Below are positions 1 through 64,000 of a DNA stretch of 64,000 bases, piece by piece. The stretch is from Octopus vulgaris (lineage: Eukaryota). The stretch's first letter is position 1. Each line of letters opens with the position of its first letter. The position numbers were made by a program, and so were the translations under genes. The stretch is taken from positions 38,564,001 to 38,628,000 of the forward strand of contig OX597815.1 in assembly GCA_951406725.2 (NCBI GenBank), read 5' to 3'. The notes under the pieces were generated by a model, which saw only the letters and a program-made list of their open reading frames with translations, was not told where the DNA came from and did no database searches.

Positions 1-446
1 CACATAGCTAGCTAGAGGCGATGGCCTCTTGGAGCTAATCAACGGCAGCATTCGTCCTGTTTTTCTGGACTACCATGTTAGCTTGGCGATAACTATTAAT
101 ATCCAGTATCGCTGCCATTGTCTCCTTTAGAGAGAATTAGAAATAATATTTCTAATTTTGAAAACCAGTGAATCTATTCCACTGAATATAGGTAAATAAT
201 CCTCCGAATAGTCGATCAGCAGTGACGCCTGCTGGGTTCGGCTACTCCACATTGATAAGAGGCAAGCACCTCGAAACTAGTCTGTGGATGCCAGACCAGC
301 AAGGGGAAGCTGCTGACCTCCCCTGTTCGAAGGTTATAATGGACACAGGTTTGTGTGTCACATAGCTAACCTCTTGGAGCTAATCAACAGCAGGATTCCT
401 CCTATTTTTCTGGACTCCCATGTTAGCTTGGCGATAACTATTAATA
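1..446 (+). repeat. Tandem ~358-bp non-coding unit with hammerhead ribozyme (retrozyme-like, family A); runs off the window start
   Basis: 1-101 recurs, diverged, at 359-446 (cacatagcta...gcgataactattaata). The unit has several hairpins (aattagaaata/tatttctaatt, gacaca/tgtgtc, agggga/tcccct) and an HHR at 230-301. Confidence 0.75.
230..301 (+). ncRNA. Type I hammerhead ribozyme, U3-A8 core variant
   Basis: tccaca-TTGATAA-gagg(caagca)cctc-GAAAC(ta)GTC-tgtgga. Stem I extends via ggc/gcc and tgctgg/ccagca with a tac/t internal loop. Predicted cleavage after C282. Confidence 0.8.
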
Positions 447-662
447 CTTATTCTATCGTCTACGATATAATAACAGAACTAATAGTGTTGCTATTTTCTT
501 CTAAACAGCCAGATATCTGAGATTTTAAAATGGAAAATAAAAGGTGTGTATGTCACGCTTTTCCTTCGGCATTAGACTCATTATATAAACCGAAATGCTT
601 CCAGCAAAATATTGTGTCTGGAAGGTAGACTGCGCTTTCTATGACATTTTTCTACAATGAAC

Positions 663-819
663 GGCGCAAGCGTAGCTGTGTCGTAAGAAGTTTGCTTCAC
701 AACCATATGGTTCGTGTTCAGTTTCACTCATGTGACTGAATTTGTAGGTGACGCTACTTTTCTTTGAAGGACACACTTGGGAGTGAATTTGGTAGATGGA
801 AACTAAGTAGCCCGTTGGC

Positions 820-896
<77 letters not shown>

Positions 897-1075
897 GTAT
901 GTGTGTGTGTTTTGTCCAAATCTCTAAGAAAATTAAAATTTATATATATATATATATATATATTATATTCAATTAGAGATAAAACCACTGTTAGGCAAAT
1001 ATATGCCAGGTGGTGCTATTAAGTTAGACATGGCCTGGGCCAATACTGGCCAAAACCTTTCTAAGTTATTCTAAG

Positions 1076-1108
<33 letters not shown>

Positions 1109-1330
1109 TGTGGGAGTGTGTGCGTCTTTGTGTCTGTTTGTCCCAACTACTGCTTGACAACCGGTGTTGATTTGTTTACATCCCCGTAACTTAGTGGTTC
1201 GGCAAATGAGACGGTAGAATATATCCCAGGCTTAAAAGGAAAAATAAGTTTTGTGCTCGAATCGTTCGACAAAAATTTCTTATGGCGGCGCTCCACCATG
1301 ACCACAGTGTAATGACTGAAACAAGTAAAT
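663..1330 (+). mobile_element. tRNA-derived SINE family 1 (internal TA/TG microsatellite), interrupted
   Basis: Head ggcgcaagcgtagctgtgtcgtaag and tail gcggcgctcca...gactgaaacaagtaaa; homologous to copies at 35819 and 61640. Confidence 0.8.
1003..1080 (+). mobile_element. 3' tail fragment of CR1-group LINE
   Basis: caggtggtgctattaagttagacatggcctgg...ctaagtt repeats match the 3' end of the LINE at 40835-40913. Confidence 0.75.
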
Positions 1331-1460
1331 TATAGAAAATAATTATAAAGGCCAGATTCGGAAACAAACCATCTTTAACGATAAAGTAGTGACAACCATA
1401 AGACTAATTATAGGTTACTGCTAATTCGAATCATAAATTCCATGTAATTTTGAAATTATA

Positions 1461-2795
1461 TCAGGCTGAGTAAAACGTAAGCAACGTTTTGAAACAGGAA
1501 ATTCGTCGCAATGAAATTCAACAATGCGGAAATTTTATTCATCAAAGTATCATTACCATCAACACATTTTTTGCCAATGGGTTACACGTTTGTTTATTCT
1601 GGTAACATAACGATCTGGAGTTCTGGAGTTGTTGAACTCTTTGAACGAACTTTCAGCATCGGTTTGATTTTTTTAACTCCTTCTCTCGCAGGAAACCATC
1701 AAGATACTTGAAAAAGTGGTAGTCAGTAGGAGAAACATCTGGGGAATGAGCTGTGTGGGAAGAACTTCGTAGCCAAGCTCCCCCCATTAATGGAGCGTGG
1801 AATTATTTGCTCTCTTCTTTTGACCAGTCTGAGACGGAGGAGTAGCAGATTTTCGTTCATTGTGGCTATTTCATGGCAATAAGTTTCTGTAGTAATGGCT
1901 TTTCCGGGTTTTAAGAAGTCATAGTGCAGGAGTCCAGCAGTACACCTCCAAACAGTAACCATAACCTTCTTTTTGAAGAGCTCGGGATTAGGGAAGGTTT
2001 TCGGTGCTCCATCTTGGTCCAACCAAAATTGTAAAGAATCCACTTTTCATCGCAGGTTACAATACGGTCGAGAAATGGATCGGTCTGATGACGGAGAAGA
2101 AACGACGAGCAAATTTAATATCTGCGCATTTTCTGATTTTCATTCAAATTGTGTGGTAGCCATTTGTATTATCAGACAATTTCAAAAAAATGTTTTAAAA
2201 ATATTCTTCATGGTCCAAATCGTTGCTTGCTTACCTTTCACTCCACCTGATAGAATGCTCGAGAGCGATTGCACATTTTTGATTCCACTTTTTTTAATTT
2301 TCCGATCGCATGCAACGTTGCAGGTAGTTTTCTGGCTAATTTGAAGTTCTTTTGCCAGTTCTCGGGTGGTTTTACGTGGATCTGTCTCAATGACGGTCTT
2401 TAATTCACCATCAACGATGACAGATGGGCGTCCGCTACGCTCACGATCTTCAAGGCTCAGGTCTCCACTGCGAAATCGTTTAAACCATTTTCGAGTTGAC
2501 CACCCACTGGTCATTTCTTCACCAAATATTTCGTTGATATCGCGAGCAGTTTCAGCTGCTTTACGTCCTTTTTTGAAGTTGAATAACAAAGTTGCTCGAA
2601 TGCTGCACTTTGACATTCCATTGCAGATGATTGTAACAAAAGTGAGAAAAATATCTATGTTAACTTATTGATGCATTTGAGCAAGTCTATGTCTGTATTA
2701 TCAGATAATTGCGAAAAGTTTTCTTTTCAGAACTCTGCAAAAATCCGCTCCAATTCTTCATGGTCCAAAGCGTTGCTTCCTTTTACTCAACCTGA
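1461..2795 (-). mobile_element. Mariner DNA transposon, defective transposase
   Basis: TIRs tcaggctgagtaaaa...gcaacg / cgttgc...ttttactcaacctga with TA on both sides. ORF 2182-2616 has the mariner HTH (KAAETARDINEIFG, WFKRFRSGD, RSGRP). ORF 1723-2043 has KKVMVTVW/G.TIT...YC of the catalytic domain. Confidence 0.9.
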
Positions 2796-4116
2796 TAGAA
2801 TGCTAGAGGCTACTGCGCATTTTTCATTCCATTCTTCTAAATATTTTACACCTTGCGTTTCAAGAATGAATGAATAATGATGATATCAACATAAAAAAAA
2901 ACAGGACACAGCGTTTCCATACAGAGGCGAATTACAATTCTTCGTATCTGCTTTACATTGTCAATCACATTTTACATACCGAATAAATGAGCTTTCCGAA
3001 TCTTATATAGATATATAGATAATTAGATACATACATACATACATACATACATACATACATACATACATACATGTGTGTTTGTGTGTGTGTGTATACATAC
3101 GCATCTACGTACGTATGTATGTATTTATTAAGTTTATTAAGTCAATGTTATCCAACCGTATGCTAACAGTATTTTGATTTCATTTTCAGATATTCTGTAG
3201 ATTTTCTATAGAATTCAGAGCCGTCACTCTTAGTTACGTGTTGTAAACATGTACGGCTATATAAACAATATAATAGAAAAAAGATATCATATGTATATTA
3301 TATATTCTAGCGAAATTTGAGTATTTTACTTATAGTTTTATTCACTTTGTCCCGAAATTTTCGCTACTGATATCACCAAACAGTTCATGAAATCACCATG
3401 TAATAAATTACTTATCGATTTTAATTTAACGAAAACCGTGACGCGCATTATGTAATTTTTCATGGAATGCGGCTAGGCGTGCCTCTCTAATCAATTCACT
3501 AATGTTATAATGGTAATCAGCAGCTACAGACTGTTTAGAAACTTTAATGTATAGTGATTTGTATTTCTTCTCATTGTGTTTATTTAAACATTTCATTGCG
3601 GATATCCACGATATACCATTTGGCTAAGTAAATCTACTTCTCATATAATATTGAATCATTGACAAAAGACTGTTATGATAAGCAGAAAGTGCTGAATAGT
3701 TTAGTTTTTCTTGCGCATTGTTAAGGGCACAATTTAGAATTGCCATCGGTCAATTGGATAATTTCATGTAATTCTTGAAACAGGAATGAGAAAAATGTTA
3801 TTTCTTTGTTTTTGTTTTTAATTGTTAACGGAAAATACTAATAATAATTCTCTAAATGAGATATAGACAGTAACTGCAAAATACATTTGCTGATTTCGAA
3901 AATCTGTTCGACAGCAATAATAATTCTCTAAATGAGATATAGGCAGTAACTGCTCCATAACATAAGGGACTAAAGCCATCTGAATATGGCTAGGGATAGG
4001 GCAGGGTGGTGGGGGTGTTACTGTTGCATTTAGCTCCAGGCGAACATCAACGTCGCCAGATAGGCTTGACACTATCACGGTGTCCTTTATCCTGCAAAGG
4101 GAGATAATTCCCCGAT

Positions 4117-4190
4117 GAAGCGGAAACCACACACGGACCTAGGTTTCAAGGTGTATTGCCTATCATCAACGTGTGGTAGGCCCCCGCTTC
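4117..4190 (-). ncRNA. Type I hammerhead ribozyme (family B copy 1)
   Basis: Reverse complement of the motif at 4301-4374. Confidence 0.8.
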
Positions 4191-4300
4191 CTCGACGAAC
4201 AACCCACTCTGCAGGATATTTATATATAGATTTTCAAGCAAAATACATTTGCTGATTTCGAAAATCTGTTCGACAGCAATAATAATTCTCGTTCGTCGAG

Positions 4301-4374
4301 GAAGCGGGGGCCTACCACACGTTGATGATAGGCAATACACCTTGAAACCTAGGTCCGTGTGTGGTTTCCGCTTC
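4301..4374 (+). ncRNA. Type I hammerhead ribozyme (family B copy 2)
   Basis: cacacg-TTGATGA-t-agg(caataca)cct-t-GAAAC(ctag)GTC-cgtgtg. Extended stem I gaagcgggggcc/ggtttccgcttc with a tac/t loop. Predicted cleavage after C4355. Confidence 0.85.
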
Positions 4375-4662
4375 ATCGGGGAATTATCTCCCTTTGCAGG
4401 ATAAAGGACACCGTGATGGTGTCAAGCCTATCTGGCGACGTTGATGTTCGCCTGGGGCTAAATGCAACAGTAACACCCCCACCACCCTGCCCTGTCCCTA
4501 GCCATATTCAGATGGCTTTAGTCCCTTATGTTATGGAGCAGTTACTGTCTATATCTCATTTAGAGAATTATTATTGCTGTCGAACAGATTTTCGAAATCA
4601 GCAAATGTATTTTGCTTGAAAATCTATATATAAATATCCTGCAGAGTGGGTTGTTCGTCGAG

Positions 4663-4736
4663 GAAGCGGGGGCCTACCACACGTTGATGATAGGCAATAC
4701 ACCTTGAAACCTAGGTCCGTGTGTGGTTTCCGCTTC
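4663..4736 (+). ncRNA. Type I hammerhead ribozyme (family B copy 3)
   Basis: Same motif 362 nt downstream; predicted cleavage after C4717. Confidence 0.85.
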
Positions 4737-4906
4737 ATCGGGGAATTATCTCCCTTTGCAGGATAAAGGACACCGTGATAGTGTCAAGCCTATCTGGCGA
4801 CGTTGATGTTCGCCTGGGGCTAAATGCAACAGTAACACCCCCACCACCCTGCCCTGTCCCTAGCCATATTCAGATGGCTTTAGTCCCTTATGTGGAAAAT
4901 ACTAAG

Positions 4907-5307
4907 TTACTCTTTTACTCTTTTACTTGTTTCAGACATTTGACTGTGGCCATGCTGGAGCACCGCCTTTAGTCGAGCAAATAGACACCAGGACTTATTC
5001 TTTGTAGGCCTAGTTCTTATTCTATCGATCTCTTTTGCCGAACCGCTAAGTTACAGGGAATGTAATCACACCAGCATCGGTTGTCAAGCGATGTTGTGGG
5101 GACAAACACAGACACACAAACATATACACACGCATACATATTATGACGGGCTTCTTTCAGTTTACGTCTACCAAATCCACTCACAAGGCTTTGGTCGGCC
5201 CGAGGATATAGTAAAAGACACTTGCCCAAGGTGCCACGCAGTGGGACTGAACCCAGAACCATGTGGTTCGTAAGCAAGCTACTTACCACACTGCCATTTC
5301 TATGCCT
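4907..5307 (-). mobile_element. SINE family 1
   Basis: Reverse complement of the 35819-36235 consensus, with gtaaaaga tail repeats. Confidence 0.85.
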
Positions 5308-7112
5308 ATAAGTTGCATGATATTCTTAATGATTTTTTTTCTATTAACTTCATATATATGTCTTCGAATTAGTTGTTATTCTAATACTGATTAGATGGCA
5401 GAAATGGTAGACGAACTGAATAAAAGCAAACTTAACAGTACTATTCTATTTGCGTTCTTTGTTCAAATCTCTCCTGGATGTCTGCTTTCACCATTCAGGG
5501 GTCGATATTATTTCTTTCAAAAGAAAGAAATAATAATGTAATTTGTTCAGTTAACCGTACAACACGACAGGCTTAGGGCAAGTAAAAGAAAATCGATATT
5601 TCAGTGTCTGAAGATAGTTTAGTCGGGAAGATTCCCCTCAAGTAGCTGAAATATAAACAGTTCACATTTTGTTGCCAGTGTTGCTGTCTTATGACACTTA
5701 ATTTCTATAGCTATAAATATGTAAATGTATAATATGAAGTAAAATTCAGTGGAATCATTGTATAGTTGATCACGCTTTTATTAGACTGCTTGTATGCTGA
5801 GATCAAAAGTTTTCACTAACTATTAGAAGGCAATGAACAGCATCGTTAATTTGCCATTAAGTGTATAACACGTGGTTTCGTGATCTGACAGACATATAAA
5901 ACAAAAGTCTCTCAGATTATGCATGGTGTTTCTGATAATCATATTAGTATTGCTGTCTTCTCATCACATTGGCCCTTTCTCGGGTTTAACGGAGTGTAAC
6001 TAATTACCAGTAATGTGATTTAATCGGGAAGCAGTACATTACCGGTATTTTGTCTCAACGAATCACTTCAGTTGAATATAGGTAGTATATAAAAATAAAG
6101 GCCACTGTCGACCTTTTTTTCTTTTTCCTTTTTGTCTTTCTAGTTACTATGATTTTTACTTATTTTCACTTGGGGAAGCCGTGATATAATATATTCCTAC
6201 ACAGACACAAGAAAAAACAAAATCATGAAATCTAAAGTATTCTCAACACACCTTGATAACCTTTTTCAAAGATGTCCTTCTAAAGAACGTGATGACACAA
6301 AAATTAATTGAAGGAAGCAGGTCATTGGCTACTAACGCTTTATCAATAATGCAAATGTTATTTACCTTAGTTATGCTTTAATCCCAGGTGATGAATAAAA
6401 TAATGGCTAGAAAACAAAATTAGTAAAAGAGACACAAAGAAAAGGTATAATTCTATGGTGGGTCAGAATCTAATAGGGTAGTTAACGATTTGCAGCCATG
6501 TTTGAATGTCTTTATATTAAGATTGAATAAATAAACTAAGTAACGTATCGTTGTCATTTACTCTGTATAGAGACGGAAACCAAATGAGGAGAGACAAGTA
6601 TTGAACACTGTCGACTCAGGTAGGAATTGAATTAATAAACTGGAAAAGTACTATTTACTTTATATGATGGTGAAACGAAGAGAACTAATTATCAAATAAT
6701 AGAATATTTATTTTGAATAGCTATTATTGAGTATTTAACTCTCTTTATCTCAGAAGAGGTAACACATGAGTTATTAAGCCTATACTTTTCTCAGGAAAAA
6801 CTAATGACATACACTACATGAAATAGAATCGAAAACAGAATCGAATTCTAAGATACAAACAAATCTACTTAGTGGCTTAAATATATACTTAGTGATATTT
6901 GCTTTGAACAAAATATCCAAAATATTTTCAGCAACAATAAGTATCAATCTAGTGAGATTTACTTCACTGCAGTAACAATATCACTTGACACATTAAGATA
7001 TTATAATTCGTTACTTGAAATAAGACACTCTCAGTAGCTAGACATTGTTCCCATTCTAGGTAAAAATAATTATTACTCAGTACATGTATGATTTATGAGT
7101 TTTTTAACATAG

Positions 7113-7271
7113 GGTCAGGCGGGGCTGTTTGGTAAGGAGTCTGATTCCTAACCACATCGCTCTTGATTTTTTCTCAGTGTGTGGCATCCTGGACAAGTGT
7201 CTTCTACAGCCTCGGGCCAACCAAAGCTTTTTGAGTGCATTTGGTAGACGGTAACTGACAGAAACAAGTCC

Positions 7272-7317
<46 letters not shown>

Positions 7318-7512
7318 TCTTTGTGTCTGTGTTTACCCCCTCACCGTTTGACAACCGGTTTGTTTACGCCAAGAAAACCGACAGAATAGGTACCAGGCTT
7401 TAAAAAGTAAATAAATACTGGGATCAAATCATTCAACTAAAACATTCTTCAAGGTGGTGCCCCAGCATGGCTGCAGTCTAATGACTGAAACAAGTAAATG
7501 ATAAAAGATAAA
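7113..7512 (+). mobile_element. SINE family 1, diverged
   Basis: caagtgtcttcta...ttggtagacgg, internal (TA)n, tail gactgaaacaagtaa. Confidence 0.8.
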
Positions 7513-7957
7513 ACGATAGCTGAAAATCTAGCCTTTTCACAATTTCGTTACAGTGGAAAGATTAGATTTTTTTTCCTTCTTCACTGTAAGCCAACTTGAT
7601 CCACCCTTCGATTGCTTATACACATTAGTTGTCGAAGCAAACCATCACTGCTTTCCTCATATCCTACTGTTCATTATACCATTTATACTAGTCATCGTTC
7701 AGATAATTAAATGCGATCTATTTTCATTATACTTGAGTCGATTTTAATCTTTTAGAGAAAATTCAACACACTTAGAACTCACCAACCACATTTCTTTTTT
7801 TTTTTTTCATTTTACATGTTTCAGTCATTAGACTTCAGCCATGTTGGGGTACCAATTTGTAATCGAATGAATTGACCCAATTGCTCTTTAATTTGTATAC
7901 TGAAAAGAGTTTTTGAAATTTTTCACAGTGGATTTAATATTCATCTTATCTTTACAG

Positions 7958-7994
7958 AAATGTCTCCCGTTCAGCAAAATCTAAAGTTATCAAG
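7958..7994 (+). other. Possible 37-bp host micro-exon
   Basis: Pyrimidine tract plus tttacag acceptor and AAG|gtaaga donor. No homology evidence. Confidence 0.25.
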
Positions 7995-8740
7995 GTAAGA
8001 GAACAGCTATGTCTCTGTTTTGTAGTTATTTTTGTGTGTATGTGTGTGAGTATTGTGTGTAAGTGTATGCGCATTTCCATGTGGATGAAATTCTATGTAT
8101 GCCTTTTGCAGTTATTTGTGCGTGTGTGTGTGTACCAGTGTATGTGAATCAAAGTGTCTGTGCACTTTTACATGTACATGCATATATGCATGAGTACATC
8201 TGAACACTCTTTAAAACTAATCATGTAGTTATAGATTTGTATTTTAGAATTCATTTTATTTTATAGATTTGTCTTTTGGAATTCATTTTATTTTCAGTTT
8301 ATATATATATGTGTGTGTGCGTATGTGTGTGTGTGTGTGTGTGTGTGTTTGTGTGTGTTTGTGTGCGTGTGTGTGTGTATGTGTGGGTGTGTCTGTATAT
8401 TACATATTTCTTTGCACTGAAAAATAACCTTCAAGAATGCAATTTCAAAATCTACTACGAAAGAATTTCAATCCACCTACTTCACTAATACTCTTGAAAA
8501 GCCGTAAACACCTCAGAATATTGCTTCCCATCGAAAACAAACTCGGTGCTTTGTGACTATTTAAGAAATCAATAGATTACATAATTCACCATGCCTATAT
8601 TTTCGATATTTTTCTGAATCCAAATTTGCTTTTTAGTAATTGTCAATGAGTAGCACGTTCTTTAGAAAAAACACGTTTTTAGAATTCATTTGTTGAGAAT
8701 TGATCTGAATTCCTGTCTTCTCCACACATTTGAGGAATTA

Positions 8741-9065
8741 AGGAGCACTCCGTCAGTTACGACGACGAGGGTCCCAGCTGATACGATCAAAGGAACAGCT
8801 TGCTCGTGAAATTAAAATACAAGTGACTGAGCAATCCACAGACACGTGTACTCCTAACGTAGTTCTCAGGGGGATTCAACGTGACACAGAGTATGACAAG
8901 GCCGGCCCTTTGAAATACAGGTACAACTCATTTTTGCCAGCTGAGTGGACTGGAGCAACGAGAAATAAAGTGCCTTGCTCAAGGACTCAACGCGTCGGCG
9001 GGAATCAAACTCACGACCTTACAATCGTGAGCCGAATGCCCTAACCACTAAGCCACGCGCCTTCA
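8741..9065 (-). mobile_element. tRNA-derived SINE family 2
   Basis: On minus: gtgaaggcgcgtggcttagtggttaggg (A box), gagtttgattccc (B box), then ttgagcaaggcactttattt...ccagtccactcagctggcaaaaatgagt; related copies at 26418 and 26875. Confidence 0.8.
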
Positions 9066-9534
9066 CTATGATGAACTAAATCTAGTACACATGTAGGATT
9101 TCTTTCGTTTACAGTTCTTTAATTAACAAAGCAATCAAGTAAATTACCAATTTAACCACAATCTGTTAGGTATTTTTCAACACGACAATTTAGGTAAAGA
9201 CACTGAACAGTCATTAAAAGATAATTACTAACCATAGGAGAGGTATAACTTATGTTTCATCTACTATTGTACCCAAACGAAAAAATACAATCACTCAATC
9301 TTGTTCTAAAGTTTCATATACTCGTATGGACGTGAAGTATGGAAAAAAAAGCAACTTGACGATTGGAGAATAAGGATTTGAGGAAGGACTTGTGCAAGCC
9401 TAGTCTAATATCTACACTGAAATTTAAGTTACTTTCCTCAAGTAGTAAATAATTATTGATTGAAATGCAGCCTTGTATTTTGTTTACTGTGGATTGTTTG
9501 GAATTTTTACAGAGCATTACCCAGTATCGCTAAA

Positions 9535-10335
9535 ATTAGGAAATCAATATCAAAACTCCTCAGAAAGATTTACACATCTGAAAAATAATTGTTGTATTAA
9601 AAATATATAAATAAATAAATATAAATATGTATAAAAATATATGTAAATATGTATAAGTATAAATATATAATGTATATGACAGTTTAAAAGTTTTGAATTA
9701 ATTATTTAAAGCATCTTAAGATCGTTTCACAGAAAAGTTGTCCCTATAATGAAATCCTATCTTTGATAAGTAATTATAGACAACGCTTCTGCTCTTCAGA
9801 GATATAAAATTTGGATTCTGTATAACATATCGAATGATAGTTTTCTTTTCTTAAAATTGAAGTAAAACTATAAAAGGTTGTTTGTTTGAAAGATAAATTA
9901 AAATTAAAAATTACTGCTTTTGATGAGTCTTTAAATTCATATATACTTCCTTGGTTATTCTTCTTCAATAATCCATAATATTCATATGTAAAATCCGTTA
10001 TATTATCTTGTATTCCAAATATAGTTCATATAGTTAGCTTAGAAGTGTGAAATTTCTATATACTTTAGTATGAGAATCTTGAAATTCACATTCTTCCTGG
10101 TAATTCCTATGTAGCAATCCATAATGCTTTTGTTTTGGTAATTCCTCTGTAGCAATCCATAATACTTTTGTATAAAATTCATTATATTATCCGGTAATCC
10201 AAATATAGTTCATAATACAAAATCAAATTATATTTCAAATTAAATGGGAAGTTATAAAATTATAAACTGGTCAAAATATAGCTTTTATATTTTTATTTCT
10301 ATAATTTGAAGATGCCAATTTAAATTTTATAGACA
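9535..10335 (-). repeat. Inverted copy of the PLE terminal repeat (pLTR)
   Basis: Reverse complement of 12700-12782 joined to 16473-17184; near-identical spurious 64-aa ORFs at 9774-9968(-) and 16767-16961(+). Confidence 0.85.
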
Positions 10336-10559
10336 ATCCTCCCATCAAATTTCCGATGGTGTAATGTCAGTATTATTTTTTGGCTAAAATTATAGCTTTA
10401 TTTATTAAAATTGGTGATACTGATGCGTAATAATTGTTGGTATCAAATTGTAAAAATGATAAGTTTGTCTTATTGAGTAATAAATGGAACCAAGATATTA
10501 CTTCTCTTGTACTGAACCATAGGTTATAATTTAGTTTTTTCTTTAATGCAGGTATAATT

Positions 10560-12400
<1,841 letters not shown>

Positions 12401-12487
12401 TAGGAAATCTAATAAAGATTTGGATTAATAGATATATATAGATTCTTCCTTTTTTTGTGATATTAAAATATAGGGTGATACTTACAA

Positions 12488-12547
<60 letters not shown>

Positions 12548-12782
12548 ACTGATTAGAATTATTTGACTATATGTAAATTTACAAGACATAAATTATAAAT
12601 TATACATTAAATAAAGATTGAATAAATATTCTTTGAATTAGAACCCGGGTATATCTAATCTATAACAATTGGACAGTTATAATTGCATTGAATTTAAAAA
12701 TCTGAAATTTTAATTGGCATCTTCCAATTATAAAAATAAAAATATGAAAGAAATATTTTGACCAATTTATAATTTTTTAACT

Positions 12783-15700
12783 ACATATTTCTTAGTGCTA
12801 TCCTCCTGTTGTTTTATTTGGTTAAAGTACTGTGGTGAATTGCTAGTGTTTTGTTGAAAACAACTGTTGTTTGCTTTTTGGAAGCTGATTGTTGAAATTC
12901 CCCACCTGAGAGGAATTATTGTTATTATATCTTTTGGCTTTTTAAGCCAATTTTGTGAAATAAAAATGGAAACTTCATTGCTTGAACTATTTTCATACTC
13001 ACCTTTGTCTGAAGCAGGTGAAGAAAGAATTTCACCGGCAGTGACGTTGAGAGAATTAAATTTTTTGAAGAGAAAAAAATCACCGGCAGTGTCGCCAAAA
13101 AGTTCGCCGAGGTAGCGGGAAGAAAAGAAACCCAGTTAAACACGAAGAGGAGCAATCTGCAAATGTCAATACTAAAAAAAGAGGGGTCTGAAATTCAAGT
13201 GGCCACTCCGGAAGAAACAACTGACATAGTTAACTGGAGGAGAATCTTGTATAAAACCTACAACATTGGGGGAGAAATGATATATAAAACAGGGGAGAAA
13301 ATTGTGGAAAAATGCCTCAAACCCATTTGACCTGATATTACGTACATTGACCGAGGCAAAAGATTTGGAACGATCGAAGTGAGGTTTAGGTCAGAGGAAG
13401 CAGCCAAGAAGTACTCCTCGGAGACCCTCAGAACGGAGGAGGTGGTTCTTTTTCACGTATATATGGGAAGAAGAACGTCAAAGGTCAAAGTCAACAACAA
13501 CCTCCCTGAAATTGATGCCACCTATTTAGTGGAAGCTATCACGATGGGCCTGGATTAAAAAAATAACTATTCTTCAAGCCTCTGTGAAAAAGGAGGAGAA
13601 TCGGAGGGGAGAATGCTTGACAATGGTAATTCAAGTAGAAGTCGCAACCCTCGAAGAGATTGCAGAAAGTATAAATGTCGGCGGAGAAGAAAGATTGATA
13701 ATATTTGTTGAAGGAAGAAAACCAAGGTGTTTTAACTACGGGTTGAAGGTCCATATCAGGTCGGAATGTAAACCGAAAGAAAAGAAACAACAAGAAGAAG
13801 TATTAGAAGGAAGAACAAATGAAACGCCAGCACCAACAGTGAAAGTAGAGTTAACACCAATATCGACAGAAGGGAGTGAAGAGAAAGACAGAGAGGAGGA
13901 GTGGTCGACTGTTTCCAAAGAAAAAAAGGAAAAAAACACAGACCCTAAGAAAGAAAAAACGAGAATGAAAATGAAAATACATACACGGTCATCAAGGCAT
14001 CGAACAATAGACTGATTAACCGTTTGGCAGCTATTTCATCTGCCAGACGGGTTGAAAAACATCATCAAAAGGCTTTCTCATCTACAAGATAGGCCGGAGG
14101 GATTACGGACGGATTAAGTCCGAATTCTTTCACGACGTAGGCCCTCTCAGAATGGATTTTTCTCCATATATTTACGGGGGCCTACATCCAAATACGCTAC
14201 GAACTCGGGAAAAGGAGAAAGAAAACGAGAACGAAGGAACCTGGAACCACTGATGCAAAGGTAAGCAATGTCAAACATTCATGTAGGTTGTATAAATGTG
14301 CGTGACCTGAGGTCAAGCTGGAAGCAAGGCCGCTTCCTTAATGACATCAGGTCGCATAATTTGGGTGTTATTATTCTTACAGAAACCCGTTTAAAGGGGC
14401 CAAGAGATCTGCTCCAGTAGTTGGATGGCTATGAGAGTTTTTTTTATCTCCTAGCAGTCCTTTTAGCGGGAGCGGGGTGTTGGTCCTTTTAAAAAAAAAT
14501 CGGGTTTCTGAGAAAAAGTTAATTTTTTCAGATCCAGACGGTTGGCTGGTCGTCATGGACTTGACGTTCAGCCGTAGTAAAGTTATAACACTGGTTGCAA
14601 TTTATGCACCCACGCCAACTGGGCAAAGCGAGTATTTTCGGAATCTGGAGAAGTTTCTTGATACATCACATTCTTTAGTTGTGCTAGGAGACTATATCAC
14701 AATTTGCGAGGCACGCGTAGATTATGTTGGTTTCTGTACAGATAGAAAATGTATTCATTGCTTCCTGGAACTGCTAAGCCGCTTTGAGCTAGCAGATCCT
14801 TATAGGCTGGAATATCCGAACGCTCCATTGTGGACATGGTCAAATAGCGACGGATCTTCCAGGTCATACCTAGATAGAGTGTTAAATAGAAAAGCAGATA
14901 GAAAGATAGCTAGGTGTCCACAGTTTCCTCCGGTCACCTGTAAGCTTGACATAGATAAGATATATAATAGGGGCTCCGGCTACTGGGAACTTAATACGTC
15001 CCTTTTGGCGATTAAGGAGTACAGAGATCGGATTAAGATGTTGATTCAGAGGGCATTAACTGGTTCCATTATTAATAATAAATGGTGGTATGCCCTTAAG
15101 CGAGACATTAAATTTGAGTCTATTAGATATAGCAAAGGTTTAATGGCTAGAGATGTTAGGAGGGAATCAGTTTTAGTTAAGGATTTAGAGGAAGCAATGA
15201 AAACTGGCTCTGCGGCTCAGCTGAATGCCAAGAGACTGGCGTTAAACCAGCACCTTGAAGCCAAACACATGGGTTGCATTGTCAGCGCTAGGCTTCGGGC
15301 AGTGGATTGTGAGGGAATCAAGGCCGCAGGATGGGCCCGAGTGGTGGAAGCCCAACGTGGTAATGATGTCACATTCCGATCTTTGACGAACACACAAGGT
15401 AAGTTGATAGACGAGCCCGAGATATATGAGGCTTTTCAGGAGCACTTCACCCAGCTTTTCTGTTGGAGCGGCGAACCGGATAGTAGGAGGGACCTAACGG
15501 ACTCATCGCCGGGCTGCCGCGCCTATCTGGGCGGGACGCGGAGTGCTGTGAAGGGCCGATCACGCCTGAGGAGGTAATTGAGGCTATGGCAGACTGCGGC
15601 GCAGTTAGGGCGCCGGAACTGGATGGTGTATCCTATGAGTTGTATAAGAGTATGCCAGACTTGTTCGGGCACCTGCTGGTGAATGTCTACGCGACCTGGC

Positions 15701-16472
15701 AGCAGAACGGGTTTATTCCCAGATCTATGCGCCGGAGACATTCGGGCCGAAGACCCTGGACAACTTTCAGAAGAGGAGGTTTACCTGTTCGGAACAAGCT
15801 TACAAGGCATGGTGGCTGTGGTCCTTCGACCTGTCTAAGATGCGGGGGGGGGGGCAGGGAAACCGTTCCACATGCTATTGTTCAATGTTCAGAGGAGTCA
15901 GATGTGTGGGTTTATGCTGAACAACTGTTGTCAAGTGCATGAAGAGTAGAGCTATCGACTGAGTCTATAGTAAAAATTGACTCGCCTGATTTCCTTTCGA
16001 AAGAAGGTAAGAATTGTTTTCTCGTTGTAGTAGCAATTGCGAGAGAGGTAATTTGGAGAAGGAGGCTGAAAGGGTTAAAGCCAGGCACTTTCATCTCTGG
16101 CCCTGAATTGGTGAATTACTTCACCTTTCACCTTAGGAAAATAAGGCTAGAGAAAACATGCCTACTGTGAAAATGTTTGAAAATCGATGGAAGAATGTAG
16201 CATGGATGTTGCGTGTGGATGGAACCTCATGAATGCGAAACAGGATGTATCTCAGGTATCAATGGCGAGGCGAGGCTCGTGGGGTCCGAATTATACCCGC
16301 CCCCACTCCATCCGTAATGTCTTCCGATCTGTCCTACCATTCGATTTTATTATATTTTCTTATTTTTGTAAAATTTTTAATGTCATTTTTTGTATAATCA
16401 TTCGCTCATCTGACCCCAACATCAGATTGTATTGTCCCCTCTTTCTTGGCCCCTTGTGGGTAATAAAAAATC
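12783..16472 (+). mobile_element. Tx1/L1-clade LINE with both ends retained but RT core deleted, nested in the PLE 3' repeat
   Basis: ORF1 remnant with decayed zinc knuckle (PRCFNYGLKVHIRSEC). ORF2 starts MSNIHVGCINVRDL at ~14268, with APE motifs SRSYLDR and GYWELN. APELDG..YELY then jumps to the C-terminal CLRC..ETVPH...C. TSD aatttt(t/a)taact at 12771-12782 and 16473-16484. Confidence 0.85.
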
Positions 16473-17184
16473 AATTTTATAACTTCCCATATAATTTAAA
16501 AGATAATTTGATTTTGTATTATGAACTATATTTGGATTACCGGATAATATAATGAATTTTATACAAAAGTATTATGGATTGCTACAGAGGAATTACCAAA
16601 ACAAAAGCATTATGGATTGCTACATAGGAATTACCAGGAAGACATGTGAATTTCAAGATTCTCATACTAAAGTATATACAAATTTCACACTTCTAAACTA
16701 AATATATGAACTATATTTGGAATACAAGATAATATCACGGATTTTACATATGAATATTATGGATTATTGCAGAAGAATAACCAAGGAAGTATATATGGAT
16801 TTAAAGACTCATCAAAAGCAGTAATTTTTAATTTTAATTTATCTTTCAAACAAACAACCTTTTATAGTTTTACTTCAATTTTTAGAAAAGAAAACTATCA
16901 TTCGATATGTTATACAGAATTCAAATTTTATATCTCTGAAGAGCAGAAACGTTGTCTATAAATGCTTATCAATATAGGATTTCACAACTCTTCTGTGAAA
17001 CGATCGTTAGATGCTTTAAATAATTTAAAACTTTTAAACTGTCATATAATTATATATTTATACTTATACATATTTACATAATTTTTATACATATTTATGT
17101 TTATTTGTTTATATATTTTTAATACAACAATTATTTTTCACACGTATATATCTTTCTGAGGAGTTTTGATATTGATTTCTTAAT
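16473..17184 (+). repeat. Distal part of the PLE 3' terminal repeat
   Basis: Continues 12700-12782 after the LINE; inverted partner at 9535-10265; decayed HHR-like core ctgaaga-gca-gaaac-gtt-gtc at 16936-16956. Confidence 0.8.
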
Positions 17185-17332
17185 AATAAAAAGAATATAT
17201 TATTAAAAATAATCATTGATATAAATATAAATAATATAAATACTTTAATAGTATTAATACTTTGATACAAATGAGCACTCAATATAAATTAAGTATATAA
17301 TATTCTCATTGAATATATTTAACTAAAGATTT

Positions 17333-17371
<39 letters not shown>

Positions 17372-17454
17372 GGTCCCGGGTTGATTCGGGGTTAACCACA
17401 GTAAGTAAGGTACTCAATACATAGCAGAGTAAAATTAATTTATTATATAGAAGG

Positions 17455-17505
17455 AGCTTCTACAGGACTAGTACTGTTTCATTCAAGAGAAATCTTCAGG
17501 AAGCT
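17455..17505 (-). ncRNA. Type I hammerhead ribozyme in PLE terminus
   Basis: On minus: agcttc-CTGAAGA-t-ttc(tctt)gaa-t-GAAAC-ag(tactagtc)ct-GTA-gaagct. Canonical core, with palindromic actagt in loop III. Confidence 0.85.
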
Positions 17506-17879
17506 ATTTAACAAGAATTGTATTAGCATTTATACATTTAGGCAGGTTTAAAGGAGTGGTGGTGGGGGACTTTTTTGGGGGTAGGCATAGCGCAAAATAT
17601 CATACTTGGGGGAGTGGTCAAGGAGTCAGTGGTAAGTTAGATGAAAGAATAGATAAATAAAAAAATAAAAAAATAAAAAAAAAAAAATTAAAAAAATAAT
17701 AAAATAAAAAAATAAATAAAAAAATAAAAAAATAAAAAATAAAAAATAAAAAAAAAGATAAAAAATAAAAAAAAAAAAATATATATAAAAAAAATATATA
17801 TATAAAAAAATATATATATAAAAAAAAGGGGGGATAGAGTTATAGGTAAATAAGGAGATTCTCACTTATACCTATACAC

Positions 17880-17910
17880 ATATGTATACGTATCTACACA
17901 CATATATATA

Positions 17911-17956
<46 letters not shown>

Positions 17957-18258
17957 TATATACACATACACATACATATCTACATACACACATACATACA
18001 CCCGCCCACATATACAAATTTATACACATGCACATGCATATACCTGTCTACACATACACACACGTATATATGCATACACTCACTCCCATGCATGCACGCA
18101 TACACACATGTATATATATACACACGACCACACATACATATATACACAGAAAAATATATATTCATACGCACATACACTCATGCACACACAACACACCTAG
18201 TTCCCTATATACACATATTTACACCTATATATACATACACCCACATACACATATGTAC

Positions 18259-18289
<31 letters not shown>

Positions 18290-18394
18290 CATATACACGC
18301 ATACATATATATACATGTGTGCACATACATACATATACACATATACATACACACACACATACACATGTGTACCTATACATACCTACACATACAC

Positions 18395-18443
<49 letters not shown>

Positions 18444-18836
18444 CCAATACAGGCCCATTCCCTAATTTTAATTTTATTATCTTCATTTATTACTTTTGTT
18501 ATCTTTGATCGCTAGAGCTAAGGATCCTGGCTATGGCAGCATGTCCATTTGTCTGTCTACTAGAAGGCAAGTACTCATTCCCGCACGCACACTCATTAGC
18601 ACGTACATTCACCCATTCGTACACTCATACACATACACGTACGCACGCGTTATATTCATACATACAAACATCTACATACGTTCACGTATATACACATACG
18701 TACTCGTACCTACAGATTCGTGTCTACACTTTAGGAGGCTAGTCTATACATATACACCAATAAATATACATATATATATATATATACACATATACATACA
18801 CACACACACATATACTCCTACATACAGATACATACC

Positions 18837-18884
<48 letters not shown>

Positions 18885-19090
18885 CATACACACACACACA
18901 TATATATACACACACATACATACACATATATATACATACACAAACATATATACACACATATATATATATATATATACACACATACACACACATACATACA
19001 TATACACACAAACACATACATACGTATACATACATACATACATCCATACATCCATACTTACATGCATTTATACGCATACACACACCCCCA

Positions 19091-19127
<37 letters not shown>

Positions 19128-19614
19128 TCACACATACATATACAAATATACGCACACACATACATACATACACGTATACGCATACACGCACATACACATA
19201 TACATGCGTACCCATACACGTGCACACACGCACGTGCATCCATATATATACACACACACACATATATACACGTGTGCAAGCATACATACATACTCATACA
19301 CGCACACATACTTACATATACATATATGCACACACTTACACACATATATACATACACATATACATGCATACATACATATATGCATACATACACATACACG
19401 CACATACACATATACATGCGTACCCATACACGTGCACACACGCACGCGCATCCATATATATACACACACACACATATATACACGTGTGCAAGCATACATA
19501 CATACTCATACACGCACACATACTTACATATACATATATGCACACACTTACACACATATATACATACACATATACATGCATACATACATATATGCATACA
19601 TACACACACGCGCA

Positions 19615-19664
<50 letters not shown>

Positions 19665-19833
19665 TACACATACACATACATACACACATACATATACATA
19701 CACATACACATACATACATATATATATATATACACATATATACACATATACACATACATATATACACATATACATACATATACATACACACACACATACA
19801 TATATACATATACACTGATACACATACCCATAC

Positions 19834-19866
<33 letters not shown>

Positions 19867-19949
19867 TATACACATGCATATACTTATATCTCTACATACT
19901 CACATATAAACATATATATATATACACACATATATACATACATGTACAT

Positions 19950-20030
<81 letters not shown>

Positions 20031-20850
20031 TACATATACACATATACATGTATACATACGCAATAATGATACACATATATACACATACACACACACAGAC
20101 AGATGCATATACATACATATATATATAAATTACATATCTATATAAATACATACATAATACACATATACACACACATATATATACATGCATATACATATAC
20201 AAATATACATACACATACATACACACACACGCGCGCACATACATATACACACACACATATACAAATACATACATACACACATACACACACACGCATATAT
20301 ACATACATGTACACATATACATATATATATATATCAACAAGGGAGGGTAAAGTTAATTAGTTATTAATCAATTTCACCAAGTATTCAGTATGTAAAGGGA
20401 CCATTATTATTTTGAGTAAACAATGTTAGAGGGAAAAAAATTCTCTAAGTAGTGGAAGAGGCTAAAAAACTTTATTGGCTGCTATTTCTAGAAAGTTTAG
20501 TATGTGGCAAAGTAATTTATTTTATTTTACTAAGCCCTAATTATATAATATTTTATACATACATACACATACATAAACACATACATTTACACATACATAT
20601 GCATATACGTATATACACATATACATACAAACACATATACATATATACACACACAGACACATACAAGCACATACATATATATATATATATATACATATAT
20701 GCAAATATACATACATATATATATATTTTTACATGCATACATACACACACACACACATAATACATGCGTATATTCTTACTGTACCCATGCATTTCTATAC
20801 ATATATACATACATACGATACACATATACAAGCGTGCACATACAATATGT
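17880..20850. repeat. Compound (TA)/(CA)/(TACA) microsatellite field
   Basis: Direct reading; source of the many Y/I/H/T and C/V/M ORFs. Confidence 0.95.
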
Positions 20851-20927
20851 GAAAGGTCTTAGGAGAAAAGGTAATCGGGGGTGCTAGGGGAACAGTGGGG
20901 TTGGGGGGGGTTGTAGGGGGGTTGTCA

Positions 20928-22670
20928 TCAATCAGGTTGCCGGGTAGGTCTATAGTTCTTGTAGTTCGCATACTTCTTATGCATGCAATTTGGGGAGTGT
21001 TCTGAAAATTTGTTAAGGAGAGGGCCTTTGGCGAACAAGATCTCTAGGCTCTCTGATATGCATAGGTCACAGCAGGTATGTCCTCCTGTGTACGAGCGCG
21101 CCTTCTGTAGTAGTTTCCACTTGGTCTTGAAGGGGATTGAGTTCCTTTTAAGGTACCAGATGTGGGCGGCGAGGGTAGTTTGGTTGGATTTATCCTGTCG
21201 CCGGAACGAGTGTGTATGTGCGTACCAGCGGGTCTTAAAGCTGTTTGACGTCATTCCAATGTAGGATTTACTTTTATCGTCAAGGCCTGATCTTACCTCG
21301 CATTTATATACTAGGTCCCTCTGTAGGCAGTTGTTGTTGAGGGGGCAGGTGGTTTTATCATGGCAGTTGCAACTGCTATCGGACGTTGGATGGGCCCCGG
21401 AGAAAGTAGATATGTTAAGTTTTTTCACATTGTTGTTGGCTAGGTTCCTGGCTAGATTGGGCGTGGTAGAGTAGGAGAGTCTAATAGTGTTCTTATTTAG
21501 GATAGTGTAGTACTTATGTTGGGTGGGGAAGTGTTTCTGTAGGAGAGTGAAAAAGATCTTAGCTACAGGTGTAGCGACCTCACGGTTGAAGGGGGGTTGT
21601 ACCAGCTAATGTGTCTTCGTCTATTTTTCCTGGGTTGGCGTGGGGCTATACTAGTGTAGGTAATCTTATCTTTAAAACCACTGCGGGCCAGGGCCTCGTT
21701 GTAATAGGGGGCTGCGGCTTTAAAGATATCTTCCGTGGCGGACAGGCTAGAGATTCTAATTGAGACACTTTTTACTAGGTTATCTAATATATTTTTGGGG
21801 TGGTTGGAATTGATATCTATATATCTAAGGGATTCATTTGGTTTGTGGTACGGGTAATAAAGTGAGGTTTTTAAGTCGAGGGTGACATCGAGGAAGTTAG
21901 CCTTTGTTAAGTTGGATTCTAGGGTAATCCTAAGGCCTAAGTTTTTAAAGAAGGTGTGAAGATTTTTCCGGAACCCATCCGTGGTCCTGGGGTTTATATT
22001 GTGGAGGGCGAAAAGGCCGTCATCTCGGTAAAGACCACCGGAAGGCCTGTGAATAGGGTTTTCAGCCTATGGAGGATGAAAAGGCCCACTAGGTCACTTA
22101 TTTCAGCAGAGTCGTTAGCACCCATGCTGACGTCGAAGGGGGTCACAGATTTTTTGTTGATCCAGTGGGATCCGTCATAGAAAAGAAAAGTCTTACGTGC
22201 GTGGAGGATCACATCTTGCTCGGCCTCGGTGATGGTGGAGGACCTCCTGGCGAAGTTAATCGCATCGATCAGCAAGCTCTCCGATATAGAGGCGTAGTAA
22301 TCCTCGATATCCAGTTGTAGGAATCGGGTGTTGCTTTTATCTGGTAAATCCCGGAACCAGGTTATTGCCTCGGAGGTCCTATTCCAGAGTGGAAGGGGTG
22401 AAGCTTCACGCATTTTTGGTAAAATCCTGTCCAGGATCTTCTTGCTGACGGATCCGATGTCAGACTTGGTTGGGTTAATCAAACGGACCGACGGTTTATT
22501 TTCGAAATGGTCTTTGTGGTCTTTCAGGGTGAAGTGTGGGGACTTCACCCTCAGGGGTTCTGTTCGGTCGTCGATTTTAAGGGAGGTGGCAATCTCTTTC
22601 CCGGCCAAGTTGGTTTCAGTTAGCGCTGCGTCGTCTACTTTCTTGTATTTAGCTGTGATGGCGACATCTC
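20928..22670 (-). pseudogene. PLE reverse transcriptase plus GIY-YIG endonuclease, about 3 frameshifts
   Basis: RLINPTKSDIG, LDIEDYYASI, FDVSMGANDSAEISDLVG, GLYRDDG, NFLDVTLDL, WYNPP, CNCHDKTTCPLNNNC, LVYKC...YIG...FKTRW..H, CDLCISE, CMH. Confidence 0.95.
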
Positions 22671-22860
22671 CTAGCTGTGACGGCATCATCAGCAAATAAC
22701 ATTGTAATATACATTGTTTGGCATCTTCTTCTCACTCTTACTGTCACATGCCTTTCAGACATCAGATGATGGAGTGACGGGAAACTGTTCAATCTCTCGC
22801 GCCTGTGTGCCAAGAACAAAATCAGAAACGTCCTGATCAAGGAGATGTTATTTGCTGATA
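22670..22860 (+). mobile_element. RTE-clade RT fragment with a small inverted duplicate
   Basis: Plus frame DGKLFNLSRLCAKNKIRNVLIKEMLFAD; minus MLFADDAV at ~22675-22702. Confidence 0.65.
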
Positions 22861-22945
22861 TATATATATATATATATTATATAACATATATATATATATA
22901 TATAATATACATATAATATGTATATATACATATATATATGTAATA

Positions 22946-23328
22946 TCTCTCTCTATATAAACGGCAGTTTGTCTGTGCGTGTTTCTGTGTGTCTGTTTGC
23001 TTGTACCCTCACCCTGACCACGGCTTTCAACCGATTCTGATGAAACTTGACACACACATTAGCCCAATGTCATAATTCAAAACTAACGCAGCGAAAATTT
23101 TGAAATGTTTCCCCAGTTCTGAAAAAAATCGATAAATTCGACATGGGGTCGAGAATCAGAAACACAAACCGCGAACTGTCTAGGGGACGCAACTCCACCT
23201 TTTTTAACTAAAAAAAAAATTACCATCATTTTTTTCCATTTTTTTGCTATTTTTTGGCTATAACTCTCTAAAAATGCTTTATAGTTATTTCCCTTACAAA
23301 CCTGAGCAACGCCGGGCGATACTGCTAG
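22946..23328 (+). mobile_element. Non-autonomous Helitron
   Basis: 5' TC, subterminal hairpin cctgagcaacgccggg, 3' CTAG, inserted between A and T, internal ccgattctgatgaaactt motif. Confidence 0.8.
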
Positions 23329-23398
23329 TTTATATATATATATGTAATATATATAATATATATATGTATATATAATATATAGATATAATGTATATATC

Positions 23399-23451
<53 letters not shown>

Positions 23452-23621
23452 GGAATAAAAATTCCGGCGTCACAGGGATTCAAATAAAATGAATTATTCT
23501 CAATAAAGAAATATATGTTATTTAGAGATAGAAGTCTCCATGCAATTCATCAAATCCTAATATACATCACACCATATCATAGAATTTTATTTTAATACTT
23601 ACTATTTTCAGTTCTAAATTT

Positions 23622-23720
23622 CTCTTCTACATGTGTTTCATGAGTTGCGTTTAACGTTCGTTAGACACTCAGTCTTTTACAGAAACATGTCTTAACCGCA
23701 ACCCCAATCGTCAGAACTCT
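23622..23720 (-). ncRNA. Hammerhead-like motif with long stem II, weak stem I
   Basis: CTGACGA-[ggggttgcg...cgcaactc, about 70 nt]-GAAAC(acat)GTA, in a PLE-terminus-like segment near (TA)n. Confidence 0.5.
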
Positions 23721-25014
23721 TCATAACTTTATTATAATTTAATAAAACTTTCTCTATTTTAATATTTTAACAGTTACGCATGTAATTAACAGACAAATAT
23801 GCCTGTGTGCAAATAAATTAGCCGAACCTTGCTGTGCAAGCCATAATTTAATTGATTAAAAATTTAAAATTCAAACGTGACTTATGCCTGTAAATATGGA
23901 TATAACCTAATAATATGTAGGAATGAAAATATAATAATGAAACGACTATATAATATAATCATGTTCAAAAAATAAACAGTGACAAAGAAATATATATTCG
24001 AATAAAAGCTATAGTTAAAAGTGGACGTAAACAAATGCGAATGAATGACAAAATGCAAAAAGATATATAACAAAATCTACGGAGAAAAAAATTACAAATG
24101 ATAAAATATAATAATTTACAAAGTAAAAATTTGCGCGTAATAACGTAAAAATAATGTAAGCATTTCCTTTTTTTATTATTTACTATCATATTCATCTTCT
24201 TTGTTCTATTCTTAACTATGATGTCTATTTCCTTATCACTTTAAATAATCCGACAAATATCCATTTATTTTTACTTTCAAAAGATTGCTATCAAAGCTTA
24301 CTTCCATGAATTATCACCATGTTTCGAACAGTAACATGCCTAGTCAAAATGGCATTAGGTTTTATTCAACACATCTCCATCACAGCACATCTAGTTTTTG
24401 AAATATTTCTTTTAAATACTTCAGGTGTATTTACACCAATAGACTCCTTTCAAGTTGGCCAGTAAACATATATTCACTTTTCATTTGCAAGCTTTCTTGT
24501 CATTGCTTGGCAACCATCTAATTAAGCGTTGTTCTTCACGAATTTTTCATACACTATCATTTTTTGCTTTCACTCTCAATCAAGTGGCAAACATTCTTAC
24601 TCTAGTTTTTATATCGATTTATATCTCTAAAGTATATTCTATATGAACATGTGATCAGAAAATATACTATTTTTATTTTTTATATCAGCAGTTCATTATT
24701 AGTTTTACTTTTAATTCACTTATTCATTATTCATCTGCTCATATATGCGTCTTCCTCATCTTATGAAGATCTAATCTTCCCTTCAAATCCTCATCAACCA
24801 CATTCCCACATATGCTAAATTCCTCTCGAAAGAATTGCTTACCTCCTTTCCTTATTCTCAGTCACATTTGTAGAACACAAAGCCTGCTTTTATCCTCCAT
24901 AATCTAATAAACACACCATTTCTTATCATATTTTACACTTCATACTACTACTACTACTGCTACTACTACTACTACTACTGCTGCTGCTACTACTACTACT
25001 ACTAATAATAATAA

Positions 25015-25067
25015 TAGAATGCTCGCCTGCCACGCAGGCGACCCGGGTTCGTTTCCCAGCCGATGCA
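25015..25067 (+). pseudogene. 5'-truncated tRNA-Gly(GCC)-derived SINE head
   Basis: tagaatgctcgcctGCCacgcaggcgacccgggttcgtttcccagccgatgca matches the 3' two-thirds of metazoan tRNA-Gly-GCC; the 5' acceptor strand and A box are missing. Confidence 0.8.
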
Positions 25068-25630
25068 ATACTAAATGCTTTGATGCAATACCAGGCAATG
25101 GCTCTCGTGGCTTCTGATCTTAACTGATTGGAAGTGTTATCATGTACATTGTTTTGTCTTGGTATAAAAGACGGGCTGCAGCAAATATTCTGCTCAATAC
25201 CAGAGATTTGCATGTCAGTTGTTTGACGTTAACCAGTTGAGCATGTCCCTTACTGGCTGACGATATGTGCATCTCTGATCACGAGCAGAAGTAGCGGGGA
25301 AGCATTATAGCCATGTGTTGAGAGGGATTTTTTTGGGTTTGACTAATTCACCTTTGGAAACATGGGTGTTTTGTTCAAAATCCTTAAACAACCCTTATTC
25401 AGGGACCTTTTGAGTGGGATGGGTTACTCGGCCAGAAGAAAACTCTAACTGGGCCCCACCTGCAAAGTCATGTGCTGTTTCTCTTGATATGAGGTTACCA
25501 TGTCATGCACATATGGTTGTGATGCATGTGCCTAGTGTACCCTTATAAGATCGGTAGTCATGATGGGTATACTGGGTTTCGTATATTTAACCCCAGTGTC
25601 ACTTTGATGGCATGTACCGCTCTCTCACTC
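25015..25630 (+). mobile_element. tRNA-Gly-headed SINE (family 4) inserted in (TAA)n
   Basis: tRNA head, ~480-bp body, 3' tail ...cagtgtcactttgatggcatg...ctctctcactc shared with 57130-57208; (TAA)n on both sides. Confidence 0.7.
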
Positions 25631-25675
<45 letters not shown>

Positions 25676-25689
25676 CCTTTCTATTATAG

Positions 25690-25843
25690 ACACAATCTTT
25701 CACTGGTACTTATTTTATCGACCCGAAAAGAGTGAAAGGCAAAGTCGACTTTGGCAGAATTTCAACTCAGAACGTAGTGACGGGAGAAATACCGCTAAGC
25801 ATTTTGTCCAGCGTGTTAACGATTCTACCAGCTCACCGCCTTA
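25690..25843 (-). mobile_element. SINE family 3, partial
   Basis: Reverse complement of ggcggtgagctgg...gtcgactttgcctttca...gggtcgataaaataagtaccag. Confidence 0.75.
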
Positions 25844-25857
25844 ACGATAATAATAAG

Positions 25858-26200
25858 GATTTCTTTTACTGGCCACAAGGGCCCAAGACATGGAGGAAAA
25901 TATCGAAGGACGAGTTACAGCACAAAATAAGTCACAAAAACTACAAAAGCATGTGGGGTTAACATCAATCGAGGGAGGATACCACCACAATAAAGGATAT
26001 AACAGAGGATATATAATAGAAAGTATAGAAATAAATAAATAGAATCTCCACTTTGGGTAATCCTGGGTAAATCCTTCACAAAAAACCTGGATTACTTTGC
26101 CATGTCCAAGGCATGGGAAATTGCCCTCTTCTAGGTTCTTTCCACCTGCTTAGAAAAGCATATTCAGAGTAGATCCATTCAGTCTCACGTTATCTTCCAC
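25858..26200 (-). mobile_element. 3' fragment of a Tx1/L1-like LINE relative
   Basis: On minus it ends ...tgtcttgggcccttgtggccagtaaaagaaat, similar to the LINE end at 16440-16472. Confidence 0.45.
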
Positions 26201-26417
26201 TTAAATATTCATATTTTTCATGAGTCCTTCATACATAAATATTTTTAATTGCTGTTTTCCCTAAATTGCTGGTATCTATATATTTTTTCTGTATTCATTA
26301 AAAATATATACATATATAAGTGTATGCACAGGTATGTGTACATAAACGAACACAGATATATACGTATGTATATGAACATGTATGTATGTATATACGCGTG
26401 TATATACACACTCATGA

Positions 26418-26650
26418 GTGAAGGTACGTGGTTTAGTGGTTAGGGTTCTGTATTAACGATCGTAAGATTGTGGTTTCGATTCCTGGACCGGGAGACGCGT
26501 TGTGTTCTTGAAGACAACGCTTCATTTCACGTTGCTCCAGTCCATTCAGCTGGCGAAAATGAGTAATCCTGTGACGGACAGCCGTCCCATCCAGGTGGGG
26601 AATATATACACCACGGAAACCGGGAAACCAGCCCTTATGACTCAAAAAGG
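26418..26650 (+). mobile_element. SINE family 2
   Basis: gtgaaggtacgtggtttagtggttaggg...gtttcgattcc...ttgctccagtccattcagctggcgaaaatgagt. Confidence 0.8.
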
Positions 26651-26874
26651 AATTTTACCTTTATACTCACATATATGTGTACATGTTATGTATACATGTT
26701 ATTGAATAAAAGTTTGACTTAACTCCATGCAGCTTAAAGTTTCGTAGGTTCATAGAACGAATCTGTCTGATACCTAACTGGAAGTAAACGGATATTAAAA
26801 AAAAAATTATTATTTTATCTGGCACCGCCATTTATGAGAGAATTTTTTATCGTTAATAGCTGCCGAAAACTTTT

Positions 26875-27085
26875 TGCGGCCTAGTGGCTAGGGTGTTGCA
26901 CATAGATCGCGAGATCGTGACTTCAAATTCCAAAGTAGCTATACGTTGTGTTCTTGAGCAAAACACTTCATTTCATGTTGCTTCGGTCGGTTTAGGTGTA
27001 AATGGGTAACTCGGCGACGATCCGTTCTTTGTCCGGCCAGTTTAGGCAGCGTTATGACACCATTTGAAAGCTAAAATGCAAAGTG
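26875..27085 (+). mobile_element. SINE family 2, diverged
   Basis: gcggcctagtggctaggg...ttgtgttcttgagcaaaacacttcatttca. Confidence 0.6.
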
Positions 27086-29689
27086 TGTAGGGGATTGAAA
27101 GCGTTATTTTAGCAGAGTAACATTAAAGTATCATTTGAAAAAAGAGAGGGTAAATATCCATTCTATGAAGAAAGGAAAAGAAACAGATATACGAGAATAT
27201 TATATTGTGTTTTTTTTTATTTTTATACCTTTCATGCTGTTTGATCTGTATTTACTTTTTACTTGTTCCTATAAAATCAAATACTATGACTTGCATTTGA
27301 GCTAGAGTTATATTTACATATTTCGTGCTTATTAATACATTGTTTATTAATCCTCTTTTTATGAATATCATTTCTTCAAGTTAAGATGTGCCGACAATTG
27401 ACCTTCTTTTAGCACTATAAATATCCTGGTAAACCGGCAGTTTTTGCCTTCTTGTGTTAGTTGAGTTACAATGGATATCATTGAATTGTATAAAAGCTAA
27501 CTTTTGTCTATTTCATATATTAGTTTATTTTACACATTTTTATACTTACATGCATTTTGTATTTACTTTGATTTGAACTCTATAACTTACTTTCCTAACT
27601 ATTATTATTTGAACATCTTATATTTCTCTCTATCTACAGTTAAGGGTTCAGAAAAAGTGTGTTTCTCTTTTCAATCACCAATATAGTTTTTATCCTTAGT
27701 GACTTCACTGTTTAATTCAATTTTTAATTTAATCACGAATTTAGAGTGCGTTTGTTCATCAGCAATACATTTTACAATATTTCAACAAATATTTTGATTA
27801 ACAGCGATAAAATATTTTAGCACTGAACGGATATTTGAGATTAAATTTCTGTGACACGAGCAAGTGAGGTTTTATTCAATAACAGAATCACAGACACTAT
27901 TATTCTCAGAATTAAGCAAAAAAAAAAATTTCAATGATTCTTCGAATTAAGCTAACAGCCAATTTAACATTATGAAATAACTGTATTTTTTGCTAATTGC
28001 CTTAATGGTATAAGTAATAAACTTTGATATGAATTTTCTCAGCTTCGAATTGAATTTTATACTTTGATAAAAAAAATCGTGGCTCCAAATATCTGTTTTC
28101 GCTAAAAGTTATACTTCAATCAGTATAAATTAGATACAAAAATAATCACACATGCATGGCAATTGCTTTCTTTTGATAATGGCCTGTTGTAAAGAAGTTT
28201 GATGCTAATTCTTTTAATATAGCAATGATTAACCTAGATTTTGCGAAAACCTGTGAGCTTTTTGGTTTTTACTATTTACTATGAAATAATTATACAGCAT
28301 TCTATAATTATACTGTGACACGATCTAATCAAAGCAAAAAATTTCGTATCATTAATCTGCATATTCAATGGTTTGTATTTCACGTATATAAGTCAAGTTG
28401 TATGATTTCTTCACGGTTTAAAAATTTTTTATGGATTAAAAATCTCAGAGTCGCAGTTCATAAAGTTTCAGCTTAATATCTCTGAGTATATGAGTGTGTG
28501 CGAATGCATATACGTATAGTATTAGCTAAATCATAGGATATCGATTACGTTAACCATTTAAAACACACAAAAACATTTAAATTCACTTTGAATTAATTGC
28601 AATAGGCTAGCATTTGTATAACATTATTGCAAACTGATCACTGACGTAGTACTACTGCAGCTGTTTGAAACATAGTTAATAGTAACTTCTTATATACTTT
28701 AGGTAATTTTTTTCTTCCTCGATGAACTTGCATTCAAGTTGATTGGCATTTGGCTTCTTAATGTCGGTCATCGTTAGTCATCTGCAGTATTTCTCTTCGC
28801 TTCTTTGTTTATGACTATATATGTATTTATCATTGTCACCGTTCCGTCTTCTATTTCCTTTCACTTTCATTTGTTCATTCATTCTCGCATTTTTTTCTTC
28901 TCATTTCTTTCCTTCTCATGACTGACATGGCGTATAGATGGTTAGCTTTTAAGCATACATCGTCTCGTATGCATTTTTGGTATTCTGTGTGGAAGAACCC
29001 TGCAAATATTAGGTTCTAGTTGTTTAGGTTAAATTATATTTGAAGCGTGCGAAGTAAACAGAAGAGGATCAAATGACTATATAGAAATAAAATCGACAAA
29101 CTCACACATATATGGAACCATATCCGCACATACAAACACACCTTCGCACGCACACGTGTGTGTGTTCACTTTTTACTTTTTATGCGCGACGCCTTGAGTG
29201 GCACATTGGATTTTATCCTTCGACTACATAATGGTGTGAACCTCTTCAGGCTTACATTTGATCTTGCATTTGGATTTTCTCTGCATACTGAGTCAATCAT
29301 CTTCCTTTGCATATTACATTTGAAGAATGTGCAAATATACTATCTATGCCAAGTTTATTGATTGAGATATTGCAAGAATCATATGTTCACTGATTACAGA
29401 ATAGAGAAAAAACGAAGGCATCATTAATAAAATATAGCTTAAAAATAGAAAACAACATATATATCACACCTAATTACAAAATTCTTATTTAAAAAAAAAA
29501 TTGCAAAAACACGAGAGTAAAAGAAAAGAGAGTCGCCTCCTAAATACATAACCACAAACTAATAAACGATAGAGCGTATTGTAAAGAAATTTGAATCTGC
29601 AAGTGTAATATAAACAACCAACGTTACGCACTAATACGCGCGTGCGCATACGTATATTTACGGGTACCTCTAGTATATATGTATATATA

Positions 29690-30725
29690 CTAGATGTACC
29701 CGCCGTGACCTATTAGGACACAAACACTTCAAGTTAAAAATCTCGATGCGCAGGGGGAAAGGAACAAATACTCTTTCGAACTTCATGTAATAAAATATTT
29801 AACTAATACAGTTCTTCTGCCTTTGGTAGGATGACATATACACGACGAAGTGTTTTTGTTTTCTTTGAAAACGTTCAAATGGCCTTGAGATTGTTTCATC
29901 GCTTTCTCCTTTGCCATTCTTTATTACTACTGTCCCAAGTGAAATACATGGGTACTTCAGCATAAAATAATGCTTTGTGCGAAGTCAACATTCTGTCAAT
30001 GTTGTTCTCATATGTCGTTCATTGACAGTCATATATATCCTCATTATTTCTGAGCAAAATTATTTATTCATTTGGTAGATGAACTTGCAGTCTAACTATT
30101 ACAGGTGCTCTTTCGTAAACTGAAAATCGTAAAATAAATGCAACTGCTTCGAATAGTCCAATATACCTACTCATTAGATAATGACTAATTTCGGTATCAT
30201 TGTTTATTTGAACAGCAGCTTGGTCATTTCTATTCCACGTGTACTTAATGACGTACTTAATTGACCAACACTCAGGCAACATTTCAACTTTGCATTGACA
30301 TTTGAACGTTCTTAAAAGAGTTTCATTATAAGGTACAACCAGTTTGTTGTTTGTTTCTTCATTCTTATGAGATTCAGCTTCTCCTATTGCAACTGATTTT
30401 CGCACAACCTCAACATACAAGTACGAAATAATCATGTCCAGAACAAAAACAAACAAATAAACAAAGAAAAGAATTTCCCGAAAGTACAAATCTAAGGGAG
30501 ACAAACCGCGAAAAATGCCTTCTAGATTATCATCACTTGATTCATTGTTTCAGTGTTTCATTTACACGAATTTACGAGAAATCCTGAGAACGAAATGACG
30601 CTGCTTTAAAAATGGAGGTGAAAACCCTTTTCCATGGGATCGGCTAGAAAATTCTTTAACATACTAGGATAATTTCCTAATCTTAACATGAAACCAATGG
30701 TGGCCTTAATTCACAAATAAAGTAT
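29690..30725 (-). mobile_element. Internally deleted Helitron with Rep remnant
   Basis: ORF 30064-30504: VVPYN..LL..F....VE...SIKYVIKY, EISHYLMSRYIG..EA, VRLQVHL. 3' end cacggcgggtacatCTAG on minus. The 5' boundary is approximate. Confidence 0.8.
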
Positions 30726-30728
30726 GTA

Positions 30729-30777
<49 letters not shown>

Positions 30778-30780
<3 letters not shown>

Positions 30781-30940
30781 TACGACAGACTTCTTTCAGT
30801 TTCCATCAACCAAATCCACTCACAAGGCTTTGCTCGACCTGAGGCTATAGTAGAAGACACTTGCCCAAGGTGCCGCGCAGTGAGATTGAACCCGGAACCA
30901 TGTGGTTGGGAAGCAAGCTTCTTACTACACAGCCACGCAT
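30778..30940 (-). mobile_element. SINE family 1, 5' half
   Basis: Reverse complement of the family 1 head, ending at (TA)n. Confidence 0.8.
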
Positions 30941-31462
30941 GTGTCTGTGGTGTGTGCGCGTGTGCTTAAACAAGCTTCTGTTTATCTTCATTTACCGCCA
31001 TGCCAGCCCGATTTGGATAGCTGTTAGAGACACCGGAAGAATACAGCTATTCTTAAATTTAACCCAATCCTGCCTAGATCCGATACAATAAAACTCGGTT
31101 ATATCTTGTGTAATAATTGTTGCCTGGCATACTACATTTATTCTTCAGTGATTCCTGCCTAACTTGCACCTATTTGGATTTCTACAATTACAGTAATATT
31201 TTGTCAAGATAATCAAGTATTATTACGTTTTGTAGATTTATATAAGTTATTGTCTGTATAGGGATTTTTATTGTTAAAGGTATCATTCATACTATTTTCT
31301 TCTACACTTTTCTTGTGTATTTTACTATTTGTGTTTTTTTAACCTGTAACTCAACTAACATATATGTGCATATACATGTTTGTGTGTGTATGTGTGTATG
31401 TGTATATATGTGTATGTATATGTATGTATATGTATATATGTATATGTACATATGTATATGTA

Positions 31463-31506
<44 letters not shown>

Positions 31507-31606
31507 TATATATATATACATATGTATATATGTAAATACATACACACGAACATACACAACATACACATATACATACATACATATATATATTTATATGCAA
31601 GCAGCT

Positions 31607-31820
31607 ATGCCTGATGAGTTCTTTGGCTCCACAGATCTACAAAACAAAATGGCAATTGTTGACAGCATCAACATATAGGAGATTGATGTGGTATCAGCCG
31701 TTGATGAGATGAGCTTAAACTCAGCAACAGTCCCTGATGGATTCCAAGCAATCCTCCTAAAGAAATGCGAAGGTGCTCTAGCTAGACCACCTCAGATCTT
31801 CTTTCAGAGCTTCCTCTCCA
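31607..31820 (+). mobile_element. CR1-group RT fragment
   Basis: SATVPDGFQAILLKKCEGALARP resembles SAVGPDRFPASLLKECRYQLAVP in ORF 38309-40816. Confidence 0.65.
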
Positions 31821-33288
31821 TAAGGTAGGAAGAAAATTAAATAAAGGTACAAACCTGATGGGGATTATCTAGGACCTAGGTTTTCAACTTTCCAAATTAT
31901 ATATGTGTATATATATGTGTGTAAATATATATATATGTAAATATGTGTGTATATATATATGTAAATATATCTATATGTATTTATATATGCAAATATAAAT
32001 AAATACAAATATACTTATGTATATATATGTATGTATGTATATATATATATATGTGTGTGTATGTGTGTGTATGTGTGTGTATGTATGGATTTGAAGAAAG
32101 TACCTACACGTGTGCTAGTTTATATTTTACAGTCAATACGTTATATAAATGAAATATTTAATGAGCATTAAAATAGATTGTAATAATATTCTTATGTTGA
32201 AGAAGACGACGTATTACCTGAAGTTTCTGTCCCACGTGTATCTACAAGTTATGTTTCCTGGTTTAGTGATGAGATGTATTATTATACGAATACATCTACC
32301 AATATTGTTATGTTCAGTTCCTTTTGTTACCGAGATGAAGAATATGGACAAGCATTAAAAATAGGCAGTGATGTACTAAATGTCAAATACAAAATGTTAA
32401 TTGTAGAACTGTTGTTCATTTTGGAAGGAAAGCAATAGATCTTTGGGACTCTCAGAAAAGGAGATATATGTTTTTTAAAACATCGATTCATTTCACAGAA
32501 AATTTCGTTTTCATGCTTAGAAGCAAAAATCTGATACTTTTAGCAAGGAAGACAACAAACACTCTTCCTTGATAAACTAATCCATTTCAAACCTCCTTAA
32601 TCAGTAAGTAGATGTTTACTAATTGAAACGCTAAATTGCCGTAAGTTGTAATTTGCATAATTACAAAAACAAGTAAAAAGGTTAGATTAAGAAACTATAC
32701 TTTTTATTGGGGTTAGCTGGCAATTCTGGAGTAGCATCTATGTGTTATACAGCAGGTGTCACCCCTATGGTAACGAACTTTAGCAAAATTCGAGTTTTTA
32801 GTTCCTTGTCGGTTACTGTTTTTTTGTACATATTTACGGTTAACTTCGTTTTTAAATGTAATCTTGTTTACGTTTCTCTTAGGTTTTAAGGGTGTTTCTT
32901 ACAATACTACATCACACGGAAAATGGACTTACTTTTTAAATTTAAGATTCTCAGGTTTTCTTTTTTATTGATTGGGTTTTAGTTGGTATCATGTTATTTC
33001 ATTTGTGGTAAAAACTAATGTATTTGTCAACACACCATCTAGGACCAAGAACACAGCACTTTACAGATTACGTGTGTGTGTGTGTGTGTGTGTGTGGATA
33101 GACAGATAGAGAGAGAGAAAAAAAAGAGAGAGAGAAAGAGAGAAAGATATGTGTGAAGGAGTGTGGCCTAGTGGTTAGGGTGCTACACTCACGATCGCTA
33201 AATATGGTATTTGCATTATCATGAACCGCTTGAAGTCCCTAACAAAGATAACGGATAAAATACCTCACTTATTTCCATCCATTTTTGA

Positions 33289-33520
33289 GGGCGGCGAGCT
33301 GGCAGAAATGTTAGCACGCCGGGCGAAATGCGTAGCCGTATTTCGTCTGTCGTTACGTTCTGAGTTCAAATTCCGCCGAGGTCGACTTTGCCTTTCATCC
33401 TTTCCGGGTCGATAAATAAAGTACCAGTTTCCCACTGGGGCCGATGTAATCGACTTAATTCCTTTGTCTGTCGTTGTTTGTCCCCTCTATGTTTAGCCCC
33501 ATGTGGGCAGTAAAGAAATA
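33289..33520 (+). mobile_element. SINE family 3 (central domain resembles MetaSINE/Sauria-type core)
   Basis: ggcggcgagctggcagaa...gagttcaaattcc (B box)...gcctttcatcctttccgggtcgataaataaagtaccag...tttagccccatgtgggcagtaaagaaata. Confidence 0.85.
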
Positions 33521-34169
33521 CATTTTGTTATATTGATACTCAGTGCTTTGAATACAAGTTAAACATTGAAAAAAAAATAATGAATAGAAAATGTAACTAT
33601 GAGACATCTGAAACACCAAATAAATGAAACTATAAAAGATCAAATAAACACCAAATAAATGAAACTATGAAACACTAAATAAATGCGCTCAGTGCAGGGA
33701 AGGGATTAGGAAGAATTATAACTACTTTAAAGATATTGTGCGATTTCAAATGTATAAGTCTTTTAAATCTAAAGTGATATTAAGAGTGGTGAGAGAGTAA
33801 GAAGGCGTAAAATAAAAAGCAGTAGATACGAAATAAAATTAAGTTTAGTTGTCTATCTTCTTGAACAGTACACTAACTATTATTGTTATATACATTTGAA
33901 GAACGAATGTTGTTATACGTTATGTTGATGCTTCTCAAAATTGTAGAAACAAACAACTCAGTGACTAACTTTCTTTAATGAACACTGTTGTGAGAATAAC
34001 CGATTTTGCTGCTCTATGACTACTTCATACTGTGTTCTTTCATTGCTAATTCGTGGGCTTTGTTGGGTTTATTCCTGTCTCACGTCCACTCCAGATTATT
34101 TTCTTCTCCTTTCCCTTGCCATTACCAATATTATTATTACTGTTAATGTTAGTAGAAAACCTTTAATGT

Positions 34170-34380
34170 GAGCGAGTTGCCAAAACCGATAGTACGCCTG
34201 GCTAAATGCTTAGCGGCATTTCGTCCGTCCTTACGTTGTGAGTTCAAATTCCACCGAGGTTAACTTTGCCTTTCATCCTTTCGGGTTCGATCATATAAGT
34301 ACCAGTTAAGCCCAGAGTCGATATAATCGACTTACTCCTTCCTCCGAAATCGCTGGCCTTGTGCCCAGAGTTGAAGACAT
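34170..34380 (+). mobile_element. SINE family 3, alternative tail
   Basis: Same head and core; tail gctggccttgtgccc...ttgaa. Confidence 0.75.
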
Positions 34381-35818
34381 TATTATTAGAAAGCATACCC
34401 ATTCCATGTATCTAAGCTTTTGTAATTGCTACATGTTTATACATACATGCAAATATATACACACGCGTTTTAGACCCATGTTTAGTCATGGAAGTCAAAA
34501 TTCCAGCACGTGGGAGAATAGAAGAAATTAAGTTGAAAATGCGCAGAGAATAAATCGAATTAGAATTTAATAATATTTTAAAATATAATTGAATTCTAAT
34601 TTATTCTAATATATTCTCTATGCATTTGGAATTTCATTTCCTCCTATATGTGTATGCGCGCACGTATGTGTTTGTGTGTGTGTGTATATGTGTGTGTGCG
34701 CACTTGCGTGTAATTGCTGATATTGTAATTTCAAATGAGTTTCCACTACTCGCATTGAGGCACATAACTCATTTGGTTATCATTATAGAAGTTCCAATCA
34801 TATCTAAGTAGTCTGACTAAACTGATATACATGGACGAATTATTAAAATGTTCGCTCTGCAATAACAACATTCTGCTTGCCTTCTCTCTACACGGTATCT
34901 TGGTTAAGTGTCATTTATCATAACTTTGGGTTGGGGAAAATCCTTTTGATGGATTTCATCTGTAATTGAAAGCCCTAGGTTTGTTATGCGTGCTTCGCTA
35001 ATTTTGCCATATTATATTAACTCGTGTTTGTGGAATAGGGAGTCTCTTACACAGTTAAACATACATATTTCCATTTATCGAATAAGACATTACACTTCGT
35101 TGAAACTGGCGAAGATTCATTTACTTTTATAAATAAAACAATTATAAAAATTAGTATCTGCCATTCCAGCTAGTATATCCACGCATACTACTCAATAATA
35201 CGTACGGTTAGTACATATTTCTGTTGATTGCATAAGAGATTGCTCTTTGTCGAAATCGACGAAGAACCATGTACTTTAACAAATAAAATAATTATGACCG
35301 TTTATGCCTGCCATACAATTAGTATATCACGACTGCTACACGACATCAGACCACTCCTTCATAATTGAGAGGTAATCACAAAGCAACAATTTTTTTTCCT
35401 TTCTTTCAAACAATCAAATTACAAGAGCCACACCTTGTTTTAAACTGCGACCTGTGTGAGTCCATCAGCTAAGGTTAGAAATGATTTATTGCAGTATGAA
35501 CTTGTGAGTGTTGTTCCTTCTGCGAAAACACTAACCTTAAACTTGAACTTTAAGAATCACCTCCAAGCTAATGATGTGTGTCCTCTTCTCGTAACGTAGG
35601 AAACATATTCCTTCCTGTATTAATAAAATATGGTGTTAGAAATGCGACCTGCTCCAACTTTAATTTAACAAATTCTCAGATAATTCCGTCATTCTTGCAT
35701 TGTGACTACGTAATGAACGCTAGAAGGAAGACTGCTTTCAGAGAAACCTGTAGTTACCATCAAATATATTCCCTTACTATAAGTTTAAAGCAATTCTGAA
35801 ATAGAATTATCAATTATA

Positions 35819-36235
35819 GGCGCAGGAGTGGCTGTGTGGTAAGTAGCTTGCTTACCAACCACATGGTTCCGGGTTCAGTCCCACTGCGTGGCACTTTGGG
35901 CAAGTGTCTTCTACTATAGCCTCGGGCCGAATAAAGCCTTGAGTGGATTTGATAGACGGAAACTGAAGGAAGCCTGTCGTGTATATGCATATATATATAT
36001 ATGTGTGTGTGAGTGTTTGTGTGTCTGTGTTTGTCCCCCCAAAATCGCTTGACAACTGATGCTGGTATGTTCATGTCCCCGTAACTTACCGGTTCGGCAA
36101 AAGAGACCGATAGAATAAGTACTAGACTTACAAAGAATAAGTCCTGGGGTCGATTTGCTCGACTAAAGGCGGTGCTCCAGCATGGCGCAGTCAAATGACT
36201 GAAACAAGTAAAAGAGTAAAAGAGAGTAAAGAGTA
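35819..36235 (+). mobile_element. SINE family 1, full length
   Basis: ggcgcaggagtggctgtgtggtaag (A box), gggttcagtccc (B box), internal microsatellite, (gtaaaaga)n tail. Confidence 0.9.
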
Positions 36236-36619
36236 ACCGCTGTAAAGTAACCCACTTTATCTCATTTCCTTGTTTTGGTGTGCCTAAAAAATATACAGAC
36301 ACTACCTCGCATCACTAGACAAATGAATTGAAAACTGACAGTTAGCAATCACTGCCATAATTTATCTCACAAGCGAAATTTAAATATGCACATTATGAAC
36401 AGCGTAATCTATTCATATATGCGACATATTGTTTCAGTGTGACTTAAAATTGCTCATATCTAGATTTCTGGGAATGGTGTAAAAAAAGTGTGAATGATGA
36501 GAAAGAATACATGCTAAACTCCAGGAACATAATCAACAATCTTAAACTATTTTTCCATATAGGATTTTTCAAATCAATAATAGAATATGTTGATTCGCTA
36601 GCTTCTGCACGTATTTTTT

Positions 36620-36790
36620 TTTCTCTCCTTGTTTCTCTCCGTGTTTCTTTTCTGTGTATCTTTCTGTTGAAGAGCGTAGGCTCGAAACGTAAAAGACTTG
36701 TTTTATTTATATTCCTGAGCGCCATACTAATACAATTGTTTGTTTGTATTCCACCTGCCTTCGTCTTTTGTTTATTTTCATAAAGATTCC

Positions 36791-36795
<5 letters not shown>
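36620..36795 (+). mobile_element. Short PLE-terminus-like repeat with hammerhead variant
   Basis: Homologous to 54945-55110; tcttt-ctgttgaa-gagc(gtag)gctc-GAAAC-GTA-aaaga at 36659-36696; ends on (TA)n. Confidence 0.65.
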
Positions 36796-36826
<31 letters not shown>

Positions 36827-36832
36827 AGTAAT

Positions 36833-37300
36833 AGGTGCAGGTAAGTCTGTGTGGTTATGAAGCTCGCTTTACAGCCGCTTGGTTTCGAGTTCAATCCTAC
36901 TGTGTGACAACTTTGGCAAGTATCTCCTGCTAAAACCTCGCGCCGATTAATAACTTGGGAGTGAATTTTATAGAGGAAAACTGCTTGGAAGCCCGTTGCA
37001 TATATGCATATGTATGTATGTGTATGTATGTATTTATGTAACCGTTTGTTTGTCTGTCTGTCTGTCTGTATGTATGTATGTGTATACGTGCGTGCGTGTA
37101 CATATGTCTGTGTGTCTTTTTATTTACATATGTCTGTGTGTCTTTTATGTCCCTGCAAGTTAACGGTTTGGCAAAGAGATGATAGAAGTACTAGAGTTTT
37201 AAAAATAAGTACTGGGTTAGAATTGTTCGTCTGAACCCTTCAAGGCGGTGTTCCAGCATGGGCACAGTTCAATGACTAAAACAAGTAAAGATGAATGATA
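36833..37300 (+). mobile_element. SINE family 1, diverged
   Basis: Head and tail homology to 35819-36235. Confidence 0.75.
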
Positions 37301-37599
37301 AACGCACACACTTACACACACGTGCGTGCGCCCACCCACATACACACACACGCTTAGTTGTGTCAATGTGTGTGTTGAAGATGAAATGAAGGGGTAGTTA
37401 GGACTCAAGGTACTTAGAATGATAGAATGTGAAAAGTATTATGGTCTCGAAAATTGTTAAATACAAAACAGTTATAGATGTCAGTAACACAACAAAGAAA
37501 TTTAATACTATTATGAAGTATGATATGACCATCACCTTCAAGAATATTATAAACTTCCACTAACATTCAAAATAGCTGGCTATATTCTCCTAAAACTAG

Positions 37600-40500
37600 A
37601 TAAGCAAACCGAGACAAAAATAAGATATATATAAGTTCAATACAACCACGTTTCCCCTCCTACAATCAAACAACGTAGACAGAACCATGAAAAAACACCA
37701 AATAACGCCAACTTGAAATATGTATCCTCTGACCAAGTGGCAAACCAAACAAGTAACTCTTTTTTACTGACATACCTGGAAAATATGAAGGCCGACCTAA
37801 GCCAGGAGATCCAGCGAGCCATCACCAACCATCTATGCAAATCACAAGGACCACTCACCCATTACCAACTTCCCTTACCTCGACATTCCTGTTAAATGTA
37901 CGTGGCATCAACCCATCAATTATTGCCCAAAAATGGAAGATCCCATATATAGAGAGTTGGCTTGCCGAAATGGCACATTGCTTCCCTTTCTTTATCCTTA
38001 CCGAGACTCACCTGAACAACACCCATATGGACGCAGAGGTGAAAATAAAAGATTTCACCATTGTTCGTGCGGATCGCACAGACCGAAATAAGGGAGGGAC
38101 AGCCATCTTTATCCATGACTCCTTTTCACTTGATGTCAAGGACACATTTTCCAATGGCTACTGTGAATCGGTATCACTATACAACAAAGCCAATGACATA
38201 ACCATTGTTGGTCTTTACAGGCCTCCCCAGGCACCTCTAAAGTAATTTGAAGAGTGCCTTAGCAAAGTCAAGTCCTTCCTTCGGAAGTACCACTCCGGAA
38301 ACATACTAGTGATGGGTGATTTTAACCTCCCTCATGTGAACTGGCCCACAAATACTCCGAAGTTAGGCAAGTGCTCTACATCAGATAGGGCAGCAGCAGA
38401 ACTGCTCTTTAATCTGATGGATGAGTATTTCCTGACTCAGCTAGTGCTTGAACCAACGAGACAGAATAAAACGATCTTGGATCTGGTATTGACCAATCAC
38501 TCTAGCTACGTTCACAGTATTTCAGTCGAAAAAACTCTCCTCTCAGACCACGACATGGTACTCTGCAATCTTAATTCCCGACATATAAAAACCAAACCAG
38601 CCAATCCCACTCCATGGCACCCATTTGACAACATAAACTTCCACAAAGCGGACTGGGGAACAATCAGAAAGGATCTGTCTTCCATCGACTGGTCTTTTAC
38701 TCTCAATTCCCCTCATATTGAGACCGCGTGGCAGCACTTTGAAAACATTATCACCTATACATGCTCTAAACACGCTCCCAAGAAATCTACTAACACAAAC
38801 AGAAACCGGCTCCCTAAAAAGATAAAAACACTCATCAGGCGCATCAAAAGACTCAACAAAAAAATCAACCAATTAAAATATTCCTACACACAACATCCAC
38901 ATTCAACAACAATGAAAAGACTAGAGCTGGAAAAACTTCATCTGCAGACTAACATGAAAACCTCCATTGAAAATCAAAGAGCTGTGGAGGAACAATGGGT
39001 AATCAAAAACATCAAACAGAACCCAAAAGTGTTCTATTCTTATGCAAATAAGCATAGAACCACTGTCTCACCCATTGGGCCATTGATTGATGATAACGGC
39101 ATTCCCCAACACGATGCTAAAGAAATGGCAGAAATACTGCAGAAACAATACTGCTCTGTCTTCAGTGTTCCCACTGATATTGACGTGAGGGAAACGAACG
39201 AAGTTGACTCCCAACACAAAATCGCAGACATAACCTTCACTGCCACCGACATCGTAGCAGCAATAAATGAGGTCAAACATTACTCTGCTGTAGGCCCTGA
39301 TAGATTTCCCGCTAGTCTCCTGAAGGAATGTAGATATCAACTTGCAGTCCCTCTGACCAACCTCTGGAGAAACTCGTTAGACGCAGGTTATATACCGAAA
39401 CAGTTTCTATCCCAGTCGGTCATCCCGGTTTTCAAGCAAGGAAACAGATCCCTCGCAGTCAATTATCGCCCAATCTCACTCACCTCCCACATCATTAAAG
39501 TGTTTGAAAGAGTGTTAAGATCAAGGATAGCTGACTTCCTGGAGACCCACAAACTCCTAAATTCAAATCAGCATGGCTTTCGCTGTGGCAGGGACTGTCT
39601 AACACAGCTCTTACACCACATTGAAGATGTACTCAAAGCCTTGGGAACAGGTTCGAACTCTGACGTCATATATCTCGACTTCAGTAAAGCGTTCGACAGG
39701 GTAGACCATAACATCCTACTCTCAAAATTGGCAAATGTTGGAATCCGTGGAAAAGTTCTACACTGGATTAAGTATTTCCTGGCGAATAGAACACAACATG
39801 TTGTAGTTGATGGAGTCCACTCAAACCTAGCAAAAGTCACCAGCGGTGTTCCCCAGGGAACTGTTTTGGGTCCGCTACTCTTCATAATTTACGTAAACGA
39901 CCTTTCCAGTGTCGTACATCACTGCAAAGTGAAAATATTCGCTGATGACACTAAGCTCCAGCAAATCGTCAATGAAGAAGCAGACCGAACTCAACTCCAG
40001 TCTGATCTATATGCTGTGAGTCAATGGGCAGACAGAAACAAAATGCAACTGAATGAGGGAAAATTTGAGCTGATGCATTTTGGAAGAAATTCCTCACTAA
40101 AACAACCATACTCTCTTCCTTCAGGGGAACCGCTCACAGCCTCTAACAATATCAGAGACCTGGGTGTAATTGTTGATGACGATCTCAGTTGGAGTGCACA
40201 CAACAACAAGAAGGTCGATATAGCTCGTAGGATGAGTTCCTGGATCTTAAGAACTTTCCGGTCCAAAGAACAAGGTGTCATCATACCACTTTTTTCCTCC
40301 TTTGTACGGCCACACCTTGAATACTGCTGCCCACTGTGGTCTCCTCACACAAGACAAAACATCTCCAGAATTGAGTCACCCCAGAGGGCTCTTACTAAAC
40401 AAATTGAAGGCATGGCTGCTCTCGATTATTGGGATCGCCTTAAAGCCTTGAAACTTTACTCCCTCCAGCGTCGCCGTGAGCGGTACATCATTTGTACGAT

Positions 40501-40913
40501 GTGGAAAATATACCGTCAACTTTGCCCAAACGACCTAAACATTAGCTTCAAGGTTCATCCAAGACTTGGACCACGGGCTATACGTCCCCTGCCAAATTCA
40601 AGATCACAACATACATGTACACTGCAACATAATTTATTTTCCTCAACAGGCCCTGCCCTATTTAACATTGTCCCGAGGGAGATCAAAGAGGAAAAGGATC
40701 CCATCAACTTTAAACAGAGTCTGGATAGATTCCTTCAAAGAATACCAGATAAGCCACCCATAATTGGATACAACTTACCCAACAAGAACTCACTACTTGA
40801 ACAAAACTTGACTTAAACAGGATTCGAATAATCCTATCAGGTGGTGCTATTAAGTTAGACATGGCCTGGACCAATCTCTGGTCGAAACATATCTAAGTTT
40901 TATCTAAGTTTTA
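37600..40913 (+). mobile_element. CR1-group LINE, 5'-truncated
   Basis: Probable ORF1 tail, ORF2, and 3' UTR ending in (tctaagtttta) repeats; 5' boundary approximate. Confidence 0.9.
37835..40816 (+). pseudogene. LINE ORF2 (AP endonuclease plus reverse transcriptase) with one in-frame stop
   Basis: LNVRG, LTETHL, RADR..RNKGG, YRPP, TAA at 38243-38245, then the same frame continues GDFN, LDLVLT, SDH, NYRPISLT, YLDFSKAFD, GVPQGTVLGP, FADD, RPHLEY...WSP. Confidence 0.95.
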
Positions 40914-41699
40914 TATGACAAATTCCAGGCGATTAGAAGCTGTAAATATTTTAATGTCATCAACAACTTCTCCGATAGGCCAAATATCCCGCCCACGTTT
41001 ACTTTATCATTTAGTTTCAACGTCTATTGAAGTTTACTTTACTGGAAACATTTCAGCTGGCCTCGATTATCTTCCCGTTTATGCGCTTTCCTACAGACTT
41101 TGTTCCGTAGATGTTCAGGCTAAGGGTCAGCTGTTTTCACTTCACTCGCTGGGGACAGCTTGACATGGTCGAACATTGTCTATCTTTCTCTGACTATCTT
41201 ACAATGTTGACTAATAAACTAAACGCAAATATTTCGAGTGAGCAGGCAAACAGTGGCACATGAAAGACAATAATGCATGCATAGTTACACACAGTGATAT
41301 TTAAAGTACAAATGACCGAGTATAACTCCTTTAATAAGTGCGCTTGAAGAAATGTGTGAATACATGTAAAAGTCCCAAGGAACGGCGATTTAAACTGCAC
41401 ATGTCAAATTATTTATGGCGTTATGGAAGTTATTACGGTTGGCGCGAAGTGTTATGAAAACAACGGAAGTGTTCAATAAGTGTGGTTTCGTTAGAATAAA
41501 GTTAAGATTAACACGGATTTGGAAACGTGTGTCAGTAATAAACAAAGAAAAGTTTATCAAGACACGTAATAAAATGAAAAGAAGGTCCAATGGTGAGGCT
41601 TTGGAAAATTTAGGAAAGAAAGAAAGGAAACGACAATATATTGGAAATAGACGATGAGTTATTGACAATAAAAGCAGTAAAATGGAAGAAGTAGAATAA

Positions 41700-42118
41700 T
41701 ATTGATTTCAAATTTAGGCGCAAGACTAGCAGTATTTTATCGATTCCGGAACAATAAAAGGCAAAAAGACCTTGGTGAAAAATGCAACTCAAAATGTAAA
41801 GACGGACAAAAGGCCGTCAAGCATTTTGTCCGGTGTGCTCATGGTTCTGCCAGTTCACTGCCTTAAGAAGTAGAATAATATTATATGGAGATTTAACGCG
41901 GCGAGCTCATAGAATCGTTAAGCACGCTAGGCAAAATGCTTAGCGGCATTCCGTTTGTTTTTACATTCTGAGTTCAAATTCTGCCGACGTTGACTTTGAC
42001 TCTTATCTCTTTGGATTAAAAATAAGTATCGTTTGAGTGCTGGGGTTGATGTAATCTACTTACCCGACCCCACCCTTAATCTCGGAAGTTCTAGCCTCTG
42101 CCAAAATTTGAAACCAAT
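41700..42118. mobile_element. Two divergent (head-to-head) SINE family 3 copies
   Basis: Minus copy ~41700-41866 and plus copy ~41898-42118. Confidence 0.7.
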
Positions 42119-43060
42119 ATCATGAATAGATTTCATGCAAAAACAAATGGATAATTAGCAAAATAAAGTGCTGACTGTGAGATCAGAAAATTGGAAGTGA
42201 AATGAAGGGAGGAGTGTCACTTTTAAATTAGTAAAAGGTATTATCTGGAAAAAACATGGCTACTGAATCACGCGAGTCGAGCAGCTATTCTGAGTTCTGC
42301 TTGTAGGAACGGTTGATAGCAAAGACGAAGAATAAAAAATTGGATTGAAACAGGGAAGATGAGATAGAAATAGACTGTAATAGAGACGAACATTGAATTT
42401 ATATGGCGAAATTCCATAAAAAGTAGTTGTGAGTTAACTAATCTCTTAATGTCAAGAGTCTACTGTTAGAGAATGTAAATGACGGCTTCAATAAGTATAG
42501 ATAAGAGCAAAGCGAATTACGAAACTGTTTCGAGATAAGAAATGAGAAAAAAAAAACGCATGTTGCAAGATCTATTATTTTGAAAGAAGATATCTAGTAA
42601 GATTAATGGCAGCACAACTTCGAGACAGTTTGGAAAAGCCTTGTTTCTTCCAATATCTTTCTGCTATTATTTTCCAATATCTTTTCGCCAATATCTTTAT
42701 AGGGCTTACAAACGAAACAGATATAGAATAACAGTACCATTGTAAATAAACGGGGGATGCTTATGCCTGTGGGAGGTAGAAAACGGGCATGATATTTATA
42801 TCTATATTTTTATTTATTTTATATCGTAATTATTATTATTCCAGCAGGCTAACTTCTGATGTGGCACAAATATGGCAAAATTCGGTGCATTTCCTTGAAA
42901 TGCAAAGATGCTTCAAAGTTCTAAGTGATACTTACAAAGTTTTCTCGGTATCATGCTAGTGAATGTTAAGCACATATATATATATATGTATATATCGGTA
43001 AAAAAGGTAAGATAACAAAAGAAAGAAAGAGACCTCAATATTACGTAAATAGAGGAAATT

Positions 43061-43209
43061 TATCTGTAAAATAATATGACAATTATTCAATAGCCAAGAT
43101 AAAACTCTGAGGTGAAAATCCACAACACCATCTCTTCGGTTATCTGGCCAGATAAAAACTCAGTTTTATCTTGGGTATTGAATAATTGTCACATATTATT
43201 TTACAGATA
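43061..43209. repeat. ~50-bp-arm inverted repeat
   Basis: tatctgtaaaataatatgacaattattcaatagccaagataaaactctgag / ctcagttttatcttgggtattgaataattgtcacatattattttacagata. Confidence 0.85.
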
Positions 43210-43691
43210 TATATATATACATATATATATAAACATACATACTCACTCAAACTTGCATACACAAATGTATACATACCTGCATACACACATGATGATGGCT
43301 GTCCACTTGTAAGGAACACCATCACTAACCATTAAGAACATTATGCACTCCGACAAATTTATTCTTTCCACTTGTTGCTCCGCTGGTGACTACTGAGCCC
43401 AACTCTTGATGAACATACACGTCCGCAGATATTGCAGACCATGCACCAACCGTTCACTTCAACGGTAGTGTGTTTTCAAGCAGCTTACATAAATTTTGTA
43501 CGAAAAATGAGGGGTTTTTTTTCGAAACTACCCACTCCTCCCATTATTCGTTTTCTTTATAGTGAATGACTTCCTACATTTTACATACTTTCAATGGCGA
43601 CTTTATACAATTCTTCAATCGATGTCTTGGTTTATGCTGGGGACGCTTTCTGCAAACAAGTTTACCAAGTAGCATCTAATTATTATTATTA

Positions 43692-43750
<59 letters not shown>

Positions 43751-43778
43751 GCTGTTGTTGTTGTTGTTGTTGTTATAA

Positions 43779-44420
<642 letters not shown>

Positions 44421-45334
44421 ATTATTAGTGTAACTATTTAAACCAGTTTCATTCGGCCCTTGCGATTTAAAATTTCGAAAGCTTCTCACAGCGACCTTGA
44501 TCATGGGGCCTATTTAACCGAATGGAGAAAAAGCAGGAAGTGTAAGATGACTACGGGGGACAGGGCTGCTGTGGTTGGTCAAGGTGGGTCACAAGGTGTT
44601 GTTAGAAATAAGATTGACATTCCAGCGACACCACGTGCATTTAAGAGGAGAATTTCTTTGAAAGCGTAGCTGGACAGGATTCTGGTGGAGCCTGCTGTCT
44701 TGCTCGTCTTTGAAGGTAAGAGTGTGAGGGTGGGTGTGTAAGTTTGTGTGTGTGTGCGTACACCAAATGCATGAGTGCGTCGATGTGGGTATCTGATATG
44801 TATACGTGTGTATCTCCTATGTATTTGTGGCGAGTGCGTGCGCGTGTGTAGGCTAGCGTGTGTGCATGAGAGCTGATGGCGCCAGCTCGTTCATGCGTAA
44901 GCAAGTGTTTGTTAGGGTACATGCTGCTATGTATCAACCATATTGGAGGACTCGTGTGTGTGAGTATGTAGGTCTATGCGTCGGCTGTGTATATCACCTA
45001 CGTGTGTATCTGTTGTGTATGTGTATGTGTGTGTGTTTGTGCCCGTGCGTTTGCGAATACATATGTGTTGTTGATTGCTGTATACGCGTGTGAAAGTGTG
45101 TGAATATGTACATTCCTGCATGTATACGTGTACGTATGAGTGTGTGCGTGTTTGTCTGAAAAAAGATGTATGCGTGCGAGCTTGTATTTTCACCTGGTGT
45201 GCGCGTGTGTGTGTACATAGACATTCATGCTTTTAGTATTTGTGTTTGCGAGCACGACAGATATATGGCACGATGGTAACAACAGTGAAACTGAGAATGG
45301 CGTAGTATTTGGCGTTGTATTGAGGTTTGGTGGT

Positions 45335-45495
45335 AAGCACGCCGGGCGAAATGCGTAGCCGTATTCATCCTTTCGGGGTCGATAAATTAAGTACCAGTTA
45401 CGCACTGGGGTCGATGTAATTGACTTAATCCGTTTGTCTGTCCTTGTTTGTCCCCTCTGTGTTTAGCCCCTTGTGGGTAGTGAAGAAATAGGTAT
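45335..45495 (+). mobile_element. SINE family 3, internally deleted
   Basis: agcacgccgggcgaaatgcgtagccgtat joined to tcatcctttcggggtcgataaa...tttagccccttgtgggtagtgaagaaata. Confidence 0.8.
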
Positions 45496-46188
45496 TAGTG
45501 TTGAATGCTTGGTTGTGTTAGGTGGGGTAAAGGAAGGAAGGAAGGAAGGAAGGAAGGAAAATCGTGCGTATAGAGATGTATGCGCGCGCGACCGTGTTTG
45601 TATGAGCACACCTGTATGAGGACGGACATGGTGGGAATACAAGGGATGCCTTTTGTTTAAGGTCAGCCCGTGGTCTGCGTAAGCATCGGTGGTTATGTAC
45701 CCTGTCCTTTGTTATGGAACAGCCAGTGTTGAGGCGCAGTCAATTATTAGGTGGCATATCTGAGTTGTCGGCAGCCAGTGTTTTTGACGTTCACCAAAAG
45801 GGCGTAGCTATGATGGCAGCAATAGGATAGCTTGTATTTTCTGTCCATAGATACTTCAGGCTGGTAGAGAATATGCTGCCTTTCGCGGAGACAGAGTTTC
45901 CGATTGCTGGCACCGGGTGAGTATGATGGGAACTGAATAATGGAATACATTCATACATACATTCTAATGAAGGAGCTTTGGAAACTGGCTCTTCATTGGC
46001 AAGATATCTTAAATATACTGAATTGCGACATACATAAATGCATGCGCATATACATTGTGTGTGCGTATGTTTGTATGTGTGTATGTTTGTGTGTTTGTGT
46101 GAGTGTGTGCATTTTCATTATATGCATAATTGTTATTTATGTTTATTTATTTCTTATTTTAATTATATTGATTTTTATAGTCTTTCAG

Positions 46189-47184
46189 GAACATTGTCAA
46201 AGGGATTTGAATGTAAATATCAGAGGTGTGTAAATCACAATTCATCTCACGGTAGATCACAAGAGGCAAAAGAAGAAAATCTTCACCATATCCCTGATCG
46301 AATTGAATGTATTGAATCAGTTTCAACTGGTGCCACACCCCCGAACCAAAGGAAGTTTACGTCTTTGAAAAAACGCGCTAAAAACTTAAATATTGATGAG
46401 AAAAAAAGCTTGCGCAAAAATTCAACAGATGACGTTTTAAGTTCCCCTCAAATAACATTAGAAAAATACAATACAGAGGACGATGATCCATGGGACATAG
46501 CTGTGACTTTTAATCCGAGTGTCTATGATACAGACCCGAAAGGTATTGATTCAAATGAACTTTCTCTGTATAAACATTCGAAAACTATTAAAGACCACGA
46601 AAATAAGTCACGCGAAGTGTTTGGGAAATCTTCATTTAGAGTATGGAAGCAGTCAGCCATGGATTATTTGAAGTCACACACGAGTAGCCTTCACAGAAAT
46701 AAGACATACCATATTGATATATCACCTGAAACTCCGAAAAAGCAGAAAAACTGTCCTCCCAAAACACATCTTAATATACATTCTGGATGTGAAAATGTCT
46801 CCCTCTCCGATAATCAGTCATCACAAGATGAGGACGATTCACCGTTAAATCAATGTAATAAATCTCCCCTTGAGGAATACAATGATGCAAATTGCAGCCG
46901 CATATACAAATGCCATAATTTAAAGAATTCCTTAAATTGCGAAGAAAAGTCCCAAAAATGGAGTAGGATAAGACGTGCCTTCAGTGAATTATATCCCTAC
47001 CGATGTATAGAAGTACGCCAGGTCGACGAAAACATTTTGTCAGAGTATGTGGAGAAGAAGGAGTCTTCCAGTAGACAATATTCCCGTAGAAGCATTGATG
47101 CAACTTGTTCCATAAAAAACACGTCCCTTACTGATTCGCTCAACTTAGCTACGGTTTCATTTCGAGATAATTTACATTCAAAAG
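46189..47184 (+). CDS. Probable internal coding exon (332 codons, S/K/D/N-rich, product unknown)
   Basis: Open, non-repetitive frame; acceptor tctttcag| and donor AAG|gtaagt; 996 bp with phase 1 at both ends; no TE motifs recognised. Confidence 0.7.
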
Positions 47185-48393
47185 GTAAGTTTTATTTCCT
47201 TATTATGCTTTCTCAACAATTCAGCTGGTGTCATCTATACCACAAGCAATACAATATGAATACAAATTGCTTGTCACAGCTGCAAAACAATTAATATCTT
47301 CGTGTCACACTTGTATGATATAGAACAACTAGACTTCTTTTTCTTTCTTGTAAAACTTTAAAAAAATTATATTGTATCTGCAATATATTTGCATAGCATC
47401 GTTCTTTTATAATGCTCACTCAGCATGTTTTTTCTATTAGTAAGTCATTGAACTATCAAAATACCTACTTCACATCACATTTTATAACATTCTGTTTCCT
47501 TCCAAAGAGTTTTACGAAAACGCGAAACGTGCAATTAAAATATATTGAATATTGTTATAGAAATGCCTATCAGAAAGAAAATTAAGAAATACAATAATAG
47601 AATTTAATTTAAAAACACATAACTATTACCTAGAGAAAAGTAAAGCTACTTTCAAAGACCACTAGCAACAACAGAGCCGCTATGAATTTGCTTCCACTGA
47701 AACTTATTTTTCTCTAAAAGAAAGCAAAGCAAAATAACTACTTTAATAGTAATTCAACTGGAGAAAAAATATATAACGAACACAGCTTTCTCGGATTTTA
47801 TCTCTGTAATTGCACTTGCTTAATCAAATGTTGAGCATAAAAGCGAATTGTCACACCTTTATATTAGATTGTTCCTTGCAAAATTATATGAAAGTGCTGA
47901 TATTCGAACTTCTTCAATTATAAAAAGTGTTTCTATTATATCAGTCAATATTTGATGCAATTCTTTTGCTATATGTTCTGTTTAACTTTGACCTAAAACA
48001 GATCAGTTACTTTCTTTGCAGCATTAATTCTTATCTTATAGTGTTTCATCTCAAGTGCAAGAGCAGTGTTTGTGTGTTTTATGTTTCCATTGGGATAATG
48101 TTAAAATAGAAGTTCAGGTTTCAATTTCTCAAGTAAAAGATTTCAGTATGTTTTTGTTGTGCAGCGTTGTACTTGTATAAGTGGGGTAGTGAGGACAGTA
48201 ATTTTTTTTCTATCTCTTATTGTGAAGAAAATACAACTTAGACGTAGTGTCAAAGCAGATGGTGATCCAAGTTTACACACATGTTTAAGTATATACATAC
48301 ACCTTTTCACACAAACATGTATACACACACACACATACATATATATAGATATATATATATAGATAGGTAGATATATATATTATATATATATAT

Positions 48394-48429
<36 letters not shown>

Positions 48430-48430
48430 G

Positions 48431-48524
<94 letters not shown>

Positions 48525-48635
48525 TGCATACTCGTAGCACATATATATGATGTTTAAGAGTACTTATAACAAACGCGTATAACGCCGGAGGGTTTAATCC
48601 CATCAACCCATTCAGATATTCTCACATGACCATTT

Positions 48636-49376
48636 ACGAGGTGGTATCCCAAAGTTCCCGGACTAATTCTGTAGCATGTCAAAGACGGCAGCTCACTGTT
48701 GCGTGCGCATTGAAAGCTAGCAGTGATCTTCATGAGGCAGTGTACCGAGTGACATTGTTGTGTTTACTTTGCAAGTTGTGAAATTTGTGTCTTTGTGGTC
48801 ACGTCTATGACGTAGTCTGCGATTTTTGTCATGGACAGGAAGCTGGAACAAAGACGTGAAATTTTGCTCTAAAACTTGGTAAGTTTTCTGCAGAGACATA
48901 GAGCATGCTTCGGCAAGCCTACGGCGATGAGGCAGTGGATCATAGTCAATGCTTCACCGACAGTGCAGCAGTTCAATTAAGAGCATGCTCGTACTTTATT
49001 CGACATCCGCGTTATTGTACATTGAGAATTCGTGCCCTAGAGTCAGACTGTCTATTGAGAGTTCTACTGCGACGTTTTGAAGCTTTCGAGGGACATTCGG
49101 CAAAAGCGACTGGATTTGTGGAAATCGAAGAATTGGGTTTTACACGACGACAATGTACCATGTCACCGAGCATTCCTCACTTGTGAGTTTCTCGCCAAAA
49201 CAACATGGTATCGCTTCCGTATCCCACTAATTCACCAGATTTAGCATTTGCGGACTTCCATCTTCTCCCCTATATGGAAATGCAGTTTCGACTCGCTTAC
49301 GGAAAACGACTTCCAGGCCTGATTCCAAAAGTGACAGGAAAGCTGGGACCGGTATATTGCTGCTCAAGGTGACTAC
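48636..49376 (+). mobile_element. Mariner remnant, internally deleted
   Basis: TIR-like tacgaggtggtatcccaaagttcccggac; MDRKLEQR...MLRQAYGDEAV; LHDDN..CH...EFLAKNNM...NSPDLA.ADF. Confidence 0.8.
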
Positions 49377-50059
49377 TACTACTACTACTACTACTACCAC
49401 CTCTCCACAAGTATTTAAACATGATTGGAATGTGGTTTTGGAGGTTGTTTCTTTCTTGATGCGTTACTGCTGTGTTATGCTAACTTAATATAAAGTTAAC
49501 TTGATATAGGGGAAATCGTACAGTTTTGTTGTTTCATACTCGCACATGTGTCTGTTTATTGAGTCTAATACATCTGTACTTTACGATAAATGCAGAATCC
49601 ATGTGTTGTAACTATCCTCCCGTTTACATCTAAATTTGGTATTATCGTCGTATTCTGACAAGCAGTGTATCTTTCACTTCCTGAAGATGCTTGTTTCTAT
49701 CGCGGATTCTATCGCGCAAATCGTTTTGACAAAGTTACAAGGAACATTTATTCTCGTGTATCTCAGATGACCTGAATTGAGATGAAGATATTAGTTTGAA
49801 GTCTGTACGTTTATAGTGAATGTTCATTTTCATTTCTCTGTTAACTTCTTTTATAAAGATGCTGAAATTTGTGAGTTGGTTATGGTTATATTCCATGAGG
49901 AATTGTATATTTTAAATTATTATATTGAGAAGTCTTCCAAATTCTTTTAATTTCTTTATGCTTACATTCCAAATCTTGAAGCATATGTTGAGGTACCTTT
50001 TCCACTTTTCTTGAGGACAGAATTTTCATATTTTCAGAGTGAATTTTCTTAAACCGTAA

Positions 50060-50688
50060 TCTCTAGAAACAGCATATCATGGATGAAACGCATTAATTTA
50101 CCAAGATGTGGTAAATTAACATGACTTATCGCGAAAAGAATTAACTGGAACATGCTTCTTTACGATAACGTGACTGATCTCATTTACTTGCATTTGTCAC
50201 AACCTCTTATGGGAAACATTCAGAAGGACTTTGAAAGTGTGGAATTTTATTTCCAACATTATGGAGTACCCCCCACACTAACATGGTAATGTAAGGGTCC
50301 TAAATTGATTAGATTTTGCAAAATAGGTAGATTGAACGAAGAGGTTCAGTAGAATATCCTATGAGTTCACCGCATCTCGCACCACTAGACATTTTTATGG
50401 GAATACATGACAACTGGAGTTTAATGTATAAATTAATAGACAAATTGAAGGTAGCCATTGCATGAGAATGCGCAAAAGCCAAACGAAATGTTTCTTGATG
50501 TTTGCGATTCCTTTATTTTACATTATCAGCAATGATTGGACCTGAACGATCATCAAATTGAAGAGAGACGTTTATAGAGCATTAAATTCTGCCAGTAGGT
50601 TCTACTAAATTTTGAAAATGAAATGTATTTTAATAAACACTGACTTTACGATCATTCAATGTGCGTATACACTTCTTGGGAATCTCTC

Positions 50689-50690
<2 letters not shown>
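50060..50690 (+). mobile_element. Tc1/mariner-superfamily remnant
   Basis: RRGSVEYP..SPHLAPLDI resembles WPPRSPDLTPLDF; the end gtatacacttcttgggaatctctcgta is TIR-like. Confidence 0.55.
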
Positions 50691-50722
<32 letters not shown>

Positions 50723-51039
50723 TGCCTTTCCAAATAGTGCTTGGATTTTACCGAATGAAATTAAGCTATTTTTCAGGTTTTTAACACCTTATTGGCTCCT
50801 GTAAACTTCACAGGCTGAAGCGGTACTATTTCCTACCAATGGTATTGATTCACCAAAAGATAAATGTATTTTTATATTTGATGAAAAAGAGTGACAAAAA
50901 CAGTGATTACTGTGATGATGGAAACGATATATCCAATTAACCAGTCGAGGTTAGGAAATACTTTGACAGCTGTAAATTAGGTGGAATGTCTTGTCCACCC
51001 CATATTATGAACTTGTGAAAGTCTATGTAACGCTATTAA

Positions 51040-51420
51040 GAAATTTAAACGAGACCAGTGAACTTTTAAATGGAACAAGAATTTATATAGTCAATCACGA
51101 TTGAAGTCTATCTTATTACAGATAGGAAATCATGTCATTATGCCTCGAATTAAATTGAAACCATCTACAACCCATCTGCCACTCAAACTTATTCGATTAC
51201 ACCTTCGTGTTCGAATAGCTTTTGCAATGACAGTCAATAGATCCTTATGTCAATCATTGAATAAAATAAGTTTGTTTTTCCCAACTGTCGTATTTGTGCA
51301 GAGACAATTGTATGTTGTTCTGCCAAAGGCCAGCTACACAGAGGAATGCTGGTATAGTGCCAAGGGTGAAAAAAGGCAGCAGAATTAAGTACACAGAAAT
51401 TTTCGAGTATTTTAACTTTT
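51040..51420 (+). mobile_element. Helitron PIF1 helicase C-terminal fragment
   Basis: PRIKLKPS...LPL...RIAFAMTVNRSLCQSL...VF..RQLYV. Confidence 0.8.
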
Positions 51421-51487
51421 CTTATCTTTTATATCATGTGAATACTTACGAGAGAAAACTTTACACACAGACACACATATATATATA

Positions 51488-54360
51488 TTAGCTGAGTGAC
51501 CCGGCGTTCCCTGAGTAACTGCTGTTCTTATTCAGATTAGTATTCAATAAAAATAAAGATATATTCTCATAATTATTTCGAAATGTCTATATTTTATTTT
51601 AAAATATCCAAATTGTAATGATAACAGAATTTCGAACGGAAAAATCTGTCAATGTTGAAACACCTCAGGGTAAACAATATTGATCGTGTAATTTTCTGTT
51701 AGTGTCAAAATGAATAAATTGTTGCTGCTTCCAACTCCCGAGCAAACAACATAGAGTTGGCCGTAGGAGAAGCATGTAGTAGAGAGATCAAGTGCACCTA
51801 CTTCGAGGGATTGATCCTGATTTGTTAATTGAAATACCAAAACTTAGTTTGATTGGAAACTGAAGCGTCTTAAATTCAAATGGAACATCTGTAGGTATGG
51901 GAGGAATTTTTGGAATAAAGACATTTTCTTCTTTGTGACTACCTGTTATGATTGTTGCCTGTAGTACATGGCACTTCATAGAAATAACAATTAAGCGAGT
52001 TCCATTACACAGGTGAGATTCATAAGCACCATAATGGGAGCACCCAGTTTTAGTTTCAAGGTATGCGATGGCATCCCAGTGGGTTTGAGTGTGTTCAGAA
52101 ATTCAACAGGTTATTTAATAACCTGATCTGCATCGACTGTTGTCAGTTGATCAAAAAGTCATATCTGGTGTATCTATTAACTTTTGAAGAAGTACATGAC
52201 TGAGTTTATCAACATTTTATTAGTTGGAGCTAGTATAGTTCTTTCACATACACAGTTTACATCAGTATAATTAACAGATAAATTAGGAAATACTTTATCC
52301 ATAAGTTCCCTAAGAGAAAGTATTATTTCACGGCATGTAACTGAAGACTTGAGTTGAATGTTAATATCCCATTATCAATCTTAAGAAGTTGTAGAAGTAC
52401 CCTGATGTTGCTTGTAAGATGATGTTTTTTTTTACATGTCTTCAAATGTACAATTTTTTGACGCATGCATTGACCTCATCACCTTTTGTTTCTTTGAGGA
52501 TACCCGCCAACGTTTGATGAAAATCTACTGTAAGAAGAACGGTTACTCTTCCCATGAGCGTGCTATTGTTTTTTCATGTCTTGTGGTGTACAATCAAATA
52601 GCTCTGGAGCTCCACGATGTGACAGTGCACTCATCCCAAACAATGAGGCAAGTTTGTTGGAGAACTGTTGCAATTGCAGAGTTTTGGGAAATGCTGCACA
52701 TTTGAGATTCTTTCATTGCAAGGTTTAGAGAGAGTTTGAATATGAAATAGTTCTTCCCCTATTGAAGAGAGTAGCTGCAAACCAAATGATGCAACACTAG
52801 AACTTTAGATTTTATTTCCTCAAATTTAGGATTGCAAGAGAATGTGACAAGAAAATCTGGCTTTCCATGTTTTGACATATGTCATAGCATCTTGTGTTCG
52901 TTCATGCATATATTGAGGACCACATATGAATGATGATGGGATGGTTATAAGTTGTTCCATGTTTTAAATATCACCATCAGTCCTCAGAGCATCTTTGAGA
53001 TGACCATAATGTTTAGCGCTTAACTTTTTGATTGTTACGAATGTAAAGGAGACGCTGATTTTCAACTTTAGCTTACATATCAACCAGGTTTTGCTGAAAT
53101 AGATCACGATACATGTCTAATTGATTTGATTGTTCTAGTCTTAACATCAGTTGGTAAGAATAGAGGTCAGTTGAAGAATATCTTTTCGTTTGTATTTGGC
53201 TCTCCTGTTGCAGGTTCAATCTGTGTAATATTGAAATGATATCCATATTATCGATTCTGCAAAATAAGAGGATACTGGAGAGCATCATTAGAGGGATGAG
53301 TCTCTAAAACACGTTTAAGGTTTTTATCTCGAGCGCGAATGAAAATATCACGATTTTCATGGGGATCACCTACCATAAGAATGGCTATTTCATTAGATGT
53401 GGGCTCATTAAAAGGGCGTAAAATGTCTTTTACTATAGTTTACTATAAACGCAACGAGCGCGGAAACACACACGCACTCACTAATTAAGCAAAAATTACC
53501 ATGTAAAGAAAAATGACTATGTAAGCAAAGTAAACAAAGTCAACATTTATTTGGAACATGTACTAAATGTTATAAAATTCAGCATTGAATGTCACGGTTA
53601 AGAAAGTCAAGCTCCAAGAAAATTCAGAAGGTATAATTTAATTTTACATACAAAAATAACGTTTTTAAACGAACGCTGAACAAAGTGTGTACAAAGGAAT
53701 ATGCTGCTGTTGTGAACGTTAATTAATTTTAAACATTTGCTAAAGGATATATGTCGCAAGACATAAATTTATTTGATATCAGTTACTATATATTTTAACT
53801 GCGTAAAGTTATAAGCTGAAGAATAAATACTAACGCAGTAAAATGGTTGCGCGGCGTCGAAAGCTAACATTGTTAAAGCAACATAGCAGAAAAACGAAAA
53901 GGACTGTAGGACTTTTAAAAAAGCATTGTCTTCCAATTGGTTATAAGTACTGGGATAACATTTCTGTAATTGTCATGAAAGAGCCGCTAAGGCTTTCTAC
54001 TTTACGTAAGTTTCCGAATTTGTTCTAATAACCAGAATGGCATTCGTTTTTTCAGATATAATTGCGAGTTTTGAGAGTGCTGTTTAATCAGCCAAATCTT
54101 CATGATGGTTATAAAACCAGAATAATATTTCAGCAAATAAGTAGTGATAATCGTTAATGCAGTTTAAACCGCAACTCTCCATGATGAAAATGAAAATCCA
54201 AACTGTGGTACTTCAAAGTGAATGCTGTTGTTCGTTCACAATCCAGGCGGCAACTAAACTAAACTCTTTCAAAATTGGCGCGTTTCACTGTTGGGTGATA
54301 TAATCACATACATATAAAAAACGACAGACACACATAGACATATATTCACGCATAATTAGA
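51488..54360 (-). mobile_element. Decayed Helitron (Rep and helicase remnants)
   Basis: 5' TC at 54360; DAMTYV..GKPDFLVTFSCNP; FIPKIP...LQFPIKLSFGISINKS..QSL...FSYGQLYV; 3' hairpin gggaacgccgggtcactcagCTAA. Confidence 0.85.
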
Positions 54361-54944
54361 GCCTATCTCTGTCCCTTTGTGTGTCTGCCTCTATCTTTAG
54401 ATGTGCGTGTGTGCGCGTGCATGTGTCAGTCGTCAGACAAACACATACACACTCACATACACTCACACATATATACTTAGTCATCGGCCTAACGTACGTA
54501 ACGAACGCGCAAACACACACACACACTGACAGACGCATACACACACATGTAAAAAAATGTGACGTCGTTGTCGTCGTGATATAAAATGTCGTTTGCGAAA
54601 GTTCACTTATAGAAAGATTATAATGTTAAATTATGATTTTATTTAACATATTCAGCTCTCAGATTCACACACTTATTGCAGAAGTCCCTCAGTTATTCTA
54701 AGCCATTTAAAAGAACGCGGAAGGTTGGGCCTCTAACTAGGCGCTTCGCGATATGCTTAAAGCCAGAAAGTTTTTAACACCCCCAGTAAGGGTTGAGTTA
54801 TAACCCGAAAAGGATATATATGCCTGTAAATATAAGAAACGTAAAGCAAAAGCGGAATACAGGATTAAAACTAGAAGAATCACTGAAGAGACTTCGAAAA
54901 GTAAACATATTCTAGAAATTGTATATATATATATATATATATAT

Positions 54945-55104
54945 TCTCTCCTTGTTTCTCTCCTTGTTTATTCCGTGTCCCTTTTTGTAGAAGAGCGTAG
55001 GCTCGAAACGTAAAAGACTTTTTCTATTCCTGAGCGTTATACTAATACATCTGTTTGTTTTGTACACCACCTGTCTTCGTCTTTTGTTTTTTTTCGTAAA
55101 CTCT

Positions 55105-55110
<6 letters not shown>
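54945..55110 (+). mobile_element. Short PLE-terminus-like repeat with hammerhead variant, between (TA)n tracts
   Basis: Paralog of 36620-36795; cttt-ttgtagaa-gagc(gtag)gctc-GAAAC-GTA-aaag at 54981-55016. Confidence 0.65.
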
Positions 55111-55183
<73 letters not shown>

Positions 55184-55214
55184 TTGGTTTGTGAAAGCAC
55201 GTGGTTGAATATAT

Positions 55215-55347
55215 AGAAAATAGTAAAAAGTGAAAAAACTACAGAAGGCTTAAAGGTTAAAAAATATATTGACATATTGACATATTGACTCAAATATATA
55301 TTTTTTAACCTTTAAGCCTTCTGTAGTTTTTTCACTTTTTACTATTT

Positions 55348-55350
<3 letters not shown>
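55215..55350. repeat. Perfect 55-bp-arm palindrome
   Basis: 55215-55269 is the reverse complement of 55296-55350; the 26-nt spacer contains repeated tgacatat. Confidence 0.9.
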
Positions 55351-55418
<68 letters not shown>

Positions 55419-55450
55419 TAAATCTAAAAGCATCAGAGATATAATAAAAG

Positions 55451-55488
55451 CTGTTACTCACAGTTTCACATTCCCGTTCGTCGGACAG
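55451..55488 (-). ncRNA. Minimal hammerhead, U4C variant, in PLE terminus
   Basis: On minus: ctgt-CCGACGA-ac(gggaat)gt-GAAAC-t(gtg)a-GTA-acag. Confidence 0.65.
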
Positions 55489-56039
55489 TTTCGTTAAAAT
55501 AGCAGAAATAGCGATATGATCAAAACTAGTTAAAGGATACACCTTTAAAAATGGATTTTATCATTGGTCTTTTTAATTAAAGGTCTTAAGCATGCAATGA
55601 ACAAAATAAACAAAATATATGAATTCAATATAAATTCATCATATTATAAAAATCGATGAAAACCTTAAATGGAAGAGTGGATTCAAAATACATATTGCAA
55701 ATAATTATATGCGAAATATACTTCAATTATTATAATTAATACATTAAAATTAAAATTTTCACACTGCATTATGTAAATATTTTGCAACAGTATATACGCA
55801 TACTACACTATCAATATAGATATATACATCAACATACACAGATGGATGTACACAAACTACATACATATACAGACATATACATTTAAGACGTAAATATACA
55901 CACAAATACACATGTACATATGTATACATATGTACGCAATCATGCTCGCATGCAGAAATCACTTGGTGTATACATATAGACGAGAAGTAAATTTTAAAAC
56001 GCAGAGAGGACGAAAGAAAAAGTAAAGGAAAAGGAATTT

Positions 56040-56205
56040 TTATGCGAATTTATATCGGGTTGTAAAAGCATTTTCAGAAACCCCTGTATAAGTTCTATAT
56101 TCGCGTGAGCCTTGTATCTGCACATTGGCTCTATACATAATTCCTTTCTCCAGACATTTACCTTCTAACGGACAGGGGGCCCCATCTTTGTAATTGCAAT
56201 TTTGA
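56040..56205 (-). pseudogene. PLE GIY-YIG fragment
   Basis: My translation: NCNYKDGAPCPLEGKCLEKGIMYRANV...YRTYTGVSENAFTTRY. Confidence 0.8.
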
Positions 56206-56269
56206 AGAAGAGAATCGGCACTATGATTATTAGCAATTATCCTACTGTTGTGTTGGTTAATAAAATACT

Positions 56270-56450
56270 GCTAAGCAGTATGCCAACATCGACAACTCGG
56301 AAATAGATATCATACATGCGAGGAAATCACTTCTTTTTTACGAGAATTCCACCTGGGTCAAGAAGAGTGAGGATTCTCTTTTCGATGTGCCGATGAGGGC
56401 ATACGACAGGGCTGATTTATGTGTGCTCATAGGAGCTTATATTCTATATT
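56270..56450 (+). pseudogene. PLE RT fragment, inverted relative to the GIY-YIG fragment
   Basis: My translation: EIDIIHARKSLLFYENSTWVKKSEDSLFDVPMRAYDRADLCVLIGAYIL, which aligns with the RT at 21994-22695. Confidence 0.85.
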
Positions 56451-56573
56451 CTACACAATCTAAAGCTAGAATTTTGTTATATTTCTGCTGCTTTTAAATA
56501 AAGCATATTACTCTACCTCTGGTATTTGAGTACTCCTTTTTCCACCTTGTTTCATATTTATGTGCTTACTCCG

Positions 56574-56633
<60 letters not shown>

Positions 56634-56696
56634 TACAAACAATATAGGATGAAGTCCCTTTCTCTACAGAAAAGGATTCCATCAAAAAGCGTGGCA

Positions 56697-56743
<47 letters not shown>

Positions 56744-57129
56744 TATTGATTTCTGATAAGAGCAAGGTCAGATGTGTTATTCTAGAATTTGAGAGGCTTA
56801 CTTGATTAAATTAGCAAATATGAAAGTGAAACTGAATACATAAAAAAAATCATTCTTTGTTGTTGTTTTTGTTATTGTTGTTGTTATTGATGATGATGTT
56901 ATTGGGTTTTGGTTTTTTTTTAGAACACTGCGATGAAAAGAATCGGTAAAATGTCAAGTATTTCATAATTAATAGGAATACATATTCCGAATTAATGAAG
57001 AGAATATATATTGCTACATGCACACAATAGACTAACGTACAGAAACTCACCCAAGCACAGATACACACGCACACATACATACACACATACATACACGTGC
57101 ATACACATACATATATTATTGTTACTATT

Positions 57130-58612
57130 GAGTGAGAGAGCAGGGCATGCCATCACGGTGACACTGGGGTAAAATACACGAAGCCCAGCACACCAATCAT
57201 GACCACCCTTCTTGATCATTCCTAGTGCTCCTACGATCACTGGTATTGTAACCGCCTTGAGATGCCACATTTTCTCAATTTCAATGAGTAGGTCTTTATA
57301 TTTTCTGAGCTTGTCAAACGCTTTCGCTGAGATATTATGATCACAGGAGATGCTCATGTCGATCAATAAGCAAACTTTATTGTTTTGGTCTTTCACAACG
57401 ATATCTGGTTTATTGGCCTTGGTGGTTCGGTCTGTATGTACTGGAAAGTCCCACAGAATCGTTACCTTTTCTCCTTCAGTTACAGCCTCAGGGTGGTGAT
57501 TATACCACTTCTCGGCAGTTTTGATATTGTAATGCCGACTTATTAACCAGTGTAGATATTGGCCAACTCTGTCATGTCTTTGTTTTCTTTGTTTTTTCGG
57601 GGGCATACAGCCGGTTTCAATTGCCCTAGCAGAAGCGTAAATAATTTCATTTAACTCAGTAAAATCAGGTTTTAATTCTTGTATTATTTCATTTGTTACA
57701 TAGTTGCCAATTTGGGTTTGTTTTTTATTTTGGTTTGTATTTGAGAGTTTATGAAGTGGTTCTCTATCATTCATACTTGTATGTCTTACAACTTCAAGCG
57801 TATTCAGGATTTTCTGCCTCATTTCTGCCATAGACTCTCTGTGTTCTTCAGCAAATGCGAGATCTTCAGTTACTGTTGTTTTATCGTTTTCCTGGCTATC
57901 TTTAACAGGTACGATAGAATTTCTTGTATCTTCAGGCCTTTGCGTACTTTGGTCAGATGGCAGTCTTTCAATTAAGCCTCGTGGCGGGCTATACTGTTCA
58001 TCTGATTCTTTATTTCCTTTGTGTCTTATATTTATGTCATTTTCCGTTGCGTGCTTGATCGCGCTTATTTCACTGTCTATGAGTCTGTTATTTCTAAGGA
58101 TATCCCTCCTCACATTTGCTAATTTGTTCTTGTCCAAATAGGGCCTACTGTCTTGATTCCGTGTTCTCCATATACTGTAAGAGTTTGCGGTGTGTCTCTC
58201 TTGAGATGGCCTACCTAATGCATAGTAATAAGCGTATATTACTTCTTTATACTCTTCTCGGGTCCATTTGTTCCGCTTACATTTTTCTTTCTGTGGTGGT
58301 TGTGGTGGTGAACTTGGAGGGCTCGAGTTGGGGGATTTCCCGTTCAAGTGACCATCCATGTCCGTATTCGGAGAAGAGTTTGTGCCAGTTGATGACTTTT
58401 CGATCCCAGGCTGGCTCCTCCCTGGGGGACGCGCTTCCAGATTAACCATAGGACAAGCGATTTGGTATATTGATTTAGTTTTCCTTTTAGTTTCCAAAAA
58501 CATTTTGGTGCTACGATAATGTTATCATTTCTGAGCTTTGATTGGCTCGTGGGGAGACGGCCATCATTGCCGTTACAATTATAATCGTACCATTATAGCA
58601 GCCGTAGTCGGC
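57130..58612 (-). mobile_element. R4/Dong-like non-LTR element lacking RT; N-terminus fused in frame to the restriction-like endonuclease
   Basis: ORF 56992-58503: KWTREE..EVIYAYY, LANVRRDIL, then RHDRVG..LHW, LWDFPVHTDR...NKPDIVV..D...K..KY.DL, PVIVGALG; flanked by (TAA)-like repeats. Confidence 0.85.
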
Positions 58613-59161
58613 TTATTATTGTTATTATCATCACCATTATTATCACTATCATCACCATCACCACCATTACCATCATCATCATCATCATCACCATCACCAT
58701 CACCACCATCATCATCAATGATATTGTTTTATGTGTAGTCACAGCAGTATCTTACTATTGTTATTTTTGTTTTTTTATCATTATCACCATCACAGTAGTG
58801 TCTGTCTGTCTCGTTGGCTGGCTTGGTGGTTGGCTGGCTGACTGTCTTCAACGCCAGAGTTCTTGCCTGTCAAATAATACTTTCATATTTGGTTAAGAAT
58901 AGAGCCGAGGTGAGGTTTGTGTTGGTTGAACTCTTTGAGTGTGTGTGTGTGTGTAGATAGATAGATTATCAGCACTATTACTATCATTATTATCATCATC
59001 ACCATCATCACCATCACCATCAGTGATTTTTTTTTTTTTAGGTGGGGTCCTATCGGTCAAAAAAAGTTCAAATGTTTACTACTATTAGCCTTAAGAAAAA
59101 TTAATACATTGTGTCACTGTGATGGCATGCCCTGCTCTCTCACTCAATAGTAACAAGAAAC

Positions 59162-59220
<59 letters not shown>

Positions 59221-59244
59221 CATCATCTGTTGTTTTATTTTTAT

Positions 59245-59560
59245 AGCGTGCTTTCACTTCACTACCGAGCGCAGCTCTGTGTGCCTTGGGTATGTGCTGT
59301 GGTTTCCTGTGATGGTTGCTGTATTGAAAGCGCTTTTCCGTAGGATGTGCGCAGTGCCCAATAGTGCAATTTTCCGTATGTTATATGTGTTTGTAAGTCC
59401 TGGTGTTTTTGTTATGTATTTGTCTAAATATTTTTTATCATACCTATAATAGGAATTGTTTCTGCTTTTAGATTCCACATTCGAGTTACCTGTTTCCAGG
59501 TCTATGTATTGATACATCAATTAGAAAGCATTTGTTTTCTTTATGATCTCTGACAACTAT
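59245..59560 (-). mobile_element. R4/Dong-like 3' fragment (different 3' UTR) in (TAA)n
   Basis: IRKIALLGTAHILRK C-terminal motif, then the 3' UTR and (TAA)n. Confidence 0.8.
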
Positions 59561-59576
59561 ACCTGGCCTATTGACC

Positions 59577-59646
<70 letters not shown>

Positions 59647-59660
59647 CATCATCGTCATCG

Positions 59661-59691
<31 letters not shown>

Positions 59692-61639
59692 TATTATTAT
59701 TATTGAGTGAGAGAGCCGAGCAGGTAACACATAAAAGTGTAACAGTGTAAGATATAAACCGAACACCTGTTCAGGCAAGTCGCCCACAGAGCTAATGTTT
59801 GCCTGGAAGATAGAATCTGTCATTGACGGCGATATGACTTATGTGTATATGCCTTTATTTTTATCTCGCCTGAGTCGGAACGCTGTAGAAAAGTTTGATT
59901 AAGCTATAAATCATTCAAATATTATTTTTTTCAACGTTATAATCTTTTCCTATTCGCGTTGGTTAAGCTTTAAAGTCAAACTTTCATTTAAGATTTTGGC
60001 GTTTAGAAGCTCTGTGTTAGAAGTTCGTTAATTTTTCTATGTTATGCAGAGGATGCGATGTAAACTTATTCACTTTATGCCTTATGGTTGCATTGAAATA
60101 ACCGATTTAATCAAAGGCAGAAGGCCGAGTCATTTCAATGTTGGAGTCTCGATCATAAGGTCGGTCAGTTGATTCCTAGACCGAGCAAGTTTATCATTTC
60201 ACGCTCCTATATTCAACTCAGACGGAAATTACCCGCCTGGTAATAATGCAGTTCTTTCTCCCTCCAGCTGAAATATGCCCGGTATTCCACTGGTTCGAGG
60301 TGTGAAAGAGTGTAAGGCTGTCTATATCTGCTGGTGATTACATAAAAACCAAAAGCAATTCGCCACAGCTTAGAATATGCTACCAAGTTTATGAGTGACA
60401 GCTATGAAATTTTCAGTTCTGTGTGTACTATTTGTGGTTGTGTATGCTGGAAATGTTGTTAAAATGTTACACTGTTATTGTCAAAGAAACTAATTATTTT
60501 GATGCTTTTTCTTTGTAAACATATGTATGTGGTGTATTTTGTGATGAGGCCGATTGTGTTATATACATTTGGGGTTCGAGTCTGAAATAATAAAAACCAT
60601 ACTGGATCCAATTATTTTCACATAATATCGTTTTTTTTTTTTTTGCGTTAATCAAACGTCGTGACTGTGAACGTTTTTAAAGTGCATGCACATTTATTTT
60701 CTTTGTTAATGTTAGTTATGTGCGATGTGTGTATATCGCAATCGTATTCTTTTGTAAGTCATAGTATCTTTGTCTTCTATGTGCGAATGTGTACGTGCAT
60801 GCGAATATACATACGCATGAATGCGTGTGGGTTCTAAGTTGTGTTTAATGTTTTTTGGTGATAATGCTAATACGATAGATGATTGTTTTTGTTATTGAAA
60901 ACAGCAAATTACCTTTAATCATGCTAATCTATGTAATGTATTCCAGCCCTGGCGGACTCGTTTTTTCCACTTGTCATTCGATTTTTATGTTATGATATAG
61001 GGTAGATTCGGCTGTTATTTCTCGCAGGTCAGAGGACTTGGTAGCGATTTCTCCGTTACCTGAAGAAAAACTGTAAACTTGATTGATATTTCCCTCATTA
61101 TATTTGTCTCATTTGTTGGGGAACATTTATTTCGTCGGTTATTGACGTAGGTAAAGAGTAGTTTTGCAGCCGTGTTTTCTAAAATCGGAAGAAGTTAACT
61201 GTAGTGTCATTCTTGAAGTAGTTATTGAGTTATATACTAGTTATAATGAGTAGTTGTAGATGTTCACTATTACTTTAATTTTGACAGTCTCTTGTCGTTT
61301 ATAGTGAAATCCCATATACGAAGCCTGATGAGTTGACAGTCCTCTGATTCAAGAAATTTCATTTGTGACCATTTCTGTTTAAGAAAATACAGCGTGAATA
61401 TTCAAGAAAGTTATTACATGCTCTATGCTAAAAAAATGTTTTTTAAAATTCTTTACGTGTCATGTTTATTTTCCTGGCGTCGAGGCATCATATACGATAC
61501 ACATTCCCAATATTCTTCGACCACCAGAGTAACGTGTCATATGAACGCTTTTCATTTTATAGAATGTATGAAATAAGGACTAACAAAAAGTTTGAAAATA
61601 AGAATTGGAGTTTTGGATAAAATTTATGAAAACACTATA

Positions 61640-61800
61640 AGCGCAGGAGTGGCAGTGTGGTAACTAGCTTGCTTACCAACCACATGGTTCTGGGTTCAGT
61701 CCCACTGCATGGCACCTTGAGCAAATGTCTTCTACTATAGCCTCGAGTCGATCAAAGACTTGTGAGTGGATTTGGTAGACGGAAACTGACAGAAGCCTGT

Positions 61801-61861
<61 letters not shown>

Positions 61862-62075
61862 ATGTATATGTTTTTATGTCTCTGTTTGTCCCTCCAACAT
61901 CGCTTGACAACGGATACTGGTATGTTTAACTTCCCGTCATCTAGCGGTTCGGCAAGAGAGACTGATAGAATAAGTACTGAGCTTACAAAGAATAAGTCCT
62001 GTGGTCGATTTGCTCGACTAAAGGCGGTGCTCCAGCAGAGCCGCAGTCAATTGACTGAAACAAATAGAAGAATAA
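61640..62075 (+). mobile_element. SINE family 1, full length
   Basis: Colinear with 35819-36235. Confidence 0.9.
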
Positions 62076-62229
62076 AAAAAGCGAAGAATGCAAAGGGTTC
62101 ATTCTATGTCCAAACAAACTAGCTTCGTGAGCTATCATATAAATGGACTGGAGAACAAAGTATTTCCCTGTAACATATATCACCTTGATCACCTTCACTG
62201 ACCAGTCCGTCGGATATCCATTTGACACC

Positions 62230-63118
62230 GCTGATCACAGCACGCTGTCCATTCCTCTCTGGATCTCGCCTTTCTCATCCACGTGATCCCAATCGCCCTC
62301 CTGGAATCGTAACTCCACCGTCGTGGAGGCCTTCCCAGTGGTCGTTTCTGCTTGCGCGGGTCCATTGATTAACGGTGAGCCGGGCGACGTGTCCAGCCCA
62401 TCTAAACTTGCTGCGTGTATATTCTACGAAGACATCCCTCACGCCGGACTTCACTCTGATGACCTCGCTGCTGATGTGCTCTCTCAACGAGATTCCAAGC
62501 ATTGACCTCTCCATGGCTCTTTGAACCGTTACCAACCTCTGTTCTTCTCTCTTTGTTGTAGCCCATGCTTCACTTCCATATAACATTGCAGGTAGAACTG
62601 TGCTGTCGATGAGGTTGGCGCAGGTGGTTCTATCCAACTTCCCTTGAGCACATCCCTTATGCCATTAAATGCCTTCCATCCGGCCCTTACTCTCCGTGAG
62701 ATCTCCCTTTCGATATCTCGGCACATATTCACTTCCTTGTCAGTGAGGCTGAAAGAGCCATCGGCCTGATGAAAAACAGAAAGGCGCCAGGGAAAGACTG
62801 TATAACATCGGATGTGTTAAAGTCAGGTAGAGAACAGCTCTGGAAAATCCTCGCTGAGCGATTCACAAACGAGGGAATAATTCTCTCGCAGTGGAAAGAG
62901 TCAAATACTATTCTGCTATATAAGAAGGGTGATAGAGAAGATCTAAAGAACTACTGACCCATATGCCTGCTGTGTCACGTGTACAAGTTGTTCACAAAGA
63001 TAATTATGAACAGGTTGTCACGGCATCTCGACGAACAAGGGAAAAGCCAGCTTCCGGAAAAACTACAGCACCAAAGACGACCATATATTTACTCTAACAT
63101 AACTGCTTGAGCGAGCGA
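62230..63118. mobile_element. RTE-clade LINE fragments in head-to-head inversion
   Basis: Minus 62230-62740: EISRRVRAGWKAF, LPAMLYGSEAW, WAGHVAR. Plus 62745-63118: KAPGKD, LLYKKGDREDLKNY*PICLL..VYKLFTKI. Confidence 0.85.
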
Positions 63119-63327
63119 ATTAGTACAATGAGTACAAGCTGTAACATATATATTTATTCAATACCATAAGCGACGGATTTATTATAACAAAAATTCTCAT
63201 AGTGAGTTCGAAAGTTCGAAATTTTTCACTATCATCGACATCGTAATCCTTGCCTTTGAAGTTGTTGTCATCGTAGTCGCTCCAAATTGTTCGTTGTTGT
63301 ATTTCCATATGTTCAGGAATCTTCAGT

Positions 63328-63558
63328 TACTTCTTTATTGCCCACAAGGGGCTGAACATAGAGGGGACAAACAAGGACAGACAAAGGGATCAAGTCGAAT
63401 ACATCGACCCCAGTGCGCAACTGGTACTTAATTTATCCACCCCGAAAGGATGAAAGGCAAAGTTGACCTCGGCGGAATTTGAACTCAGAATGTAGCGGCC
63501 GTCGAAATACCGGTAAGCATTTCGCCCGGCGTGCTAACGTTTCTTCCATCTCGCCGCC
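63328..63558 (-). mobile_element. SINE family 3, full length
   Basis: Reverse complement of the 33289-33520 type. Confidence 0.85.
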
Positions 63559-64000
63559 ATGAATCTTCAATATTGCATTCTCTGTTACGATATTGTCACA
63601 TGTATATGAATGCGTTTGCACTACTGAAATTATGTGAGTGTGTGTTCATGTTCGTGAATATACATATATGTAGGCATTTGTGAGTATGTCTACCTCAGTG
63701 CTCTGACGATTACATTTGTGTATGAATAGGTGAACGTGTACTATGTGAAAAGGTACAAACAAATATTCTAATATTCTAAACTTTCTAATTACTCTCAATA
63801 TTCCAAGGGAAAAAATTCCAAAATGCTTGGGAAAAATCAGTTATTCATATATTCTGTTCCTTATTGCCATTTATACTTGTCAAAATATTTTCTTCATATT
63901 TAGTAGTTGCCTTAGATATTGATATGTTCTCTAGTTGATGTGACAGCAATAGCATTTGTTGTACTGATTTTGAAACGACAGAAGTAAAATGTTCGTTAAC

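Follow-up and report, generated by a model that had tools for sequence, protein, structure and literature searches.

The U3·G8 hammerhead core of family B, one of two related repeat families (A and B) in a 64-kb window of Octopus vulgaris DNA (the window being the whole stretch analysed), is common to many copies in related organisms. Our preferred reading, held at slightly better than even odds (about 0.55), is that family B is a retrozyme repeat copied by Penelope-like elements (PLEs), with a throttled, dimer-dependent ribozyme that is predicted to cut. A and B would be related non-coding repeats of retrozyme type; their layout is observed, and the enzyme that copies them is presumably a Penelope-like reverse transcriptase (RT).

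Family A and all B copies have a three-helix junction, with stems I to III round the core and the ends of stem I open (Table 1), and both families have U4 G5 A6 N7, A9, G12 A13 A14, A15.1-U16.1 and H17. Each B copy has U10.1 and U11.1 with three Watson-Crick pairs above them, the loop CAAUACA, the palindrome ACCUAGGU and C17. Rereading the sequence returned the core letters of the original prediction – U3-A8 in A and U3·G8 in three B copies – as well as its U·U at 10.1/11.1 and palindromic stem III, which are present in all three B copies. A palindromic stem III is also found in family A, where it had gone unremarked. The 3-8 pair is Watson-Crick in A and a wobble in B, so that B is filed as a variant of the hammerhead fold rather than a member of the consensus; at 10.1-11.1, A has G-C and B has U·U in place of a base pair. 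An alternative register for the B letters leaves one U extra after A9, followed by A-U, G·U and G-C pairs, and the U·U register is favoured because alignment with family A puts G10.1-C11.1 at the same places.

Table 1. Coordinates of the family A and family B features in the window
Feature	Position	Strand	Details
Family A array	1..446	+	truncated by window start, ends near 446
Family A type I hammerhead fold	243..288	+	descriptor match, fold, alignment to B; UAC bulge 243-245; stem I 246-251/283-288 (6 bp); core UUGAUAA (DNA TTGATAA) 252-258, U3-A8; stem II 259-272, G10.1-C11.1 at base, loop CAAGCA; GAAA 273-276; palindromic stem III ACUAGU 276-281; C17 = 282; predicted cut after C282
Left copy of 12-bp target-site duplication	3830..3841	+	identical to 4894-4905
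Short duplicated segment	3842..3877	-	unit positions about 248-283; 3' end of inverted B copy
Inverted family B copy	3842..4290	-	unit positions 273-362 then 1-325
Family B hammerhead fold, inverted copy	4130..4178	-	DNA core TTGATGA from 4169; U3 4169, U4 4168, G8 4164; U10.1 4162, U11.1 4148; C17 4136
Direct family B copies	4291..4893	+	1.67 units of 362 nt
Family B hammerhead fold 1	4313..4361	+	UAC 4313-4315; stem I 4316-4321/4356-4361; core UUGAUGA (DNA TTGATGA) 4322-4328, U3·G8; U10.1 4329, U11.1 4343; palindrome 4347-4354; predicted cut after C4355
Predicted 362-nt monomer	4356..4717	+	between two cut sites; candidate circular RNA
Family B hammerhead fold 2	4675..4723	+	core (DNA TTGATGA) 4684-4690; predicted cut after C4717
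Right copy of 12-bp target-site duplication	4894..4905	+	identical to 3830-3841

A relaxed descriptor that leaves positions 3, 7 and 8 free, takes C or U at 4 and asks for a palindromic stem III and a stem I of at least 6 pairs has exactly four matches on both strands of the window, namely A and the three B copies. Block-wise dinucleotide shuffles of the window gave one match in 1 of 100 cases and never two; the hammerhead motifs in the window are not chance matches. Minimal-type descriptors, with an extra nucleotide allowed after A9, returned no further hammerhead fold in the window, including the vicinity of its PLE-like fragments. Standard searches miss these motifs, as had been expected: neither A nor B matches an Rfam hammerhead model, with 0 Rfam matches at gathering score over the 64-kb window; relaxing the threshold to E up to 10 over positions 1-6000 gave 27 matches, none to a hammerhead family. 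Pfam gave no match for any of the five PLE-like frames in the window, and a PDB search gave none.

Family A has a period of 345 nt (one unit spanning 25-369), and its repeated parts 25-101 and 370-446 are 94% identical; a single fold is visible because the window begins inside the array. It is known from the 64-kb window, and the run search and contig alignment described below covered family B. The aligned hammerhead folds of A and B are equal at 29 of 37 letters (E 7e-4), share a UAC bulge and a CAA..CA loop, and appear by this sequence comparison to be homologous. The shared core by which A and B were found accounts for part of their likeness. Tandem units of about 170-400 nt with a type I fold are present, that of B being 362 nt with two consecutive folds, and the monomers are predicted to be highly self-paired: circular folding gives -119.8 kcal/mol for B (60 shuffles, -91.7 +/- 4.4; z -6.3) and -106.8 kcal/mol for the A unit (60 shuffles, -80.5 +/- 5.1; z -5.2), with 59% of the B monomer paired at a GC content of 45.6%. 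Two stop-to-stop frames, known by their lengths of 106 and 91 aa, overlap B, and no such frame of at least 90 aa overlaps A. The sequence layout of both families is apparently that of non-LTR retrozymes.

Family B lies in a single insertion (3842-4893) with a 12-bp direct repeat on both sides. The inverted and direct copies meet head-to-head at 4290/4291; compared with the first + copy, the other two B copies differ at just 1 and 4 positions, and of the four substitutions in the inverted copy three are G-to-A changes when read on the RNA strand. This is a Penelope-type insertion, composed of an inverted 5'-truncated copy, a partial tandem and a short terminal extension, and its inverted 5' copy and terminal duplication fit PLE insertion structures in the accessible text of 10.1101/2021.04.23.441226. 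The terminal segment (3842..3877) resembles in size, and may represent, the 30-40 bp PLE 'tail' described there. The insertion holds no open reading frame with RT plus GIY-YIG between pseudo-LTRs, and no DNA similarity, nor any other sequence link, was found between it and the PLE-like fragments that the window contains. Its left junction was recovered with 0 differences in a 798-nt contig of sequencing run X7 which, together with the target duplication, argues for a real insertion and against an assembly artefact. Aligned contigs of two other runs, X12 and X13, end at 3793, where the repeat filter cuts. The three B copies do share one core, as originally predicted, but because they lie inside one insertion they amount to one event and a single observation, not three.

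Public contigs extend the comparison beyond this insertion. At least half of the B unit's sampled words occur in 20 of the 24 runs listed (11 studies, 5 organisms), and none of the B-containing runs listed is recorded as RNA. Four runs were aligned to B, with the inverted-copy fold as the reference for letter counts: X7, X12 and X13 are of DNA type and X3 is, at a guess, possibly RNA; contig-level detail covers 26 of 1,790 pieces. Summed contig depth, which is not a copy count and may miss short contigs, exceeds the depth of the unique flank by a factor of hundreds to thousands, and family B is multi-copy. C3 makes up 2.4% of the depth in X12 (1160.9/49237.3), 1.8% in X13 (16.8/947.8) and 0/12 in X3 (a single contig, covering the core), U3 thus accounting for about 98% of summed depth in two of the three DNA-type runs. 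Run X7 has a flank identical to that of the window, yet the U3 form is its minority (about 4%) and C3 reaches 96% (100240.4/104015.8). C3 is accompanied by C4, giving a CCGAUGA sister form that restores C3-G8 but turns U4 into C; C3 and C4 are equal in depth and contig count in X7 and X13. Canonical C3-U4 has, by subtraction, at most 3.6 of the 49237 depth in X12 and is inseparable in X7 and X13, and canonical CUGA is at most a trace in family B. At positions 8, 10.1 and 11.1 no second letter reaches 4% in any of the four runs.

The dominance of U3 in X12 and X13, with no other letter at position 8 at or above 4% in four runs, shows that U3·G8 is not decay at this locus; as a constant core of family B, U3 fails in X7, where 96% of depth belongs to the C3/C4 sister form. 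That the true consensus is canonical C3-G8, and the window copy decayed or rare or its three copies an assembly artefact, is very improbable and largely refuted. Such a consensus could appeal to the prevalence of C3 in X7, a run whose flank matches the window exactly, and to the origin of the three B copies in one event. It is contradicted by the U3 fractions in X12 and X13, by the occurrence of C3 with C4 rather than with U4, and by the target duplication and junction contig described above.

Changes in some contigs give signs that the fold has been under selection in the wider family. At an X13 joint the palindrome has its two central letters exchanged and is palindromic still, and in both X12 and X13 the C3/C4 contigs are clipped there. 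U3 and G8 are retained in two X13 contigs in which N7 is changed, loop 2 is shorter and a C-G pair of stem I becomes U·G; at 4182/4183, predicted G·U pairs are replaced by A-U. Since they are seen in sister and diverged forms, these signs may reflect an ancestor rather than current B. Pairing of positions 3-4 elsewhere in the unit was rejected as an account of the linked UU/CC change, both positions being unpaired in the circular ensemble (probability 0.01). An origin of U3·G8 from U3-A8 by A-to-I editing was set aside because the predicted circles are not rich in G·U, which accounts for 10 of the 107 pairs of B and 6 of the 106 pairs of A, and the direction of change is unsettled. In run X3, where RNA is a guess, one 373-nt contig circles a 343-nt unit once with a 30-letter self-overlap; this would be expected whether the template was circular or tandem, and from RNA and DNA alike.

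The B ribozyme could instead be dead. U3 would derive from a single productive source locus, and the repeat would be multiplied either by a PLE enzyme acting on uncut read-through transcripts or through array expansion at the DNA level; the fold would then seem intact because the burst is recent. We regard this as unlikely, if the least so of the rival explanations. Pairwise mutagenesis round CUGA gave low activity for all single and double changes save the G3-C8 swap, as far as the accessible text of PMC9901934 goes, and in that of PMC11167929 purified PLE protein inserts ribozyme-dead RNA normally, cleavage being unneeded in vitro and unprocessed RNA the main substrate. The copies are also young (likeness is 95% or more for 695 of the 1,054 contigs aligned in X7 and for 326 of the 522 in X12), and the window insertion extends over three predicted cut sites. 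Against a dead ribozyme, U3·G8 is kept in the diverged X13 contigs while nearby changes fall at tolerated places, and apart from the linked C3/C4 no other core position has a second letter at or above 4%. To our knowledge, U·G is also the mildest mismatch possible at 3-8, which we count on the same side.

Still less probable is that U3·G8 is nearly as good as C3-G8, through contacts between loops 1 and 2 or a protein partner, the core differences being neutral drift without any throttling. The UAC bulge and CAA..CA loop common to A and B would suit such contacts; tolerance of core changes varies among hammerheads in the accessible part of PMC3884650, and in that of PMC11167929 an anole PLE ribozyme cuts only when protein is present. 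The mutagenesis data (PMC9901934) point the other way, as do metagenome contigs. The exact B-core pattern has 0 loci in metagenome and 0 in viral contigs (the exact A pattern, 0 in viral contigs); a looser B stem II pattern has at least 119 metagenome loci, and among the 119 listed none is similar to A or B (BLAST, E below 1e-3). Seven of those listed have a stem I of at least 4 pairs, and five of the seven are full folds with a 6-bp stem I and B-like stem II, all canonical CUGAUGA though U3 was permitted; four of the five are nearly identical. The other two, with a 4-bp stem I, were judged to be chance.

The preferred reading, a slow ribozyme dependent on dimers, draws on predicted folding. 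The active monomer fold lies above the minimum by 6.2 (B) and 5.6 (A) kcal/mol, and palindrome self-pairing is worth -11.4 (B) and -4.8 (A) kcal/mol. In the model, stem III becomes stable only when two molecules pair by their palindromes. In a transcript through tandem units each monomer would be inactive, its core paired with the stem III palindrome; two units would pair by their palindromes into a double hammerhead and cut slowly, freeing 362-nt monomers that could be ligated into circles, and uncut multimers or circles would serve as templates for new insertions. Since slow, dimer-dependent cutting would suffice for this cycle, weak cores could persist and spread; that purified PLE protein inserts ribozyme-dead RNA normally (PMC11167929) fits such spread. 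By analogy with the mutagenesis in PMC9901934, where single changes in this part of the core give low activity, B is probably a slow cutter, and the slower cleavage first proposed for U3·G8 can be graded likely. B carries two weakening changes together, however, and so may not cut at all. Slow cleavage had also been proposed to let multimers survive to be retrotransposed; by analogy this would not be required for the B insertion, because arrays (up to 62 units) are also formed by coral retrozymes, whose ribozymes are canonical and fast, and because an insertion like this could equally be templated by a ligated circle.

A single transition separates U3·G8 from C3-G8 and likewise from U3-A8, and B has the look of an intermediate of a compensatory swap that is complete in A, with the direction undecided. 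The three related forms have three different cores: U3-A8; U3·G8 with U·U; and C3-G8 with C4. It is conceivable, though we hold it only tentatively, that all three are weakened because selection in this clade of retrozymes keeps the ribozyme throttled, and that B is active with its 3-8 wobble. In that case B would represent a catalytic core caught, in a living lineage, midway through a compensatory swap, core-type subfamilies would replace one another between close relatives, and a natural series would be at hand to test the effect of cleavage rate on retrozyme spread. If B cuts, the accepted hammerhead core is widened, and the series U3·G8, C3/C4 and U3-A8 could be used to test whether spread calls for fast, slow or no self-cleavage. 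If it does not, retrozymes can amplify without a working ribozyme, consistent with the in vitro PLE result (PMC11167929). The descriptors of a genome-wide ribozyme census reject core changes according to the accessible text of PMC3088659, so that it would throw out a whole family such as B, high in copy number, as decay.

The element class is already published, and so are U3-A8, the mismatched U·U and palindromic stem III. Of the lineage-specific variant core first proposed, U3-A8 (PMC4209133, PMC3088659) and U·U (PMC7229834) appear elsewhere in the accessible texts; our literature search found no printed high-copy U3·G8 family and no cephalopod retrozyme. A text search of 11 supplements of PMC3088659 gave no relevant terms. 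The accessible text of PMC7229834 contains no U3·G8, U3-A8 or C4 cores and does not mention octopus or cephalopods; its supplement may list more invertebrate retrozymes.

The only natural printed case of U3 with G8 that we found is a saltern hammerhead variant (accessible text of PMC7151607; context in PMC3088659), which unlike B has a 2-nt insertion before position 3 and belongs to halophile viral DNA rather than a high-copy animal repeat; the kinetics in the accessible part of PMC3088659 concern the C3 variant HHmeta, not this form. Among zeta viruses and betaviroid-like RNAs there are CCGA (U4C) hammerheads (accessible text of 10.64898/2026.09.16.752053) with the core change of the X7 sister form, but these are type III motifs of replicating RNAs, whereas the sister form of B is a genomic type I motif. 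The covariation of family A recurs in Schistosoma Cercyon PLE hammerheads, with about 1,300 U3-A8 matches in the accessible part of PMC4209133, and in several further natural hammerheads (PMC3088659, likewise). The Schistosoma motifs are minimal PLE hammerheads, for the most part single, in which stem II is long; in family A stem I measures 6 bp and stem II 4 bp, and the motif lies in a tandem unit of 345 nt.

A and B come closest to the metazoan non-LTR retrozymes of Cervera and de la Pena (2020; accessible text of PMC7229834), which likewise form tandem 170-400 nt units with one type I hammerhead per unit and a self-paired monomer, and for which circles and cleavage have been demonstrated, whereas A and B are known from sequence. 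Mussel units measure 350-390 bp, against 345 nt in A and 362 nt in B. In the same source, axolotl HHR_Amex2 / Rtz_353 has, like B, U·U at the base of stem II – a tolerated exception also according to PMC3088659 – with a two-pair stem III and tetraloop, and cuts weakly as a monomer and well as a dimer. In HHR_Amex1, as in A, stem III consists of one pair and a palindromic tetraloop; the two axolotl motifs both work better as dimers. They are described as canonical type I hammerheads, to which B adds a 3-8 wobble and A adds U3-A8.

A relaxed type I descriptor gave exactly four hammerhead matches across both strands of the 64-kb window, and a single match in one of 100 shuffled windows used as a chance control. 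Their positions and letters agree with the original prediction, with U3-A8 in family A (a 345-nt tandem unit whose array is truncated by the window start) and a U3·G8 wobble in family B (a 362-nt unit); Rfam recognizes none of the four, bearing out the expectation that standard searches for the canonical core would miss them. In family A, stem II closes with G10.1-C11.1 under loop CAAGCA and stem III is the palindrome ACUAGU, with C17 at 282. In family B, stem I has 6 bp, U10.1 faces U11.1 with three pairs above it and loop CAAUACA, the stem III palindrome is ACCUAGGU, and C17 is present. The two hammerheads align at 29 of 37 letters and share UAC before stem I and loop 2 CAA..CA, a likeness indicating that they are homologous. 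Because family B departs from the consensus at two features, the 3-8 Watson-Crick pair and the 10.1-11.1 pair, it is filed as a hammerhead-fold variant within a retrozyme-type repeat, a putative ribozyme.

Hammerhead motifs and neighboring elements in the window
Feature	Position	Strand	Basis or detail
Inverted repeat inside family A unit	135-157		near-perfect, 23 nt
Family A stem I	246-251/283-288	+	fold
Family A core UUGAUAA	252	+	relaxed type I descriptor
SINE-like repeat, first copy	about 776-1329	-	inverted relative to second copy
Broken Mos1-like mariner transposase	1723-2664	-	Pfam HTH_48, Transposase_1
Short repeated ends of mariner remnant	around 2165-2263 and 2694-2808
Family B insertion	3842-4893
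Family B core UUGAUGA	4169	-	relaxed type I descriptor
Family B cores UUGAUGA	4322, 4684	+	relaxed type I descriptor
SINE-like repeat, second copy	4906-5300	+
Two-copy 38-bp tandem repeats	10098-10171 and 16563-16636		near reverse complements, 6.4 kb apart
Penelope-like fragment	10704-12322	+	frameshifted; RT-like then GIY-YIG-like part
Penelope-like fragment	20928-22731	-	frameshifted; RT-like then GIY-YIG-like part
Open frame, 856 aa	38246-40816	+	reverse transcriptase-like motifs

All three family B hammerheads lie inside a single insertion and are therefore counted as one event. It comprises an inverted copy and 1.67 direct units joined head-to-head at 4290/4291; a short segment is duplicated at its left end, and a direct repeat of 12 bp flanks it on each side. 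The layout matches that described for Penelope-like elements (PLEs), in which partial tandems are accompanied by a 5′ copy in inverted orientation and an extension of 30-40 bp (10.1101/2021.04.23.441226). In X7, a public DNA-type run, one contig reads from the left flank into the insertion for 28 bases without a difference, evidence against this junction being an artefact of assembly. Circular folds are far more stable than those of shuffled sequences (z of -6.3 for B and -5.2 for A). At 3943, 3997, 4035 and 4073 the inverted copy departs both from the first plus-strand copy and from almost the whole of the public contig depth; read as RNA-strand changes, three of these differences are G to A, and the one at 4073 recurs in the second plus-strand copy, at 4780.

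Among the other elements, the right target copy of the B insertion adjoins the 5′ end of the second SINE-like copy, and the 38-bp tandem repeats are possibly the ends of a DNA element. The 856-aa frame is apparently unbroken, and by its motifs we take it to be LINE-like. The Penelope-like fragments have endonuclease parts 39% identical to each other, no Pfam match, and no hammerhead fold beside either; among Atlas neighbors of one PLE fragment Mollusca were commonest, with two records each. The SINE and microsatellite content is suggestive of an octopus.

When public runs were searched with one family B unit, 20 of the 24 listed, from 11 studies and five coded organisms, held at least half of its words. 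Contigs of four runs were placed on 3500-4290 at an 80% likeness threshold, with depth summed over overlapping contigs (not copy number; short contigs may escape) and a piece-level view of 26 of 1,790 pieces. C at position 3 is a small minority of summed depth in X12 (organism A; 2.4%) and X13 (organism E; 1.8%), makes up 96% of it in X7 (organism B; figures from 80% of the run), and is absent from the single covering contig of X3 (organism A, guessed to be RNA). C3 is always matched by C4, with the same depth and contig counts in X7 (six contigs) and X13 (one contig) and depths differing by less than 10 units in X12; canonical C3-U4 is therefore at most a trace. This sister form, CCGAUGA, restores C3-G8 and changes U4 to C (4168-4169, minus strand), at about 2% of depth in both X12 and X13. 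At positions 8, 10.1 and 11.1, a bin covered by all four runs, no second letter reaches 4% in any. Marker 3956 follows the same pattern (6%, 76% and 5% in the three DNA-type runs), which suggests that the sister subfamily is truly expanded in X7 and that dropout is not the sole cause; the flank in X7 matches the window exactly, so U3 may be the less common form in the genome nearest to it. The prediction of U3·G8 as the family form thus holds for X12 and X13, where U3 dominates, and fails for X7, and the family is divided between two non-canonical cores. Tabulated across these contigs, positions 3 and 8 show that U3·G8 is not decay at this locus; a canonical family with local decay, despite the C3 of X7, is very improbable.

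A 373-nt X3 contig, from the run only guessed to be RNA, makes one circuit of a 343-nt unit (19-nt deletion) with a 30-letter self-overlap and U3 and G8 unchanged; such an overlap is what either a circle or a tandem template would produce. At an X13 joint the two central letters of the stem III palindrome are swapped and palindromy is kept; because the C3/C4 contigs of both X12 and X13 have their clip point there, the sister form probably carries the swapped center. Two X13 contigs retain U3, G8 and U10.1 despite a change at N7, loss of one loop 2 base and a stem I C-G to U·G change, and in the extended stem I predicted G·U pairs become A-U through changes at 4182 and 4183. These features show that selection has acted on the fold in the wider family, which does not itself prove cutting by the present B form.

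In the circular B monomer, computed folding pairs G5-A6-U7 with G16.2-U16.1-C17, and 10.1-10.4 with the palindrome, at probabilities above 0.9. The monomeric active fold is computed to cost 6.2 kcal/mol and palindrome-palindrome pairing to give -11.4 kcal/mol (5.6 and -4.8 kcal/mol in family A). A weak palindromic stem III makes cleavage dimer-dependent, including in an axolotl retrozyme that has the same U10.1·U11.1 as family B (PMC7229834). We favor, at a probability of roughly 0.55, a predicted B ribozyme that would cut slowly and solely as a dimer, slow or partial cutting being enough for the repeat to spread. Single changes around CUGA leave low activity, rescued by a G3-C8 swap alone (PMC9901934); U3-A8 is not among the rescues given in that study, but PMC3088659 cites it as active. 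A natural hammerhead with C3 and A8 is inactive (PMC8490949), and purified PLE protein inserts ribozyme-dead RNA normally (PMC11167929). That the B ribozyme is dead and merely carried along by a recent burst would suit the low activity of single changes and the insertion of ribozyme-dead RNA, and is an unlikely but serious reading beside the signs of past selection on the fold; near-normal cutting sits badly with the low activity of single changes, and is doubtful indeed. Multimer survival through slow cutting, as originally proposed, fits an insertion spanning three predicted cut sites; a ligated circle would explain that span just as well, and long arrays are also found for coral retrozymes whose ribozymes are canonical and fast (PMC7229834), which speaks against a need for slow cutting.

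The observation is real, yet narrower than claimed, comprising one insertion and mostly published features. Families A and B resemble metazoan non-LTR retrozymes in their working (PMC7229834; 10.64898/2026.07.22.740005). U3-A8 (PMC4209133; PMC3088659), supposed to be lineage-specific, and U10.1·U11.1 (PMC3088659; PMC7229834) are already described elsewhere; the CCGA core, too, has been reported, in viroid-like RNAs (10.64898/2026.09.16.752053). U10.1·U11.1 with a canonical core occurs in five of at least 119 metagenome loci (L016, L051, L070, L074 and L106), which carry closely related type I folds at around 400 (238 in L070) with CUGAUGA, a 3-bp stem II, a long stem III and a GUA cut triplet. 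No high-copy U3·G8 family or cephalopod retrozyme was found in the accessible literature, where earlier description is possible, and the only natural U3 with G8 found there belongs to a variant from a saltern, whose hammerhead carries a 2-nt insertion as well (PMC7151607; PMC3088659). What is new beside these systems is a widespread U3·G8 subfamily with the canonical core nearly absent among its relatives.

Follow-up and report, generated by a model that had tools for sequence, protein, structure and literature searches.

A 362-nt hammerhead retroposon family in Octopus vulgaris with insertion ends resembling those of Penelope-like elements

Positions 3830 to 4905 of the window, as we call the 64,000-nucleotide stretch of Octopus vulgaris contig OX597815.1 analyzed here, hold an inverted array of non-coding 362-nt units with hammerhead motifs, which belongs to a new retrozyme family, F1, within the known group of animal non-LTR retrozymes. 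Its structure is best explained by a 362-nt hammerhead retroposon RNA that would cut itself, be ligated by the host and be copied into (TA)-rich DNA by the reverse transcriptase (RT)-endonuclease of a Penelope-like element (PLE), an account that we consider likely. The element itself belongs to a known kind. New here are the rule of fixed ends and the fusions at cut sites, both described below, through which the helper, the geometry of integration and the function of PLE hammerheads, called 'still unclear' by Craig 2021, become directly testable. Statements on published work refer to passages of the papers cited.

The initial annotation of this DNA had proposed a retrozyme-like hammerhead RNA that is mobile, non-coding and multimeric and that entered the genome in a single event with an enzyme borrowed from a retroelement, and this picture is supported. 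It had left open whether the family was already described: the kind is known (PMC7229834; bioRxiv 10.64898/2026.07.22.740005), and F1 is new. The literature on octopus retrozymes, Penelope and hammerheads, on hammerhead-Penelope chimeras and on twin priming, with subscription papers and repeat databases outside its scope, yielded no published description of F1 or of the cut-site fusions. Labels coined in the present analysis are F1-F7 for retrozyme families, N1-N8 for Neptune-type PLEs and H1-H3 for Hydra-type PLEs; the clade names follow linker motifs as in Craig et al., and N1 and N2 also have Pfam RT and GIY-YIG matches.

The window insertion and its family

Monomer position 1 is set at window 4291, and the predicted cut follows monomer position 65. 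The insertion comprises the following features:

3830..3841, no strand: left target-site duplication (TSD); its last 2 nt match the element too (other insertions outside (TA) have 11-14 bp duplications)
3840..3877, minus: outer end of the inverted arm, monomer 248-285, stopping at site B; then a jump to 325 with 2 nt in common
3876..4290, minus: main inverted arm, monomer 273-362 then 1-325; one predicted cut is crossed
4117..4190, minus: type I hammerhead motif, core at 4169, predicted cut after 4136
4291..4893, plus: direct arm of 1.67 units (1-362, 1-241), stopping at site A
4301..4374, plus: first plus-strand type I hammerhead motif (core at 4322), with U3·G8, a U·U at the foot of stem II and a palindrome in loop III; cut predicted after 4355
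4356..4717, plus: predicted cut-to-cut 362-nt monomer; rod pairing of the 5' and 3' ends plus a branched domain
4532..4578, plus: 'tail', bounded by the 3'-end sites A (at monomer 239-244) and B (at 283-288), which are the putative RT start sites (compare PMC11167929)
4663..4736, plus: second plus-strand hammerhead motif, core at 4684, predicted cut after 4717
4894..4905, no strand: right TSD, a 12-mer identical to 3830-3841

The arms are 99% complementary, differ at 4 positions and meet 5'-to-5' at 4290/4291, and a direct repeat links 4291-4531 to 4653-4893. We recovered the three type I motifs, the plus-strand GTC sites 362 nt apart (ending at 4355 and 4717), the head-to-head join and the 12-bp TSD of the initial annotation; the non-canonical core, a 76-nt restart in the left arm and the four differences between arms are additions to it. 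A motif scan of the 64 kb returned the three F1 hammerheads and one unrelated PLE hammerhead at 17499(-), and no others.

The left arm reads 273-362, 1-325 and then 248-285, with 3840-3877 running from monomer 285 to 248 before the jump to 325; its cDNA would therefore have started near 285, run for 38 nt and restarted at 325. Tandem duplication after insertion is ruled out as the source of this restart, as positions 286-325 could not lie outside a site-B end. Priming by microhomology is ruled out at the right end of the window copy, where element and target have no base in common; they share 2 nt at the left end, and apparent overlaps within (TA)n are unreadable for microhomology.

The window copy is among the few F1 copies with a readable duplication, most copies sitting in (TA)n. 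One contig of public reads reaches 3793 on the left flank, and its last 77 letters fit the filled and the empty site equally (four runs aligned to 3200-5500, with matches swamped by the neighbouring SINE). Pieces of the unit were present in all four of these runs, and the stretch was matched in 20 public runs (8 studies, 4 organism labels), 13 of them at half its words or more. Run X1, whose kind we guessed, gave on window 4455-4846 a 373-nt contig that is one closed period (343 + 30) of a variant without 19 nt; a tandem array would look identical.

A SINE-like repeat of very high copy number begins directly after the right TSD (4906-5310). Elsewhere in the window lie what we take to be a mariner-like fragment and three LINE fragments (2182-2664, 13530-15942, 37757-40816 and 62275-62664), one with an 856-aa RT frame (Pfam match), and a 418-aa frame without Pfam match at 46038-47294, which we assume may be a host exon.

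Across the genome (2.8 Gb, 227 contigs), the monomer search gave at least 164 matches (best 40 of 1,458 candidates); the exact window core occurs 58 times and a degenerate core has 4,186 related matches, both with a control of 0. By hand count, F1 makes up 49 of the first 100 degenerate-core matches listed; these lie at 20 loci within 63 Mb, a density that points to several hundred F1 loci. There are at least five sister families; units measure 355-362 nt in F2-F5, and F2 is ~70% identical to F1 across the entire unit. Arrays have one core per 362-nt unit and up to 9-10 units. The window unit has a longest ATG ORF of 67 codons, compared with 35 for another subfamily and 28-30 for the sisters; a coding role for the 67-codon ORF is ruled out, since it is not conserved. 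No terminal repeats beyond the units were found in the F1 insertion.

Further hammerhead retroposon families (L284-L306, L239-L253, L331-L334) include F5 (360 nt, young, with a 59-nt tail), the older F7 and one with a GUU site. At L119:4533-4596, an abundant repeat, presumably Helitron-like, contains an F2 piece that ends near site A; the repeat lies without the F2 piece at window 22950-23330. A ten-unit F2 arm (L254) is near invariant save at three linked sites around site A, whose three haplotypes alternate as a mosaic.

The known animal non-LTR retrozymes (coral, mussel, axolotl; PMC7229834) share with F1 tandem non-coding units of 150-450 bp (350-390 bp in mussel, against 362 nt), a type I hammerhead, GC below 50%, TSDs above 4 bp and a highly paired fold. 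Their expression and circles have been shown, whereas F1 is known here from genome sequence; the main text of that paper mentions neither inverted arrays nor a microsatellite target nor a cephalopod, whereas F1 forms inverted, (TA)n-targeted arrays. PLEs are named there as no more than a candidate helper, while F1 insertions themselves carry a PLE footprint. Xenopus and other vertebrate retrozymes (Li, Clavereau, Pollet 2026, bioRxiv 10.64898/2026.07.22.740005) are non-autonomous hammerhead repeats, mostly of fewer than 7 units, that co-occur with Neptune, Poseidon and Hydra. The evidence there is co-occurrence and pLTR similarity, and the arrays are attributed to local amplification; F1, in contrast, matches no sampled pLTR, and its arrays were inserted as such. 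That study covers vertebrates without molluscs, and its main text has no end or tail analysis. A giant squid genome paper notes 235 Rfam hammerheads.

Hammerhead fold, RNA template and cut-site fusions

The window core is UUGAUGA (U3 opposite G8); stem II has U·U at its base, and a palindrome closes stem III. F1 thereby departs from the canonical type I hammerhead as judged by a CUGANGA core, paired 10.1-11.1 and an Rfam score. F1 cores vary between UUGAUGA, CCGACGA and UUGAUAA, and the core of sisters F3 and F4 is CUGAUGA. Rfam gave no hammerhead at seven other loci among 150 of 211 matches listed, these being microsatellite noise. The Rfam search that the initial annotation had suggested likewise returned no match in the window or at 3800-4950, and the hammerhead call therefore rests on motif and covariation.

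None of 100 shuffles folded better than the linear cut-to-cut monomer (z -4.8), whose two ends pair in a rod, and circular folds gave z -3.5 to -7.7 in 6/6 units. The heavy self-complementarity noted initially is thus borne out, and its named helices form, except that ttgctg/cagcaa is not part of the predicted fold. Six named helices are 93.9% paired across 16 natural units of F1-F4, compared with 31-39% when slid, and the relatedness of the sequences inflates the shuffle control; pairs were counted for these helices only, because RNAalifold mispaired the core on a four-family alignment that is off in its middle third. Double (compensatory) changes occur in stems I, II and III, a long-range helix (178-184/251-257) and the hairpin before site A (F1-F4), and this covariation supports the predicted hammerhead. 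Loop III changes often, and 9/9 recurrent hexamers and 204/216 locus-motif counts are self-complementary; the predicted F1 hammerhead is likely dimeric via this loop. In axolotl, ribozymes whose loop III is a palindrome or whose stem II starts with U·U cut as dimers (PMC7229834). Against activity, only one of nine predicted Xenopus retrozyme dimers cleaved in vitro (bioRxiv 10.64898/2026.07.22.740005). Our literature search found no paper on U3·G8 hammerhead activity. PLE hammerheads of this genome (L120-L128, L202, L335-L359) have CUGAUGA, CUGAAGA, CCGAAGA, CCGACGA, UUGAUAA and UUGAAAA cores and mostly palindromic loops III.

Variation among units bears on the RNA that was copied. Arms longer than one unit make up 73/117, in a locus selection that favoured arms holding a core. 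A monomer bottleneck is favoured by these long arms, by the clean passages across the cut given below and by the uniformity of units: minority subfamily alleles are in all copies within a locus in 308/328 cells, a 9+3-unit array (L273) has almost no variation, and five rare alleles are common to all copies, across both arms. Five other rare alleles are common to some copies only; a five-unit arm (L275) alternates between G and A, and L061 and L067 switch subfamily between neighbouring monomers. Private variants in the window copy (monomer 128), L020 and L027 recur in phase from the outer ends of both arms. The window variant is common to the outermost units of both arms and missing from the inner unit, those of L020 and L027 are not in the nearest fold-back register, and that of L029 is out of phase, at a CpG.

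A monomer circle is excluded for the window copy, L020 and L027 because their private variants are common to both arms in phase and not to all units. The suggestion of reverse transcription around a circular or multimeric RNA thus stands for a dimer or multimer and fails for a single monomer circle at the window copy. Circular dimers or ligated multimers would fit all partial-sharing, alternating and switching loci; uncut linear transcripts would fit most of these, and they fit the three in-phase private variants equally well. Partly shared private alleles may also come from gene conversion or assembly error. Across all copies, the window copy included, a monomer circle alone is insufficient, and dimers or linear multimers would be needed too.

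The three in-phase loci also speak for the view that a PLE moves uncut linear read-through RNA, with the F1 hammerhead slow or dispensable and arrays growing by DNA duplication after insertion, which we regard as unlikely. Variants common to neighbouring units in L006 and L069 and the non-canonical core agree with it; the Anolis PLE uses mainly uncut RNA, with cleavage not needed and no reads ending at the hammerhead cut in the published passages (Frangieh 2024, PMC11167929), and local amplification is the model of bioRxiv 10.64898/2026.07.22.740005. Yet compensatory changes have preserved the hammerhead stems and the palindrome of loop III, the two-armed 9+3-unit array is almost invariant, subfamily alleles are fixed across units, and sister families with a U3·G8 core were joined at the cut.

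Such joins came to light at one core match that continues into the 3' end of Neptune N3. Scanning for cores with two A/T bases right after them returned 42 matches (control 0), and the 37 examined comprise 18 F7 copies, whose stem I begins with A/T, 6 point mutants, 1 internal deletion, 1 LINE cap and 11 fusions. These 11 represent 8 events (L261/L281, L297, L298-L299, L309, L310, L311, L314, L315); in each, the retrozyme breaks off at its GUC and the sequence goes on from the predicted cut of the partner. As the search pattern itself dictates where the retrozyme ends, the evidence comes from the partner side, which agrees in 8/8. Neptune PLEs are the partner in 6/8 events: N3 three times (at least two subfamily variants), N1 once and N8 twice (with different retrozyme variants); the other two partners are hammerhead repeats. 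Seven of eight joins have no shared base and one is ambiguous by 3 nt, and two events carry the U3·G8 core, as in the window copy. The A/T filter misses partners starting with G or C, H1-H3 and N2 among them, and the fusions therefore cannot name the helper. No F1 fusion at the cut was found, the only F1 match being a point mutant, and a search for the reciprocal fusion (PLE 5' part to retrozyme start) gave 4 matches against 7 in the control, none of them a chimera.

At L312, a sister retrozyme piece ending at GUC caps a 5'-truncated LINE in a (TAA)n tract. The LINE has a match at window 56992-58521, and the whole resembles a chimera of the U6/L1 type. Copies of the minimal-hammerhead repeat that is the partner in L311 lie at window 36600-36823 and 55021-55158.

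Both the fusions at two cuts and the subfamily switches in L061 and L067 could also arise if cut linear monomers were never ligated and the PLE RT jumped from one RNA 5' end to the next 3' end, making arrays and chimeras alike, and the window copy does have one internal jump. We consider this improbable: indels are present in 0 of 204 passes across the cut, arm 5' ends do not pile up there (2/117 at positions 60-72, 4.2 expected), and L298/L299 and L315 have the same intact junction in both arms, which independent jumps would not predict.

Ligation is the preferred reading, as the fusions point to in vivo cleavage and RNA ligation before reverse transcription in the sister families. Their simplest reading would be that a cyclic-phosphate end and a 5'-OH end were ligated and the product was then reverse-transcribed, in parallel to U6/L1. 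In the U6/L1 chimeras, a retroelement RNA with a 5'-OH was likewise joined to a cyclic-phosphate RNA end before its retrotransposition (Moldovan 2019, PMC6789731); the sister fusions would differ in having both ends ribozyme-made and a PLE as carrier, and the likeness holds for the sister families, not for F1. RtcB makes U6/L1 chimeras (PMC6789731) and circularizes animal retrozyme monomers in vitro, with some dimers as a further product (PMC7229834).

Insertion ends and the borrowed enzyme

Ends were analyzed at 68 distinct F1 loci, after removal of 18 ids (overlapping fetches; one segmental duplicate). With site windows drawn after the data were seen (A, 228-246, mostly 239-244; B, 282-289), 112/117 F1 3' ends lie at A or B, ~44 nt apart, and (TA)n adjoins 103/117. 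The permuted ends of the initial annotation thus turned out to be fixed: a genome search for copies, permutations and TSDs finds many dispersed copies and TSDs, and ends at A or B instead of free permutation.

Two arms are present at 49/68 loci, where A pairs with B in 44, A with A in 1 and B with B in 0, and 4 have an end elsewhere, so that 44/45 classifiable loci are AB. One-armed loci end at A in 9, at B in 9 and elsewhere in 1; free choice would therefore give half AB, and the excess has p 1.3e-12. A position-ordered sample (20 F1 loci, 3 in common with the first set) gave AB in 16/16 two-armed loci, as did 12/12 classifiable loci in F2, 4/4 in F3, 2/2 in F4 and 6/6 in F5, with queries for F2-F4 that favoured site B. 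Autonomous Neptune and Hydra PLEs have one site at each end in 8/8 two-armed copies checked. Duplications of 12-13 bp flank 3/5 F1 loci with both flanks outside (TA)n, several sister loci have 11-14 bp, and arm junctions overlap mostly by 0-5 nt.

PLE hallmarks are an inverted 5'-truncated arm, partial tandems and a one-sided tail of 30-40 bp (Craig 2021; Arkhipova 2013, PMC3846280). Neptune, Hydra and Naiad target (TA)n (Craig 2021), and two internal RT starts bound the tail of the Anolis Poseidon PLE (Frangieh 2024, PMC11167929). Like F1, Neptune and Hydra PLEs and Anolis Poseidon thus combine partial tandems, an inverted arm, a tail, (TA)n or AT-rich targets, a type I hammerhead and two internal RT starts; their TSDs are 8-10 bp, and passages of these papers (Craig 2021; PMC11167929; PMC3846280) describe a tail usually on one end, without the strict one-A-one-B rule or cut-site fusions. 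An autonomous PLE carries an RT and GIY-YIG ORF between pLTRs, whereas F1 is a closed 362-nt repeat without ORF. The ends fixed at two sites therefore name the enzyme class, and by its footprint the borrowed enzyme is very likely a PLE.

No sequence common to F1 and a PLE pLTR or tail was found in 115 PLE loci (H1-H3, N1-N8), an incomplete sampling of PLE families, save neighbouring retrozyme copies; since no sampled pLTR matches F1, sequence does not name the helper. Tails measure ~40 nt in N1, 43 nt in N8, 70 nt in H2 and 150 nt in H3, and the F1 tail falls in the 30-45 nt range of PLE-mobilized elements. Tail length therefore favours a Neptune-type helper, which we think on balance probable; a Hydra-type or other PLE is a substantial possibility.

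PLEs also lie in the window itself. A frameshifted Hydra-type PLE (H1, CxCx5C linker) spans 17400-22760 (-), with a pLTR hammerhead at 17499 and many near-identical copies elsewhere with ORFs up to 722 aa, and a second, decayed Hydra-like fragment at 10704-12322 (+) is broken by trinucleotide repeats. N1 (L194-L200, L206) is a young Neptune-type family with intact 781-aa frames, an upstream frame of up to 479 aa overlapping the start and a UUGAUAA core.

That the units are pLTR debris of an unsampled autonomous PLE, with no independent element, is highly improbable. Xenopus retrozymes do match PLE pLTRs (bioRxiv 10.64898/2026.07.22.740005), and we scored the best 150 of 6,136 GIY-YIG and the best 150 of 7,028 Hydra-RT candidates. 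However, 0 of 85 F1 loci continue into a PLE ORF, the nearest PLE piece being 193 nt away across a TA tract, which agrees with the initial annotation's free arrays as opposed to terminal repeats on a PLE ORF; site B is followed by the next unit and no ORF, and the 355-362 nt unit and its fold are kept in five families. LINE mobilization by ordinary target-primed reverse transcription is next to negligible: twin priming in L1 gives a similar 5'-to-5' inversion, short overlaps and 11-14 bp duplications, and one sister piece does cap a LINE insertion (L312), but F1 has no poly(A) or fixed 3' terminus, both its outer ends fall at two internal sites, just like those of the PLEs in this genome, and its (TA)n target is that of Neptune and Hydra.

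Proposed mechanism and its meaning

We propose that read-through transcripts would be cut, probably as hammerheads paired via the palindromic loop III, and that the resulting 2',3'-cyclic-phosphate and 5'-OH ends would be ligated, in RtcB fashion, to give circles, dimers or multimers. Both DNA strands would then be cut ~12 bp apart by a PLE protein that probably acts as a dimer, and each strand would be primed from a different site (A or B) of one RNA. Both cDNAs would run through the ligated junctions and join 5'-to-5' with 0-5 nt overlap, yielding an inverted array. At the window copy, the B-primed cDNA would have restarted after 38 nt on a template that held two different monomers (dimer or multimer).

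A broader reading, which we put forward tentatively, is that hammerhead cutting and host ligation form a working germ-line system of RNA recombination. It would turn retrozyme and Penelope RNAs into circles, circular dimers and cross-family chimeras, and a dimeric PLE protein would copy one RNA from two fixed sites onto both strands.

Two questions are addressed by these data: which enzyme moves animal retrozymes, through the footprint of F1, and what PLE hammerheads do, through genomic evidence from the sister fusions. The one-A-one-B rule constrains PLE integration, with strands primed asymmetrically, probably by one dimer on one RNA, and the interchange of U3·G8, C3C4 and U3-A8 hammerhead cores occurs in a live family. 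A 360-nt RNA with defined starts and young, intact Neptune and Hydra ORFs in the same genome offer a small substrate for in vitro work. If the broader reading is true, this genome would preserve direct fossils, the first of their kind, of Penelope hammerheads cleaving in vivo and of an animal retrozyme undergoing rolling-circle retrotransposition.
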